NCBI GenBank assembly: GCA_003661975.1
Contig: QMXE01000002.1
Coordinates: 1-51,483 of the forward strand
From: Candidatus Bathyarchaeota archaeon
GTDB taxonomy: Archaea > Thermoproteota > Bathyarchaeia > Bathyarchaeales > DTEX01
Reading direction: 5' to 3'
Length of the DNA: 51,483 nucleotides
This document shows, in pieces, positions 1 to 51,483 of this stretch. Under the pieces are notes generated by a model that saw only the letters and a list, made by a program, of their open reading frames with translations, was not told where the DNA came from and did not search any database. The stretch's first letter is position 1, and each line of letters opens with the position of its first letter. A program made the position numbers and the translations under genes.

Positions 1-376
1 AATACTTCTTCCGAGCGTTTATAGTTTAACACCCATACCGATATCTATGGCTTTTCTTCTAACTTATGGAGGAATAACATTGGTGATTGATGATATCCAA
101 GATTTATCCATGAGGATTAGGAGGAGCCTTAATCTTCTATGGAGAAGAGCCCTCAAATTTAAGAGTAAACTTGAGGCGCTGCACTTATGCAGCTGCATAT
201 CATCAGCTTACATGCTGCTCAGTATGCTTTTACGCTTTTTCATAGACAAATTATGTCTGATTGAGACGGTCATACCAAAGGTATCCATAAAAATTTTCAT
301 TCTGAATCTCTTCGTTACCAGTCTTTGGGGATTAGAGATTATTAAGAGGAGATTCTGGCTTCGTAAGCTCTTATGA

Positions 377-1057
377 CTATAGGAGACCTTTAGGGATCCG
401 ATTTTTCCGCTTTGCATTTTCAGCGGCTACATGAGCAAACCTGATCGGCTCTGGAATTCTATATTTGGCACAATAAAGAACTATCTTGATGGCCGATTCA
501 AGGGAGATCTTATGACCTACACTCACGTATATCGGCCTCTTACTTCTTCCCGAGAAGACCGCCGCTCCAATTACCTCATCCCCATCCACTATGGGCCTCC
601 ACTCATTCTTAACATCCTTTATCTTTCCGCACAATAGATTTTTGGCGACTCCTATTGTAGGAGCGTCTACTATTAGGCCAAAATGCGAGGCGAGGCCGAG
701 ACGTCGCGGATGAGCCCGTCCATGACCATCAATCATGAATACATCAGGTTTCACCTCCAATTTTTGCACCGCTGAAATAGCTGCTGGTAGCTCTCTGAAG
801 GCTAGGAATGTTGGAATGTATGAGAGAGGAGCCTTCTTCACTGCTGTTTTCTCTTCGATGACCCTCATCGTTGCGTAATCCAGAACAACTGCGGCCCCGT
901 ATGATTTCTCATTCGAGTAAGAGACATCTACTCCTGCTATGTATCTTATCTTGCTGGGTAAACAATCATGCATAATAACCATCCTTGATAAAGCCCTCTG
1001 CATCTTCTCAGCCTTCTCCACGGAGAATTTATCCATCAAATTTAGGGGATCTAGCAT
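377..1057 (-). CDS. nfi: Endonuclease V (deoxyinosine 3' endonuclease)
   Basis: 226-aa ORF with IAGVDVSY, FRELP, DGHGRAHPRRLGLASHFG and PTIGVAK motifs characteristic of the endonuclease V family. Confidence 0.85.
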   Translation of the reverse strand: MLDPLNLMDKFSVEKAEKMQRALSRMVIMHDCLPSKIRYIAGVDVSYSNEKSYGAAVVLDYATMRVIEEKTAVKKAPLSYIPTFLAFRELPAAISAVQKLEVKPDVFMIDGHGRAHPRRLGLASHFGLIVDAPTIGVAKNLLCGKIKDVKNEWRPIVDGDEVIGAAVFSGRSKRPIYVSVGHKISLESAIKIVLYCAKYRIPEPIRFAHVAAENAKRKNRIPKGLL

Positions 1058-1088
1058 TGATAAAGCCTCACAGACGATTTCGGGTGAT

Positions 1089-2696
1089 CTAATCGGATAT
1101 CTTGGCGTACACGCCCATGAAGACAGGGCCAGTAATAATGATCTTCTTTTTCCAGTTAGTTATGAATCTACGTGCTATTCCGCTGAGTCCAAGGTTTATA
1201 TCGCTTAGTCTCCTAGCCATTCTCACCCTTATGTTAACAGTTTTAACTCCTGATTTTACGGCTTCCTCTATCTTCGCGGCTACGAGGGAAGCTACTCCAT
1301 CGATATATCGGATGTTCGTGCAGATCCCTCTTTCTCTGGCATCCTTGATCATTTGAATCTCATCCATACCTTTTTTTGGGGCTCCAACGATGTTTCCGTC
1401 ATATACGAAGATGTAATTTTCAGCCGCTGCTCCTAGTAGAGTTGCTCCTTTCTCATTCTCATAAACATAGACCTCCACGCTTTTACCTAAAACTTCGCCC
1501 TTATAAACTAGGAATTGACATGGACCGATCGCGTTCTTATGCCTAAGCGACTCGAAGATTATGCTCTTCATTATCTCCTTACCCCTGTCTGTTACTGGTT
1601 CAACTTCGAATCTAATCGCGTCGGCCAGCTCCTGATCTGTAAGGAGCAATTCGGCATAAAACTGTGGATAAACTAGTCTTCGAACATCGGTCTCATTATA
1701 TAGTATCATTGCGAGACGTTCCACGCCCAAGCCCACATTTAAAACCGGATATTCCAAACCGTATCTTGCCAGCGATATGGGATTGTAAATGCCATAATCA
1801 ACAACTTCTATCCATCTTTTTGAGGATGGATCGTAAATGAAGCCTTCATACTCCATTCCCGGAGCGTAGTATTTAGAGGAGACTTTCTTTCTGATGAAGC
1901 GAAGCTTTATGGGGCCAAAAGGTTCAAGTAGCGCTCTCGTAATCCTTTCCCCTTCTTCAACATTCAATTCCTCATCCATTACGACGCAGCTGGCTGAATG
2001 GTGAACTCGAAGATGCGTGGCGTCTTCTCTCTGCTCTCTTCTGAATCTCACATCAACGGAGAACAATTTCAGTGGTAATTCCCTCTTATGCTGAAGAGAC
2101 TGAAGTGTAAGGAACCATGCACTTGTCATGTGAGACCTTAAAGTTAGCTTTGAAGGTTCTGGTTTAAGCATCGAGAATTCCGGAAAGACTTGTGATGTAA
2201 TGTTCATTGCAAGGTGATCCGGGATCTCAAGTGCTTCTGAAATCTTCTCAATTAAGTCGTCAGGTTCTATTCTTCCCTTCTTATATTCCCTGAAGACCTT
2301 TTTTAGAGCTGAGATCCTTGAATCGGTCAGTTCAACTCCGAGTTTCCTGATCTCTTCGCATTTAGTCTTGCTTAGACCTATATCGGGACGGGGCAGACCG
2401 GCTAAGTAATAGCAGCGATCGAGTATTATCGGAGCTTCAGGCCCGTATTGGCGATATATCTCATTCTCCTCGATTATGATCGGGTTGAAGATTTCGTCGA
2501 AGCCCAAGCTAAGGAATCTCTCTCTAAGCTTCTGTATGAGCTCATATATTGGATGTGGGGATCCACGTCCAGAGAGATCAAGGCTTCTTGATGATCTTGG
2601 AATGAAAATTGAGCTCTCCTTCCAGACCTTCTCAAAGCCTTCTTTCTTAACCCTCTCTAGAATCTCGTCTGGCCTTAGACGAGTCATGCCCTTCAT
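1089..2696 (-). CDS. sepS: O-phosphoserine--tRNA(Cys) ligase (SepRS)
   Basis: 535-aa ORF colinear by eye with methanogen SepRS. Shared blocks: GFDEIFNP..YGPEAP..LDRCYYLAGLPRPDIGLS, KLTLRSHMTSAWFLT, HHSASCVV, LNVGLGVERLAMI, VYPQFY, NIRYIDG. The start may be Met4 (2687). It overlaps the upstream translin-like ORF by 41-50 nt. Confidence 0.9.
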   Translation of the reverse strand: MKGMTRLRPDEILERVKKEGFEKVWKESSIFIPRSSRSLDLSGRGSPHPIYELIQKLRERFLSLGFDEIFNPIIIEENEIYRQYGPEAPIILDRCYYLAGLPRPDIGLSKTKCEEIRKLGVELTDSRISALKKVFREYKKGRIEPDDLIEKISEALEIPDHLAMNITSQVFPEFSMLKPEPSKLTLRSHMTSAWFLTLQSLQHKRELPLKLFSVDVRFRREQREDATHLRVHHSASCVVMDEELNVEEGERITRALLEPFGPIKLRFIRKKVSSKYYAPGMEYEGFIYDPSSKRWIEVVDYGIYNPISLARYGLEYPVLNVGLGVERLAMILYNETDVRRLVYPQFYAELLLTDQELADAIRFEVEPVTDRGKEIMKSIIFESLRHKNAIGPCQFLVYKGEVLGKSVEVYVYENEKGATLLGAAAENYIFVYDGNIVGAPKKGMDEIQMIKDARERGICTNIRYIDGVASLVAAKIEEAVKSGVKTVNIRVRMARRLSDINLGLSGIARRFITNWKKKIIITGPVFMGVYAKISD

Positions 2697-3324
2697 CTCC
2701 GCTCATCTTCTTCATTAATTTCGAGATGCATCGTTCAAGCGATACCCTTCCAGATTCGATCATTATGTCGGCTCTTGTAGCCTCGATCACCCTCCTGGCA
2801 GTATCGCATTTCCTTCTGAGTCCGGGAATTAAGATCTGTATTTCCTCAAGGTCGATTATTCCCTCGAATATAGTCTCCATTAGATCCAGGCATTCTTCAG
2901 CCTCATCAATTCTATCTCTTCTTAAAAATTCAAGCGATCTCCTCCTAAACTCTCCTATGACATCTGCGAGTCCAAGAACATAGGGGATCATCGGGACATT
3001 AATATCCTCAAAGCTTGGTATGGATGAGCCCCTAACTAAATTCAAGAAGATCATGGCCTCTGCATACTCCTGAAATGCCAGATCCACGGAGCTCGTATAG
3101 AATAGAGCGGGATAATTCTCTGCGAGCCTCTTGATCTCCCATAGGATCCCCTTCGCCTCTCGAAGCGTCTCCTCCGCCTTTTCAAGATCGCCTCCATGAG
3201 TCTGAAAGATTGCTTGCTTAGAAAGTCTAGTAACCCTACGCGTCGCCAGCTGAATCTCTTGCCTGTGCTTATCCCTCTCCAATAGTTCTTCACGTATCCT
3301 CTCAAGGATCTCTCTTAGCGACAT
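2647..3324 (-). CDS. Translin-family protein (archaeal translin-like nucleic-acid-binding protein)
   Basis: 225-aa all-helical ORF. The pattern LAFQEYAEA...PYVLGLADVIGEFRRR matches my recollection of the translin/COG2178 family. Confidence 0.65.
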   Translation of the reverse strand: MSLREILERIREELLERDKHRQEIQLATRRVTRLSKQAIFQTHGGDLEKAEETLREAKGILWEIKRLAENYPALFYTSSVDLAFQEYAEAMIFLNLVRGSSIPSFEDINVPMIPYVLGLADVIGEFRRRSLEFLRRDRIDEAEECLDLMETIFEGIIDLEEIQILIPGLRRKCDTARRVIEATRADIMIESGRVSLERCISKLMKKMSGDEGHDSSKARRDSREG

Positions 3325-3437
3325 GAAGTTTCACATCATCAATTATGGATACAATCATAAAAATACCTCTTATATTTAAGAATCTTGATTCATCTATGAA
3401 TGTTGAGGCTGATTCTTCGGAGAGGATTATAGTGAAG

Positions 3438-4802
3438 ATGATGTTTTCAAGGCAAGACGGGGAAGTTCCGTGTGCAATGACGATTGCGGGGTCGGATAGT
3501 AGTGGAGGAGCGGGGGTTGAGGCTGATCTAAAGACATTTTCAGCCTTAGGAGTGTTTGGAACATGCGTAATTACGGCCATAACCGCTCAAAATACTAAAG
3601 GCGTAAAGGAAATCTTCCCAGTTCCGCCAAGGATTGTAAGAGCACAGATCCAAGCCGTCTTGGAGGATATCCCTGTGAAGACCGTGAAGACTGGTATGCT
3701 TTACTCTCGTGAGATTATGAGCATAATCGCTGAGTGCATAGATGAATATGGCATTCGGATGGTTACTGATCCTATCTTTAGGGCTGGAACAGGCAGATCA
3801 TTAATCATTAAGAAGGATATAAACTTCCTAATCGATGTCATTCTGCCTAGATCCGAGATCGTAACGCCAAATATCTTTGAGGCTGAAGTTATAAGCGGCA
3901 TTGAGATAGGAGACTTGGATGATATGAAGGAAGCCGCGCGGAGAATCGCGGATCTTGGAGCTAAATCAGTCATTATAAAAGGCGGTCATCTAAGAGGAGA
4001 TGAGAAGGTATGTGATCTCCTCTATCATGAAGGGGCTTTTAGGATCTTTGAGAAGCCGCGCCTAAAAATTAAACCTCATGGTGGAGGATGCGTATTTTCA
4101 GCTGCAATAGCATCATTTCTAGCGAGGGGAGATGATCTGGAGAATGCCGTAGAGAATGCCGAAAGGTTCATCGAGATGAGCTTCATCGGAGCGTCTAAGA
4201 TCGGATCTGGGAATATGCCAGTAAACCCGATGGCTTGTATATATAATGAGGCTGAAAAGATTAGGATTATGGAGGAAGTAGAGGCGGCTGCGGCGACCAT
4301 CGTGGGAGATCAACGTTTCCTTCCATTCGCCGCTGAAGTTGGCATACAACTTGCCATGGCTTCACCGTATCCTCGTGGAAGAGAGGACGTAGCAGCTATT
4401 GATGGGAGAATAGTTAAGGTTAAGAGCGGATTAAAAGCCGCTGGCCCCGTGAGATTCGGGGCTTCAAGACACATCGCTGATATAATTCTAACAGCGATGA
4501 GACATAATCCAAAGATCCGCGCTGCGATGAACCTTCATTATGATCAGAGGATCATTGAGGCATTTAGGAGGATCGGATGTAAAGTTGCATATTTTGATAG
4601 GAGGCTTGAGCCTGATGAAGTGAGGAGGATGGAGGGTAGATCTCTTCGCTGGGGAGTTGAGGACGTAATTAAAAGAATCGGATATGTTCCAGATGTCATA
4701 TATGATGAGGGCGATGTGGGAAAGGAGCCTATGATAAGGATCTTGGGTAGAAGCATCTTAGAGGTTACCGAAAAGGCCTTGAAGGCCATAGAATCTCTTT
4801 GA
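3438..4802 (+). CDS. thiDN: Bifunctional hydroxymethylpyrimidine/phosphomethylpyrimidine kinase + ThiN-type thiamine-phosphate synthase (ThiDN)
   Basis: The N-terminal region CAMTIAGSDSSGGAGVEADLKTFSALGV..ITAQNT is the ThiD signature. A C-terminal extension of roughly 170 aa fits the archaeal ThiN domain. The ORF is open from 3345, but the Met-Met at 3438 gives a normal ThiD N-terminus and leaves room for divergent promoters. Confidence 0.8.
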   Translation: MMFSRQDGEVPCAMTIAGSDSSGGAGVEADLKTFSALGVFGTCVITAITAQNTKGVKEIFPVPPRIVRAQIQAVLEDIPVKTVKTGMLYSREIMSIIAECIDEYGIRMVTDPIFRAGTGRSLIIKKDINFLIDVILPRSEIVTPNIFEAEVISGIEIGDLDDMKEAARRIADLGAKSVIIKGGHLRGDEKVCDLLYHEGAFRIFEKPRLKIKPHGGGCVFSAAIASFLARGDDLENAVENAERFIEMSFIGASKIGSGNMPVNPMACIYNEAEKIRIMEEVEAAAATIVGDQRFLPFAAEVGIQLAMASPYPRGREDVAAIDGRIVKVKSGLKAAGPVRFGASRHIADIILTAMRHNPKIRAAMNLHYDQRIIEAFRRIGCKVAYFDRRLEPDEVRRMEGRSLRWGVEDVIKRIGYVPDVIYDEGDVGKEPMIRILGRSILEVTEKALKAIESL

Positions 4803-4866
4803 AACGATCAACTTGTATGTGTCAGTTATCAACAATGCATCATACAATTCACATCATCTTTATCTT

Positions 4867-5904
4867 TTAAATCTCCTTTATCTTTGAGGCTATCTCCTCT
4901 GCTACATCAAATGTCGACGATCTTCCTCCCAGATCATAGGTTCTGACCTTGCCTTCCTTTAAAACCTTGATCACCGCGCTTTGAATTAGATCTGCGGCTT
5001 CCTTCTCTCCTAAATACTCCATCATCATCTTAGCGGCGAGGATGGTCGCTATTGGATTAACCTTATTCTTTCCAGCATATTTTGGTGCAGATCCATGAAC
5101 AGGCTCGAACATCGCATAGTCATCACCAATATTCCCTCCTGCCGCCAACCCCAGCCCCCCAACTATCTGTGCAGCTTCATCCGAGAGGATATCTCCAAAC
5201 ATATTGGTCACAACGATCACATCGAATTTTTCGGGTTCTTTAATCAGCCTCATCGCCATCGCATCAACATGAACCTCATCTAAATAGACCGATGGATACT
5301 CCTTTCCAACCCTGAAGACCGCCCCTCGAAATATGCCGTCAGTGATCCGCAGGATATTCCTCTTATGCACGCATGTCACATGATGGTTTCTCTTCATGGC
5401 CAATTCGAAAGCTATGCGGGCAACCTTTTCAGATGCGCTCTCTGTTACGAGACGAATCGCTATTCCCTTTCCAGGAGAGACCTCAAATTCCTCGCCGAAA
5501 TATAATCCCTCAGTATTCTCCCTCACAATAACCAAGTCGATGTTTGGATTTAATGCCGGAACGTTCGGGAAAGACCTGCATGGCCTGACATTCGCGTATA
5601 AGTTGAAGGTCCTCCTTATGGTTACGGCGGCGCTTGGAGGCGAACCTGGCTCTTCAGGAGTAGTCATAGGCCCCTTTAAACAGGCATCAGTCTCACTCAG
5701 CATCTCAATAGTCTCTTTCGGCACATTAGTTCCATATTTTTTGATGCAATTATATCCAGCCTCTCCAAAGATAAATTTAAGTTCTAATCCCTTCATTGCT
5801 TCCTGAACTGCCTCTAAAACCTTAAGTGCGGCGCTTACAACTTCAGGTCCAATTCCATCTCCGGGTAAAACCGCGATTTTATATTTTCTTGACATCTTCC
5901 GCAT
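4867..5904 (-). CDS. Isopropylmalate / homoisocitrate / isocitrate dehydrogenase family (beta-decarboxylating dehydrogenase)
   Basis: 345-aa ORF with KIAVLPGDGIGPEV, RENTEGLY and NMFGDILSD..GGLGLA motifs of the family. Substrate cannot be assigned from sequence alone. Confidence 0.8.
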   Translation of the reverse strand: MRKMSRKYKIAVLPGDGIGPEVVSAALKVLEAVQEAMKGLELKFIFGEAGYNCIKKYGTNVPKETIEMLSETDACLKGPMTTPEEPGSPPSAAVTIRRTFNLYANVRPCRSFPNVPALNPNIDLVIVRENTEGLYFGEEFEVSPGKGIAIRLVTESASEKVARIAFELAMKRNHHVTCVHKRNILRITDGIFRGAVFRVGKEYPSVYLDEVHVDAMAMRLIKEPEKFDVIVVTNMFGDILSDEAAQIVGGLGLAAGGNIGDDYAMFEPVHGSAPKYAGKNKVNPIATILAAKMMMEYLGEKEAADLIQSAVIKVLKEGKVRTYDLGGRSSTFDVAEEIASKIKEI

Positions 5905-5944
5905 GCTACCCCAAATAATAAGTTACTCTCCTAAAGAGTTTATG

Positions 5945-6523
5945 TTATTTTATGTCTTTTGGTTCCTCCCGTTTAACCCTTAAATCGAGCAGGTAATTTA
6001 TGATATCTATGCATGTTGCAGCTAGGTACGGCCTTTTACCCAAGGATACTTTAGTTCCAAATCTCAGAGCGAACATCTCATCTTTTTTGGGAAGGCCGAT
6101 CTGATCGCCGAGAATAAAGACTGGATTAGAGCCAAAATCCATATTTATCACATCCTGACCTTTCTCCTCGAGAATGAATATTTCTCTATTGCTAAGCGAG
6201 CGGATCAGATCTTGAAAGCTTCTTCTTTCAATCTTGATCCCTGGATGGAAACCTCCGGAGAGAACCTTTCTTAGGATTCTCTCCCATGTTCGCTCATCGG
6301 TTCTAACATTTCGGAGCTCTCTTCCATCAATCCTTAGATGAAGAGGTGGATTTGGAGGGCCGCCTAGAATAGCATGGAAGATTACGTCTCGACGTATTGC
6401 GCCGGAAGTAAAAAATGCAAATAAGATACATTGATAAACAACGTCAAGTCTTCCAGCATCTCTTAAACTCTTGAATCTACCATCCGTCCGGCCTCGCCTT
6501 GACAATAGAATGAAATCTATCAT
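5945..6523 (-). CDS. trmY: tRNA (pseudouridine54-N1)-methyltransferase TrmY (SPOUT, DUF358)
   Basis: 192-aa ORF with GRLDVVYQCILFAFFTSGAIRRDVIFHAILGGPPNPP and NPVFILGDQIG blocks matching the archaeal TrmY family as I recall it. Confidence 0.8.
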   Translation of the reverse strand: MIDFILLSRRGRTDGRFKSLRDAGRLDVVYQCILFAFFTSGAIRRDVIFHAILGGPPNPPLHLRIDGRELRNVRTDERTWERILRKVLSGGFHPGIKIERRSFQDLIRSLSNREIFILEEKGQDVINMDFGSNPVFILGDQIGLPKKDEMFALRFGTKVSLGKRPYLAATCIDIINYLLDLRVKREEPKDIK

Positions 6524-6779
6524 TACTCTTCACGTAAGATTTGATATTTTGAAGAATAAATATCATCGTTTCGGTATTCCATTTCATCCATTTTTCATAA
6601 GGTTTTTTGAATGAATCCAGTTTCAATTCCGATGCCTCAAAAATGAATCCACGACGAAGACAGACATCTATAACACATTCGTAAAAGACTATAGAAACTG
6701 AACGCAGACCTAAACGAGAAGAAACAGTCACCAAAAACAATTTAGTTTAAAAAGCAATAATATCCCATACATATGAGAG

Positions 6780-7883
6780 ATGATGCCTGAAGAGAGAATA
6801 TTGGCAGTATTTGAGAGAAGATCCATAGATAGAGTTCCATGGAATATTAGGCCTGAATTTTGGTATATTGTCAATAAGGCTAGGGGGACTCTCCCGGAGA
6901 AATATAGAGGAGTAGATATAGTTGATATATGCCGAGAGTGGGGTGCGAGTTGGAGATGCTATTCGGGATACTTCGTTGATAGCTTTGTTAAAGTGACATG
7001 TAATGGAGACTTAAGGTTCATCACGAGGGAAAAAGGAAGGCTCACAATAACTGAGATCGAGACGCCAGCTGGAACGGTAAGAGAGACGCGATTAAGGGAT
7101 GAGGAGGGATTTTCATCAAGAATCATAGAGTATCCCCTTAAGGAAATAAAGGATATTAAACCTATAATTTACATGCTGGAGCATATGCATGTAGAGTTTG
7201 ATCATGAAGTTTACGAGAAGATGAAGCGACGTTTGGGAGGCCATGGGATACTCTCATATTTCTTTCCAAGAACTCCATTTCAGAGGTTAATGATAAATCT
7301 TGCAGGGGTTGAGAGGACGATAAAGCTCGTCTTTAGATATCCCTCCGAGATGGAGGGTTTAATGGAGGAGATAAAGATGGCTAATGATCAATTCTATGAA
7401 GTCATGGCGTCAACGCCAATAAAGATATTCAATTTGGGCGAGAATATCGATGTAAGAATGACTTCTCCTAAGCTATTTGAGAAGTATTGTCTGCCATATT
7501 ATCAGGAAAGGGGAGATTATCTACATAAGCATGGAAAGTTCGTGCATATTCATGTGGATGGTTGGGCCAAGCCTTTGCTACCGCTTTTAAGGGAGACGGG
7601 ACTGGATGGAGTTGAGGCCCTCACAGTTAAGCCTGTAGGCGATATGACGCTCGGCGATATAAAGAGGGCGCTTGGAGATGAAATGATACTGGTAGATGGA
7701 ATACCATTCATTTACTTCCTTCCAGATATAATAAGCCTCGAGAAATTCGATAGATTTGTAAAGAGGATAATATCGATGTTCCCAGATAATCTAGTGTTGG
7801 GAATCTCTGATGAGCTTCCTCCCCCAGCTGACGAGAATAGAGTGAAGAGAGTATCGAGGATAATCGATGAGTTATACAAGTGA
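6780..7883 (+). CDS. Uroporphyrinogen-decarboxylase (URO-D/MtaA-like) family protein
   Basis: 367-aa ORF with an N-terminal ERILAVFERRSIDRVPW and a C-terminal VHIHVDGW...GLDGVEAL pattern typical of URO-D-fold enzymes. Function not assignable. Confidence 0.45.
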   Translation: MMPEERILAVFERRSIDRVPWNIRPEFWYIVNKARGTLPEKYRGVDIVDICREWGASWRCYSGYFVDSFVKVTCNGDLRFITREKGRLTITEIETPAGTVRETRLRDEEGFSSRIIEYPLKEIKDIKPIIYMLEHMHVEFDHEVYEKMKRRLGGHGILSYFFPRTPFQRLMINLAGVERTIKLVFRYPSEMEGLMEEIKMANDQFYEVMASTPIKIFNLGENIDVRMTSPKLFEKYCLPYYQERGDYLHKHGKFVHIHVDGWAKPLLPLLRETGLDGVEALTVKPVGDMTLGDIKRALGDEMILVDGIPFIYFLPDIISLEKFDRFVKRIISMFPDNLVLGISDELPPPADENRVKRVSRIIDELYK

Positions 7884-7884
7884 C

Positions 7885-8430
7885 CTAACGGCGAACCTTA
7901 ATAACTACAGTTTCTGAGAGAAAATTAAAGAGCCTCTGCTTTTTGTTTGAGTATAATATCCATCCTATGAGACAGTCGATTGGAAGCAAAAAGGCTTTTC
8001 CGAGACTCTCAACGGCGGCCTGTAGCATGGTTATACGCTCACCATTCGTCTGCACTATTTTTAGCTTCATTACCATCTTACCCAGCGATTGACCAAATAT
8101 ACCCTCCAATATGGTCCAGTATAGGAAGAGAGTGATATCATCAATTTCGATCGAGAGGAATGGGAGTGATATTATTGAGACCCGCCACAAGTTGACTATG
8201 TTTATCCACTGAAAATAGCATCTGAATGGGGTTAAGAGGAGGAGGATGACTATTATGTCGATCAGCCAAGCTACGAACCTCTCACCCCAATCCCCAAACT
8301 CGAGGCTTGCTTTGACTGTCGTGATGACTGAAGCTCCACAGTATGGACAGAAGGCAGCATCCTGGGGAATTTTCCTCCCACACTTTATGCAGTAAGGCAT
8401 CTCTAATCGCTTCGCTCCACAACTTTCCAT
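7885..8430 (-). CDS. Zinc-ribbon + RDD-family membrane protein
   Basis: N-terminal CIKCG..x..CPYCG zinc ribbon, followed by an RFVAWLIDIIV RDD-type segment and 3 hydrophobic helices. Confidence 0.6.
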   Translation of the reverse strand: MESCGAKRLEMPYCIKCGRKIPQDAAFCPYCGASVITTVKASLEFGDWGERFVAWLIDIIVILLLLTPFRCYFQWINIVNLWRVSIISLPFLSIEIDDITLFLYWTILEGIFGQSLGKMVMKLKIVQTNGERITMLQAAVESLGKAFLLPIDCLIGWILYSNKKQRLFNFLSETVVIKVRR

Positions 8431-8502
8431 TCTTTTCCGCAGTATTTATTTAATTCCCTATCTTACGTAAAAGATTAAGGATGCTGAAATAATGGAGTTT
8501 CT

Positions 8503-9606
8503 ATGGGGAGAACGATCATGGACATCGAAAGGCGAATGGATCTAATTTTAAGAAATACTGAGGAGATAGTTACACGTGAGGAGCTACGAGATCTTCTGGA
8601 GACAAATAGTAAGCCCAAGGCTTATTGGGGATTTGAATGTTCAGGGCTTATGCATGTGGGAATAGGACTTATACCCGGAACTAAAATAAGGGATATGATT
8701 GAAGCTGGATTTGACTTTACGATCTTCCTCGCCGATTGGCACAGTTGGATAAACAATAAACTTGGCGGCAACATGGATAATATACGTGCATGCGGAGAAT
8801 ACTTCAAGCATTGCTTTGAAGCGTTGGGAATAACCTCCGATAGGGCTCGTTTCTTATGGGCCTCCGACATAGTTGAAGATGTTGAGTATTGGGAGAAAGT
8901 GATCAGGATAGCTAAGGCCTCTTCCCTAATGAGGGTTCGAAGAGCCCTGACGATAATGGGACGTGAAATGGATCTCTCGGATATCGAGACGGCATGGATA
9001 TTCTATCCGTGCATGCAGGCAGCGGATATATTCCATTTAGACTTGGATGTTGCGGCCGGAGGTATTGATCAGAGGAAAGCCCACATGCTGGCCAGAGATG
9101 CCGCTGAGAAGATGGGATGGAAAAAGCCAGTATGCCTGCATACTCCATTACTTTTAGGCTTATCAAGGCCTGAAATGCCTAGCGGTGGAAGATATGATGA
9201 GGATGCTAAGGTAGATATGAGGATAGGTTCTAAAATGTCCAAGAGTAAACCTGAGAGCTGCATATTCGTTCACGATAGTCCAGAAGTAATCAGGTCTAAG
9301 ATGAGGAAGGCGTATTGTCCGCCTAAGCAGGAGGAAGGAAATCCTGTGCTTGAATATGCGAAATACATAGTCTTCCCGCGTTTGGGGGAGATTGAGATTC
9401 CTAGGCCGGAGAAGTATGGTGGACCAGTAACTTTTGAGGACTATAAGGCTTTAAGGGAGGCTTATCTCGAAGGGATAATACACCCGCTAGATTTGAAGAA
9501 TGGAGTTGCTGAGGCTCTCATAGAGATACTAGAGCCCGTAAGGGAGCACTTTAGGAGAAACCCAAAGCCCCTAATGAGAATTATTCAGATAGAGACCACC
9601 CGCTAA
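8503..9606 (+). CDS. tyrS: Tyrosine--tRNA ligase (archaeal long form)
   Basis: 367-aa class I aaRS with a GLMHVGIG (HIGH-like) motif, GGIDQRKAHMLARD and KMSKSKP. It is colinear with crenarchaeal-type TyrRS as I recall it. GGAG lies 5 nt upstream of the ATG. Alternative start 8518. Confidence 0.88.
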   Translation: MGRTIMDIERRMDLILRNTEEIVTREELRDLLETNSKPKAYWGFECSGLMHVGIGLIPGTKIRDMIEAGFDFTIFLADWHSWINNKLGGNMDNIRACGEYFKHCFEALGITSDRARFLWASDIVEDVEYWEKVIRIAKASSLMRVRRALTIMGREMDLSDIETAWIFYPCMQAADIFHLDLDVAAGGIDQRKAHMLARDAAEKMGWKKPVCLHTPLLLGLSRPEMPSGGRYDEDAKVDMRIGSKMSKSKPESCIFVHDSPEVIRSKMRKAYCPPKQEEGNPVLEYAKYIVFPRLGEIEIPRPEKYGGPVTFEDYKALREAYLEGIIHPLDLKNGVAEALIEILEPVREHFRRNPKPLMRIIQIETTR

Positions 9607-9675
9607 TCTCTCCTGTCAGAGTGACGCTGCTCCCTTTTAGGAAAACATAAAAATGTCCATGGGATTATTTGAATT

Positions 9676-10533
9676 ATGGTCAAGTTTGGCATTCATCTCT
9701 TCTTGTGGACTGAGATATTCGATGAGGCAGCAATACCATTAATACGTAAGGCGAAGAGACTGGGATATGATGGCGTCGAGATTCCACTGAGGCGATTGGA
9801 TCTAATCGATATTGAGAAGACTCGAAGGGAACTTGAAGGCCAGAATATGGAGTGTATAGGGTCTGTCGGACTCAGCTTGGAGCATGACTTGACAAGCGAT
9901 GATGAGGAGACCAGAAGGCGGGGTATAGAGTGGATGAAGCGCTGCGTGAGGATCACATCAGAACTTGGAGGAGATCTCGTTTGCGGAGTGATCTACACGG
10001 CTTGGGGGAAGATCACTGGAAGATGGAGAACGGAGGATGAGTGGCGTAGAAGTGTAGATGCGCTGAAGGAGATCTGCCGTTTTGCTAGAGATTATGATGT
10101 AACCTTGGGAATAGAGCCAGTGAACCGTTTTGAAACATACTTTTTGAATACGGCCTCCGACGCCGTGAGACTGGCAAGGGATATTGGTGAGCCGAACATA
10201 AAGGTTCACCTAGACACCTTCCACATGAATATAGAAGAGAAGAACTTTTATGACCCAATAAAGCGTGCAGGGGATCTTCTGTGGCATATGCACTGCTGCG
10301 AGAATGACAGAGGAATCCCAGGAACAGGACATGTAAATTGGGATGAAGTATTTCAGGCTCTTTCAGAAATAGGCTACAATAGATGGCTCGTCATTGAATC
10401 CTTCACTCCTGAGATAATGGAGGTAGCAGCCTCCACCGCTACTTGGCGTGAGCTAGCGCCAAGCACAGATGCTATAGCCAAAGATGGACTTGAATTTATA
10501 AGGGCGAAAGCCCGAGAGTTTCTCGGAGACTAA
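9676..10533 (+). CDS. Ketose 3-epimerase family (D-tagatose/D-psicose 3-epimerase-like, xylose isomerase-like TIM barrel)
   Basis: GIEPVNRFE, HLDTFHMNIEE, HCCENDRGIPGTG and VIESF match the metal-ligand blocks of the DTE/DPE family. Confidence 0.75.
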   Translation: MVKFGIHLFLWTEIFDEAAIPLIRKAKRLGYDGVEIPLRRLDLIDIEKTRRELEGQNMECIGSVGLSLEHDLTSDDEETRRRGIEWMKRCVRITSELGGDLVCGVIYTAWGKITGRWRTEDEWRRSVDALKEICRFARDYDVTLGIEPVNRFETYFLNTASDAVRLARDIGEPNIKVHLDTFHMNIEEKNFYDPIKRAGDLLWHMHCCENDRGIPGTGHVNWDEVFQALSEIGYNRWLVIESFTPEIMEVAASTATWRELAPSTDAIAKDGLEFIRAKAREFLGD

Positions 10534-10741
10534 ACTATTCGAAACCCACATTAACCAAAAATTTTCACCAATTTTTTCTAATCGACGATTTTATTGTAGG
10601 AAAGTATAGGCATATTGAGGCTGCAACCTAATCGTCGAAGTGGCTTGAGAGAATTTGAAGCAGTACTATTACTATATGCAGAGAGTATTACCTCGATTAA
10701 AGAGATTTAAGGGGACGCGACAAGATCATTATTGATGAACT

Positions 10742-12145
10742 TTGGAGTTTAAGGATGTATTGGCATATTATTCTAAGCCTCAAGTGAGAGATGAGATCAC
10801 GGCGTATTGCAGTGGAAGATGGATTGCATTAGAGGGCATTCAACGTAGTGGCGGGAGGGCATTTCTCCGATACACTAGGAAGGGTGCTCCATTAACTATA
10901 AGCAAGCCAGAAGACATCGATATGCTCCTTAATAGATTTAAATTTTTTAAGCCCAGAACGTTCTATGCCTCTGTGAATCTATATGAGAAGCTGGAGAATC
11001 AAGATGATACTGGAAAATCGAGCAATATCGTGAGTTCCACGCCAATATGGGATGTCGATGCCGACCTGGAGACGTGGGAATACGCCCTTAAAGCCTCTGA
11101 GATCATCGTTGACCGATTAGAGAAGGAGGGGATAAGCCGCTCGGTCTATTTGAAGTGGTCAGGTAGAGGAATACACATTCATATACATGAGAGGGCATTC
11201 TCGAAGAGGATACTAGAGAAGCATAATCCTCTCGATGTTTCATTTTCAATTGTAGAATACATCTTAAAGAAGACTAAAAGTCAACTTATCGAATTGGCCG
11301 AGAAGACCCCACTTAAAGGTGAGAGACCATTAAGAGTCGAGAATAAGATGGATATAAAGAGGGTCTTTACGGCTCCGCTCTCACTTCATAGACAGCTGGA
11401 TCTATGCTGTGTCTGCTTTAAACCTAACGCCATATGCGATTTTTCTCCGGAATGGGCTGAAATCGAGAGGTTTCACCATGATCCCTCATGGAGAGACTAT
11501 GAAGATGGAGAGGGAGATGATCTTGCCGAGAGAGCCCTAGCAGAGATAGGCGGATATGACGGCTGGGCTGAGGCTCCAAGAAGAAAACATACGTATATTT
11601 CCGCTGAGAAAAGAGTGGCGGAGACGCTTACATCTTCGTATAGGAAACTTGGAAGATTTCAAGTGATGGGGCTTCTTCAAGCCGCACGCTATTACCTCAT
11701 TAAGGGGGATATTGAGAGAGCCAAATCGTTTGGCCTTAATAGGGCGATCTTCTACGCCTGGGCTAAAAGATATGCCCGTGACAGGCTAACTCGAGGAGGA
11801 TCCAGACTCGGAGCGGGGAGGACGCGGCCTTCAGAGGTTAAAGCCGAACAGATCGGTAATGAAACGGCGTATCTGTCCAACAATGGATGGTTCATTATCG
11901 GCGGAACTGAGCAGTCACCGAGGGACTATGACTTGCAGATAGCGAGGCGTATAGAGGCCGCGTCGATACCCTATAATGAAGCTTGGAAGGCCGCAATTAA
12001 GTATCTTGAGGGATTCTCTAGGGATGTCCTATTGGATCAGCAGAGATTCTATAGGGAAGCATATTTGCCCGTAAGGGATAAATTCCATATGATAGTGGAT
12101 CGTATGTCTAAGATGGGGAGACAACGGACATTAGATGGTTACTGA
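10742..12145 (+). CDS. priS: Archaeo-eukaryotic primase (PriS-like) with long C-terminal extension
   Basis: AEP motif I IWDVDAD (about 11048-11068), motif II WSGRGIHIHI, motif III-like MDIKRVFTAPLSLH, and an N-terminal YYS...FLRY...FYASVNLY pattern as in PriS. TTG start as given by the ORF track. Confidence 0.6.
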   Translation: MEFKDVLAYYSKPQVRDEITAYCSGRWIALEGIQRSGGRAFLRYTRKGAPLTISKPEDIDMLLNRFKFFKPRTFYASVNLYEKLENQDDTGKSSNIVSSTPIWDVDADLETWEYALKASEIIVDRLEKEGISRSVYLKWSGRGIHIHIHERAFSKRILEKHNPLDVSFSIVEYILKKTKSQLIELAEKTPLKGERPLRVENKMDIKRVFTAPLSLHRQLDLCCVCFKPNAICDFSPEWAEIERFHHDPSWRDYEDGEGDDLAERALAEIGGYDGWAEAPRRKHTYISAEKRVAETLTSSYRKLGRFQVMGLLQAARYYLIKGDIERAKSFGLNRAIFYAWAKRYARDRLTRGGSRLGAGRTRPSEVKAEQIGNETAYLSNNGWFIIGGTEQSPRDYDLQIARRIEAASIPYNEAWKAAIKYLEGFSRDVLLDQQRFYREAYLPVRDKFHMIVDRMSKMGRQRTLDGY

Positions 12146-12154
12146 ATTTCTCAG

Positions 12155-14095
12155 CTACTCATATTCACTTCTCCGTCGATATATGATGAATACTACGAGA
12201 GCTACTGCTCCGCCGATAGCCGCGACTATATAAAGCATGAATTGACTTAGAAGCCCCACAAGCTTATTCATCCACGTCTCATTCACCATTAACTCTTCTA
12301 TTTTGCTTCTTGACGACGAATGATTCTCATCTCCATTATAGAAAGCCTGTATACTCCATCTTCCCGGCATCGACGGCTTAAATTCAAGCTTAAATCTTCC
12401 TTGAGAGTCAACAATGATCCTCTTTTTAATGACTGAACCATTCGGCGCTATAATCTGAATATTGACTGCTCCTTCCTTAATAATTGGGCTGAGACTTCCC
12501 TCCATGATGATGCTCTCACCGATATTTATGGTATGGTTGCTAAGCGATAATTCGATCGATGTAGGTATTCTCATTACAAAGAAACTCTTTTCGCGGGTCT
12601 CCGCACCAAAATACATTTTCCCTCCCGGATACACCGCCTTAACAGTCCATTTTCCAGGAGAGCTCGGCGTGAATTCATAACTGAATGAACCGTCGGCCCC
12701 AACATCGATCGATTTTACAACGCGATCTCTTCCCGATGTGAAATTTAATAGTATATTATCATCGCCGTGGGACATGCGGCCTGAGACTTTAATCTTTTCT
12801 CCAACGTAAACGGCGGTTTTTGAAATATTAAATGAGATTGAGGTTTCATCCTTGACTATATAGTGGCCTAGGGCTTCAGCGGAGTTTCCGGCCATATCAA
12901 CCGCGACTATCTTATAGTCTATTCTGTTTCCCTTTGGATAGGCCGGTATGATCCCAATATAGGTTCCCTCCGATGTTCTCTTCATCGGTGTACAGTTCTT
13001 CGACGCCCAAGAATTGTTCGTGTAGCATAGAAAAACCGAGTTTAGAGAATCTTCATCAGATATTTCAGCGCTTATTATAGTTCCATGTCCAGCACGCACC
13101 CTGCTGATGTTTGTTTGCAGTTTGATGGATGGCGGCTTAAAATCCGTCTTTATCATGAATTTAATTATTCCCTCTCCATCCTCACCTATGAAAACTAGAT
13201 GATACAGTATTGTATCTCCCTTGAATGGAGAAGTATAATTTATAATTAGATCTTGTCCGGGAAATTCGCAGCTTGACGTTAGCTCCTCATGTCTGAAGCC
13301 GTCATCATCTAGGTTATATCCGCCATAGCATCCCGAAGAGTCCAGTTTGCCATAGAGTCCTGGTTCCCATGCTACTGGATAGCCGCTTATGTTCTCTCCT
13401 ATCCCCTTTGATGGATTTGCCATAGGATACAATCGAACCTCGTATAGGTCAAGTGTATCCGGAACGTCAACTATAATCTCGATCCTTTCACTGTTGCTTA
13501 AGAATTCGTATGCCCATCTCGTTTCATAAGAGGATGACAAGCCAACTTTTCCTTTAATATACTTCTTATACCACCTATTACACCTGAGATGTTCAATAAC
13601 CATTAATGTAGCCGCATCTTCACCGCCACTCTCTTTTGGATCGTTAAGTATTACGAAACAGTAGTTTCCAGTCTTTTTCGGAGTGAAGAATGGATCATCA
13701 ATCGTGTTTCCCAGATGCTCAGGGAAACCCGCTGATGCCGTGTGAACAGCCACCAGATTACCTATGGGATCATAAATGTAAATATCATAGTCTGTCTTTG
13801 AGCCTATCCAATCTCCGATGAAGTATATGTGATAATTGGAGCCCTTTTTTAATGGATATATGAAAGTCCATTTTTCGCCGATTGGAATTTGTGAAGCATT
13901 AATCTTTACAGGGTAGACAGGCTTGCATATATATGTCCGATTTCCAGACATGAATAAGGGATTATCTTTCGCGGAGATCTCATACACTGATGTGGCATAT
14001 AATAATATGAGAAAGACGGATGAGAATAAAGCGTATAGGAGGTATTTGCTCTTCATCTGCAACCAGCCTTTATGACCTGGCACTCTAGAAATCAT
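12155..14095 (-). CDS. Membrane-anchored surface (glyco)protein with PPC-like and tandem Ig-like beta-sandwich domains
   Basis: N-terminal hydrophobic signal/anchor and a C-terminal TM (LYIVAAIGGAVALVVFIIY) followed by RRRSEYE. A DYDIYIYDPIGNLVA pre-peptidase-C-terminal-like segment. Two clearly homologous modules of about 90 aa. Many N-x-S/T sequons. Confidence 0.6.
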   Translation of the reverse strand: MISRVPGHKGWLQMKSKYLLYALFSSVFLILLYATSVYEISAKDNPLFMSGNRTYICKPVYPVKINASQIPIGEKWTFIYPLKKGSNYHIYFIGDWIGSKTDYDIYIYDPIGNLVAVHTASAGFPEHLGNTIDDPFFTPKKTGNYCFVILNDPKESGGEDAATLMVIEHLRCNRWYKKYIKGKVGLSSSYETRWAYEFLSNSERIEIIVDVPDTLDLYEVRLYPMANPSKGIGENISGYPVAWEPGLYGKLDSSGCYGGYNLDDDGFRHEELTSSCEFPGQDLIINYTSPFKGDTILYHLVFIGEDGEGIIKFMIKTDFKPPSIKLQTNISRVRAGHGTIISAEISDEDSLNSVFLCYTNNSWASKNCTPMKRTSEGTYIGIIPAYPKGNRIDYKIVAVDMAGNSAEALGHYIVKDETSISFNISKTAVYVGEKIKVSGRMSHGDDNILLNFTSGRDRVVKSIDVGADGSFSYEFTPSSPGKWTVKAVYPGGKMYFGAETREKSFFVMRIPTSIELSLSNHTINIGESIIMEGSLSPIIKEGAVNIQIIAPNGSVIKKRIIVDSQGRFKLEFKPSMPGRWSIQAFYNGDENHSSSRSKIEELMVNETWMNKLVGLLSQFMLYIVAAIGGAVALVVFIIYRRRSEYE

Positions 14096-14257
14096 TAAAT
14101 TTTTCAGTAATTAAATCCCTTATGAATCCGCCGTCTAAACCCCATCTCCAAAAAGGAATAGCACCCAGGCATTTTTCCTTCCGGAATTTTTATCCGCTAT
14201 TCTTCTAAATCGGTATGTGATGAATGGATTCGTGGTTCATCACCTTTAAAAGAGGAT

Positions 14258-14536
14258 ATGGAAAATCTATATCGGAGCCGCGAGAAGGGAAGGAAAATGA
14301 AGCAGACTTCAGTATTCAGGATCGACTTGAATAAGATCGAGGGTGATGGAGACTTTCCATGCCCATCATGCGGAGCTATAATTTCTCCCGACGATGATTC
14401 CGAGAGAGTATATAAGATAATTGATATGGAGACTTTTGAGGACGGATCATTAAAGAATCTCTCTCTTCTCTGCAAGAAATGTAACTCCATAATTATTTTA
14501 GAGGGATTCGAGACCTTAAGGCTTATAGATGGTTAG
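14258..14536 (+). CDS. Small zinc-ribbon protein
   Basis: CPSCG...x27...CKKCN four-Cys ribbon. The start could be the internal Met at 14297. The antisense ORF 14197-14490 has no motif. Confidence 0.4.
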   Translation: MENLYRSREKGRKMKQTSVFRIDLNKIEGDGDFPCPSCGAIISPDDDSERVYKIIDMETFEDGSLKNLSLLCKKCNSIIILEGFETLRLIDG

Positions 14537-14600
14537 TTATTGAGGATCTCTCGCGGAATCTAAGGAACAAGATTTTTGTTTTGCCAACTAAGATGATACA

Positions 14601-15584
14601 TTGGTGTCAGCATTGCAACTGGAGGGAGTTTTCACATCTACCATCGGAAGCTTCCCGCTCGATGATACCATTGATAACCGAAGGAAATGCGTTGATGACC
14701 TAATAAGCGTTGGAATCGATTTTCCCGCATATCCTCAACTGGCGGATATGGATAAACAATTCCTTGATGACCTACTAGATCAAGATGTTGGATTGATATT
14801 TGAGAATGGAGAATATAAATTGAGCGGCGAAGATCTCAAAGATCCGAGATCCGTTCCAGGATTAGATATCCTCTTATGGACTATTCAGTATTTAGAGAAG
14901 ACTGGAATGAGGAGAAAGGTTAGAATAAAGGCTCCTATCACAGGACCTTTTACGCTTGCTTCTTGCATTCGAAGAGGCAAAGGCATATTCCCCTTCAATA
15001 CTGCGGTTTCAAATCTAAGATTAGTTAGGCAAATAGCAGATATAGTGATGATTTGCTGCAGGGAAGCCTCAAGATACGCGGAGATGATCGCTATTGACGA
15101 GCCAATATTAAGTGTAATTGTCGGCTCAAGATCCATATTTGGCTACGAAGAAGACATTATTAGAATATTTAATGACCTTAGGGAGGCTTGTGGAGAAAGA
15201 ATCGTTGGAACTCACATTTGCGGCAGAATATCACCTAAGCTCAGTAGCATACTGCTCAAAACCAGCCTAGACTTCTTAAGCCATGAATTTCACGATACCC
15301 CAAAGAATATTGAGGTTTATCAACCGGAGGAATTGAGGAAGAACGAAAAGATCCTCTCTGTGGGATGCGTATCCGCATCTAATGCCCATGTTGAAACTGT
15401 AGATGAGATTTTAGACTTGATGGTGAGATTCAGGGATTATGATGATTGCATAATCTTTACTCCTGACTGCGGCTTCAGGAAGCTCTCAGCGCAGAATCTA
15501 AGCAAGGAGGAGGCATATACCGTTTCGATTAGAAAGCTTAAGAACATGGTTGAGGCAGCTAGGAGATTCTCATCTCTTCGCTGA
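14601..15584 (+). CDS. Cobalamin-independent methionine synthase (MetE C-terminal/archaeal short form)-like protein
   Basis: 327-aa ORF with STIGSFP near the N-terminus, an IDEP block, GTHICG and a C-terminal TPDCGF. This is the pattern of the MetE catalytic-domain family. TTG start. Confidence 0.6.
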   Translation: MVSALQLEGVFTSTIGSFPLDDTIDNRRKCVDDLISVGIDFPAYPQLADMDKQFLDDLLDQDVGLIFENGEYKLSGEDLKDPRSVPGLDILLWTIQYLEKTGMRRKVRIKAPITGPFTLASCIRRGKGIFPFNTAVSNLRLVRQIADIVMICCREASRYAEMIAIDEPILSVIVGSRSIFGYEEDIIRIFNDLREACGERIVGTHICGRISPKLSSILLKTSLDFLSHEFHDTPKNIEVYQPEELRKNEKILSVGCVSASNAHVETVDEILDLMVRFRDYDDCIIFTPDCGFRKLSAQNLSKEEAYTVSIRKLKNMVEAARRFSSLR

Positions 15585-15592
15585 TTCATTTG

Positions 15593-16123
15593 TTACAATA
15601 CCTTGAGAAGATCTGATCGAGTTATGATCCCTACGAGCCTTCCCTTTCTCATAACTAGGACTCCGGGGTGAGACTCGAGGATCGATCTCACAGTGACTAA
15701 ATCTGTATCATCTGAGACGCTGGGCAGAGGCGGCTCCATAATCTTCTCAACAGGCTCCTCTGAAAGATCCGGGCTTAAATGCCTTACTATCCCCTCTTCA
15801 GTAATCATCCCAACGATCTTTTCCCCATCTAAGACTGGTAGCTGGGAGATCGCATGCTCCACCATGATCCTCGCTACATTCTTAATCTTCTCTTTTGGGC
15901 TTGTGACTATTACGTCTTTCGTCATGATCTCACTGCATTTCCTCCTCTTTTTGTTCATGAGGATCTCAAGTATCTTATTCACAGTTGAAAGCCTAGGATC
16001 TACCTTCTCATTCTCAATCTTCGCTATATGAGCCTGTGATACTCCAACCATCCTGGCTAGCTGACTCTGTGTCAAGCCAGCTTCCAGCCGCATCTTCTTC
16101 AAAATTGAGCCTTTAATGATCAT
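15593..16123 (-). CDS. Transcriptional regulator, XRE-type HTH fused to a CBS-domain pair
   Basis: The N-terminus LKKMRLEAGLTQSQLARMVGVSQAHIAKIENEKVDP is a classic HTH_3. It is followed by two CBS repeats (IMTKDVIV...QLPVLDGEKIVGMITE and VLVMRKGRLVGIITRSDLL). Confidence 0.8.
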   Translation of the reverse strand: MIIKGSILKKMRLEAGLTQSQLARMVGVSQAHIAKIENEKVDPRLSTVNKILEILMNKKRRKCSEIMTKDVIVTSPKEKIKNVARIMVEHAISQLPVLDGEKIVGMITEEGIVRHLSPDLSEEPVEKIMEPPLPSVSDDTDLVTVRSILESHPGVLVMRKGRLVGIITRSDLLKVL

Positions 16124-16193
16124 TTTTATAACTAGCAGTTATTTTCTAAAGAATCCTTGGAATCTTCTCAGATATATCATTTTTGTGGGGTGA

Positions 16194-16211
16194 TATGCAA
16201 AATATTGCATA
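16194..16211. promoter_or_regulatory. Palindrome TATGCAA-AATA-TTGCATA in the divergent HTH-CBS / SAM synthetase intergenic region (candidate operator)
   Basis: 7-bp perfect inverted arms with a 4-nt spacer, read directly. It lies just upstream of an AT-rich TATA-like stretch (16212-16222) preceding the SAM synthetase gene. Confidence 0.3.
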
Positions 16212-16236
16212 AAATTTTTATGTAATATTACGTTTA

Positions 16237-17478
16237 ATGTATATTCATTTCGAAGGAGAACTGATAGACTTGAGGAATATTATTATTACAGAAATGAAGA
16301 ATCTTCCTTTGGAAGAACAGAGAATAGAAGTTGTTGAGAGGAAGGGTCTGGGACATCCCGATACGATCTGCGACTCCATAATGAATGAGGTTTCAGTTAG
16401 ACTGAGTAGGGAATATATTGAGAAGTTCGGAACGATCTTACATCATAACATTGACAAGTCTCTTCTTGCAGCGGGTGAGGTGGAGACTAGATTTGGCGGC
16501 GGCGTCATTAAGAAACCGATGAAACTCATCTTTGGGGACAGAGCAACCTTTGAAGCGAATGGAATAAAGATCCCTGTTAGAGAGATAGCCATCGAGACGG
16601 CAAAGAGATGGTTTAGAGAGAATTTGAGGTTTGTAGATCCAGACGAGCATGTGCACTATCAGATCGAGATACAGCCCGGATCATCAGCGTTAACCGATAT
16701 ATTCAAGAGGGGAGGGAGAATCTTAGAGGCGAACGATACCTCAGCTGCGGTTGGATGGGCACCCATGACCAAGACTGAAAAGATAGTCTTATCAACCGAG
16801 AAATATTTGAACTCCCCAGAGTTTAAGAAGAGGTTTCCTGAATCCGGAGAGGATATTAAAGTTATGGGTCTTAGAAGGGATAGGAGTTTAGAACTTATAA
16901 TATCGATGGCTTTTGTTGATCGTTTTATCGAAAATGAAAAGGACTATTTCGAGAAGAAGTCCATAATTTTGGAGGAGATAAGAGAGTTCGTTGAGAGGAA
17001 CAGCGGATTTGAAGAGATAAAAATTCAGCTGAACACATTAGATGTGCCAGGGAGGGGCATAGATGGCATTTACTTAACGGTTCTCGGCACGAGCGCCGAC
17101 GGGGCTGATTCAGGCCAGGTAGGAAGAGGAAACCGCGTAAATGGTGTGATCTCGCTCAATCGACCTCAATGCTCAGAGGCTGCTGCAGGCAAGAATCCAG
17201 TGAGCCACGTTGGGAAGATATACAATTTGCTGACGCATGAGATCGCCAAGGATATTTACGCAAGCGTCTCAGGGATTCGGGAAGTTTATGTTTGGATGCT
17301 AAGCAAGATTGGACGTCCAATAGATCAGCCTTTAATAACCGCCGTTCAGATAATACCGGACGGAACGGAGCCATTTGATAAAATAAGGAGAAGATCAGAG
17401 AGAGTTGTGGATTACAGGCTTGATGAGATAGAAGATTTCTGCATGAAGCTCGCCTATGGGAAGATACCGATATGTTGA
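16237..17478 (+). CDS. mat: S-adenosylmethionine synthetase, archaeal type
   Basis: VERKGLGHPDTICDS, FGTILHHNIDK, GEDIKVMGLR, LTVLGTSADGADSGQVGRGNRVNG and GKNPVSHVGKIYN are hallmark archaeal MAT blocks. The true start may be the TTG at 16270 (LRNIII aligns with the usual MRNII N-terminus, and GGAGA lies about 10 nt upstream). Confidence 0.9.
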   Translation: MYIHFEGELIDLRNIIITEMKNLPLEEQRIEVVERKGLGHPDTICDSIMNEVSVRLSREYIEKFGTILHHNIDKSLLAAGEVETRFGGGVIKKPMKLIFGDRATFEANGIKIPVREIAIETAKRWFRENLRFVDPDEHVHYQIEIQPGSSALTDIFKRGGRILEANDTSAAVGWAPMTKTEKIVLSTEKYLNSPEFKKRFPESGEDIKVMGLRRDRSLELIISMAFVDRFIENEKDYFEKKSIILEEIREFVERNSGFEEIKIQLNTLDVPGRGIDGIYLTVLGTSADGADSGQVGRGNRVNGVISLNRPQCSEAAAGKNPVSHVGKIYNLLTHEIAKDIYASVSGIREVYVWMLSKIGRPIDQPLITAVQIIPDGTEPFDKIRRRSERVVDYRLDEIEDFCMKLAYGKIPIC

Positions 17479-17493
17479 TCTTTAGCGGCCGAT

Positions 17494-18252
17494 CTAGAGC
17501 ATTCTTTTAAGGTTTTCGAGGCATCTTCTGACGCATTCTAGGGGTGGATATGCATAGGTTTCCTGCTCGATGATATACCATTCGGTTCCACCTACGGTCT
17601 CGCATGCCCTGAAGAATTCCTCCCACTTCATCTCGCCTTCCCCAATCAATGCCTTTTCATTTTTGGATGAGAATTCTTTTAGGTGTACTGTTACGGCTCT
17701 TCCCGGATACTTCCGGATTATATTGATTACATCATCTGCTGATAATCCTCCCCTCATGGCATTTCCCGTGTCTAGTTGCATTATCACTTCTGGCTTAGCC
17801 TCTTTGAAGAATATGTCCCAAGGTCTCTCTCCATCAGTCAGCGCGAACTCGACTGTATGATTATGGTATCCCGTCCGCATTCCCTCGGGCTTGAGCTTTT
17901 CAGAAATCTCATTTATTAGCTGAGCAGCCTTAATCCATGAATCCTTTGACTTCCTCATCTCCTCTGGAAGACCAGGAACGATCAGATATTTATTGCCTAG
18001 AATCCTATTGAATTCGATCGTCTTTTCAAGATTCTCTCCTATTAAATCGTTGATTTCAATATGGCTTCCAGCGACCTTTAATCCTAGGTCATCAAGCATC
18101 TCCTTAAGCTCCTCAGCCGTGCGATTATAGTATCCAGCAAATTCTACACCTTCATATCCCATTTTTGCGATCTCCTCAAGAGTTCCATAGAGGTTTCTCT
18201 CACACTCCATTCGAACCGAGTATAACTGTAATGCTATGGAGATTCGCCTCAT
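17494..18252 (-). CDS. Sugar phosphate isomerase/epimerase (xylose isomerase-like TIM barrel)
   Basis: 252-aa ORF with GYEGVEFAG, YHNH, DTGN and HLKE blocks typical of the AP-endonuclease-2/xylose-isomerase-like fold. Confidence 0.7.
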   Translation of the reverse strand: MRRISIALQLYSVRMECERNLYGTLEEIAKMGYEGVEFAGYYNRTAEELKEMLDDLGLKVAGSHIEINDLIGENLEKTIEFNRILGNKYLIVPGLPEEMRKSKDSWIKAAQLINEISEKLKPEGMRTGYHNHTVEFALTDGERPWDIFFKEAKPEVIMQLDTGNAMRGGLSADDVINIIRKYPGRAVTVHLKEFSSKNEKALIGEGEMKWEEFFRACETVGGTEWYIIEQETYAYPPLECVRRCLENLKRML

Positions 18253-18465
18253 CTGAAGGCCTCCATGAGATTAATCTCTCATTGTCGCTCTTAATATTTA
18301 AGGCTTCAATCCAATTATCCCTAAAGAAAACACTTACTTCCGATCCGATTTGGATGAACAAATGGAAATTTTTGGATAACCTTAAGGATAACTTAGGAAA
18401 TCTTTATATTTACATCATTATAATAGAAATCGAACTTGTCGTTAAATCTAATTGGAGTGATACCT

Positions 18466-19503
18466 ATGAGTGATGCTGGAAGCTCCGGGATGCATTCATT
18501 ATCTGGTAAATCAATAGAGGAGATCGCTAGGGAAGCCATCCCGCGGATAAGCATTTTTGGAGTCGGCGGAGCCGGATGCAACATAGTCTCATGGATGAAG
18601 GAGAAGGGAGTGATGGGGGCCAGGATATACGCTCTGAATACGGATGCGAAGCACCTGAGCATATCAAAGGCTGATGGGAAGATTCTGCTTGGCTATAACA
18701 TTTGTGGGGGACTGGGATGTGGAGGATTCCCAGAGCAGGGAGCTAAAGCGGCTGAGGAGGCGGCAGAGGATATTGAGAAGGTGATGTCTGGTTCAAGCCT
18801 AGTCTTTATAACGGCTGGTCTAGGCGGGGGAACTGGAACTGGAGCCTCTCCCGTCATTGCGAGGATAGCTAAGGATTTAGGCGCCCTCGTCTTAGCCGTC
18901 GTTACGATCCCGTTTCATGTTGAGAGAGCTAGGTTGATTAAGGCCAGGGAGGGATTGAAAAGGCTTACTGAGATATGCGATGCTGTAATTGTGATCGACA
19001 ATAATAGGCTTAGGAGAGTGGCTGGCAACCTGCCTCTGACTGAGGCCTTTGGGGTGGCTAATGAGCTGATTGCAACGTTCATAAAGAATCTTTCGGAGAC
19101 CATATCCGTGCCAAGCCTTGTTAACTTGGATTTTGCCGACTTGAAGGCCATAATGACCGGTAGCGGGGTTTGCGCCATTGGTATTGGAGAGGCTCAGGGA
19201 GACAGGAAGGTTGAGGATGCAACTGAGAAGGCACTGGGCACTCAGCTTTTGGACATTGATGATCTTAGTACTTGTAGGGGCGCTCTGGTTCATATCGAAG
19301 GCGGAGATGACATGACATTGGAAGATGTTACTAAGGCTGGCGAGATTGTTGTGAGCAGGATTGCTCCGGACGCTAAGGTCTCTTGGGGAGCGAGGGTAAA
19401 TAGTAAGATGCAGGGCATGATAAAGGTGACCATTGTGTTAGCTGGGATCAACAGTCCATTTCTGGATAAAGGCATAAGACCATTCGGTATGTTAGGTGAA
19501 TGA
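18466..19503 (+). CDS. ftsZ: Cell division GTPase FtsZ
   Basis: FGVGGAGCNIV and the tubulin signature GLGGGTGTGASPVIA, plus VTIPFHVE. The ATG at 18466 is preceded by GGAGTGA. The ORF is open from 18436. Confidence 0.9.
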   Translation: MSDAGSSGMHSLSGKSIEEIAREAIPRISIFGVGGAGCNIVSWMKEKGVMGARIYALNTDAKHLSISKADGKILLGYNICGGLGCGGFPEQGAKAAEEAAEDIEKVMSGSSLVFITAGLGGGTGTGASPVIARIAKDLGALVLAVVTIPFHVERARLIKAREGLKRLTEICDAVIVIDNNRLRRVAGNLPLTEAFGVANELIATFIKNLSETISVPSLVNLDFADLKAIMTGSGVCAIGIGEAQGDRKVEDATEKALGTQLLDIDDLSTCRGALVHIEGGDDMTLEDVTKAGEIVVSRIAPDAKVSWGARVNSKMQGMIKVTIVLAGINSPFLDKGIRPFGMLGE

Positions 19504-19613
19504 TTATTTGCAGACCAGAAAGCTTATTAGAAAATGCAAGATTAAAGGTATGAGGGGAAGTTAAAATTCCGGAGCTTATAGTTTATGCGATCTTAATATT
19601 TGCAACGGTTGCA

Positions 19614-19826
19614 GTGGGATTATTGATATTTGTAGCCTTTAAGGCCTTTAAGTCTCCAACACTATTCTATGCCCCTGAAGAGTCAATAGATGTCTTAGTC
19701 AAGCGTCTCAGCTGTCCGAAATGTAGATCCCGGAGATTAAGGCCTACTGGCCGTTATACCATTACATGCGAGAACTGCGGCTTCACCTTCAGTGTGGGAG
19801 CCGTAACTAAGAGAGTTAGTAGATGA
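19614..19826 (+). CDS. Small membrane-anchored zinc-ribbon protein
   Basis: N-terminal hydrophobic helix, then CPKCRS...x14...CENCG. GTG start. Confidence 0.35.
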   Translation: MGLLIFVAFKAFKSPTLFYAPEESIDVLVKRLSCPKCRSRRLRPTGRYTITCENCGFTFSVGAVTKRVSR

Positions 19827-19931
19827 ACAGGTCAGGTTCGAACTTGAATCTTCAGTAGAGAGCAGTCCAGCATGCAGTATCCATGTCTATTCTTCACGTT
19901 AAGGAATAAAGCTTATTAGGAGGATTGTTAA

Positions 19932-20234
19932 TTGAGCTTTCGGAGGAAACCACTTAAGGTGCAACATAGCATTAAGCGTGTTGTATTGGATGTTTTAAAG
20001 CTGCGCGATCCTCCGCTTCCAGAATTCGCCTCAACGTTATGTTCATTGCCGAATGTCGAGGATGTAAAAGTATCGCTTGTCGAGATAGACCAGAATACTG
20101 AGAGCGTGAAGGTGACTATTGAAGGGAGGAATATCGACTTAGACAATGTGCAGAAGCTAATGAAGAATCATGGAGCCGTCATACATAGCATAGATGAGGT
20201 TGTCGTTCAGAAGGAGTCTTCGATCAATCCATAA
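19932..20234 (+). CDS. DUF211-family protein
   Basis: 100-aa ORF. IKRVVLDVLKLRDPPLPEFA...VEDVKVSLVEIDQNTESVKVTIEG..IDLD...HGAVIHSIDEVVV matches the DUF211 pattern as I recall it. Confidence 0.65.
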   Translation: MSFRRKPLKVQHSIKRVVLDVLKLRDPPLPEFASTLCSLPNVEDVKVSLVEIDQNTESVKVTIEGRNIDLDNVQKLMKNHGAVIHSIDEVVVQKESSINP

Positions 20235-20266
20235 ATTGAGAAGCCCTTCAGAAGTGATATTGAGGC

Positions 20267-20872
20267 ATGGGATCCCTAAATAGGATAATCAATCGGATAA
20301 GGCTTTACATAAAGATAACTCATATAGGCGATATAGCCAGGAGATATTTCGTTCAGAATGGTATGGACGGTTCAATGACTGCTCTAGGAATAATTCTGGG
20401 CTCATGGGCCGCTAAGGTTAAGGAGCCCTACGTGATCGTTATGGCTGGTCTGGGCGCATGTCTCGCAATGGGAGTCTCAGGGCTTTTCGGAGCCTATATT
20501 ACTGAGAAGGCTGAGCGTAGAAGGATAATTAAGGATCTTGAGGAGTCTATACTTAGCGATCTTGATGATTCACTGCAGCAGAGCGCCTCAGAGTTTGCTC
20601 AGGTGTTAGCAGCCCTTGTGGATGGTTTATCTCCAGCGTTAACGGCAATAATTTCCTTGATTCCTTTCATCATATCAATGTTTGGAGGCTTATCTATTTG
20701 GAGCTCATACGTGATCTCTACGATCCTCGCCTTCAGCGAGCTCTTCGCTTTAGGTCTATTTTTGGGGCATGTAGCAGGGGAGAAGATGATTATGTATGGA
20801 CTTCAAATGGTTATTGCCGGGATGATAATAGCATTCATACTTTTCGCGGTTGGGGGATACGGAGCCGTGTAG
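20267..20872 (+). CDS. VIT1/CCC1-like membrane protein (putative Fe/Mn transporter family)
   Basis: GMDGSMTALGIILG motif and 4-5 hydrophobic helices. It sits immediately downstream of the DUF211 gene. Confidence 0.55.
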   Translation: MGSLNRIINRIRLYIKITHIGDIARRYFVQNGMDGSMTALGIILGSWAAKVKEPYVIVMAGLGACLAMGVSGLFGAYITEKAERRRIIKDLEESILSDLDDSLQQSASEFAQVLAALVDGLSPALTAIISLIPFIISMFGGLSIWSSYVISTILAFSELFALGLFLGHVAGEKMIMYGLQMVIAGMIIAFILFAVGGYGAV

Positions 20873-20877
20873 GAGGA

Positions 20878-22701
20878 TCATCTTCCCCAGAATGGTTTCT
20901 TTCTGCTCATTATATCTGCTATCTCGTTTAGGCATTTAAGTTCATCCAAGCTTAATCTCTCAGAGAATTTTGAGAATAGCTTTCTCGCATGCGATTCCGG
21001 TATGCTTGAGTAGAGGATGTCTCCCTCATCTATGTGACGGCCAACTATTGGCTTATTGATCGAGATGGCAACTTGGGATCCCATTTTAGCCTCTGATATT
21101 GGCTTTCCGCGATCCTGAATTTGAAGTATCTCCCCGATCTCCTTGCCCTCCTTATTCATCAAGCTGAGCCTCGGCCTTATCGTTCCAGCCAAGACCTCAA
21201 CGCCCACTATTGCAGGCTTAGCTCTACGGAAGACATAGCCGGGCAGAATCCTAATCTTCGCTGGCTTTACCAGATTCTCGAATTCGCCTCTTTCCCTCTC
21301 CTCCTTCTCCCTCTCCATCCACCTAACATAATCATCTATCAAGTGATAGATTATGTTGCTACGGAAGATCGGTATCTTCCGATTCTTGGCCTCCTCCTCA
21401 GCGTCAGGTAGGACTCGAACGTTAAATGCTAAGATGACACCATATAAAGGCTCATTCTCCCTTACAACAGCCGCCTCCATCACATCTCGCTTTGAGACAT
21501 CCCCCACATCGGCAAGCCTTATCGGAACATTATTTCTTTTTAGGCTTTCAGCTATCGCCTCTAGGGAGCCGAGGGCATCGGTCTTCAGAACCACTCCATT
21601 CGCGTCTGTTGAGATTCTGAGCTTCTCAACTTCCTCAGATATCTCATTCATTAAACGCTCGATCTCATCCTTCGATGAAGCAACATAGATGGGGGCTCCT
21701 GCAAGTGCATCTTCCAAGTTAGGCGCCGCTATTTTCACACCAGCGGCCGCCGAGACCTCGCTTACTGATGAGAACTTATCTCTCGGATCTCTGATCTCGT
21801 CGAGGGGCTTTGGCAGTAGGAGAGCTCGGACATTCGTTACGATAGGCCCGCTCTTTCCTCCAAGAACTATGATATCATCCTTTCTAAGTATCCCATCGTA
21901 TATTATCGCATTGACGGTGACTCCTAACCCAACCTCCTCTTTAACCTCTAGGATCGTGCCCTTTGCTGGTCCCCTCGTTGTCTGGAGTCTCCTTCTGAGA
22001 TATTGTTGGGTTAATCCAGTTAAGACTGCGACGAGCTCCGTTATGCCCTCACCAGTCTTGGCGCTTGTCGGGACGATCGCTACTGTGCGTGTGAAATCCT
22101 TTATTCTATCGAATCTATCGGCTCTGAATGAGAGCTCTGAGAATTTACCTATTATCCGGTATATGTATTCATCTAGTGTCTGCCTAACGTATGGATCTTG
22201 ATGCCTATAGGACTCTAGGAATGAGTATGTTGGCTGGGGCTTCCATCCTGGAATTCTATCTATCTTATTTGCGGCGACTAGGAATGGTGTCTTCCTAGAC
22301 TTAAGTATCTCCAGGGACTCGTAGGTTTGAGCTTCAAATCCATGTAGGATGTCGATTACGAGAATCGCTATATCCGCGACTCCGCCGCCCCTACGCCTTA
22401 GATTAGCGAATGCCTCGTGTCCCGGAGTATCTATGACGAGCAAGCCGGGTATTCTTATTTCTCCGCCGACCCTCCTTAGGAGTGGACCAGCGATCTCCTT
22501 TAGCGTTTCAAGTGGGAAGAAGCTCGCTCCGATGTGCTGCGTGATCCCGCCTGCCTCTCTTGCCTGAACGCTGCTCTTTCTGATCTTGTCTAGGAGCAGG
22601 GTCTTTCCGGTATCTACGTGTCCTAGAATGCATACGATCGGCTGTCTGATCGGCATGTCCGCCACCTCGTTTTGACATTTTATGTCTCTCGGCCTATTCA
22701 T
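20878..22701 (-). CDS. infB: Translation initiation factor aIF5B (IF-2)
   Basis: GTPase motifs GHVDTGKT, DTPGH and NKID, with the aIF5B-length four-domain layout. The start may be the Met at 22656 (MPIRQPIV...), which would remove the 8-nt overlap with the upstream gene. Confidence 0.9.
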   Translation of the reverse strand: MNRPRDIKCQNEVADMPIRQPIVCILGHVDTGKTLLLDKIRKSSVQAREAGGITQHIGASFFPLETLKEIAGPLLRRVGGEIRIPGLLVIDTPGHEAFANLRRRGGGVADIAILVIDILHGFEAQTYESLEILKSRKTPFLVAANKIDRIPGWKPQPTYSFLESYRHQDPYVRQTLDEYIYRIIGKFSELSFRADRFDRIKDFTRTVAIVPTSAKTGEGITELVAVLTGLTQQYLRRRLQTTRGPAKGTILEVKEEVGLGVTVNAIIYDGILRKDDIIVLGGKSGPIVTNVRALLLPKPLDEIRDPRDKFSSVSEVSAAAGVKIAAPNLEDALAGAPIYVASSKDEIERLMNEISEEVEKLRISTDANGVVLKTDALGSLEAIAESLKRNNVPIRLADVGDVSKRDVMEAAVVRENEPLYGVILAFNVRVLPDAEEEAKNRKIPIFRSNIIYHLIDDYVRWMEREKEERERGEFENLVKPAKIRILPGYVFRRAKPAIVGVEVLAGTIRPRLSLMNKEGKEIGEILQIQDRGKPISEAKMGSQVAISINKPIVGRHIDEGDILYSSIPESHARKLFSKFSERLSLDELKCLNEIADIMSRKKPFWGR

Positions 22702-23767
22702 CCATGAGAATTGGCTTCCACATGATATTTTCTGTTACGAGTTTCTTTGCCCTTTCGATCCTCTTTTTATCAGATGGTCTTATCTTCCCAACTATCCTCT
22801 GAACCATCTGGAGAGTCGTGTATGTGTCATATGGGACTAGTATCAGCGGAACCTTCAGCTCGTCGGCCCTCGGGAATATCTTGACGCTTGGATATAAATT
22901 GCCAGTTAGGATTATGGCTCTTGCACCTGCCTCTAGGGCTGCGAAGACTATATCCGTCCGGTCGCCTCCTGTGATTACAAGCTCGTTCTCCGCCTTCTGA
23001 AAGTATCTCATAGCGCTTTCAGGAGTCATCGCTCCTACCAAGACGGCCTCGACTAGCCTATCCATGCCTTCTTCTCCGGCGAGTATCCTGCCTCCGACGG
23101 TCTCGCATATCTCCCTCACCGGAACGGCGCTTAATATCCTATCTTCAGGGATTATCCCAAGCACTTTAATGCCCCTCTCCTCTAGGAATGGCTTGATGAC
23201 TTCCTCTGCCCTATTTATCCTGCCCCTAGGAACCTTATTGATTATTACGCCTGTGATCTTCACGTTCCATCTTAATGCGTATTCTCGGGCTTGTAGGATC
23301 TCATCGATTATATGATCATTTTTGAATTTGGATATTAGAAGGAACTCGGCTTTTAGCTTTGAGGAGAGATGGGGGGCTTGACAGTTTAGGAATGCCCCGG
23401 AGTGCAGCGTTGACGCTCCCTCAATCAGCATTAGATCGCTCTCTACGCTTGCCTTTTCGTAGGCTGATAGTATCATATCCACATATTTTGAGGGTTCCTT
23501 GACGGCGAAATCTTCTAGGAATAGGTCTCTCCTCAGAGTTATTGGAGAGTAAATCTTCGAGTCTCCCTTCAACCCTAAAAGATTGATCATCAACTCGACA
23601 TCTTCATCTACTGTCTCTCTAGCTCTACCAGCCGTCTCCACGCCTATGGGCTTGAAGTATCCAGGCTTTATGCCCAGATCCTTTGCCTTTAGCGCCAAGG
23701 ACATAGCCACTATGCTCTTTCCAGCATACTCCTCCGTCGAGGCTAAATATATTGCCTTTTCCACCAT
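22694..23767 (-). CDS. Stand-alone phosphotransacetylase N-terminal-like protein (BioD/CobQ-like P-loop domain + DRTGG domain)
   Basis: N-terminal AIYLASTEEYAGKSIVAMSLAL..GYFKP (BioD-like) and C-terminal VITGGDRTDIVFAALEAGARAIILTG (DRTGG). No PTA_PTB catalytic domain is present. Confidence 0.65.
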   Translation of the reverse strand: MVEKAIYLASTEEYAGKSIVAMSLALKAKDLGIKPGYFKPIGVETAGRARETVDEDVELMINLLGLKGDSKIYSPITLRRDLFLEDFAVKEPSKYVDMILSAYEKASVESDLMLIEGASTLHSGAFLNCQAPHLSSKLKAEFLLISKFKNDHIIDEILQAREYALRWNVKITGVIINKVPRGRINRAEEVIKPFLEERGIKVLGIIPEDRILSAVPVREICETVGGRILAGEEGMDRLVEAVLVGAMTPESAMRYFQKAENELVITGGDRTDIVFAALEAGARAIILTGNLYPSVKIFPRADELKVPLILVPYDTYTTLQMVQRIVGKIRPSDKKRIERAKKLVTENIMWKPILMDE

Positions 23768-23785
23768 TTCCTCTCTTTCCTCATC

Positions 23786-25891
23786 TCATATTTTCTTTGA
23801 GAGCGTGACTCTTATATCTACTGCTGAGCATCCCCTGCTCCTCTCATAGACGAGGAGCGGGTTTATCTCCATCTCAGAGAAGCCCCTTATTTGACTCATG
23901 AGGTATGAGAGCCTAAGGATCACATCTATTACGGAGTTTATATCTGATGGAGGCTCTCCTCTAACACCTCTAAGTAACGTATAGGCTTTGGTTTCACGGA
24001 TCATCTCTTCTGCCTCCATCCGCGTTATGGGGCAGAGCCTATATGAAACGTCCCTTAGGAAGTCAACGTATATTCCGCCTAAACCGAACATCATCAAGGG
24101 GCCGAATTGTATATCTCTTATGCAGCCTACTATGACCTCCCTTCCTTTGGGCACCATCTTCTGGATTAGAACCCCTTGAACCCTAGCATGGGGCATAAGT
24201 GTATGGACTCTTCTTAGGAGTTTATCATAATTATTTTTGACCTCCTGGCTTGATTGAACGTCTAATATTACTCCCCCAACATCCGTTTTGTGGAGGATGC
24301 TCGGCGAGACTATCTTCATCGCAACTGGATATCCAATTGATTCTGCTATTTCTATAGCTTCATTCCTTGACCTCGCGACTGCTGCTGGAGGCGTCGGTAT
24401 TCCAGATGCCCTACATATTTGAATGGATTCCTCTATTGTGAGGTTCAATCTATTCTCGTTATGGGCCTGCGTGATTATTTCATTGATCTCGTCGAGTTTT
24501 ATATCCGGGAAGATGGGAGGCTTCTCTCTTCTACGTGAAGATACAACTTGATACTCATACATTCTGCTTAGGACGTATGCTGCGTCCTCTGGGAACTCAT
24601 AATTTGGTACTCCATTTCTCCTTAGGATTTTAATCGCCAGAGAATCGTCTTCTAAGCCCATGAATGCCGATATGATCGGTTTCCTGCTCATCCGATTCAA
24701 CTTCGCCGTTACATTGGCGATCTTCTCTGTTGGCGTCATTGCCTGCGGAGTTAAGATCACGATTATTCCATCGATCCTAGAGCTCTTTAAGCCAGCACTT
24801 AATGCGATCTCATAGCGGCTCTCATCAGCATCTCCCAAAACATCCACTGGATTGTTTACGCTTGCATGTGGAGGTAACATTCTGCGAAGGTCCTCTCTGA
24901 TGTGATACTCCAGAGATGGTAGTTCCAATCCGTTCTTCTCGCATGCGTCGGCGGCTAATATGCCCGGGCCGCCTCCATTCGTAACTATTAACACTCGTTT
25001 GCCTTTTGGGGGAGGCTGCTCTTCAAGGGCTAAGACCAGATTGAAGAGCTCCTCAAGCGTATTTACTCTGAGAATCCCTGCCTTCTTGAATGCCGCTGAA
25101 AAGGATACGTTGGAGCCCGCTAGAGATCCCGTATGTGAAGAAACAGCTCTAATCCCTACATCGGTAGTTCCAGCTTTTAAGGCTACTATCGGCTTTATCC
25201 TCGATAATTCCCGGGATACCTTCAAAAAGCGCCTTCCATCCTTCACTCCCTCCATGTATAGGCCTATAACCTTTGTTTCTTCATCCTCACTTAATGCCTC
25301 TAGGAAGTCAGCCGCGTTTAAGTCCGCTTCATTTCCAAGACTTATGAATGATGAAAAACCTATGTTTTTTTGAATTGCCCAATTAAGAATTGTGCTTCCC
25401 AACGCTCCGCTTTGCGAGATAAATGCTACTCTTCCCCGCGGCGGATTTGCAGTGGCAAATGAAGCATTCAATCGACTTGCAGTATTTATGATGCCCAAAC
25501 AGTTTGGTCCTTGCATGCGCATGCCATATCTTCTACAGATATCTAAGAGTTTCTTCTCTAATCTAGCCCCTTCCCTTCCAGTTTCGCTGAATCCTGCAGA
25601 TATGACCACTATGCCTTTAACGCCTTTAACGCCGCATTCTTCGGCCACATTGGGGACAATCCTTGAGGGCACCGCGATTATAGACAGGTCTATCTCTGAA
25701 GGCACATCGAGGACGCTACTGTAGCATTTACACCCAAGTATCTCTTCAGCATTAGGGTTAATTGGATAAATTTCGCCTTTAAATCCATAATCTATAAGGT
25801 TCTTGAGAATTTTATGACCTACCTTTCTAGGTTCTCTGCTTGCACCTATAACCGCGACGGATCTCGGATTGAAGAATTTCTCGAGCTTCAT
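23786..25891 (-). CDS. acd: ADP-forming acetyl-CoA synthetase (acetate--CoA ligase, fused alpha/beta, NDP-forming family)
   Basis: 701 aa. FFNPRSVAVIGAS CoA-binding start, QGPNCLG, phosphohistidine region SSHTGSLAG, and a C-terminal ATP-grasp part (GYPVAMKIVSP..HKTDVGGV). Confidence 0.85.
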   Translation of the reverse strand: MKLEKFFNPRSVAVIGASREPRKVGHKILKNLIDYGFKGEIYPINPNAEEILGCKCYSSVLDVPSEIDLSIIAVPSRIVPNVAEECGVKGVKGIVVISAGFSETGREGARLEKKLLDICRRYGMRMQGPNCLGIINTASRLNASFATANPPRGRVAFISQSGALGSTILNWAIQKNIGFSSFISLGNEADLNAADFLEALSEDEETKVIGLYMEGVKDGRRFLKVSRELSRIKPIVALKAGTTDVGIRAVSSHTGSLAGSNVSFSAAFKKAGILRVNTLEELFNLVLALEEQPPPKGKRVLIVTNGGGPGILAADACEKNGLELPSLEYHIREDLRRMLPPHASVNNPVDVLGDADESRYEIALSAGLKSSRIDGIIVILTPQAMTPTEKIANVTAKLNRMSRKPIISAFMGLEDDSLAIKILRRNGVPNYEFPEDAAYVLSRMYEYQVVSSRRREKPPIFPDIKLDEINEIITQAHNENRLNLTIEESIQICRASGIPTPPAAVARSRNEAIEIAESIGYPVAMKIVSPSILHKTDVGGVILDVQSSQEVKNNYDKLLRRVHTLMPHARVQGVLIQKMVPKGREVIVGCIRDIQFGPLMMFGLGGIYVDFLRDVSYRLCPITRMEAEEMIRETKAYTLLRGVRGEPPSDINSVIDVILRLSYLMSQIRGFSEMEINPLLVYERSRGCSAVDIRVTLSKKI

Positions 25892-26031
25892 GTACTAATG
25901 CTCCTCAGAGCCGGATGGAGGCTTCTCTGCCTCGTTAAGAAAGGAAACTAAATATTTATGTATATCTCCTCCTAGCTGTTTTTAGAACCAACAATATAAG
26001 CCAGCATCTAAAAGACGGAAGGTTCAATCTT

Positions 26032-27897
26032 ATGAGGAGAAACGATGTTAGCGATTTACGTAAGAGAAGTTATGATGATAAAAAATATTCTCTAAAAGAG
26101 GCTCTAAGCCTCATTAAGACTGGCGATCACATATTCATTGGCTCCGCATGCGGTGAGCCTCAATATCTCGTAAAAGGTTTAGTTGAGAAGGCGGATCATC
26201 TAGCTGATAACGAGATTCTCCATGTGCATACGCTCGGCGTGGCTCCTTATACAGAACCCAGATATTCAGATAGGTTTCGCATGAATGCCTTTTTTGTAGG
26301 AATAAATACGCGTCAAGCAGTTGCGGAGGGAAGAGCGGATTATACTCCCGTCTTCTTATCTCAGCTTCCTAAGCTGATATCGAGCGGTATGATCACAATA
26401 GATGTCGCTCTAATACAAGTTACGCCTCCAGATGAGCATGGATTCTGCAGTCTTGGAGTTTCAGTTGAGATCACAAAAACCGCGGCTGAAAATGCAAAGC
26501 TCGTCATCGCACAAGTTAATCGTCAGATGCCACGGGTTCTAGGAGACAGTTTTATTCACATCAATAACATTGATGTCGTAGTGGAGCATGATGAGCCGAT
26601 CTTAGAGTGTCCCCGACCGGAAAAGGACATTCTTTCAGAGAGAATCGCAAAGTACGTATCAGAACTTATAGATGACGGATCCACTCTCCAAATAGGCATC
26701 GGAAGCATTCCTGACTCAATTCTCGACTCTCTCGTTGACAAGAAGGATCTGGGAATTCACACTGAACTTTTGACTGAGGGAGTTGTAGACCTCGTTGAGG
26801 AGGGAGTTGTGACATGCGCGAAGAAGACTATAAATCGAGGAAAAATAATCGCTTCATTCGCCATGGGAACGCGGCGCCTATACGATTTTATAGATAACAA
26901 TCCGATGGTTGAATTTTATGAATCTGATTACGTGAATAACCCGATAGTAATAAGTCAGCATAAGAAAATGGTTGCGATAAATCAAGCCTTAGAAGTAGAC
27001 TTGACGGGACAGGTCTGTGCGGATTCATTAGGATACAAATTTTACAGCGGCTTGGGAGGGCAAGCGGATTTCATAAGGGGAGCCATGCTCTCCGAGGGTG
27101 GGAAAGCAATAACGGTTATTCCATCGACTGCCAAGGAGGGAAAGATTTCTCGAATACGTTCACTTCTAAGCCCCGGAGCCGGTGTTGTTTTGACTAGAGG
27201 AGATGTAGACTATGTCGTAACTGAATATGGAATAGCGCATCTCCGCGGCAAGACTATAAGGGAGAGGGCATTATCGCTGATTAACATAGCCCATCCCAAG
27301 TTTAGGAATGACCTTCTTAATTGGGCGAAGGAGCATCATTATGTACCTCAGGAGGTTCTGCCATTTCCAGAAACCGAGTATCCAGAGGAACTCAAGAAAT
27401 ATGTCACTCTAAAAGATGGTAGTAAAGTTCTTATACGTCCGATAAGGCCATCCGATGCTACAATGAAGCAGCATCTCTTCTATGCTCTTTCTAAAGAGTC
27501 TGTGGAAAAAAGATACTTAGGTTCATTAAGAGCTTTTCCACTTAAGCGAATATGGCCATACGTCATCATCGATTATAACAATGAAATGGTATTGGTGGGA
27601 ACTGTTCTGAATGGAGAGAAGGAAGATATGATCGCCATCGGAAGCTACTCACGAATACCAAACACAAACTTCGCTGAAGTTGCGTTGGTTGTCAGAGATG
27701 ACTGGCAAAATAGGGGGTTAGGCACCATACTCTTTAATTACCTCTGCGAAATAGCTAAGAAACGAGGTTTAAATGGATTTATAGCTTGGGTAATGATCGA
27801 TAATAAGCGTATGATGCATATCTTCAGAAAATCCGGTCATCAAATACGGTATAGGATCGAGGGAAATCTTTACTACGTCGAGATAAGGTTTAAGTAG
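26032..27897 (+). CDS. Acetyl-CoA hydrolase/transferase-family domain fused to a C-terminal GNAT acetyltransferase domain
   Basis: Residues about 1-440 carry LQIGIGSIPD and GLGGQADF blocks of the acetyl-CoA hydrolase/4-hydroxybutyrate CoA-transferase family. Residues about 470-621 carry GNAT motif A (WQNRGLGTILFNYLCEIAKKRG). Confidence 0.8.
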   Translation: MRRNDVSDLRKRSYDDKKYSLKEALSLIKTGDHIFIGSACGEPQYLVKGLVEKADHLADNEILHVHTLGVAPYTEPRYSDRFRMNAFFVGINTRQAVAEGRADYTPVFLSQLPKLISSGMITIDVALIQVTPPDEHGFCSLGVSVEITKTAAENAKLVIAQVNRQMPRVLGDSFIHINNIDVVVEHDEPILECPRPEKDILSERIAKYVSELIDDGSTLQIGIGSIPDSILDSLVDKKDLGIHTELLTEGVVDLVEEGVVTCAKKTINRGKIIASFAMGTRRLYDFIDNNPMVEFYESDYVNNPIVISQHKKMVAINQALEVDLTGQVCADSLGYKFYSGLGGQADFIRGAMLSEGGKAITVIPSTAKEGKISRIRSLLSPGAGVVLTRGDVDYVVTEYGIAHLRGKTIRERALSLINIAHPKFRNDLLNWAKEHHYVPQEVLPFPETEYPEELKKYVTLKDGSKVLIRPIRPSDATMKQHLFYALSKESVEKRYLGSLRAFPLKRIWPYVIIDYNNEMVLVGTVLNGEKEDMIAIGSYSRIPNTNFAEVALVVRDDWQNRGLGTILFNYLCEIAKKRGLNGFIAWVMIDNKRMMHIFRKSGHQIRYRIEGNLYYVEIRFK

Positions 27898-27971
27898 CCT
27901 TTGAAACGTCCAAGACTAATTTTATTTAGCATTATTTTGGAGGTAGGAGACGCCTCGCTGGCATAATTAAT

Positions 27972-28547
27972 TTACCATTCAATCTTAAATGTGCAGGTTT
28001 TGGCTCCCATCCCTATGCATTCCGTCTCTTCACCTTTAACCTTTCTATTCAGTAGTCCCTCAAAGAACCCTATTATGTAGCCTAGGGCTATCCAGCATCT
28101 TGGAGTCGTGGCAGGTCCCTTTCCGAGTTTTAGATATCCCTCTCCCTCGTAGGAGGTTGATCTTGAGATCTCCGCGCAATTCTCCTTTACTTCGAACTTC
28201 ACAAGTTTACCCCAGCCTATTTGACACCAAGATTTGAACATACTCCTCGATGCTTCTCTTACAGCCCTGATCGTAGGCTCCTTCCCCTCTAGCATTCTCT
28301 CCCTGATCTCCCTTCCATCCTTAACTCCGATCTCCCTCGCATACCCTATTATTAGGCTTCTTGCGACTGGCCCTATCTGTCCTTCTAGTGCCGCGAAGAC
28401 CGCTGGGAGGAAATAGTCATGTATTGGGACGACAGTTATGCCCGCAAGCGTCATCTTTGAAGTTTCAGCGTCGTATTTTAGGAGCCCTTGGGGAGAATCA
28501 TTCTTTTCGAGGGCTTCAATGAGCCCTTTAAACTCGTCTACCTTCAA
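27972..28547 (-). CDS. V4R (4-vinyl reductase-like) domain protein
   Basis: The C-terminal pattern CWIALGYIIGFFEGL...ETECIGMGAKTCTFKI is typical of V4R small-molecule-binding domains. Confidence 0.55.
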   Translation of the reverse strand: MKVDEFKGLIEALEKNDSPQGLLKYDAETSKMTLAGITVVPIHDYFLPAVFAALEGQIGPVARSLIIGYAREIGVKDGREIRERMLEGKEPTIRAVREASRSMFKSWCQIGWGKLVKFEVKENCAEISRSTSYEGEGYLKLGKGPATTPRCWIALGYIIGFFEGLLNRKVKGEETECIGMGAKTCTFKIEW

Positions 28548-28682
28548 ATCTTTTCACTTTTCTGGATATTTTAGTTTCAGCCTAATAATGATTTCTGCTT
28601 TTTATATCTTTTTTGTGATCGATGTTTTGCATGTGTGGAAAACTGCACAAAGAGAGATGTCAATTTCTACTCGCTAATGTGC

Positions 28683-28706
28683 AAAATGCTCATTGATGAG
28701 CATTTT
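28683..28706 (-). terminator. Perfect hairpin AAAATGCTCA-TTGA-TGAGCATTTT downstream of rpl18 (terminator-like, bidirectional A/T flanks)
   Basis: 10-bp perfect stem with a 4-nt loop and a T-run on either strand, read directly. It lies about 55 nt after the rpl18 stop. Confidence 0.35.
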
Positions 28707-28759
28707 CTGTCGTGAATGCGTATGTTTCGGCGTTTTAAGTTTGCGGGTTTCCATCCCGT

Positions 28760-29365
28760 CTATTTTGTTTCTTTGCCTTCGAATTCCGCTATTATCCTCT
28801 CTTTTACAGCTGAGAAGTGTTCTGTTATGTCTTCTGGCCTCAGTCCACGCGATAGATACTCTGAGAATCTTTTGGCGTATAATTCTTGGTTTGATGATAG
28901 CATATTTGCGTATTCGCTTATGTGCTGCCCCTTTACCCTATTCTCGTCGGGCAGGATCTCTTCTCCATGTGGAATCTCGACTCCGGCGTCTAGGCATCCC
29001 TTCATTACCGCGAATACCCTCGCGCCCTTCGTTGGACTGTGCAATCCAATATCCAAAATTGCCTTCTTAACGTTCTTCTTTAATGCTCTATATCCGCAGA
29101 TTAGACCTGTCAGATAGGCCGCTGGGAGATTCTTTAGGCTTCCAAGCCAGCCATACTTCTTTCTTAGTTCGCTTGAATGCGCTGAGGCTACGACCTTGTC
29201 GCCCTCAATAGAGGCCGTGATCATCTGTGCGATTATATGCTTATTCGTCTTCCTCGCGACGAGCCTTGGGAGACCTGAGAGCAGAAGTCTCTTTCTCCTG
29301 TGATAGTTCGTCTTGCCCTCCCTTCTCCTGCGGTAGGGTACATTGTAGGATGGGCCTCTCGCCAC
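28760..29365 (-). CDS. rpl18: 50S ribosomal protein L18 (uL18)
   Basis: [25 protein letters not shown]-terminus. It follows L19e as in the archaeal spc-like operon. Confidence 0.95.
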
Positions 29366-29818
29366 TTACCTTCTCCTCCTAAGGTTATGTGCACTTATGT
29401 ATCTCTCCATCGCCGCGACTGATCTGAAGGCTCCACTTCCGGCCATGATATAGAGCCTCCGATAGACGCTTCTGGTTATTATCCGCTTGTCCCTTAATTC
29501 GCGTAGTCTCCTCCTCTGAGCCCTTATGCGGATCATCCATGCCTTCTTCCTTGGAAGCCGTGCTCCCTTCGCTCCCTGTCGGCTTCCAGGCCCCCTCCTC
29601 CTGCCCTTCTTCCTTTTCTCGTGTAGTATGCGGGCTCTAGCTCGGCTTACACCCTTCTTCTGGAGCTTCCTGATGGCCCCCTCATGGATGAGCCTCCTTA
29701 TCTCCTCCCTTGAAATCGCTAATTCGACATCCTCAATTCTTTCCGGATCGATCCATATTCTGCCCTCTCCCGCCTTCAATATCTCAGCCGCCATTCTACG
29801 TTGACTTCTCAGGCTCAT
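29366..29818 (-). CDS. rpl19e: 50S ribosomal protein L19e (eL19)
   Basis: LRSQRRMAAEILKAGEGRIWIDP N-terminus, highly basic, correct operon position. Confidence 0.95.
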   Translation of the reverse strand: MSLRSQRRMAAEILKAGEGRIWIDPERIEDVELAISREEIRRLIHEGAIRKLQKKGVSRARARILHEKRKKGRRRGPGSRQGAKGARLPRKKAWMIRIRAQRRRLRELRDKRIITRSVYRRLYIMAGSGAFRSVAAMERYISAHNLRRRR

Positions 29819-29829
29819 ATCTTAACCTC

Positions 29830-30258
29830 CTATGTGCTCTTCGCTGTTGCCTCCTCAGGCTCCTTAAACTCTCCAACATTCAATATATGTATTCCCCTTT
29901 CCCTTGCCTCCCTTATGATCTCCGCCTTCTTCTTGCTTCCTACGCAGGAGGCTATTCTTATGGCCTCTAGCTCTGGATCGACTCCGCTTAAGTCATCAAC
30001 GTTGAAGACCATTACTTCCCTGTATGCTGATGGATGGAGGCCTCTGGTCTCCTTTGGTCCTCTATATCCAACATTTGGGCTTGCAGGCCAGCCCTTAACC
30101 TTAAGGCGCATCTTGCTGTCTATTCCACGCGGTCTCCTCCAGTTCTCCTTTATCCTCTTATATCTCCAGCTCTCCTGCCTAACAAACTTGGGTTTCTTCT
30201 TCTTTTCCTTCTCCCTTTTGGCGATAAGCCTCTTTCTTTCCTCTATATCCACACTCAT
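29830..30258 (-). CDS. rpl32e: 50S ribosomal protein L32e (eL32)
   Basis: KPKFVRQESWRYKRIKENWRRPRGIDSKMR block, correct operon position. Confidence 0.95.
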   Translation of the reverse strand: MSVDIEERKRLIAKREKEKKKKPKFVRQESWRYKRIKENWRRPRGIDSKMRLKVKGWPASPNVGYRGPKETRGLHPSAYREVMVFNVDDLSGVDPELEAIRIASCVGSKKKAEIIREARERGIHILNVGEFKEPEEATAKST

Positions 30259-30806
30259 TCCTCAAGTCCCTCATGCTTCTCATAGACATATATGCCGTCA
30301 AGAAACTTCCGTGGATCCTTATTCTTTATCCTCGTCGCCTGCTCTATATTAGCCGCTGTCTGCCCAACCTCCTCTATGTTTATGCCCTGAACTATGACAT
30401 CATCTCCCTTCACGAATACCTTTGTATCCCCGACTATCTTCGCTACCCTTGGGGCTCTCTCGCCGAGAAAGTTCTCGATGAGAACCTTGTCTCCATCAAC
30501 CTTCACGGATATTGGGAAGTGAGCATAAACTATTTTGAGCTTATATGTGAAGCCCCTACTTACGCCCTTCATCATATTATTTATGTGAGCGCATATCGTC
30601 CCTACCATCGCGACTGATCTACGTCGAGTGTCATAAGTTGAGACTACAATCCTATTATCTTCTTTCTTTATCTCTACTGGAAATGGGGATCCCGAGAAGT
30701 CCCTTACCAAGCGTCCCTTCTCCCCAGTAACCTCAACCCTTAATCCATCAACATTCACGGTTATGCCATCTGGAATCTCAACGCTTCTAGCTACAACCTG
30801 AAGCAT
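30255..30806 (-). CDS. rpl6: 50S ribosomal protein L6 (uL6)
   Basis: 183 aa with two repeated L6 half-domains (VEIPDGITV..., YAHFPI), correct operon position. Confidence 0.93.
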   Translation of the reverse strand: MLQVVARSVEIPDGITVNVDGLRVEVTGEKGRLVRDFSGSPFPVEIKKEDNRIVVSTYDTRRRSVAMVGTICAHINNMMKGVSRGFTYKLKIVYAHFPISVKVDGDKVLIENFLGERAPRVAKIVGDTKVFVKGDDVIVQGINIEEVGQTAANIEQATRIKNKDPRKFLDGIYVYEKHEGLEE

Positions 30807-30821
30807 TCATGAACCCTCTCA

Positions 30822-31205
30822 TCAGTAAACGTATGCTAGGAGGCTTCCTCCAATACCCCTCTTCTTCGCCTCTCTATGTGACATTACGCCCTCCGAAGTT
30901 GAGATTACAAGCACACCCATATCTCGGGATGGAAGATAAATCTTCTCCCACATCTCAATATCCTTTGCCTTAACGTAGTATCTGGGCCTTATAGCCCCGC
31001 ACTTATTTATTCTTCCGAGGAGCTGAACCCTGATCTTCCCGTTCCTTCCATCATCTATGAACTCGAACTCTCCGATATACCCATTCATCTGGAAGACTCT
31101 CAGAACGTTCCCGAGGAGCTTAGAGGCCGGCATGATTAGGCATTCCTTCTTTCTCCTAACCTCATTGTTCATTATAGTAGTCAATCCATTGGCGATGGTA
31201 TCCAC
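30822..31205 (-). CDS. rps8: 30S ribosomal protein S8 (uS8)
   Basis: [14 protein letters not shown] start and C-terminal [11 protein letters not shown], correct operon position. Confidence 0.95.
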
Positions 31206-31220
31206 TGCTGCTGGTCACCC

Positions 31221-31385
31221 CTACTGATACTTCTTGAAGCCTAGGCTTTCAGCGACTTCCCTGAAGCATTGTCTGCACAGGTAGAGCCCATATCTCCGTA
31301 TTACCGCGCCGTAGGAGCCGCATCTTCTACAGGGTCTGCTACCCTTACCGAACTTCCTCTCCTTCTTCACGTTCTTCTTCGCCAT
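31221..31385 (-). CDS. rps14: 30S ribosomal protein S14 type Z (uS14)
   Basis: Absent from the ORF track (54 aa). My translation of the minus strand gives [54 protein letters not shown] with a CxxC...CxxC zinc knuckle. It lies exactly between L5 and S8. Confidence 0.92.
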
Positions 31386-31397
31386 TAAGCCGGCCTC

Positions 31398-31946
31398 CTA
31401 CACTATTTCAACATTAAATTCTTCCCTTATGAATGATATGGCTTCATCGGGGGATAATAAATGTTCCGTTCCAACCTTTGATCTCGCCCTTCTCCTTCTC
31501 TTAACCCTGAATCCCGGACGTTCCAGAACTACTGATACATCCATACCTATTATTCCGAGCTCTGGATCATACTTCACGCCCGGAATATCTATGTGCTCCT
31601 TTATTCCAAAAGAGAAGTTTCCCATCCCATCGAATGACGACTTTGATATCCTATTATCGACTGCCTGAAAAGCTCGGCTTAAAAACTCCCTTGCCCGCTC
31701 TCCCCTCAAAGTAACCACGCATGCGATCGGCTCCTTCCTCCTTATCCCAAAATCCTTTATAGTCTTCTTCGCCCTTCGAATACTCGGCTTCTGCCCCGTC
31801 AATTCCTGAAGGATCTTCATTGCCTTCTCTAGGGGCTCACCTGATTTCCCAACGCAACAGTTAATTACCACCTTCTCTATCCTAGGCTTTAACATCGGAT
31901 TCTCATATGATCTTTCAGCCCTATGCTCGGATCTCTCCGTGGACAT
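31398..31946 (-). CDS. rpl5: 50S ribosomal protein L5 (uL5)
   Basis: NPMLKPRIEKVVINCCVG and FGIKEHIDIPGVKYDP blocks, correct operon position. Confidence 0.95.
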   Translation of the reverse strand: MSTERSEHRAERSYENPMLKPRIEKVVINCCVGKSGEPLEKAMKILQELTGQKPSIRRAKKTIKDFGIRRKEPIACVVTLRGERAREFLSRAFQAVDNRISKSSFDGMGNFSFGIKEHIDIPGVKYDPELGIIGMDVSVVLERPGFRVKRRRRARSKVGTEHLLSPDEAISFIREEFNVEIV

Positions 31947-31950
31947 TCCT

Positions 31951-32709
31951 TTATGCCTCCGACTCTAATGATATTCTAGGCTCCTCGTCTCCTATCACGA
32001 AGATATAATCCAATATTGACTGATATATGCTTCCAGCCTCATCCTTTATGCTCACGAGGAATCTCCTTCGCTTCTGACCGGGCCTTTCATCAATTGACGA
32101 GATCAATCCATGCTTCCCAATGTTCTTGCCATCCGTTATTATGGCTGACATCCCCTCCTTCAATGGGAGATGCTCGATTATCTCCTGATCCGGAATGCTT
32201 ATCATAAGCGTATCCAGAGTTTGATATTCATCCTCCACTGGATTCTCCGGGTCCTCAACTCTAATCAGAATGTTCCTTCCATCATGTAGATTAAGCTGGA
32301 TATGGCCGCCCTTGACGGTAGTCTTATTCTCTATTCTGCAGAGCTTGAAGCTCGCCTCCTTCTCATCTATTGGATGCAGAGTTAAGCCCTTCTTGAACGG
32401 CAGAACCCGATAGTTCATCTTTAGTTCAGGAATCGAGACTACATCCATAAGGCCTACGGGATAGCGGTCATCCCTCCTAACCCTACCATCAACCAAGATC
32501 TTACCCTGCGAGATTATCTTTTTGGCTTCCTTCCTTGTCTCAGCGAATCCCAGCATATCCCGAATTATGAGTAGCAACGGTATGCATCGGCTTATTGGAT
32601 GTGGACCTGGCCTAGGCTTAACGGTCCACACGAACTTCTTCCTGTATATGGGCCAGAATGAAGGTGATGCTTCACGCTTCAGATGTAGACTGCCACCCTT
32701 CTTTCCCAT
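31951..32709 (-). CDS. rps4e: 30S ribosomal protein S4e (eS4)
   Basis: MGKKGGSLHLKREASPSFWPI N-terminus, 252 aa, correct operon position. Confidence 0.95.
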   Translation of the reverse strand: MGKKGGSLHLKREASPSFWPIYRKKFVWTVKPRPGPHPISRCIPLLLIIRDMLGFAETRKEAKKIISQGKILVDGRVRRDDRYPVGLMDVVSIPELKMNYRVLPFKKGLTLHPIDEKEASFKLCRIENKTTVKGGHIQLNLHDGRNILIRVEDPENPVEDEYQTLDTLMISIPDQEIIEHLPLKEGMSAIITDGKNIGKHGLISSIDERPGQKRRRFLVSIKDEAGSIYQSILDYIFVIGDEEPRISLESEA

Positions 32710-32715
32710 CCTCTA

Positions 32716-33123
32716 CTAACCTCCACTACTCTCCTCAACTTTTGCGGATGCCTCCTTAACTGAGGATCTCCTCTCAAGGATCCTCCTTCTCCATTCATCA
32801 TCCAAGTTGAGCTTAATTATCTCAACGTTCGAGTAATGTATCGGAACGGAGATCGTAGTCCCATCAGCCTTCTCCCGCGTTACGCCGTCAACGTATATCC
32901 TATACTTCTTCCTATCCACCCTCGTCACTCTGCCTTCGTAATCCTTAAAGTCTCCTCTCATGATCCTAACGGTGTCACCAGTTCTGATCGGTATGCTTCT
33001 GATGCCATATGATTCTCTAAGCTCCTTAGATAGATGAGCAGACATTATCTTCGCTCTGAGATGATATGGGGCATTATAGAGCAGTTTTCTCTGCTTGCTC
33101 GGATCCTTCGTCTTTATTCTCAA
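32716..33123 (-). CDS. rpl24: 50S ribosomal protein L24 (uL24)
   Basis: KOW motif region [21 protein letters not shown], correct operon position. Confidence 0.93.
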
Positions 33124-33137
33124 GTCCCACCACCCGA

Positions 33138-33572
33138 TTAGATGATTATGCTTGATGCGCTTGCTATTCTAGGCCATCTCTCAGCCGCTTCCCTAGCCAC
33201 AACCCCACGTATCTCGGAGCCTCTGAGATCCCCATCTGGAGTTATTATCACCGCCGCGTTATCTTCGAATTGAATCCAGACTCCCTCAGGCCTTCTGAAG
33301 GGTTTCCTCTGCCTTATTATCACAGCCTGGAATAGCTTCTTCCTCATGTCTGGACTGCCCTTCCTCACTGAGACCACAACTCTATCCCCGACTGAGGCTG
33401 ATGGCACACGCCTAAGCCTACCCTTATATCCTATGACCTGTATTATCTTCAGAACCTTCGCCCCGGAGTTATCCGCGCATTTTATCAGGGAGCCTACTGG
33501 AAGACCCCTTGAGATCCTTATTCTATGAGCCGAGACTCCTCTTGAGGCAAGAGCTCTTGCTCTCGAAGACAT
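33138..33572 (-). CDS. rpl14: 50S ribosomal protein L14 (uL14)
   Basis: [15 protein letters not shown] and FEDNAAVII blocks, correct operon position. Confidence 0.95.
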
Positions 33573-33573
33573 T

Positions 33574-33891
33574 CTACTTCGCCTCCATCTTCTGTATTAC
33601 TACGAATGAGACGGTCTTGCTTATCGGCCTGCACTCGGCGATCTTAACCCTATCATCTACATGGGCATTTATGCATGGCGGGTTGTGAGCTGGTATGTGA
33701 CTATGCCTCCTCTCATATCTTTTATACTTCGGTATATACTTCAGATAGTCCCTCCTAACAATCACGGTCTTATCCATCTTATCGCTTATGACTATGCCCT
33801 CTAGGATCCTGCCCCTAACCTTTAGGGTTCCATGGAATGGGCAGTTTCTATCATTACATTTCACCTTAGGTTTTGGGATTCCCTCAAGCAT
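33574..33891 (-). CDS. rps17: 30S ribosomal protein S17 (uS17)
   Basis: [34 protein letters not shown] typical archaeal S17 N-terminus. Confidence 0.93.
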
Positions 33892-34173
33892 TCACCAGAG
33901 CCTCCTAATCGGCTTTTTAATCCTATCCTCCGGCCTGCCGACAAGAAGTTTACCGTCTATCTCCACAACGGTTCCATCCGGATATGTGAAATGAAAGACT
34001 GAAGTCTCCTTTATTATCCTTTTCTCTACTCCATCATGGAGTAACACAAACGTGTTTCTTGTCTCATCGATAATTCTACCTTTAATTCCAACGTTGCAGG
34101 GATTCGTGCTCTTTACGACCTTAGCCATCAAACCTATGAATTCATGCTGAACTATCTCAGGCGTAACCTTCAT
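33892..34173 (-). CDS. rnp1: RNase P protein component 1 (Rpp29/Pop4)
   Basis: 93-aa ORF between L29 and S17, the conserved archaeal position. FIGLMAKVVKSTNPCNVGIKGRIIDETRNTFVL is an Rpp29 Sm-like barrel pattern. Confidence 0.85.
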   Translation of the reverse strand: MKVTPEIVQHEFIGLMAKVVKSTNPCNVGIKGRIIDETRNTFVLLHDGVEKRIIKETSVFHFTYPDGTVVEIDGKLLVGRPEDRIKKPIRRLW

Positions 34174-34382
34174 CTCCCACTCTTCCTCCTCTCCTCATTC
34201 ATTACTGTTAAGATGCGGGCTATCGCCCTTCTGAGCTCCCTAATCCTCGAGGGATTTTCTAGGGATCCACCGGCCTTCACCATAGTCTTAGCCCTCATGA
34301 GCTCCGCTCTGAGCTCGCTTAATCTCCTTCTCCTCTCCTCATCTGACATCTTCCTGATCTCGCTTACCCTAAGTATCGGCAT
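34170..34382 (-). CDS. rpl29: 50S ribosomal protein L29 (uL29)
   Basis: 70-aa helical ORF with LSELRAELMRAK, correct operon position. Confidence 0.9.
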   Translation of the reverse strand: MPILRVSEIRKMSDEERRRRLSELRAELMRAKTMVKAGGSLENPSRIRELRRAIARILTVMNEERRKSGR

Positions 34383-35075
34383 TTATTCCTCACCCTCTTC
34401 TTTAGGCTTCTCAGCGGATTCAGGAGTTGATGATTCTGAAGCTGCCTCCACAGTCTCCTCAGATTCCTCTTTAGCGGCCTCCTCCTCAAGGAACTCTATT
34501 TGATCTGGGAGCTTAACGTTCGGAGGCATTATTGAGACTTTGATGCCAAATACTCCGGGCTTCAACTGGACATGAGTGACGGCGGTCTTCACATACTTCA
34601 TCGCTGGATCACCGCTCTTCGGAAGGTATCCAGCCCTGAACTTCTCGCTTCTGGCCCGTTCAGTCCTCAGCTTACCGCTAATGATTATCTCGGCTCCCAT
34701 AGCCCCGGCCTCCATTATCCTGCTAAGAGCCCAAAATCCAGCCCTTCGGAAGTGAACATTTCTCCTGAGGGCCGAGGCTATTCGGGACGCCATTACCCGC
34801 GGATTTAATTCCGGAACCTCAATCTCTGCAACTGAGATCTGCGGGTTTGGAAGGCCGAACTTCTCCTCCAATATACGCGCGAGATTCTTTATCGTTGCGC
34901 CTCCACGGCCTATAATTATGCCTGGACGCATGGCATATATGACTATGTTCGTTCCGAGAGGGGTTCTTACGATATCTACTCCCCCATAACCTGCCCTCTC
35001 AAACTCCTTCCATAAGAACTCATCGATTCCAGCCTTCTTTATTGAGTCCTCTATGAAATGCTTTGTGACTGACAA
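34383..35075 (-). CDS. rps3: 30S ribosomal protein S3 (uS3)
   Basis: KH-domain region IIIGRGGATIKNL with an acidic C-terminal tail, correct operon position. Confidence 0.95.
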   Translation of the reverse strand: MSVTKHFIEDSIKKAGIDEFLWKEFERAGYGGVDIVRTPLGTNIVIYAMRPGIIIGRGGATIKNLARILEEKFGLPNPQISVAEIEVPELNPRVMASRIASALRRNVHFRRAGFWALSRIMEAGAMGAEIIISGKLRTERARSEKFRAGYLPKSGDPAMKYVKTAVTHVQLKPGVFGIKVSIMPPNVKLPDQIEFLEEEAAKEESEETVEAASESSTPESAEKPKEEGEE

Positions 35076-35076
35076 T

Positions 35077-35547
35077 TCAGCTCTTACCCTCCAGTCCGAG
35101 AACTATCTCAACGTGACATAGAGTTTCAAAGCGGGGAGTGGATCTCCCAAACGCCCTGGGAATATACCTCTTAAGCTTTGTTCCGGGATATGCGGATGCA
35201 TGGATGACCCTCAAGTTTTCAGTGTCAAGACCCTTAAAGTTGGCATTCGCCTCTGCGCTCTCCAATATTGCTAGTATCTTCTTCGCAGCCTTAACTGGGT
35301 ATCCCCCCGCAGCGGCCTTCTGTAATCCCCTTCTATGAGGAGTCTTCTTCTTGAATCTAGTGAATGGGACGGCTCTCTTCATCTTTATTACCTGCTCAAG
35401 AAACTCCTTTGCCTCGTCGAGCTTCATCCCTTTTATGGCGGCACATACCTCCCTAGCCTTTTTATGGGATATCCTAAGCTCCCTACCACTCGCCTTTACG
35501 GTCGTATCGGGGTCTAGGCCGACCACGGAGTATCCCCATTTAGGCAA
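35077..35547 (-). CDS. rpl22: 50S ribosomal protein L22 (uL22)
   Basis: VKASGRELRISHKKAREVCAAIKGMKLDEA block. TTG start with GGTGA about 8 nt upstream. First gene of the cluster in this window. Confidence 0.93.
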   Translation of the reverse strand: MPKWGYSVVGLDPDTTVKASGRELRISHKKAREVCAAIKGMKLDEAKEFLEQVIKMKRAVPFTRFKKKTPHRRGLQKAAAGGYPVKAAKKILAILESAEANANFKGLDTENLRVIHASAYPGTKLKRYIPRAFGRSTPRFETLCHVEIVLGLEGKS

Positions 35548-35587
35548 TGAAAGTCACCTTTAACTTCCATTCATCAGATGCATGGTC

Positions 35588-35595
35588 ATTTATAA
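35588..35595 (-). promoter_or_regulatory. TATA-box-like element (TTATAAAT on the minus strand) upstream of rpl22
   Basis: Read directly, 41-48 nt upstream of the rpl22 start in a 90-nt intergenic gap. No experimental support. Confidence 0.3.
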
Positions 35596-35637
35596 GGATT
35601 TATCCTCATTCAAAAATTTTATCTTTACTCCGCTTGG

Positions 35638-36363
35638 CTAGCTGAGTGGATACCTAATCCCAGGAATCCTTCTTAGAGCAAGTAATATTGAGGATCCAGC
35701 TGTAAATGCAAATACAACCGTCAGTATGTCCTCTATGTATGAGTCAGATGCCTCTGCGAGGAAAGCCATGTAAACAGCGCTTTTCGGCAAGCCTAAGATG
35801 ATGTAGAGCCCGGCTGGGATAAGTAGGAATATCCTAGCAAGGGAATCAGTTACACAACCAATAAACGCTATTAATGACGTTGCGAATGAGATTTGACATG
35901 CATCCGCCTCGGGCAGCCTCCTAGAAAATCTAGCAGCAGGGTATATCAGGACTGGTGCTGCGAGAACGTCGAGGATCGTCCATAGAGGGATCTCTCTGCC
36001 GAGTGGATGTATAAAGTAGGCTCCAAGCATAACCGCATATATTAGGAGCAGAGTCTTCCATCTTCCCTTTACGATCAAGCCGCATGCGAGTGCTCCGATC
36101 GGCTCAGCGAATACCCCGAACATCCATAGGCCCGTCGGCTTAATCAATCTGGCGATTATGCTCCCTATGAGCACAGCTAGAAAGCCTGCGTATGGCCCTA
36201 AAATTATTCCCTCCAGAGGCTCCAAGTATATGCTTAGGCTTCTCCAAAGCCCAATTGGGATCAAATATAATATGGAGTGTAGAGCCGCGAACATCCCTAT
36301 CAGAGACGTCATTAATGATGACCTTCTCAATCCATCCAGCCCGCCGAAATATTTGATGCCCAA
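35638..36363 (-). CDS. Polytopic membrane protein (ECF S-component-like topology, family uncertain)
   Basis: 241 aa with about 6 hydrophobic helices. LEPLEGIILGPYAGFLAVLIGS resembles substrate-capture (S) components. Weak call. Confidence 0.35.
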   Translation of the reverse strand: MGIKYFGGLDGLRRSSLMTSLIGMFAALHSILYLIPIGLWRSLSIYLEPLEGIILGPYAGFLAVLIGSIIARLIKPTGLWMFGVFAEPIGALACGLIVKGRWKTLLLIYAVMLGAYFIHPLGREIPLWTILDVLAAPVLIYPAARFSRRLPEADACQISFATSLIAFIGCVTDSLARIFLLIPAGLYIILGLPKSAVYMAFLAEASDSYIEDILTVVFAFTAGSSILLALRRIPGIRYPLS

Positions 36364-36453
36364 CGCCTAATAAGAATTTAAGCGAACAGGCATCCTTAAA
36401 TCGCGAAAAGGTAAGATCTAATCTGAACTGAAGATCAACTTGGGGGAGTCGAT

Positions 36454-37542
36454 TTGAAGTTTTCTGAGTTTGCTGATCTGCCAGTAATAGACGCTCATGC
36501 ACACTTCGGCGAATTCGGAACTTGGAGGCCGAGATTAACCGCTGAAAACCTGCGATCACAGGGCGAATTTATGTTGAGTGTCATGAAGAATGGGAGGTTA
36601 AGCGGGATCAACGTTACTGGCAGGGAAGCTGGATTATATCTTAAGGCCAGATACCCAAGCATGTTCTATGCAGGCGGGTATGTTCCATGGTCTGGGGAGA
36701 CAGAATTGCTGAGGGTTAAGGACTGGAACGAGTACATCAGCAGACTGATCGAGATAGGATTCGATGGGATCGGTGAGATGGGAAATAAGCCGGTCTTGAG
36801 AAGCAAACATAAGCCTCTTGACGGAGACTATTATAGGGGATTCTGGGAGGCTTGCGAGTCTCTCGGAGTTCCAATTCTCTGCCACGTTGCCGATCCAGAG
36901 GAGTTCTGGGATGAGAAATCAGCTCCTGAATGGGCTAAGAGCAGGGGATGGGTATACTACTTGGATGATTATCCAACGAAGGAGGAGCTCTATGCGGAGA
37001 TGGAGAATGTTCTGGATGCGCATCCAAACCTGAAAGTGACGCTGTGCCACTTCTATTTTATATCAGCTGATCTTGAAAGGGCTGAGGAGTTCATGAACAG
37101 ATATGATAATGTAAGTTTGGATTTGACTTTGGGGATTGAACTCATGTATAATATCTCTCGGAGAAGAGATGACTGGAGGGATTTCTTCATAAAGTTTCAG
37201 GACAGAATAATCTTCGGAACTGATATTGCAACGTGGCAGACGCTACAGCAGGCTCTAGATAGGATATGGCTCATAAGGAACTTCCTCGAGTCAGATGAGG
37301 AATTCTACACTCCTGAAACGGCCGATATGCTCCTGACAAGATATGAGGAGCCATTCGTGGGCTTAAAGCTTCCAGAGGGGGCTTTGAGGAGGATTTACTG
37401 CGAAAACTTCAAGAGGCTCTGGGGAGACAGGCCTAGACCATTGAATCTCGAGATGATAATTGATTATCTTAAGGAGAAGGGAGAGAAGGAACTTTTATTG
37501 GCCATAAGATCCGTCGTGGAGGAAAATCAGCCGGACTGTTAG
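36454..37542 (+). CDS. Amidohydrolase-superfamily TIM-barrel metal-dependent hydrolase
   Basis: VIDAHAHFG metal-binding start, then ILCHVADP, LCHFYF and FGTDI blocks. TTG start. Confidence 0.6.
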   Translation: MKFSEFADLPVIDAHAHFGEFGTWRPRLTAENLRSQGEFMLSVMKNGRLSGINVTGREAGLYLKARYPSMFYAGGYVPWSGETELLRVKDWNEYISRLIEIGFDGIGEMGNKPVLRSKHKPLDGDYYRGFWEACESLGVPILCHVADPEEFWDEKSAPEWAKSRGWVYYLDDYPTKEELYAEMENVLDAHPNLKVTLCHFYFISADLERAEEFMNRYDNVSLDLTLGIELMYNISRRRDDWRDFFIKFQDRIIFGTDIATWQTLQQALDRIWLIRNFLESDEEFYTPETADMLLTRYEEPFVGLKLPEGALRRIYCENFKRLWGDRPRPLNLEMIIDYLKEKGEKELLLAIRSVVEENQPDC

Positions 37543-38273
37543 GCCTCTATCCTAAAGAGCCTCATAGAGTTCTCTCCTAAGACGAACTCCAATTGACGCT
37601 CAGTTAAACCCGCAACTCTAACCTTCTCGATCTCGAATGCGGGATGCCCAAACGGCATATCCGAGCCGTATATAACCCTTTCCTCTCCAACCTCATCAGC
37701 AGCCTCCTTTATCTTACTATGCATCGGCATACCCGAAGTCTCAAGAATTATATTCTCATGTTTCCGGGCTACCTCTATGGCGCCATTAATATAGACTATA
37801 TGCCCATGACCCATATGCCCCAGTATTATCTTGACATCTGGGTATCTATCGGCGAGGTTTCCAAAGTGCCAAGGCAGGGACCATGGTGGATGCCCACAAT
37901 GGAAGAGTATTGGGATTCTCCGCTTGGCAGCCTCATCCATTACAGGGTAGATTACAGGCTGATCCGGAAGATAAGAGTCTAATAGGGGATGCATCTTCAA
38001 TCCCCTGAAGCCCCACTCCTCCACTGCCACCCTGATCTTCTCTACTGCTCTATCTCCCTCATACGGATTAACCCAGAGTAGCCCCACTAGCCTATCCGGG
38101 TGCTTCTTCACTGCCTCCAGTGTGATCTCATTCGGGAGGGAGGATACGACGCTCCAAGAGATGCCGTGACGATCCATGATCTCAATCATGCCTTCAGCAT
38201 TCAATTTAACATTGAATAGTGGAAAATCCCCGAGGTGAGTATGGGAGTCGATTATGATCATATGCATCACCAA
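37539..38273 (-). CDS. Amidohydrolase 2 family (TIM-barrel metal-dependent hydrolase)
   Basis: IIDSHTHLG, GLKMHP, ILFHCGHPP, LGHMGHG and YGSDMPFGHP blocks. Confidence 0.75.
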   Translation of the reverse strand: MVMHMIIIDSHTHLGDFPLFNVKLNAEGMIEIMDRHGISWSVVSSLPNEITLEAVKKHPDRLVGLLWVNPYEGDRAVEKIRVAVEEWGFRGLKMHPLLDSYLPDQPVIYPVMDEAAKRRIPILFHCGHPPWSLPWHFGNLADRYPDVKIILGHMGHGHIVYINGAIEVARKHENIILETSGMPMHSKIKEAADEVGEERVIYGSDMPFGHPAFEIEKVRVAGLTERQLEFVLGENSMRLFRIEA

Positions 38274-38274
38274 C

Positions 38275-38805
38275 TCACATAATTACATACCTGATCTTTA
38301 AGGCTTTACGTATCGATGCTAGTAGAGGCACAGTAACTATTATGTCAAGTGCACTTAGCGGGAAGAATGTGATTAGGTCCGTGTAAGCGACTGGGCCGAA
38401 GAGCAGATAATCATAGATGAAGTATCCAAGATTCTTCTCTACAGCGGCTACTATCATAGCGATGACCTCCGATGCAACAGGTCTATTCTTAATTATACCC
38501 CTCAGCTTTCCCAGGAGGAAGCCCATGAAGCTCCGTATGATTATAGTTGCGGGCCACCAAGTTATGAATGCACTGCCCCACAGGGGATTCCATACATCGA
38601 ATAGGGCTGCTCCAACTCCGCAGGCGAACGCTCCGACAATAGGGCCGCAGAGTATAGCCGCAGTGAAGGAGGCTATATCTCCGATATGCCAGACTCCGAG
38701 AGGAGGAGGCATCGGAATCGATATTGAAGTCATTGCATATACAAAGGCCGTCATTACAGCGGTTAAGGCCGTAACCTTCGTTTTAGATCTTTCCTTCATG
38801 GGCAT
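38275..38805 (-). CDS. ECF-transporter S-component-like membrane protein
   Basis: 176 aa with 5-6 TM helices. LTAVMTAFVYAMTSISIPMP...WHIGDIASFTAAILCGPIVGAFACGVGAALFD resembles energy-coupling-factor substrate-binding components. No ECF A/T genes are in the window. Confidence 0.55.
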   Translation of the reverse strand: MPMKERSKTKVTALTAVMTAFVYAMTSISIPMPPPLGVWHIGDIASFTAAILCGPIVGAFACGVGAALFDVWNPLWGSAFITWWPATIIIRSFMGFLLGKLRGIIKNRPVASEVIAMIVAAVEKNLGYFIYDYLLFGPVAYTDLITFFPLSALDIIVTVPLLASIRKALKIRYVIM

Positions 38806-38820
38806 CTCCCATGATAAACA

Positions 38821-38844
38821 ATAGTAAAGTTATAACTTTACTAT
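38821..38844. promoter_or_regulatory. Perfect 24-bp palindrome ATAGTAAAGTTA|TAACTTTACTAT upstream of the S-component-like gene
   Basis: Read directly. The two 12-nt halves are exact reverse complements. It lies 16-39 nt upstream of the ATG at 38805 and just downstream of a TTTAAAA box (about 38851-38857, minus strand). Confidence 0.4.
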
Positions 38845-38960
38845 CTCCCTTTTAAAGCTTACGCAACAAACCTCCAAGGGATCACACGGACAGAATTAAG
38901 CAAAATATTTATGACTTCAAATCAGCTTTTAGATTGATGTTTATATGCCCTGGCGCGGAG

Positions 38961-38999
38961 AGCCGGAGGTCGTGGGTTCAAATCCCACCGGGTCCGCCA
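38961..38999 (+). tRNA. tRNA-Arg(GCG) 3' half (positions 38-73 plus encoded CCA), located upstream of its 5' half
   Basis: A-GCCGG (38, 39-43), AGGTC variable loop, GTGGG-TTCAAAT-CCCAC T arm, CGGGTCC acceptor 3' strand, G73, CCA. No matching 5' acceptor strand exists upstream. Confidence 0.8.
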
Positions 39000-39008
39000 T
39001 AAATAAGT

Positions 39009-39048
39009 GGACCCGTAGTCTAGTCTGGATTAGGACGTCGGCCTGCGG
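39009..39048 (+). tRNA. tRNA-Arg(GCG) 5' half (positions 1-37), located downstream of its 3' half
   Basis: GGACCCG acceptor strand (a perfect complement of 38989-38995), TA, D arm GTCT-AGTCTGGATTA-GGAC with G18G19, G26, TCGGC anticodon stem strand, and CTGCGG loop with anticodon GCG. No T arm follows. Confidence 0.8.
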
Positions 39049-39307
39049 AGCCGGGGCGATCATCTTCCACTTTTGAATAGGACATCTATATTCTCAAGTG
39101 AAGATGCAGTAATTCTCGCCACCGTTTGCTCTGATCTTCAAGTCTAAATCGTAAATGTGGGCGTCATCATAACGGCAATTCTCCAAAATCTGATGTTATC
39201 TCTTCTATGCATAAGATCACCTCAGAGGAGACTGGAGGATAGAGCCAAGAGAATATGCTTAAAGCATGGAGTCAAATATAGAATTGCAACGTGAATGATT
39301 GGGCTCT

Positions 39308-41080
39308 TTAGGCCTGTAGACTCTTGGCCATTATCTCCTCGTTATTCGGCGTTCTTATGAAGGCTGGAACGTTCCTCTGCTTTGTAGCCTTGTAGGAGAC
39401 GAATAGCCACTCTCCAATATCTAGCTCAGTTGTCCTGTCGAGCAGGTCGTAGCTTAGGCTGAAAGCATCCGCTATCACCATTCTATCATAGAATCTTGGG
39501 AGGACGCTGACGAAGTAGCTATGGAGCTGCTGGAGGGCATTCACGTTCAGGTGAGCCACCCGCTGACTGCATATCCAGCAGTTCGCTCTATACTTCCTCC
39601 CCTGCCTGAGCAATGCCTCAACGGCTATGTTAGACTGCTCGGTGAAGTCCTCTTTCTTAGTCCTGTCAGGTATGAACTCCTGAGCCTCATCTAGAACTGT
39701 GAGGACCGTTCTTCCAACACCCCGCGTCTTCTTCAGCCATAACAGCTGATCTATGAATCTGCTTACGACATATCTTGCATCCTTTGGATCCGGCAGATAA
39801 ACTATATTAACTCCTCTGTATTCTCCGACTGCAACCTTCTCTGCAAGCCATTCTGCATTTCTTATGGCTTCCTCCTCGCCGTCATACTCTTCCTTGTCCA
39901 ATCCCTCCTCGAGTATTCCCATTACCGCCTGAACATCCTTAACCATCCCGGACATTGAATGGACCGATGACAGGAACTCTTTAAGTATCTCTTCCAGTTC
40001 AACTCTTGCCTCTATGTCCCTTCTGACCTCATCAAGTGAAGTTTCATCATCGTATCCCTTTCTTATCAGAAGCCTATTTATCTTGTTTAGTGCTATTGCA
40101 GCCTGCACTGCTCCTCTCCTTCTTCCCCTCGCTATCTCACCGAAGAGATCAAGTAGGAAGCCCATGTTTAATGGTATCTGCCTGAGCGGAGGTGATAATG
40201 ATAGTCTCTGGATCCTACCCATATCTATTAGCCTCTGAATACGCTTCATTATTATATTTCTGTCTATCATCTGCTCTAGCGTCTCAGGTATCGCCTGCGA
40301 ATCCATTACTCGATCTACATCCCCTCCGAAGTTCTCTGTTGAGAATAGACGTGGCTCTAGATCTAATAGGTGAATCAAATATTCCCCTGCGACGTCGAAG
40401 ATGACGATTGATATTCCCTCTATCTTCTCGAGAGCCCTCCTTATGAGGAATGAGCATAGATTAGATTTTCCGCATCCCGTAAAGCCGAATATTCCAGTGT
40501 GATACCTAACCATCTCTGAGATGTTCACCGTTAATGGTAGATCGAATCCTATCAGGTTGCCTATTGCAACTCCATTCTCGACGCATAAGAACTCCTTAAC
40601 CGTCTCCTTTGAGAGTATGTGTGCCTCGCTTCCAACTAGAGGCGTCAAATTAGACCGCTCAAACTTTAATCTTCCATTCTCTATTCTCATTAGGTATCCC
40701 GTTGGGACCGCTATAACATCGATCCAGGTCTCATCGCTCGTCCTCCATCCCCTATCGATCGTCTCCAAGAACTCCCTGCGTATGACCTTCGGGACTGAAA
40801 TGTCCATTCCAAGCATCTGGTAATGCATTGGCCTGACTGCTACAACCTCATAGATAATGAAGGTCTCTCCGCTCTGGGTTGGCCTATGGAATGCTATGAA
40901 GTTCGGCTCATGCAGCCTATCGAGGACGTTAAGGCTGAACCTCGCCTCTGCAACGGCGACTTGACTTGTTAATGTTATCTCGCCCTCCCTTGTCCTCGAT
41001 GTGCGCGTCGTTACTCTGTGGCTTCTTAGGCGAGCCGAGAACTCCCCATCCATCTCATCAAATATTTTGCTTGGCATCAC
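39308..41080 (-). CDS. HerA-like hexameric ATPase/translocase (FtsK-HerA superfamily, DUF87)
   Basis: 590 aa. An N-terminal barrel-like region (FIIYEVVAVRPMHYQ), Walker A GIFGFTGCGKSN, Walker B TVLTVLDEAQEF, and RQGRKYRANCWICSQRVAHLN as in HerA. Its start overlaps the stop of the upstream NurA-like ORF (ATGA). Confidence 0.8.
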   Translation of the reverse strand: MMPSKIFDEMDGEFSARLRSHRVTTRTSRTREGEITLTSQVAVAEARFSLNVLDRLHEPNFIAFHRPTQSGETFIIYEVVAVRPMHYQMLGMDISVPKVIRREFLETIDRGWRTSDETWIDVIAVPTGYLMRIENGRLKFERSNLTPLVGSEAHILSKETVKEFLCVENGVAIGNLIGFDLPLTVNISEMVRYHTGIFGFTGCGKSNLCSFLIRRALEKIEGISIVIFDVAGEYLIHLLDLEPRLFSTENFGGDVDRVMDSQAIPETLEQMIDRNIIMKRIQRLIDMGRIQRLSLSPPLRQIPLNMGFLLDLFGEIARGRRRGAVQAAIALNKINRLLIRKGYDDETSLDEVRRDIEARVELEEILKEFLSSVHSMSGMVKDVQAVMGILEEGLDKEEYDGEEEAIRNAEWLAEKVAVGEYRGVNIVYLPDPKDARYVVSRFIDQLLWLKKTRGVGRTVLTVLDEAQEFIPDRTKKEDFTEQSNIAVEALLRQGRKYRANCWICSQRVAHLNVNALQQLHSYFVSVLPRFYDRMVIADAFSLSYDLLDRTTELDIGEWLFVSYKATKQRNVPAFIRTPNNEEIMAKSLQA

Positions 41081-42285
41081 TTCTCCTCCATCACCGCCCT
41101 TTCCCTTGCTCCCTCAACTTCCCTCCTAATATCCCTAAATCTCCTAGCTATCGTGAATATCTTTTGTCTCCTTGATAGGCCTCCGAGCTCTAGGTCTGCA
41201 ACTCCCCTTAGGAGCCCCTTTATCATCTTAACCTCATTCTTCACTGCCTTATCGGCTAGATAGAGCAGCTGATTATGCCCCATAGCCTCCATGACCTCTG
41301 GATTATCACACTTCAATAGGAGGCGGAGAATAAATGTGTCAAGTGGATTCTCGCCTTCACCCTCCCAATACGGGGATATCTTAACCTTCTTTCTTCCCTC
41401 GATCGCGGTTATCTCAGCATGGAACTTATCATCCACGCTTGGAATGTAAAACCTATCATACAGGAATGTTGGTGATCTAACTCCAAGATCGGATTTGAAT
41501 TCTCTAAGTTGAAAGTATGCCTTAACGAATTGCCTCTCCATCGAGATTAATTGCCTAGCCGCTCTAAGCGGAGCCTTCTCATCTCCCTCCACCAGAGTTG
41601 TGAAGCATGCATCATAGCTTATTGTGCGCCATGGAGCATTGAAGAGATGGGAGTTTACGCTGCTTAGTATAGTTAGGAAGGCTCTGTCATGCCTTAGGTT
41701 TGGGGGCTTCTCATCCTCCGGAATGAGCCCCTCATGCCTAGCGTATGGTATGACCGCCCGTATATAATCCGATGCTGACGTGTCTTTCGCTATTCCGATT
41801 ATTAGGAGCCTACCATCTATGACCTTCTCCCTGAGCATGTGGATGAGCATGACGTTAACTGCGTTTAAATCGAAGACTGTCAGCCATGAATCGTCACCTA
41901 GCATCAATGGATGTTCGTAGGAGCCGAATATTCTATCGACTATCATTAGTGAAGTCTCTTTAACTCTTACCCAGTAATCCTTAACTTGCCCCTTAATCTT
42001 AAGCGTTGGATTCGCATCTTCAGGGTTGAAGTCCTCGGCGAATAATCTCCCATCAGAATCCTCATGCATCTTTAGCAGCTTCTTAAGCATGCTCCTTCCG
42101 GCACGTTCAGATATCCCTAAATCCTCAATCAGCTCCCTAAATGAGCATTCTCCAACCTTCAATAGCCTATGAATGGCGACGAATGGGAGGTATCTTCCCC
42201 GGGGGGGAATGTAACCTTTCCCTGAACCTAAGATGAAAGCCAAGCTGAAGTCCAGATAGCTTGTAGGGCCATGGGAAGTATTCAT
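41077..42285 (-). CDS. NurA-like nuclease, C-terminal portion, with an apparent N-proximal winged-helix insertion
   Basis: IIGIAKDTSASDY, FLYDRFY and GHNQLLYLADKAV resemble the central and C-terminal NurA motifs. Residues about 35-75 (AIHRLLKVGECSFRELIEDLGISERAGRSMLKKLL) look like a wHTH. The reading frame stays open upstream of the listed ATG as far as 42363. Confidence 0.55.
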   Translation of the reverse strand: MNTSHGPTSYLDFSLAFILGSGKGYIPPRGRYLPFVAIHRLLKVGECSFRELIEDLGISERAGRSMLKKLLKMHEDSDGRLFAEDFNPEDANPTLKIKGQVKDYWVRVKETSLMIVDRIFGSYEHPLMLGDDSWLTVFDLNAVNVMLIHMLREKVIDGRLLIIGIAKDTSASDYIRAVIPYARHEGLIPEDEKPPNLRHDRAFLTILSSVNSHLFNAPWRTISYDACFTTLVEGDEKAPLRAARQLISMERQFVKAYFQLREFKSDLGVRSPTFLYDRFYIPSVDDKFHAEITAIEGRKKVKISPYWEGEGENPLDTFILRLLLKCDNPEVMEAMGHNQLLYLADKAVKNEVKMIKGLLRGVADLELGGLSRRQKIFTIARRFRDIRREVEGARERAVMEEK

Positions 42286-42311
42286 CTCAAATAGAACGGA
42301 CTTTTTCCTCT

Positions 42312-42872
42312 TCAGTAAAGGCGGAGATCCCTTGAGACTGGCCCATAAGTACCATGCATCGGCCTATCCAAAAATACGAGTTTAACATCATCCTCGTCAG
42401 CAGCTTTTAGGGCTAAGTATAGCTCTGCCATCGTCATGAGCGAGTATGGTATGCGCTCAGCCGTTCTGGTAAGGTCATATTCGGTTGAGTCGGACTCCTC
42501 AGTGACGTAGTAGAGATCCTCGATCCATAGAGGAACTGACGTTGAGGCCATAAGCCTTCTGTCCCTAACAACCTCATCCAAGTCGAATTCTATTTCATCG
42601 TTGACTGTGAATTTGCATCTGAAGCCCGTGGCGCAGACGTAGAAGAGAAGCATCTCGAGGACCTCATCGTAATCCATTGAGCCGTCTATGCCGACTGCAT
42701 AGTAGTCTCCAGGCTCAAAGAAGGAAGCCTCAGTTCCCGATTTACTGAGGCTTCTAATGAAGGAGGCGAGGCCCTCCCTATCCCTGAGATCATTGATTCT
42801 CCGCGTTAGCAGATTGGCAAGCTCAGATGTTTGCCTCCTCAGTTTCTCGGCTAGAAAACTCATCTTAACCAA
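42312..42872 (-). CDS. NurA-like nuclease, N-terminal portion (DGS catalytic motif)
   Basis: YYAVGIDGSMDY (NurA motif I Asp, codon at 42684-42686), MTMAELYLAL (candidate Glu) and KLVFLDRPM (motif corresponding to LLDGSL). It ends 26 nt before the next ORF, in a different frame. TTG start, with an alternative ATG at 42863. Confidence 0.55.
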   Translation of the reverse strand: MVKMSFLAEKLRRQTSELANLLTRRINDLRDREGLASFIRSLSKSGTEASFFEPGDYYAVGIDGSMDYDEVLEMLLFYVCATGFRCKFTVNDEIEFDLDEVVRDRRLMASTSVPLWIEDLYYVTEESDSTEYDLTRTAERIPYSLMTMAELYLALKAADEDDVKLVFLDRPMHGTYGPVSRDLRLY

Positions 42873-42954
42873 TCAGAAAATTATGCTTATTGGGCATTAA
42901 TTACTTTCTGTTGTGATTATAGATCTCGCTGGCTTACTTATGAGTCGTGTATGT

Positions 42955-44388
42955 TTAGATTTTCCTCCAATACTTTAGGTATTTCTCCTCCGTTCCCATT
43001 CGGCTTAAGAAGTCTACGAGCTTCGCATGTATCTCCTCCGCCACATCTCTCTCCTCATCAAAAAGATTGTTCTCTTGCCTTGGATCCCTACGTAGATCAT
43101 AAAGTTCATTTTGGATCTTGCCCGCTATTTCCTCCAGTCTCTCGAAGTTCACCTTTCTCCCAGGATTATCCCTTAATGCATCCTCGAATTGCCCCGCGTA
43201 TATCAGGGACCACTCCTTCGTTGTCACGGTTATTCTTTGTCCAGCTACTGGACCGTGAATTATTGGAGGCGATGTAACCGCGAATTCACGCCAATCCGTA
43301 TCTTCTCCTCTCATCAGCGGCAATAATGAACTTCCCTGTATTGGGATTGGACTCTTAGCTCCGATGACATCTAGGATCGTCGCTGTTATGTCTTGGGGCT
43401 GAACCAGAGCATCGCAGTGCCATCCACCCTTAATCTCAGGATGATAGATCAGTAGTGGAACATGCGCTACTTCCTCATATAGTGGGCAGTATCCGGTGGC
43501 CAATGGCCTTATTATGCTCTTTCCGATAAGCCCGTGCTCTCCAAGATAGAATCCATGATCACTAGTGAATATTATCATGGATTCATCTACAAGCCCGAGA
43601 TCCTCCATCCTCTCTAGGAGGAAGCCTATCCACTTATCAACGAGGGTTGCCTCAGCAGCATATAGAGCCCGGCAATGTTTAAGTTCATCCTCTGATAGGA
43701 GATTGGCCGGTCCATAGATTGGATATATCACCTCTTCGCCGTCATACTCTGGATCATACATATTCACATACCATCGGGGCGGATCCCAAGGTTCATGTGG
43801 ATCGAAGGTGTCTATGTGCAGAAAGAATTTTTCATGCTGATCATAATTTAGCTCGAGCCATTGAGCCGCTGTTCTCATCGTTTGGGCTACGAAGTAGTCC
43901 TCTTCGAATCTGCGTAATGAGACGTTTCGTAGATATTGTATTGTTGTTCTTCCTCCATATCTCAGCTTGCTCCGGTCACATGGGAGCTTGACGCTTCTCG
44001 GCGAAGTCATGTATCTATCGTTTTCCTGTCCCCTAATCCATATCCAACCGTCAAATCCCCTATCATAGTTACAGTCATCCTTTATCATGTGCGGCGTGTC
44101 TACGATCAGTTGCGTTACACATCCGGATTGACGGAGCATCTGAGCCAGCACTATTTCACCCTCAGGTATTGGCCCCCACTTAGAGTATGTAAAGGTGTAT
44201 TTTCCAGTATAGAGGTCATGTCTATGAGGGATAGTCGGGAATGAAGCAGCGTATGCCTTATCAAATATGACTGCCTTCTCAGCGAATGAGTCTAGACTCG
44301 GAGTTTTAACCCACTCTCCTCCGTAGCATTTTAGGTTATCATATCTGAATGTATCTGAGACTATGAGGACAACGTTTTTTACGGTCAT
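42955..44388 (-). CDS. Sulfatase-family (alkaline phosphatase superfamily) hydrolase, non-canonical nucleophile motif
   Basis: 477 aa. VVLIVSDTFRYDNL metal-site start, and TSDHGFYLGEHG and similar blocks. At the C/S-x-P-x-R position the sequence reads T-I-P-H-R (44221-44235). Confidence 0.75.
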   Translation of the reverse strand: MTVKNVVLIVSDTFRYDNLKCYGGEWVKTPSLDSFAEKAVIFDKAYAASFPTIPHRHDLYTGKYTFTYSKWGPIPEGEIVLAQMLRQSGCVTQLIVDTPHMIKDDCNYDRGFDGWIWIRGQENDRYMTSPRSVKLPCDRSKLRYGGRTTIQYLRNVSLRRFEEDYFVAQTMRTAAQWLELNYDQHEKFFLHIDTFDPHEPWDPPRWYVNMYDPEYDGEEVIYPIYGPANLLSEDELKHCRALYAAEATLVDKWIGFLLERMEDLGLVDESMIIFTSDHGFYLGEHGLIGKSIIRPLATGYCPLYEEVAHVPLLIYHPEIKGGWHCDALVQPQDITATILDVIGAKSPIPIQGSSLLPLMRGEDTDWREFAVTSPPIIHGPVAGQRITVTTKEWSLIYAGQFEDALRDNPGRKVNFERLEEIAGKIQNELYDLRRDPRQENNLFDEERDVAEEIHAKLVDFLSRMGTEEKYLKYWRKI

Positions 44389-44791
44389 ACGCCATCACCA
44401 TATAAACATTGGAGATCAATAATAAGATTAAATCTTAGATTTTCGTGCTCCTCTTATGTGGGAAGCCCGCTTCTTTATGCCGACATCTTCATTTATACCT
44501 TCATTATAAGATGGATTCTTCCGCATCATGCCCATTCATACTTCTTCTGCCATTTCAAGCAGGATCTCAACGCATCCTCTAATGGTTTAATCCAACCTGA
44601 AACTCCATGATGGGCGATGCGGATTGCAAGATTAACAAATAATCCCATCGACTTCAATTTAATAAGTGCCAGGTTATTGTTTCGTGAGTGCGTATTCGGC
44701 GGGGGAATTCTCTTTTCTGCTGATTCCACCCGTAATGGTCAATCCACAATATTTAAGGAGGAGTCGATAAGCTATAGATGTGAGGAGTATA

Positions 44792-45739
44792 ATGGTCGAG
44801 ACGATTATCAGAGAATTCGTTGAGGGAAGAGATGAGAGGGCTTGGATAGAACTCCATAATGAATTCAAAAGTTACTATTATGGCTCGGACTATGAACCCC
44901 TAGATGAAAGAGGCGTAGAGTGGTTTAAGAGGACGCCTTGGTGGAGGGAGAGCAGACTATTCATAGCCGAGAAAGATGGAGAGCCCGTCGGCTTTATCCT
45001 TCCATTCATTGATAAGGCATATGATCCTCCGAAGGGATACCTTTGGGAGTTTGCCGTAAAGCCTAGCCTTGAGGGGGATGAAGCTGATAGTATCCTACTC
45101 GGCAAGGCTATCTCTTGGCTCTCATCAGCTGGAGCGAGGGAAATCCAAGCGTCGGCGAGGGATAACATGCTCAAGCGCATACGCCTCTACCAATCAGCGG
45201 GATTCAAGATGATACGGACCTTCAGCAGGATGAGGCTTAAACCAGAGGAGATCCGGGAGAATATTGAAGCATGCGTTGAGGTGGAGCTCAGAACTGCAAA
45301 TCCAACACATAGCTGTGAGGACCTAAAGATCTTGAATGCACTATGCAATATGGCATTTCAGGAGCACTTCGACTTCAGACCAGAAACTCTCGAGGAGACC
45401 AAGGCGTGGCTTGAGGAGGAGGGCTACGAAAACCACGTTTTAATCGCACTGATAAGAGGAAAGCCGGTGGGCTACGTTGTAGCGACCATAAGCGATAAAC
45501 CCTCGAGGGACAGGCATAAGAGAGGATTCATAAGCTCGATTGGAATATTAAAGCCTTTCAGGAGGCGGGGGATAGGAACAAGCCTTATACTCGAGGCAAT
45601 AAGATGGCTATCCGAGAAGGGAGCAAAATCAATAGAGCTTGACGTAGATGATGCTAACCCGACTGGAGCGCCGCAATTCTACGCTAAAATAGGCTTCAAG
45701 GCAACCTTCAAAACCCTAACATACCTCAAGAGACTATAG
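44792..45739 (+). CDS. Tandem-GNAT N-acetyltransferase
   Basis: Two GNAT-like halves. The second carries motif A, FRRRGIGTSLILEAIRWLSEKG. The ATG at 44792 is preceded by GAGGAG with a 4-nt spacer. The track ORF starts at a GTG at 44780. Confidence 0.75.
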   Translation: MVETIIREFVEGRDERAWIELHNEFKSYYYGSDYEPLDERGVEWFKRTPWWRESRLFIAEKDGEPVGFILPFIDKAYDPPKGYLWEFAVKPSLEGDEADSILLGKAISWLSSAGAREIQASARDNMLKRIRLYQSAGFKMIRTFSRMRLKPEEIRENIEACVEVELRTANPTHSCEDLKILNALCNMAFQEHFDFRPETLEETKAWLEEEGYENHVLIALIRGKPVGYVVATISDKPSRDRHKRGFISSIGILKPFRRRGIGTSLILEAIRWLSEKGAKSIELDVDDANPTGAPQFYAKIGFKATFKTLTYLKRL

Positions 45740-45808
45740 TCTCATCCATCCAGTAAGCATACTCAAGCCTATGAGGAATCATCTTCAAGTCAGCAGAAAA
45801 ATTTCATT

Positions 45809-45840
45809 AAAAGCCGCTCCATTTATGGATAGGCTTTTTT
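45809..45840. terminator. Hairpin AAAAGCC...GGCTTTTTT between convergent genes (bidirectional terminator-like)
   Basis: 7-bp stem (45809-45815 / 45832-45838) with a 16-nt loop and a T6 run, read directly. It lies between the GNAT stop (45739) and the minus-strand membrane gene stop (45873). Confidence 0.3.
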
Positions 45841-45872
45841 AAGGTTTTGGGCTCTTCTGAGATATTTAGTTC

Positions 45873-46370
45873 TCATGATTTCTCCGACTTTTCGCTTTGC
45901 CTTGCAGCCTTTAACGCGACGTATCCTAATGGGGCTGATAGTAGGGCCAGCCAGATTTCCGGTCTGAGGAGGCCCGTTCCTGACGTTCCGGAGGTTAACC
46001 AATTCCAAGTCCACTCTTCACCGGAGAGAAAAGCGAGTAGTGTTCCTAATCCATCTGCGCCGATGATGAGCAGATATACTGCTCCGAAGGTTGCTGAGAG
46101 CAACGCGCCGACGAGGGCGAAGCCTACCGCTTCCTGCCTTGCCCTCCACAAGGGTAATGCTCCGAAGAAAACGGCGCCGATGACTAGCGCTGCGAATCCG
46201 CCGAAGAGGTCATCGCAGGGAAGCCCTAGCAGAGATAGATTGTCCCCGGGCTTTATAAACCAGTTCCAGAATGCCGTTGAAAACTCTATGGAGCCAACTA
46301 TTATGTAAATGGTTCCAAGGATCGCTGAATAGACTGCCATGCACCTGCTAATTTTTCTGTTTAGATTCAT
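45873..46370 (-). CDS. Small integral membrane protein (4 predicted TM helices), unknown function
   Basis: 165-aa hydrophobic ORF 9 nt downstream of the FeoB membrane-domain gene. The overlapping plus-strand ORF 45847-46308 is Ala/Pro/Ser-rich shadow sequence. Confidence 0.45.
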   Translation of the reverse strand: MNLNRKISRCMAVYSAILGTIYIIVGSIEFSTAFWNWFIKPGDNLSLLGLPCDDLFGGFAALVIGAVFFGALPLWRARQEAVGFALVGALLSATFGAVYLLIIGADGLGTLLAFLSGEEWTWNWLTSGTSGTGLLRPEIWLALLSAPLGYVALKAARQSEKSEKS

Positions 46371-46379
46371 GTGCTCACC

Positions 46380-47693
46380 TCATCTATATCCTAAACCTCG
46401 ACCGATCAGGATGATTGCTAGAGATGTGATGTACGCTAGTATTAATCCGTAAATAACTGCAAAGAGAGTCCACTTCCATGAGTTGGTCTCTCTGTATATG
46501 GCGCCTATAGTTGCCACGCACGGTATATAGATTAAGGTAAAGGCCATAAAAGCGAATCCCGTGAGAGGAGTGAAGACTCCCTGGCTCCTAATGACTTCCT
46601 GTATCTCTCCAATCTCGCTTTCCTCCCCTAATCCGAAGATAACAGCGAAGGATCCAACGACGATCTCTTTTGCTATGAAGCCGAAGAGGAGGGCTACTGC
46701 TCCTCTCCAGTCAAAGCCTAGAGGACGGAAGATCGGCTCGAGGCTGCGGCCAAGCATGCCTAGATAGGTCTCTTCCAGAGGCACGCCCCAAGGATGACTT
46801 GAGAGAAGCCAAACTACTATGATTCCGGCCAGAATTATCGTTCCAGCCTTCTTCAAGAATAGGGAGGCCCTCTCCCACATGTGAATCAACGTGCCCTTAA
46901 TGGTTGGTTTAGAGTACATTGGAAGTTCCAGAATGAATGGTGAGGGCTTCCCCTTAAAGTATGGTATTGTTCTTCTGAAGAGCAAAGCCATGAGCACTGC
47001 TAGGGATATTCCAAGGATGTACATGGAATATGTGCCTGCGACTGCATATGGGCCGAGAACGGCTCCGCCAATAAGGATATAAACTGGAAGTCTAGCACTG
47101 CAGGACATTAATGGATTTACGAGTATCGTTAGTATGCGATCCTCCTCTCTGTCTATGGTTCTTGTCGCCATCACCGCTGGGATGTTACATCCAAATCCAA
47201 TCAGCATGGGAATGAAGGACTTTCCATGCAACCCAAGCTTATACATAAGCTTGTCTACTACGAATGCCGCTCTGGCAAGGTATCCACTATCCTCAAGCAG
47301 CGACAGCCCAAAGAATAGGAAGAAGAGCGGAGGGATGAAGACAAGCACCCCTCCAAGCCCGCCGAAGATTCCGTCGGCTACGAAGCTAGCTATCCACTCA
47401 TCGGAGATTGCTGAGCTTGATATCTGCCCGAGCCAGCTGAAGATTAAATCTATCAGATCAGAGAGGGGAGCTGAAACATCGTATGTAAAGCGGAAGAGAG
47501 CCCACCAAAACGTGAGGAAGATCGGTATGCCCAGATACTTATTCAGAAAAACCCTATCGAGTAAGTCGGAGAGGGTTAGGGGCTTCTCTCCCCTCAAAAC
47601 CTTCTGCAGTATCTTATTTATGAATTCGTAGCGGCGCTCGGCGAAGAAGACTTCCGGATCTTCTCCAAGTATTTCTTTGGCCTTCAAGCTCAT
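46380..47693 (-). CDS. feoB: Ferrous iron transporter FeoB, membrane (gate/nucleoside-recognition) domain as a separate ORF
   Basis: 437 aa, polytopic. LDRVFLNKYLGIPIFL, GYLARAAFVVDKLM..GLHGKSFIPMLIGFGCNIPA and LVNPLMSCSARLPVY are FeoB C-terminal blocks. The start overlaps the G-domain ORF stop (ATGA at 47690-47693). Confidence 0.85.
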   Translation of the reverse strand: MSLKAKEILGEDPEVFFAERRYEFINKILQKVLRGEKPLTLSDLLDRVFLNKYLGIPIFLTFWWALFRFTYDVSAPLSDLIDLIFSWLGQISSSAISDEWIASFVADGIFGGLGGVLVFIPPLFFLFFGLSLLEDSGYLARAAFVVDKLMYKLGLHGKSFIPMLIGFGCNIPAVMATRTIDREEDRILTILVNPLMSCSARLPVYILIGGAVLGPYAVAGTYSMYILGISLAVLMALLFRRTIPYFKGKPSPFILELPMYSKPTIKGTLIHMWERASLFLKKAGTIILAGIIVVWLLSSHPWGVPLEETYLGMLGRSLEPIFRPLGFDWRGAVALLFGFIAKEIVVGSFAVIFGLGEESEIGEIQEVIRSQGVFTPLTGFAFMAFTLIYIPCVATIGAIYRETNSWKWTLFAVIYGLILAYITSLAIILIGRGLGYR

Positions 47694-48391
47694 CGAGTCA
47701 CCTCCAAAATCTCATCTCGATATGGGCTTCTCTCAACCTCTCTGAGGACTTCCTCGTCTCCCTCAAGAATCTTAATTGCAAGCCATCTCGTCGGATATTT
47801 GCTGGATAACTCCTCATCCTTAAGTATGGCTTTCTCCACTCTGGAGATCAGCTCTTCAGCTGCTTTTCCATATCCGACTGCTATTTTTCTCCTCCTTCCC
47901 CCCTTAGAGGCTTTAATTATAGCATCGAGTAAGTCCTTAATGCCCTCCTTTGTGGTTGCGACTGTTGCCACTACGGGCACTCCAAGCATTCTGGAGAGGC
48001 CGTCAATGTCGATCTCATAGCCTAGACTCTTCGCTATGTCATACTTGTTTAATGCTATGACGACGTTTGCCTCGAGCTCCAGAAGCTGAAGCGTCAGGTA
48101 CAGGTTTCTCTCAAGATTTGATGCGTCGACTATATCCACCACAACATCCGGCTTCTCCTTAACTATGTAGTCCCTAGCGATCAGCTCATCTATTGAATGA
48201 GCTGTGAGGCTGTAGATTCCGGGAAGATCGATGATCTCTATCTCCTCCCCCCTATACTGGCATCTTCCCTCCTTCTTCTCAACAGTCTTTCCAGGCCAGT
48301 TTCCAACGTGAGCCCTTCCTCCAGTGAGATCGTTAAAGATGAGGCTTTTACCCACATTTGGATTTCCTATAAGAGCAACCCTTATCGTCAT
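47690..48391 (-). CDS. feoB: Ferrous iron transporter FeoB, N-terminal GTPase domain as a separate ORF
   Basis: G1 GNPNVGKS, DLPGIYSL and G4 NKYD, followed by the helical S-domain. 233 aa. Confidence 0.88.
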   Translation of the reverse strand: MTIRVALIGNPNVGKSLIFNDLTGGRAHVGNWPGKTVEKKEGRCQYRGEEIEIIDLPGIYSLTAHSIDELIARDYIVKEKPDVVVDIVDASNLERNLYLTLQLLELEANVVIALNKYDIAKSLGYEIDIDGLSRMLGVPVVATVATTKEGIKDLLDAIIKASKGGRRRKIAVGYGKAAEELISRVEKAILKDEELSSKYPTRWLAIKILEGDEEVLREVERSPYRDEILEVTR

Positions 48392-48627
48392 GATTCAACC
48401 TCCAAATCCACCATTATCCTCATGAGCAAACCTCTCCCAAGCGCGATCCTTGATCCTCTGACATCAACGATCGCTGGACCTGGAGAGTTTGAGAACAAAA
48501 TCTTCACTTTAGCGCCTGGAGTGAAGCCTAACTCTGAAAGCCGCCTCACAAGTCCCCTGCCACCTCTAACTTCAACAACTCTCGCCTCCTCATTCTCTGG
48601 TAGCATTGCAAGAGGCAATTTCATCAT
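48388..48627 (-). CDS. feoA: FeoA-family protein (copy 2)
   Basis: 79-aa SH3-like ORF (LGFTPGAKVKIL...GPAIVDVRGSRIALGRGLL). 4-nt overlaps on both sides. Confidence 0.8.
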   Translation of the reverse strand: MMKLPLAMLPENEEARVVEVRGGRGLVRRLSELGFTPGAKVKILFSNSPGPAIVDVRGSRIALGRGLLMRIMVDLEVES

Positions 48628-48866
48628 CTTCTCCCCTCCTCAACGAGAACGTAAACGCCCTCGCATTCCCTCTTCCTTAAGCTCAGATTGTATCCTTTCA
48701 GGAGGAATTCGACGGGATCACCCAGCGGAGCTCTTCTGACGACTATTATCTCAGTTCCCCTCGTCAATCCCATATCGAGCAGTCTCCTACGGAGCTCCCT
48801 ATCTCCGGCAATTCTCGAGATGACGCCTCTCTCTCCCGGCTTGAGATCACTTAATCGCTTTTCCAT
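48624..48866 (-). CDS. feoA: FeoA-family protein (copy 1)
   Basis: 80-aa ORF with LSDLKPGERGVISRI...RRLLDMGLTRGTEIIVVRRAPLGDPVEF, the classic FeoA pattern. Confidence 0.8.
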   Translation of the reverse strand: MEKRLSDLKPGERGVISRIAGDRELRRRLLDMGLTRGTEIIVVRRAPLGDPVEFLLKGYNLSLRKRECEGVYVLVEEGRR

Positions 48867-48885
48867 CGGACTTCCTCGACTAACA

Positions 48886-48903
48886 GTAAATTTTTAGATT
48901 TAC
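48886..48903. promoter_or_regulatory. Inverted repeat GTAAAT-N6-ATTTAC upstream of the feoA operon (candidate DtxR-family operator)
   Basis: Read directly, 20-37 nt upstream of the feoA ATG (48866). A TTTTATATGA box lies on the minus strand at 48931-48940, so the repeat sits near the expected transcription start. Confidence 0.3.
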
Positions 48904-49016
48904 CTAATTACTACTAAGATGGATCTAGGCTCATATAAAATGTGCCCAAACAAATTTAGGAATAATATGGATATCAAAAAGAATTAGGTTAGATCTTCAA
49001 TTTCCTAACAGAAATG

Positions 49017-49475
49017 CTACGTGGATCTCTCTTCTTCTCTTCTGCAGTACTCCCTAAATTGCTCAATCCATCTTCCGATAAACCTGGGGCGTTCCGAGGC
49101 TTCTGTGATGAATTTAACGAATCTTGTAAATTGGAGTACGGTCTTAGGGTCGAGCTGATGCTCTAGAATATGAGAATCCTTTAATGCGATGTCTTCTGGA
49201 ACCAAAAGTAACTCCAAGAACTTCTTGAAAACATCATGTCTCTCCTTAATCGCTCTGGCTATCTCCCTACCACGCGGCGTAAGCGTTACTCCCCCATACT
49301 TTTCATAATGGACAAAACCGTCTCTATGAAGCTTCCTCACCATTTCAACAACGGTTGACGGTTTCAAATCCAGATCCTTAGCAATATCCTTAATGCGTGC
49401 GAAACCCTTACGCTCAACAATCTCATATATACTTCTCATGTAATCCTCCATCCGCCTAGAAAGGATTCTCTCCAT
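49017..49475 (-). CDS. DtxR/MntR-family metal-dependent transcriptional repressor
   Basis: MEDYMRSIYEIVERKGFARIKDIAKDLDLKPSTVVEMVRKLHRDGFVHYEKYGGVTLTPRGREIA is a DtxR-type wHTH plus dimerisation domain. The Met at 49475 has AGGGGGA 8 nt upstream. The ORF is open to 49514. Confidence 0.85.
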   Translation of the reverse strand: MERILSRRMEDYMRSIYEIVERKGFARIKDIAKDLDLKPSTVVEMVRKLHRDGFVHYEKYGGVTLTPRGREIARAIKERHDVFKKFLELLLVPEDIALKDSHILEHQLDPKTVLQFTRFVKFITEASERPRFIGRWIEQFREYCRREEERST

Positions 49476-49634
49476 AAATTCATTCCCCCTAAATACTTTA
49501 GGATAATCTAACATAAATCTTCTACAAATAATTTGTTCTGGAAAACATGCCTATTGCAGCTCCTCGTAAAAATTATATTCGATAAGAAGTTTGCGGACTG
49601 CTAAACCTTCAGAGAAGACGCAGGGGATTATCAT

Positions 49635-49680
49635 GCAGCCTAGCCACTCCCAAAATACCAAAAAGTGGTGGGACAGGCCA
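49635..49680 (+). repeat. Imperfect direct repeat, copy 1 (GCAGCCTAGCCACTCCCAAAATACCAAAAAGTGGTGGGACAGGCCA)
   Basis: By-eye alignment with 50515-50560. The shared core is CCAAAAAG-GGTGGG-CAG, with roughly three quarters identity over about 46 nt and one gap. Confidence 0.4.
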
Positions 49681-49841
49681 ATATGTGGCTTTGATGTCAG
49701 AAAGCCCGAATAAGGCTCCAAGCTGAGATGGGTCAGGGATCATACCTTATGGTTAAATCCGCCTTTCAAGCCTATTTCTTCAATGAATCACTACATCAGG
49801 CATTTTAGGCTTAAAGCATGCTTCGACAGTTGCACGGGTTG

Positions 49842-50072
49842 CTAGAGGTATTTCCTCTTCTTTGTGCTTCTATACGCCGTTATGACAATGACATCACTGT
49901 TGCTTTTTCGGCATATGACCACAAGCACTTTATTGTCTTCCCTCTTAACGGTTCTGAGCATGCCATTTAATTTTAGGGTTCTGTCCGGATTCTCTATGCA
50001 GGAAATCACATCGTCCTTGGATATCCTACGGCTTTTTATGCGTTCCAGCGCGTGTATCGTGAAGATAATCAT
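49842..50072 (-). CDS. DUF4258-family protein (putative toxin)
   Basis: 76 aa. FTIHALERIKSRRISKDDVISCIENPD...VVICRK...VITAYRS matches the DUF4258 pattern. 4-nt overlap with the upstream DUF2283 gene. Confidence 0.65.
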   Translation of the reverse strand: MIIFTIHALERIKSRRISKDDVISCIENPDRTLKLNGMLRTVKREDNKVLVVICRKSNSDVIVITAYRSTKKRKYL

Positions 50073-50293
50073 TTAGTTATCGCCGCAACATTTAACCCTT
50101 TAACTATGAGTTCTCCGAGGTCTATTCTCTTCTTGGAGAATTCTATAAGTTCTATTCCTATGACCTCACCTTTGTCGTCATAGTCTACTATGACTCCTTC
50201 GCCTACCTCTTCGCTATCAGCGATCTTGCCCTCCTTCAGCTTAATATACAGCGCATCGGCTCCGGGATCATATTTTATTATATATTCAAGCAT
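50069..50293 (-). CDS. DUF2283-family protein (putative antitoxin)
   Basis: 74 aa. YDPGADALYIKLKEGKIADSEEVGEGVIVDYDDKGEVIGIELIEFSK is the typical DUF2283 pattern. Confidence 0.7.
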   Translation of the reverse strand: MLEYIIKYDPGADALYIKLKEGKIADSEEVGEGVIVDYDDKGEVIGIELIEFSKKRIDLGELIVKGLNVAAITK

Positions 50294-50514
50294 AAGGCTT
50301 CACCATCCAGACTTTAAGAATCGCTTCTTATATACTCTAAGTTGTTGAAGTATTGAGTTGGCTCCACATCTACTTGGTTATAAATTGATGTTAAAGTATT
50401 CAGGAAGCATATATTTCAGCTACGGGCTGGCAATCTTGATGAATAGAGATTATGGACGAACATGCCAGTTAATACAGGGAATAGGCGTAAACAAAGAAGG
50501 GAAAGGCCTATTTC

Positions 50515-50560
50515 GCCGCCCAGCAACTTCTAAAAAGTCCAAAAAGCGGTGGGCCAGACT
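50515..50560 (+). repeat. Imperfect direct repeat, copy 2 (GCCGCCCAGCAACTTCTAAAAAGTCCAAAAAGCGGTGGGCCAGACT)
   Basis: See copy 1. Same orientation, about 880 bp away, on the other side of the TA pair. Confidence 0.4.
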
Positions 50561-50695
50561 AGAATCTAAAAGGATTAGAGTCCATAATTTTGAAAACCAC
50601 CGTGTTAAGTAGAGACAATTATATTTCGCAAAACTACCTTTTGGAAGAACGCATTGAGTTTCGCCGAATCGCCGAAAACGTATAGCAAATCAATT

Positions 50696-51483
50696 TTATG
50701 CCATTAACATAAAAATTGGAGCTGGAATTGCCACATAATATTCATTAACGAAAATTTCTTTACCCGCATATACTAAAACTCCCCTGACTCTCAATTGTTT
50801 ACTTAGATCTGAAAGCTTTCTCACATGGTTGCCATTAACTTCTTGACCAGAATAGACTTCGATAGGAATAAGTCTCCCTTGTACGTCTACAAGAAAGTCT
50901 ATTTCTCTACCGGGACGCGGTTTGTAGTAGAACATTTTCCTTTTAAGTAGTCTGAGATCCTGAATGACCTCTAGGGAAAGTATCATATGAGCAACATTTA
51001 CAGCAACAACCATTTCGGTTACTGCGCCTTTCCATTTATCCTGCATGTCTAGACTCATGGAGTATGGATCTCTGCTTCCTGCGCTTAGAGCTTTAAAGGC
51101 GTAGAAGATTAGGGGATCCCAGAAGTAAAACTTTCTGGGGCTCTTAGGAGGGGATCTGCGTTTCGCGAATTCTTTAAGCTTTGATACTTCTAGCAGAATG
51201 AAAGCATTTACTAAATAGTCAAGATATTGCTTGACTGTATTATGCGAGATTCCAATTTTTCTTGCTAAGCTGCTGGTGCTGATTTCCTTTACAGGAACTG
51301 TTTCAAAAGGTCCCCCCGGAGCTTCTAACATTTGCCAAAGAACGTTATAAAGCGTGTCTTCATTCAACCTCCATCTCATTGCATCTTTAACTGCAAGGTC
51401 TACAAAATCAAAATAAACACTTGGATGAATTCTTCCTAGAGCGATGTATTGCCGAATTGCTAGGGGAAATCCTCCCGTTAAAA
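50696..51483 (-). CDS. COG1373-type AAA+ ATPase (AAA_14 + DUF4143), C-terminal part; gene runs off the window end
   Basis: A DUF4143-like region (ISHNTVKQYLDYLVNAFIL) and a restriction-endonuclease-like tail (REIDFLVD...IPIEV). The frame is open with no stop from 51379 to 51483 (LTGGFPLAIRQYIALGRIHP...), so the listed Met is internal. Confidence 0.65.
   Translation of the reverse strand, partial: LTGGFPLAIRQYIALGRIHPSVYFDFVDLAVKDAMRWRLNEDTLYNVLWQMLEAPGGPFETVPVKEISTSSLARKIGISHNTVKQYLDYLVNAFILLEVSKLKEFAKRRSPPKSPRKFYFWDPLIFYAFKALSAGSRDPYSMSLDMQDKWKGAVTEMVVAVNVAHMILSLEVIQDLRLLKRKMFYYKPRPGREIDFLVDVQGRLIPIEVYSGQEVNGNHVRKLSDLSKQLRVRGVLVYAGKEIFVNEYYVAIPAPIFMLMA

Follow-up and report, generated by a model that had tools for sequence, protein, structure and literature searches.

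On the + strand of the window (the whole stretch of DNA analysed, 51,483 nucleotides), the 3' part of a tRNA sequence lies upstream of its 5' part, and only a short intervening sequence separates the two. This raises the question of whether a tRNA gene in such reversed order is in use. All sequences considered were obtained from metagenomes of uncultured organisms, and the answer given here is drawn from sequence comparison. The region 38946-39058 is very probably a functional, single-transcript circularly permuted tRNA-Arg(GCG) gene of a Bathyarchaeia archaeon; a circularly permuted tRNA-Arg(GCG) gene had been proposed in the original prediction. This reading is supported by the covariance score, by 15 other loci and by compensatory changes.

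Anatomy and identity of the locus

The elements of the locus are given in window coordinates.

38899-38914, + strand: BRE/TATA-like box AGCAAAATATTTATGA, the sole promoter-like element of the unit, with a putative promoter function
38946-38960, + strand: leader TGCCCTGGCGCGGAG, read directly
38946-38954, + strand: within the leader, outer-helix (h') 5' strand in a bulge-helix-bulge motif (BHB), pairing with 39050-39058
38955-38958, + strand: leader side of the 4-bp central helix (H), pairs C35-G38955, G34-C38956, U33-G38957 and C32-G38958
38959-38961, + strand: 3-nt bulge with the 3' splice site, predicted cut G38960/A38961 (tRNA position 38)
38961-38996, + strand: tRNA 3' half, positions 38-73, from the ARAGORN call on the rejoined halves and the permuted covariance match; invariant at 16/16 loci
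38997-38999, + strand: genome-encoded CCA, invariant across loci next to a variable linker
39000-39008, + strand: linker TAAATAAGT, 9 nt, closing the acceptor stem as a hairpin
39009-39048, + strand: tRNA 5' half, positions 1-37, from ARAGORN (rejoined) and the permuted covariance match
39047-39049, + strand: 3-nt bulge with the 5' splice site (G36, G37, A39049), predicted cut G37 (39048)/A39049
39049-39058, + strand: trailer AGCCGGGGCG, read directly
39050-39058, + strand: within the trailer, outer-helix (h') 3' strand, covarying with 38946-38954
39071-39074, + strand: TTTT run, possible transcription stop (weak evidence)

The 3' half comprises the 3' strand of the anticodon stem, the variable loop, the T arm, the 3' strand of the acceptor stem and G73. 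The 5' half contains the 5' strand of the acceptor stem, the D arm (G18 G19, A20), the 5' strand of the anticodon stem and C32-G37 with the anticodon GCG. The acceptor stem consists of 7 Watson-Crick pairs, the anticodon stem of 4 Watson-Crick pairs and 1 G-U pair, and the outer helix of 9 bp (7 Watson-Crick and 2 G-U). No canonical intron is carried by the permuted gene. Every element described in the original prediction was recovered base for base, with the same positions and pairings. The absence of a further GGACCCG-type strand, T arm or D arm nearby was likewise confirmed; the sole other GGACCCG in the window is found at 32248 on the minus strand.

When the halves were rejoined, ARAGORN called a tRNA-Arg(gcg) of 79 nt with a complete cloverleaf. 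Its sequence is identical at 70 of 76 positions to one collinear Bathyarchaeota tRNA-Arg(GCG) (L138) and at 69 of 76 to two others (L158 and L168). For the covariance search that had been suggested along with the prediction, a model was trained on 28 collinear Thermoproteota tRNA-Arg(GCG) genes and permuted in silico at 37/38. A single match was obtained in the window, 38961-39048 (84.2 bits, E-value 1.8e-18, full model, 21/21 pairs standard), whereby part of the score is inflated, the training set having been chosen by the anticodon-arm pattern common to the permuted gene. Standard finders were expected to fail at this locus; indeed, both ARAGORN and Rfam (gathering threshold) reported 0 tRNAs in the window. 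A tRNA-Pro with a 126-nt intron, proposed by ARAGORN inside ORF 36680-36888 when introns were allowed, was discarded as a false positive.

Folding of 38940-39075, also suggested earlier, gave a z-score of -3.78 against shuffled sequences and a minimum free energy (MFE) of -62.7 kcal/mol, although the MFE structure does not contain the BHB. The pattern at 38961-39048 is far beyond chance, given the rejoined tRNA-Arg(gcg), the 84.2-bit match, the z-score of the fold and the 15 further loci.

Recurrence, conservation and putative transcription signals

Relaxed permuted-tRNA patterns were run on the genome collection and on metagenomes. The matches were mostly ordinary tandem tRNA genes; L003, L005, L186, L187 and L190 were recognized as such by script and ARAGORN and rejected. 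The permuted arrangement was found at 16 loci including the window, the others being in 3 Bathyarchaeia MAGs (PIYH01000008, JAGGZB010000048 and CAZDRE010000002) and on 12 JGI metagenome contigs; the near-identical contig L183 also bears it. The 16 loci split into two groups, A and B, between which neighbouring proteins are ~73-87% identical. In both groups, the neighbours of the permuted locus are an amidohydrolase gene and the ribosomal genes L22/S3. Synteny on the upstream side extends to all lineages, and the gene content directly downstream differs among close relatives. Within the 8-kb loci compared, no synteny of the permuted loci with collinear Bathyarchaeota tRNA-Arg loci was detected, so that no ancestral collinear arrangement could be traced for this site.

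In the tRNA halves plus CCA, 78 of 79 columns are invariant, compared to roughly 30% in leader, linker, trailer and flanks. The single variable tRNA position is situated in the D loop (GGATTA or GGAATA). The linker occurs as TAAATAAGT, TAGATAAGT, TAATACAAGT, TTCTGCGAT or CCCCACGAT, with a constant length of 9-10 nt and an invariable T at -1.

These values bear on the view that the locus is a non-functional relic, namely the central remnant of a tandem duplication or rearrangement that has decayed, with a working tRNA-Arg(GCG) located elsewhere. In the published origin model, a tRNA gene is duplicated in tandem and its outer parts are then lost (PMC3978253); the trailer has a weak similarity to tRNA positions 38-53, and the search for another tRNA-Arg(GCG) gene covered the MAGs with a single pattern. 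However, a relic should change as fast as the sequence around it, yet the tRNA columns are almost unchanged between groups in which linker and flanks differ and the flanking proteins have diverged. Compensatory changes between leader and trailer would be purposeless in a dead gene, and the promoter-like box is conserved. We consider a relic very unlikely. The inspection of orthologous loci, which had been named as a check on the prediction, revealed invariant halves and a leader-trailer helix with compensatory changes, and no decay. The comparison thus indicates that the permuted arrangement is maintained by purifying selection.

Wherever the upstream sequence of a permuted locus is long enough, in group A as well as in group B, the promoter-like box occurs in the form AGCAAAAKATTTATGA. 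It closely resembles TTTAAGCAAAGTATTTAC, which is found upstream of ordinary Bathyarchaeota tRNA-Arg genes (L131, L133 and L144). The TTTT run noted in the original prediction exists in the window and in some group A loci, but others have TTCT in its place, and group B lacks such a run at equal distance, with T5-T6 runs following ~70 nt downstream.

A leader-trailer pairing with a BHB would equally support a split tRNA, in which each half is transcribed from a promoter of its own and the two are spliced in trans (examples are Nanoarchaeum, Caldivirga, Aeropyrum and Staphylothermus); in A. pernix, split halves that lie next to each other have been described (PMC3218864). Here, however, the halves do not form separate transcription units in any recognizable way: they follow each other on one strand with the 3' half first, and since they are just 9-10 nt apart, there is no room for a second promoter. 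The group B linkers TTCTGCGAT and CCCCACGAT are not promoter-like, and a TATA element in the linker would start transcription within the 5' half. Only one conserved promoter-like box was found, upstream of the leader. Trans-splicing of two transcripts is therefore judged highly unlikely at this locus.

Another role of a tRNA-like structured RNA was also considered, either as a Y-RNA-like or tmRNA-like module or as a recombination or attachment site made of tRNA fragments beside a variable gene region. In E-value mode, Rfam returned weak matches to YrlA (RF02553, 25.4 bits) and tmRNA_permuted (RF04321, 19.2 bits), and the changing gene content downstream would suit such a site. Both scores are below the gathering thresholds of 69 and 47, respectively, and they just reflect the order of T arm, acceptor stem and D arm. 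Moreover, the unit has a complete anticodon arm, the Arg identity bases A20 and C35, and a BHB exactly at 37/38. No integrase was found nearby in the Pfam annotation of L183, and the synteny of the upstream side in all lineages also speaks against such a role. Such an RNA is extremely unlikely.

Register of the BHB motif and proposed processing

In the canonical BHB geometry, a 4-bp helix, which includes the first two anticodon bases, is flanked by a 3-nt bulge on each side (PMC4090602). Leader and trailer of the window form a strict hBHBh' motif of this kind, with two 3-nt bulges and a 4-bp central helix, in which cleavage would join G37 to A38. We infer cleavage at both bulges.

The outer helix was examined in 11 distinct sequences, in which 6 of 10 pairs show changes on both sides (compensatory double changes). 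The covariation score was reached by 0 of 500 shuffles. Of the cells of the outer helix, 96.6% are paired, compared to 35-51% in slid registers, and the helix was predicted de novo by RNAalifold. In the central helix, pairing is kept in 43 of 44 cells over all lineages, with a G-U pair replaced by A-U in group B. The lineage represented by L001 has a C35-A mismatch in the central helix, resulting in a relaxed motif.

The MFE structure of 38940-39075 contains the outer helix, the acceptor stem and the T arm. For the window, the full cloverleaf with BHB has -49.3 kcal/mol, compared to the unconstrained MFE of -62.7 kcal/mol. With the tRNA arms constrained, group A including the window prefers a non-BHB register by ~4 kcal/mol (-53.3 versus -49.3), in which the anticodon stem is lengthened by the final bases of the leader. 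The strict hBHBh' is the MFE structure in L002 only, and thermodynamic folding was rejected as a proof of the BHB. Because the energy model favours the other register in group A, phylogeny was used to decide: the register with cleavage at 37/38 is kept in groups A and B, but the competing one is disrupted in group B. Support for the predicted BHB register comes from phylogeny and not from energy. The canonical hBHBh' joining G37 to A38, as originally claimed, stands with respect to geometry, covariation and conservation of the register, but is not the register preferred by the energy model in group A.

For such a gene, the following route is proposed. A single transcript would begin downstream of the box at 38899-38914 and comprise leader, positions 38-73, CCA, the 9-nt linker, positions 1-37 and trailer. 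The tRNA body would fold into the cloverleaf, with a loop of CCA and linker closing the acceptor stem. Leader and trailer would pair to the outer helix and the leader with C32-C35 to the central helix, which together with the anticodon stem would give the strict hBHBh'. EndA would cut behind the second base of each 3-nt bulge, i.e., after G38960 and after G37. Subsequently, RtcB would ligate G37, bearing a 2',3'-cyclic phosphate, to the 5'-OH of A38, leading to a normal anticodon loop and a circular intermediate. RNase P would cut 5' of G1, at the 3' side of the linker, and 3'-end processing would remove the linker from its 5' side, yielding a linear tRNA. In an alternative order, RNase P would act first and the base-paired halves would be joined likewise, without a circle.

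The chemistry of EndA and RtcB has been described (PMC4090602), and an artificial permuted pre-tRNA is cut by EndA of M. jannaschii (PMC3978253). In Bathyarchaeia, circular intermediates of rRNA processing have been seen (PMC12918454). The model for the proposed mechanism is C. merolae, for which experiments have demonstrated a circular intermediate and subsequent processing of the ends (PMC3978253). Processing of the permuted transcript probably involves EndA, RtcB, RNase P and 3' trimming; for the locus itself, we infer transcription, cleavage, ligation, the circular intermediate and aminoacylation.

Need for the tRNA and relation to known permuted genes

Archaea decode CGU and CGC with a G34 tRNA. 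In 17 window genes, these two codons account for 27 of 323 Arg codons. A collinear tRNA-Arg(GCG) is absent from the 51-kb window according to ARAGORN, Rfam, a motif scan and the permuted covariance model. None was found in the three MAGs with the permuted gene, which are incomplete and were scanned with one anticodon-arm pattern; an equal scan found 58 in other Thermoproteota. A collinear tRNA-Arg(GCG) of the same assembly (ERZ1742239), L180, was rejected as an intact copy, being part of another MAG and correlating with the window in tetranucleotide composition at 0.70, compared to 0.95-0.97 for true relatives. It is fairly probable that a clade of hydrothermal-type Bathyarchaeia depends on the permuted gene as its only tRNA-Arg(GCG), which would be the first archaeal case with a 37/38 junction and the first outside Thermofilum. 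If so, BHB cleavage and circularising ligation would be an essential step in CGU/CGC decoding in these organisms, and the arrangement would have been kept through speciation via compensatory leader-trailer evolution.

Permuted tRNA genes in C. merolae and Thermofilum pendens, which the original prediction had named, are confirmed by the literature. A review from 2014 lists 34 permuted tRNA genes in total, two of which are archaeal; both are from T. pendens and have a T-loop junction at 59/60 (PMC3978253). These two remain the only archaeal cases cited in papers from 2021 and 2025, and no literature linking permuted tRNAs to Bathyarchaeia was found. The locus is the third archaeal case of a permuted tRNA and the first in Bathyarchaeia, an ecologically widespread class. 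The 37/38 junction is new for Archaea and was previously known only from algae.

The T. pendens genes resemble the present one in that they are archaeal, have the 3' part first on one strand behind a single upstream promoter (here, a promoter-like box), encode CCA (PMC3218864) and form a BHB at the termini. Their intervening sequences are also short, with 7 and 1 nt compared to 9-10 nt here. The genes of both hosts were found by computation only and are presumed to be single-copy essential decoders. The T. pendens genes differ in their junction (type IV instead of 37/38) and in carrying a canonical intron, which the present gene does not. Host and isoacceptor are different as well, with Thermofilaceae there and Bathyarchaeia and another isoacceptor here. 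Finally, the T. pendens genes are known from one genome, whereas the present gene occurs with covariation in several species-level lineages.

Permuted tRNA genes of algae were reportedly described by Soma (2007) and Maruyama (2010). Those of type II, with a 37/38 junction, are present in Cyanidioschyzon merolae, Ostreococcus, Micromonas and the Bigelowiella nucleomorph (review PMC3978253). They share with the present gene the junction and a leader-trailer BHB, by which the splicing machinery can join 37 to 38. In contrast, their hosts are eukaryotic and have Sen-type endonucleases, and CCA is not encoded. As there is no sequence relationship to the algal genes, an independent origin of both is likely.

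Ordinary archaeal tRNAs with an intron at 37/38 have the same hBHBh', with a central helix including bases 34 and 35, and are processed by EndA and RtcB (PMC4090602). They are collinear, however, and an internal intron is excised, whereas here the transcript ends would be removed and ligation would circularise the tRNA. Split tRNAs (Nanoarchaeum equitans, Caldivirga maquilingensis, Aeropyrum pernix, Staphylothermus) also have complementary leader and trailer sequences with a BHB, in several cases at 37/38, but their halves are separate transcription units, in contrast to the closely spaced halves with one promoter-like box described here.

The locus reveals no new mechanism, and this kind of gene was already known in Archaea. 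Its arrangement appears to be maintained by selection according to comparative evidence from several species and covariation, which no other archaeal case has. For genome analysis, the consequence is that standard finders miss tRNA-Arg(GCG) in these genomes; their tRNA sets would look incomplete, and inferences on completeness or decoding would be wrong.

Concerning the origin, the model of a duplicated intron-containing gene predicts 37/38 as the commonest junction, which was unseen in Archaea before. Leader and trailer were examined as relics of flanking tRNA copies or of an ancestral intron, i.e., a footprint of tandem duplication. When compared without gaps from an anchored start, the trailer agrees with positions 38-53 at 11/16 sites in L001 and at 7-8/16 in the others. 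With gaps allowed, the score was reached by 190-619 of 5000 shuffles in the three tested trailers and by 336-4134 of 5000 in the leaders. Introns of collinear relatives (12 nt in L147 and 11 nt in L177) were rejected as a source, showing no resemblance to trailer plus leader. The similarity is suggestive at best and a footprint is not claimed. Nevertheless, the diverged lineages with their weak trailer similarity to positions 38-53 could make a natural test case for the tandem-duplication model.

Gene layout and tRNA identity

The two tRNA halves lie in swapped order in the window, and the layout of the original prediction agreed with the sequence as read directly. Features (the box is conserved wherever a locus includes sufficient upstream sequence; all other entries were read directly from the sequence):

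38899-38914, plus strand: promoter-like box AGCAAAAKATTTATGA
38946-38960, plus strand: leader TGCCCTGGCGCGGAG
38961-38996, plus strand: tRNA positions 38-73
38997-38999, plus strand: genomically encoded CCA
39000-39008, plus strand: linker TAAATAAGT
39009-39048, plus strand: tRNA positions 1-37, anticodon GCG
39049-39058, plus strand: trailer AGCCGGGGCG

Joining 39009-39048 to 38961-38999 gave 79 nt, which ARAGORN identified as tRNA-Arg(gcg) with a regular cloverleaf. The rejoined tRNA shares 70/76 identical positions with an ordinary tRNA-Arg(GCG), collinear in layout, from another Bathyarchaeota MAG (L138), and 69/76 with the collinear genes of L158 and L168. The window sequence was searched for a second copy of either tRNA half and none was found near the permuted locus. 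As had been predicted, standard finders were blind to the gene: for the window, ARAGORN reported no tRNA and Rfam no match at gathering thresholds. In E-value mode, the only sub-threshold Rfam matches of the region were YrlA (25.4 bits, threshold 69) and tmRNA_permuted (19.2 bits, threshold 47), both families with the order T arm, acceptor stem, D arm. With introns allowed, ARAGORN also gave a tRNA-Pro(agg) with a 126-nt intron at 36680-36888, which lies inside the amidohydrolase ORF 36454-37542 and is almost certainly a false positive.

For the covariance search proposed with the original prediction, 28 distinct collinear tRNA-Arg(GCG) genes of Thermoproteota, none from permuted loci, were permuted in silico at 37/38 and aligned to build the model R1. 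A search of the whole window on both strands returned a single match, 38961-39048 on the plus strand (84.2 bits, E-value 1.8e-18), whereby the anticodon-arm part of the score is partly built in, because the training genes were fetched by a pattern fixing the anticodon arm. The match spans the full model with 21/21 standard pairs, and the CCA and linker form a 13-nt insertion in the acceptor hairpin.

Distribution, synteny and conservation

GTDB species representatives as well as JGI and ENA metagenomes were scanned by pattern; after a script had filtered the matches for acceptor complementarity, the permuted arrangement was found at 16 loci including the window. Three are in Bathyarchaeota/Bathyarchaeia MAGs (PIYH01000008, JAGGZB010000048, CAZDRE010000002) and twelve on metagenome contigs; a final scan with a relaxed D loop revealed no additional lineages. 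Group A comprises the window, L004, L006, L025, L028 and others, and group B comprises L001, L002, L085 and L114. The permuted gene adjoins the same amidohydrolase gene and L22/S3 ribosomal protein genes in both groups, the neighbouring proteins of which are only ~73-87% identical between groups. The genes downstream of the tRNA differ between loci, even inside group A.

The window sequence recurs almost unchanged on contig NODE_17 (219 kb, run SRR6823441) of ENA assembly ERZ1742239; four SNPs and one indel near 42319 distinguish the two. Compared with L183, a contig near-identical to the window, this indel splits a 595-aa gene (window 41077-42872) into two ORFs (402 and 186 aa). The 595-aa gene had no Pfam or PADLOC match; its neighbour at 39308-41080 encodes a HerA-like DUF87 ATPase (PADLOC HerA, 5e-28). 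Since this pair is found downstream in only some group A loci, the region beside the permuted tRNA is variable. On the other side (region 35077-38805), a minus-strand ribosomal protein cluster (L18 through S3 and L22) terminates at L22, and the S19, L2, L23, L4 and L3 genes are absent after it. Between L22 and the permuted tRNA lie, in this order, a membrane protein weakly similar to ECF-S, two Amidohydro_2 genes and an ECF riboflavin-type S component.

Fourteen complete permuted units were aligned (A2, 129 columns). Of the tRNA and CCA columns, 78/79 are invariant, the lone variable site being in the D loop, whereas only ~30% of the leader, trailer and flank columns are. Linker sequences vary between lineages (TAAATAAGT, TAGATAAGT, TAATACAAGT, TTCTGCGAT, CCCCACGAT) at a constant length of 9-10 nt, with a T always preceding G1. 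A decaying relic would not give this contrast between an invariant tRNA with CCA and variable linker, leader, trailer and flanks.

Register of the bulge-helix-bulge motif and predicted processing

The proposed structure pairs 96.6% of the cells in A2, versus 35-51% when partners were slid by 1-3 columns, and its covariation score was reached by none of 500 shuffles. RNAalifold found the leader-trailer helix unguided. Compensatory changes among related loci, a check named in the original prediction, were present: six of the ten pairs of this helix changed on both sides, e.g. from G-C to A-U at columns 14/115 and from C-G to U-A at both 11/118 and 12/117, while at 8/121 U-G gave way to G-C or U-A. 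The central 4-bp helix, in which C32-C35 pair with leader bases 38955-38958, takes in anticodon bases one and two, with a 3-nt bulge on either side; this geometry fits canonical archaeal splice sites as described (PMC4090602). Across the sequences, 43/44 cells of this helix are paired, with G-U to A-U in group B; in the L001 lineage a C35-A mismatch results in a relaxed motif.

For the window, the BHB finds no support in energy by itself: with the tRNA arms constrained, ViennaRNA gave -49.3 kcal/mol, versus -53.3 kcal/mol for a competing register in which the last leader bases lengthen the anticodon stem. Because the competing register loses 2/4 pairs in both group B sequences and the strict hBHBh' is itself the MFE structure in L002, the BHB was taken as the conserved register. 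For the permuted gene, the analysis establishes its anatomy and tRNA identity as well as its conservation, covariation and register. Its interpretation as a circularly permuted tRNA-Arg(GCG) is supported, and the locus is very probably a functional gene of this kind.

The box AGCAAAAKATTTATGA, at 21-32 nt ahead of the outer helix, is similar to the one that precedes ordinary tRNA-Arg genes of Bathyarchaeota. It is consistent with an archaeal BRE/TATA promoter, and transcription would start just before the leader; the linker, with only 9-10 nt, is too short to hold a second promoter. The TTTT run at 39071-39074 varies among the permuted loci and is not conserved.

By analogy to established pathways, EndA would cleave both bulges, with a 2',3'-cyclic phosphate and a 5'-OH as the resulting ends, and RtcB would ligate G37 to A38 (PMC4090602). 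The ligation would yield a circular RNA of 88 nt, from which RNase P and 3' processing would remove the linker. Algal permuted tRNAs were shown to follow the circular route, which is still unproven in Archaea; an artificial permuted pre-tRNA was cut by M. jannaschii EndA (both PMC3978253). Circular rRNA processing intermediates were seen in Bathyarchaeia (PMC12918454).

Decoding need, known cases and origin

CGU and CGC account for 27/323 Arg codons in 17 window genes. According to the tRNomics work of Marck and Grosjean, archaeal pyrimidine-ending codons are reportedly read by G34 tRNAs and, to our knowledge, A34-to-inosine editing is absent in Archaea; a GCG decoder is therefore required. 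A scan with one anticodon-arm pattern, allowing introns up to 30 nt, found collinear genes with this arm at 58 loci in other Thermoproteota and at none in the three MAGs carrying the permuted gene. This absence is supportive but not conclusive regarding the need for the permuted gene. Assembly ERZ1742239 also contains a collinear copy (L180); it comes from an organism of different composition and was ruled out as the host's own. Two collinear tRNA-Arg(GCG) genes of Thermoproteota MAGs carry very short introns at 37/38 (L147 2396-2443, 12 nt, TTTTTAGAAGAA; L177 807-853, 11 nt, ACATTGTAGGA), which bear no sequence relation to the permuted gene's leader and trailer.

A 2014 review lists 34 permuted tRNA genes, of which two are archaeal (Thermofilum pendens iMet and Tyr, both with junction 59/60), and records the type II junction (37/38) only for algae and a nucleomorph (PMC3978253). 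Later papers cite only the T. pendens pair as archaeal cases, the discoverers of which foresaw further ones, and our literature search found no permuted tRNA reported from Bathyarchaeia or from a MAG survey. The kind of gene and the mechanism class are already known in Archaea. Since the published archaeal cases are from T. pendens only, the present gene is the first case in Bathyarchaeia; among archaeal cases, it is also the first of type II and the first supported by covariation across several species. It shares the encoded CCA and a short intervening sequence with the T. pendens genes, but differs in its junction (37/38 instead of 59/60).

The published origin model assumes a tandem duplication, after which the outer parts were lost (PMC3978253). 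The trailer weakly resembles tRNA positions 38-53 and the leader positions 22-37; a syntenic collinear ancestor was not found among the loci compared. On a 33.6-kb contig of a Bathyarchaeota MAG (CAWGMZ010000016.1; L131, L157), two identical collinear tRNA-Arg(GCG) genes lie on opposite strands. This gene has thus been duplicated within the class, a point that bears on the duplication model.

In a Thermococcus sp. JdFR-02 MAG (L003, MTLP01000002.1, ~6800-6862, minus strand), the 5' part of a tRNA-Gly(TCC) directly follows a tRNA-Phe gene; acceptor strand, D arm and anticodon arm are present, with neither a T arm nor a 3' acceptor strand after them. The related L005 has this gene in full, and the L003 copy could be truncated, split or disrupted by integration.

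Follow-up and report, generated by a model that had tools for sequence, protein, structure and literature searches.

A nurA-herA operon with a predicted winged-helix NurA, interrupted by one missing base, in a Bathyarchaeota contig

The window analyzed here (the whole DNA stretch of 51,483 nucleotides) contains what we take, with a probability of roughly 0.78, to be a two-gene nurA-herA operon that is typical of its lineage and in which the split of the nurA reading frame reflects one missing base and not the architecture of the locus. Three ORFs of 186, 402, and 590 aa share the minus strand and are tightly packed, as the sequence-only reading had described, and their coordinates were reproduced. 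The 186-aa ORF (42312–42872) starts at TTG, with an alternative ATG at 42863 that would give 183 aa, and the 402-aa ORF spans 41077–42285. Together they make up a NurA-family nuclease gene (41077–42863, minus strand) that would encode ~595 aa if intact and that appears as two ORFs in this contig. The gene for HerA (39308–41080, minus strand) encodes 589 or 590 aa. Its start overlaps the NurA stop; the overlap had been given as ATGA at 41077–41080 and in fact reads GTGA at 41080–41077, or TGATG. The NurA-like, HTH-like, and Walker A/B motifs that had been quoted were all located in the sequence. The flanking ORFs include nothing resembling Mre11 or Rad50 within 8 kb of the operon, in agreement with the earlier claim.

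The 186-aa and 402-aa NurA-like ORFs, previously presented as two genes, are a single gene of ~595 aa that is intact in siblings and here has lost 1 nt at 42318/42319 (minus strand). At this site the minus strand reads CGCCT-TTACTG in the window versus CGCCTATTACTG in relatives. The window is 99.98% identical over 9770 nt to locus L125 of a sibling assembly, with the missing base as the only gap and one SNP as the only other difference. The same one-base difference is found relative to locus L004. The intact homologue P0001 spans both of the window frames, reading ..RDLRLLLKRKKSVLFEMNTSHG.., and the two frames join seamlessly against P0001, L004, and L125. All of the NurA homologues that were found (409/409) are single proteins of ~595–600 aa. 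The cluster members from other contigs are 595–598 aa long, and pieces of 402 and 183 aa occur only on the 51,483-bp window contig. The intact 595-aa ORF is present in five of the six assemblies sharing an identical HerA, and a single NurA ORF was found at 82/82 of the other loci compared. The frameshift is private to this contig, and the two smaller ORFs do not represent an architecture. An error in the consensus or the assembly is the most likely origin of the missing base, the alternative being a private variant.

A genuine frameshift in this strain is possible, though rather unlikely; NurA would then be a recent pseudogene or would be made as two polypeptides that split the active site, with D63, E118, and D169 on one and H533 on the other. 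No uncompensated coding indel other than this deletion occurs in the 10.3 kb compared with L004, and thus the contig is not generally error-ridden. The site lies outside any long homopolymer, and the break falls where the first half of the core meets the insertion described below. However, the five intact sibling assemblies, which are 99.8–99.98% identical, come from other samples, and the uninterrupted ORF at every one of the other loci points the same way. Inspection of the bases revealed neither a slippery heptamer for programmed frameshifting nor an evident ribosome-binding site for the second ORF, and the downstream HerA is intact and identical to that of the siblings.

The identification of the intact protein as NurA is carried by its predicted fold. 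The AF2 model (pLDDT 88, pTM 0.88) was compared with known structures using Foldseek, and the ten matches with E ≤ 0.001 are all NurA chains (9x1m_G, 3tal, 3tai, 3taz, and 2ygk among the entries matched), with E-values from 8e-9 to 3e-6. The NurA fold that had been proposed for these ORFs was thereby recovered by structure prediction. The Pfam NurA profile is borderline, matching 19 of the 37 members and scoring 21.1 bits for P0001 against a cut-off of 21. Searches of the PDB sequences and of NCBIfam with NurA gave no match, as the similarity to characterized NurA proteins is too low. The protein had also been described as unusually long, and this holds: ~595 aa compared with 319–433 residues in the chains of solved structures.

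The first half of the NurA core, which is RNase H/PIWI-like, was placed at 42360–42692 (minus strand) from the alignment columns. Within it, D63 (GIDGS, 42678–42692), E118/D119 (IEDL), and D169 (FLDRP) are invariant in the 37-sequence alignment, using P0001 numbering. The second half, likewise placed from the alignment columns (41242–41796, minus strand), contains invariant D364 (GIAKDT, 41779–41796), H533 (GHNQ), and D541 (LADK); the motif GHNQLLYLADKAV is located at 41242–41280. The catalytic residues of Pyrococcus furiosus NurA are Asp51/Glu105/Asp126 and His411 (PMC3300031). The order of the invariant acidic columns matches Asp51/Glu105/Asp126, and this order suggests a residue-by-residue equivalence to the P. 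furiosus catalytic set, with H533 as the candidate equivalent of His411.

Between the two core halves is an insertion of ~130 residues (P0001 190–320; 41914–42305, minus strand), which was delimited from the secondary structure of the model. It includes a winged helix-turn-helix at residues 226–293 (41995–42198), and the HTH-like stretch named previously corresponds to 42073–42153. The proposal that a wHTH had been gained is supported by the winged helix in the model, by secondary Foldseek matches to MarR-type wHTH proteins, and by matches of Pfam HTH_24 and related HTH families to 10 of the 37 NurA members. The insertion occupies the position of the M domain of P. furiosus NurA, which is formed by residues 189–286 and is inserted in the PIWI domain (PMC3300031). 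The only near-invariant column between residues 226 and 293 is L252, and the poor conservation of the wHTH surface residues makes recognition of one fixed, specific sequence less plausible. The most likely contribution of the winged helix is a surface for binding DNA or a partner, which would lie at the nuclease channel's distal face.

The product of 39308–41080 is, as judged from profiles and its structural model, a genuine DUF87/HerA protein and is predicted to be a hexameric DNA translocase. It matches Pfam DUF87 (2.5e-15) and contains Walker A (GFTGCGKS, 40463–40486) and Walker B (VLDEAQE, 39677–39697) motifs. A search of the PDB sequences returned 4d2i (1e-16), and the top Foldseek matches to the AF2 model (pLDDT 84) are 4d2i (Saccharolobus solfataricus HerA, 1.7e-20) and 9x1m_A (Thermococcus kodakarensis HerA). 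The earlier assignments of a HerA-like ATPase and of a nuclease-translocase pair are therefore supported by profiles and fold comparison alike. The NCBIfam models for housekeeping and anti-phage HerA score about equally (50–67 bits). A LAGLIDADG intein was observed inside the HerA of one Nitrosopumilales-labeled MAG.

The long NurA and overlapping HerA form a conserved operon in Bathyarchaeia, Nitrososphaeria, Methanomethylicia, and Aigarchaeota. The 80 loci from GTDB species genomes, in which each genome appears once, include no class outside of these four. A HerA ORF directly follows NurA on the same strand at 72 of the 82 other loci; it was not detected at the remaining 10, mostly on short contigs. 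No other neighbor is conserved across the locus set. Neither linkage to mre11 or rad50 nor a recurrent defense neighbor was found in 83 loci. The neighbors of the operon in relatives include Topo VI, RFC, primase, GINS, PolD, and aminoacyl-tRNA synthetases. The operon had been described as lying at the start of a stretch of accessory-type genes, but the flanking genes are not of that type: they encode a sulfatase, a GNAT acetyltransferase, FeoB, an iron repressor, amidohydrolases, and an ECF S-component and include a ribosomal-protein operon; FtsZ and SAM synthetase are also among the neighbors in the window. Synteny on the side from herA to FeoB is kept in a relative with ~93% DNA identity. 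The distances for NurA are correlated with those for HerA (r = 0.95, Mantel 0/999), and the identities roughly follow taxonomy. The published table for the complete genome of Ca. Nitrosocaldus cavascurensis has one nurA (NCAV_1103) beside herA (NCAV_1104), with mre11/rad50 as a separate pair (NCAV_1257/1258). The argument for a single copy is based on this one table and on the single appearance of each of the 80 genomes. A lone housekeeping pair had been named by the sequence-only reading as telling against its own proposal, and this table comes close to that situation.

That proposal was a paralogous NurA-HerA machine serving immunity or mobile elements, in which a HerA motor or scaffold would activate the NurA-like nuclease against invading DNA, by analogy with Sir2-HerA, DUF4297-HerA, and TdpAB. 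The HerA fold matches anti-phage HerAs (6e-18 to 1e-16) nearly as well as the housekeeping protein, the best PADLOC match of HerA is a CRISPR type III model ('Type III coevolved', 5e-28), and only 250 nt separate the operon from a tRNA at which integrases insert in sibling strains. However, PADLOC gave no match for the NurA part, either as fragments or at full length, and a search of 2.9 million viral contigs turned up no relative. The earlier link to a variable region is correct for the tRNA, but the operon is on the conserved side: it is present on both sides of presence/absence polymorphisms at the tRNA and is thus outside of the inserted elements. The tRNA is moreover next to herA only in relatives whose HerA is at least ~95% identical. 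Since the pair is conserved, occurs once per genome (80 loci), and has housekeeping surroundings, a role in defense or mobile elements is not supported; the co-divergence of NurA and HerA stands against it as well. This explanation is very improbable and has already been largely refuted. The pair is most likely the housekeeping resection machine of the lineage, in an uncharacterized long form with a winged helix.

A role distinct from resection coupled to Mre11-Rad50 is improbable, though less so than defense. The winged helix would then direct the nuclease or control it, for example through recognition of a DNA structure or sequence, processing of replication forks or of the chromosome, or controlled degradation. 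The absence of mre11/rad50 linkage (0/83 loci), the conservation of the wHTH-containing insertion in the NurA family, and the replication genes in several neighborhoods are consistent with such a role. The in vivo role of canonical HerA-NurA in end resection is itself debated, and alternative roles have been proposed (PMC12977600). Unlinked genes can nevertheless cooperate, and Nitrosocaldus carries mre11-rad50 at a separate location; the weakly conserved wHTH surface also counts against this role, and the insertion sits where P. furiosus NurA has its M domain, a dimerization and partner surface (PMC3300031).

As a housekeeping resection machine, HerA would form a hexameric ring and use ATP to draw duplex DNA through the central tunnel, passing it on to a dimer of NurA that sits on the ring. 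There the strands would be separated, and two Mn2+ active sites of the RNase H/PIWI type, for which D63, E118, D169, and H533 are the candidate residues, would cut them; the DNA ends would be processed for RadA-mediated recombination. This mechanism is modeled on the solved complexes from S. solfataricus, P. furiosus, and T. kodakarensis and draws on the T. kodakarensis HerA-NurA cryo-EM (PMC12977600) and P. furiosus NurA structure (PMC3300031) papers.

The best structural matches for NurA are P. furiosus NurA (PDB 3TAL/3TAI) and T. kodakarensis HerA-NurA (PDB 9X1L–9X1P), and T. kodakarensis HerA is among the best two for HerA. Shared with the euryarchaeal M-domain NurA are helices at the N terminus, a PIWI/RNase H core that a middle domain divides in two, the D-E-D-H motif order, and the adjacent, translationally coupled herA and nurA. 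In contrast, the sequence identity is 11–14% with no sequence-level PDB match, NurA exceeds the solved chains by ~150–200 residues, its middle insertion contains a winged helix in place of the strand/helix M domain, and the order is nurA then herA in an operon lacking mre11-rad50. S. solfataricus, from the same broad TACK/Thermoproteota group as the host, provides the top sequence and fold match for HerA (4D2I) and a NurA whose core fold matches (2YGK). However, that NurA is short (2ygk chain, 319 residues) and has no M domain (PMC3300031), and the pair is encoded in an mre11-rad50-herA-nurA operon whereas the pair described here stands alone. The herA-nurA of Deinococcus-Thermus (D. radiodurans, PDB 7F6D) is likewise a two-gene operon without mre11-rad50 and was proposed to be a minimal end-resection machine (PMC12977600). 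It is bacterial, is thought to be horizontally acquired, and has a short NurA that is only a weak fold match (7f6d_G, E 0.065). The anti-phage Sir2-HerA/Nezha, DUF4297-HerA, and TdpAB systems share the HerA fold and domain order and likewise combine hexameric HerA with an effector, such as a nuclease. The partner here differs in being a NurA-fold protein unmatched by PADLOC, in a conserved, single-copy, housekeeping context not found in viral contigs.

A tRNA gene had been placed beside the operon, and a tRNA-Arg is indeed present, but it is circularly permuted and was missed by ARAGORN and by Rfam at the gathering threshold, which called no tRNA anywhere in the window. Positions 38947–39058 (plus strand), which adjoin the operon and are not part of it, are a rare circularly permuted tRNA-Arg(GCG) gene with a canonical bulge-helix-bulge motif. 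The arrangement was read directly from the sequence: a leader helix (38947–38954), one strand of the central 4-bp helix (38955–38958), the 3′ exon with nt 38–76 and encoded CCA (38961–38999), a spacer (39000–39008), the 5′ exon with nt 1–37 (39009–39048), and a trailer helix (39050–39057). The predicted precursor fold encloses the tRNA arms, and ARAGORN called the rejoined halves most often as Arg(gcg). In locus L084 the element is ~97% conserved over a 200-nt stretch versus 87% across the broader flanking region. As in the permuted tRNAs of Thermofilum pendens (tRNA-iMet, tRNA-Tyr) and Cyanidioschyzon merolae (PMC3218864), the intervening sequence is short, the junction carries a BHB motif, and the CCA is encoded in the genome. 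The gene described here differs in having its junction at the canonical 37/38 and not 59/60, in its Arg(GCG) identity and Bathyarchaeota host, and in spacers of 9–30 nt across 19 metagenome loci. In the alignment of the 16 distinct sequences from these loci (window included), 98.9% of the cells are paired, and compensatory double changes were found in 6 of the 9 leader/trailer pairs.

The three minus-strand open reading frames reported in the sequence-only reading are present: a NurA-like 5' piece of 186 aa at 42312-42872, a NurA-like 3' piece of 402 aa at 41077-42285, and HerA of 590 aa at 39308-41080. All of the motifs cited for them were found in the window sequence. Where the stop of the 402-aa ORF overlaps the start of herA, ATGA had been given; the sequence reads aaGTGATGcc, and the overlap is thus either GTGA (41080-41077) or TGATG. 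The two NurA-like ORFs had been interpreted as separate; they are in fact a single gene that lacks one base. When the 402-aa ORF was used as the query of a homology search, 409 proteins were retrieved, and those of full length are nearly all 575-635 aa. The closest homologue, P0001 (598 aa, 92% identical over the 402-aa part), reads ...GPVSRDLRLLLKRKKSVLFEMNTSHG..., in which the last part of the 186-aa ORF runs on into the frame of the 402-aa ORF, a frame that is open upstream of its ATG. Contig L004 from a Bathyarchaeia MAG (DNA ~93% identical) reads CGCCTATTACTG, against CGCCTTTACTG in the window, and the missing base is the sole uncompensated coding indel in the 10.3 kb aligned with this contig. 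Other public assemblies carry a HerA identical to that of the window (P0263). A 219-kb ENA contig, L125, is 99.98% identical to window positions 35308-45076; it differs by one SNP and by the missing base at 42318/42319, which is the only gap. The 595-aa ORF is intact in L125 and in L127-L130. In L126 nurA is split at a different place than in the window and the sulfatase gene is split as well, which points to a poor assembly. When clustered at 90% identity, the members of 595-598 aa come from many contigs and the members of 402 and 183 aa come from the window contig itself; a single nurA ORF is found in 82 of 82 other loci analysed. The two-ORF form of NurA is therefore private to the window contig.

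The missing base reflects either an error of the assembly or a mutation at strain level; the sequence by itself is compatible with both. Programmed ribosomal frameshifting at 42318 was rejected, since an X XXY YYZ heptamer is lacking and the siblings are intact. A generally careless assembly was also considered. The FeoB gene of the window, too, is split, into two overlapping minus-strand ORFs (46380-47693 and 47690-48391), one piece with the G domain and part of the cytosolic helical domain and the next with the remainder and the membrane domain. Relative L004 has no indel at this position; the FeoB split is shared with it and is therefore genuine and not an assembly error. The annotation can be corrected accordingly: the two "hypothetical proteins" of the window contig are one frameshifted NurA gene.

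The assignment to NurA was tested against the family as defined by Pfam PF09376 and arCOG00367. Neither window fragment was matched by Pfam, NCBIfam, or PADLOC. The full-length long NurA proteins had no match in NCBIfam or in a sequence search of the PDB, and the Pfam NurA model, whose cut-off is 21 bits, gave P0001 a score of 21.1, with 19 of 37 members matching at E <= 1. The AlphaFold2 model of P0001, built from the 37-sequence alignment, has a pLDDT of 88 and a pTM of 0.88. A Foldseek search of the PDB with this model returned ten matches at E <= 0.001, all of which are NurA chains (E from 8e-9 to 3e-6, probability 1.00): those of the HerA-NurA complex from T. kodakarensis (9x1m_G, 9x1n_G, 9x1l_G), NurA from P. 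furiosus (3tal, 3tai, 3taz), and NurA from S. solfataricus (2ygk). The next matches (E of 0.04-0.4) are mostly winged-helix proteins of the MarR type. The predicted structure and the fold search, and these alone, are decisive for the NurA identity, the sequence searches having been negative or borderline. The long NurA is thus predicted to adopt the RNase H/PIWI-like NurA fold, and the NurA identity proposed earlier is borne out.

The catalytic residues of NurA from P. furiosus (PfNurA) are Asp51, Glu105, Asp126, and His411 (PMC3300031). The invariant columns of the long NurA are D63 (within GIDGS), E118/D119, D169 (within FLDRP), H533 (within GHNQ), and D541, numbered as in P0001. D63, E118/D119, D169, and H533 follow the catalytic order of PfNurA and fall on the right kinds of secondary-structure element in the model, and we infer that D63, E118, D169, and H533 are equivalent to the catalytic residues of PfNurA.

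NurA proteins can be divided into those with and those without a middle (M) domain, which in PfNurA comprises residues 189-286 and is inserted into the PIWI core (PMC3300031). In the model of the long NurA an insertion of ~130 residues (190-320) occupies the topological position of this M domain. Residues 226-293 of the insertion form helix-strand-helix-helix-wing elements in the model, and the proposal that the NurA-like part had gained a winged helix-turn-helix (wHTH) was therefore correct. HTH_24 and related Pfam HTH families match 10 of 37 members. The insertion can best be regarded as an M domain in winged-helix form. L252 is the one nearly invariant position of the wHTH, and this speaks against a target fixed by its sequence. 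The literature searched, the coverage of which was incomplete, held no description of a NurA with a wHTH.

The 590-aa protein, originally described as a HerA-like ATPase, is clearly a HerA. It is matched by Pfam DUF87 (PF01935; 57.6 bits against a cut-off of 23.2, 2.5e-15) and by the HerA models of PADLOC and NCBIfam, and its Walker A (GFTGCGKS) and Walker B (VLDEAQE) motifs are invariant in 26 homologues. The nearest solved sequence is HerA from S. solfataricus (4d2i, 1e-16). The AF2 model (pLDDT 84) has a beta-rich N-terminal domain with strands at residues 15-155, a RecA-like core that holds the Walker motifs, and a helical insertion, with helices at 305-416, and the protein is thus predicted to have the three-domain HerA fold of N-terminal beta-barrel, RecA-like core, and helical bundle. 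Foldseek matched the model over approximately its full length to 4d2i (1.7e-20) and to 9x1m_A from the HerA-NurA complex of T. kodakarensis (7e-20). The anti-phage HerA proteins (TdpAB, Sir2-HerA, and DUF4297-HerA) scored 6e-18 and weaker. This margin is small, and the fold alone therefore cannot separate housekeeping HerA proteins from those used in defence; unlike the fold, the evidence from context does separate them here.

Among the HerA homologues, that of L038 at 5583-8939 on the plus strand (a Nitrosopumilales-labelled MAG) contains an intein splicing domain and a LAGLIDADG endonuclease according to Pfam, inserted just ahead of the conserved DUF87 region and beside the P-loop region. 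The HerA ORFs of L038, L067, L077, L079, and L081, all from Nitrososphaerales- or Nitrosopumilales-labelled MAGs, are ~1120 aa long, and for the last four an intein was judged by ORF length only.

Among 1.84 billion representatives, searched exhaustively with a profile, only 273 clusters matched at E <= 1e-3, 85 of them at E <= 1e-30. The matches that align over most of the long-NurA profile are typically ~560-680 aa, which delimits a long-NurA family. Relatives are encoded in 111 stretches of GTDB species genomes, from which 80 loci in 80 different MAGs were kept. These are mostly labelled Bathyarchaeia/Bathyarchaeota, Nitrososphaeria/Thaumarchaeota (including Ca. Nitrosocaldus and Conexivisphaerales), Methanomethylicia, or Aigarchaeota, and a few oddly labelled MAGs look like cases of mis-binning. 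A HerA ORF lies directly 3' of nurA on the same strand in 72 of 82 other loci, usually with a 4-nt overlap; it was not detected in the other 10, which are mostly short contigs that end soon past nurA. The pairwise distances of NurA and HerA are correlated with r = 0.95 over 62 loci (0 of 999 in a Mantel test), and the long NurA is thus encoded beside HerA and co-evolves with it.

When the neighbouring ORFs were clustered, NurA and HerA alone recurred; the next most common neighbour is present in 24 loci of one sub-lineage. The annotated neighbourhoods are of housekeeping character, with Topo VI and RFC in L001, AsnRS/AspRS and CTP synthase in L002, and primase, GINS, and PolD in L003, and neither Mre11 nor Rad50 is found in these three. 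The window itself encodes a ribosomal-protein operon, aIF5B, FtsZ, SAM synthetase, SepRS, and amidohydrolases, together with an ECF S-component, a sulfatase, a GNAT protein, FeoB, and an iron repressor. It has no Mre11- or Rad50-like ORF within 8 kb of the operon, in agreement with the earlier statement, and Mre11/Rad50 are not recurrent within +/-10 kb of the 83 loci. The locus therefore does not belong to the mre11-rad50-herA-nurA operon type, a conclusion about operon type and not about the functional pathway. In the authors' table for the complete genome of Ca. Nitrosocaldus cavascurensis there is one nurA (NCAV_1103) adjoining herA (NCAV_1104); mre11/rad50 (NCAV_1257/1258) and a lone additional herA are also listed. 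A Nitrosocaldus MAG (P0094, L059) encodes the long NurA in the same gene order.

The sequence-only reading had proposed a paralogous NurA-HerA machine, possibly acting in defence or related to mobile elements. An anti-phage system in which HerA is combined with an effector would be in keeping with the HerA fold, which does not discriminate, but PADLOC has no match for the NurA partner either as fragments or at full length, the genomic context is of the housekeeping kind, there is one copy per genome, and no long-NurA relative was found among the viral contigs of IMG/VR. The distribution, the context, the co-divergence of the two proteins, the negative viral and PADLOC searches, and the Nitrosocaldus table, taken together, contradict a role in defence or in mobile elements. 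The data fit a vertically inherited, core two-gene operon. What survives of the original proposal is a NurA-HerA pair with a wHTH insertion; the nuclease is one gene that had been read as two, and a paralogous defence or mobile-element module is not supported.

From the characterised complexes, a HerA hexamer would capture duplex DNA and drive it, at the expense of ATP, to a NurA dimer that sits on the ring, and NurA would then separate the strands and cut them at two Mn2+ sites, thereby processing ends for recombination (PMC12977600, PMC3300031). A 5'-3' exo/endonuclease activity that is stimulated by HerA, and a NurA dimer bound to the HerA hexamer, are predicted here as traits of the family. 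The M domain of PfNurA forms both the apex and the rear face of the channel (PMC3300031), and the winged-helix insertion, at the place of the M domain, could speculatively bind the emerging DNA or a partner protein. The stand-alone herA-nurA operon of Deinococcus-Thermus provides a precedent for the gene arrangement (PMC12977600). A broader proposal is that the long winged-helix NurA defines a separate HerA-NurA class, in which the wHTH recognises DNA or recruits a partner and the operon is self-sufficient, regulated, and independent of Mre11-Rad50; we consider this unlikely, at roughly one chance in eight. Such a class would be common to Bathyarchaeia, Nitrososphaeria, Aigarchaeota, and Methanomethylicia and may act as a DNA-end or fork processor.

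A large and ecologically dominant group of archaea, comprising Bathyarchaeia, Nitrososphaeria (including Ca. Nitrosocaldus), Methanomethylicia, and Aigarchaeota, uses the long winged-helix NurA in a stand-alone operon with HerA. To our knowledge, no member of this protein family has been studied so far. The copies collected here are mostly unnamed or called "hypothetical protein", and the standard profiles barely detect them. The long NurA is a reasonable target for research on archaeal recombination, although it overturns nothing. The interest of the operon is modest, as a widespread and uncharacterised variant of NurA, and the permuted tRNA gene next door is the more unusual of the two.

A tRNA gene does lie beside the operon as had been described, but it is not of the ordinary form, and neither ARAGORN nor Rfam at the gathering threshold found any tRNA in the window. 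Read from the sequence, a tRNA-Arg(GCG) gene at 38947-39058 on the plus strand is arranged in the order leader, 3' part, spacer, 5' part, and trailer. The 3' part (positions 38-76 with an encoded CCA) is at 38961-38999, the 5' part (positions 1-37) is at 39009-39048, both on the plus strand, and the spacer between them is 9 nt. The leader and trailer pair as a helix of 8-9 bp, and the leader forms an adjoining 4-bp helix with the anticodon-loop nucleotides 32-35. There are two 3-nt bulges, with each cleavage site after the second bulge nucleotide. As predicted from these pairings, this is a canonical bulge-helix-bulge (BHB) motif, helix-bulge-helix-bulge-helix, at the standard 37/38 intron position, and the minimum-energy fold of the precursor has the BHB-enclosed topology. 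When the halves are rejoined, ARAGORN most often calls tRNA-Arg(gcg). With its 3' half upstream, a cloverleaf on rejoining, and a BHB, the segment has the predicted features of a circularly permuted tRNA gene. Its expression and its processing to a mature aminoacylated tRNA are predictions.

Conservation of the element in L084 amounts to ~97% over 200 nt, with nearly all of the differences in the flanks, and the wider flanking alignment is 87% identical. A metagenome scan for the acceptor-stem junction found 40 loci, and in 19 of these the permuted tRNA-Arg recurs, its spacer being 9, 22, 28, 29, or 30 nt long. Among 16 distinct sequences, including that of the window, pairing holds in 98.9% of the cells, and both sides have changed in a compensatory manner in 6 of the 9 leader/trailer pairs. 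None of the shuffles or slid registers of these 16 sequences reaches the observed values of pairing or covariation.

The best sub-threshold Rfam match to 38947-39058 is the Y-RNA-like YrlA (25.4 bits; gathering score 69), an RNA that itself has a permuted tRNA-like topology. A Y-like RNA was nevertheless judged unlikely, given the exact BHB geometry (two 3-nt bulges and a 4-bp helix), the CU-GCG-GA anticodon loop produced by splicing, and the encoded CCA. The two halves might instead be att-site duplications left behind by an integrated element, but this was rejected as the main explanation since the arrangement is kept in 19 loci with compensatory changes and variable spacers, mostly with no herA nearby.

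The archaeal precedents are the tRNA-iMet and tRNA-Tyr of Thermofilum pendens, which are permuted at 59/60, whereas the junction here is the canonical 37/38 (PMC3218864). These were the only archaeal precedents in the literature searched, and that literature, incompletely covered, contained no report of permuted tRNAs in Bathyarchaeia or Thaumarchaeota. With the layout described here, which covariation supports strongly, permuted tRNAs in archaea are no longer confined to Thermofilum and now include position 37/38 and a new lineage. Because ARAGORN and Rfam miss the permuted gene, tRNA-Arg(GCG) may appear to be absent from such genomes. The adjacency of the tRNA to herA is confined to close relatives, in which HerA is at least ~95% identical, and the tRNA is thus incidental to the operon.

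The DNA around the tRNA is variable. In contigs L004 and L084, from relatives ~93% identical, an extra segment of ~1.26 kb (L084 2944-4204; L004 13652-13837) separates the tRNA from the herA stop. This segment is absent at window ~39222-39226; it contains small degenerate ORFs, one of which has a weak radical-SAM match. In the siblings L126 and L127 (~98.6-99.9% identical) the identity with the window ends at 39041/39042, between positions 30 and 31 in the 5' half of the tRNA. Past the break, at 5993-6871, both siblings carry an ORF for a tyrosine integrase of 292 aa, the first 14 codons of which fall in the trailer and anticodon DNA shared with the window. Several of the sibling contigs terminate within the tRNA. 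The synteny breaks, the integrase, and the extra ~1.26 kb mark the tRNA as an insertion hot spot, and the claim that a variable stretch starts here holds to this extent; the operon is not part of that stretch and lies on the conserved side. These observations link the permuted tRNA to integrase-mediated insertion and suggest that it is the attachment site of an integrative element, of which one end was recovered.

A second family of permuted tRNA genes was observed on metagenome contigs of up to 1 Mb, several of them from soil or rhizosphere samples (L088-L090, L095, L097, L098, L104, L110-L112, L117, L119, and L120). A 3' half reading ..GGTCGCGGGTTCGAATCCCGTCGGGTCCGCCA is followed by a spacer of 3-13 nt and by a 5' half reading GGACCCGTAGCTCAG.., and the leader GGCATGACGA pairs with the trailer TCGTCATGCC. 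For the rejoined halves the ARAGORN result points to tRNA-Asn(GUU), and the candidate junction is near 29/30. Some copies have an extra intron.

Two further genes of the window may be noted. The 535-aa ORF at 1089-2696 on the minus strand is a class II aminoacyl-tRNA synthetase with the C-terminal domain of SepRS (O-phosphoseryl-tRNA synthetase), which implies that this Bathyarchaeon makes Cys-tRNA by the indirect Sep-tRNA route. The 227-aa ORF at 50696-51379 on the minus strand, near the contig end and possibly truncated, carries a DUF4143 domain, which is usually located at the C-terminus of AAA+ ATPases.
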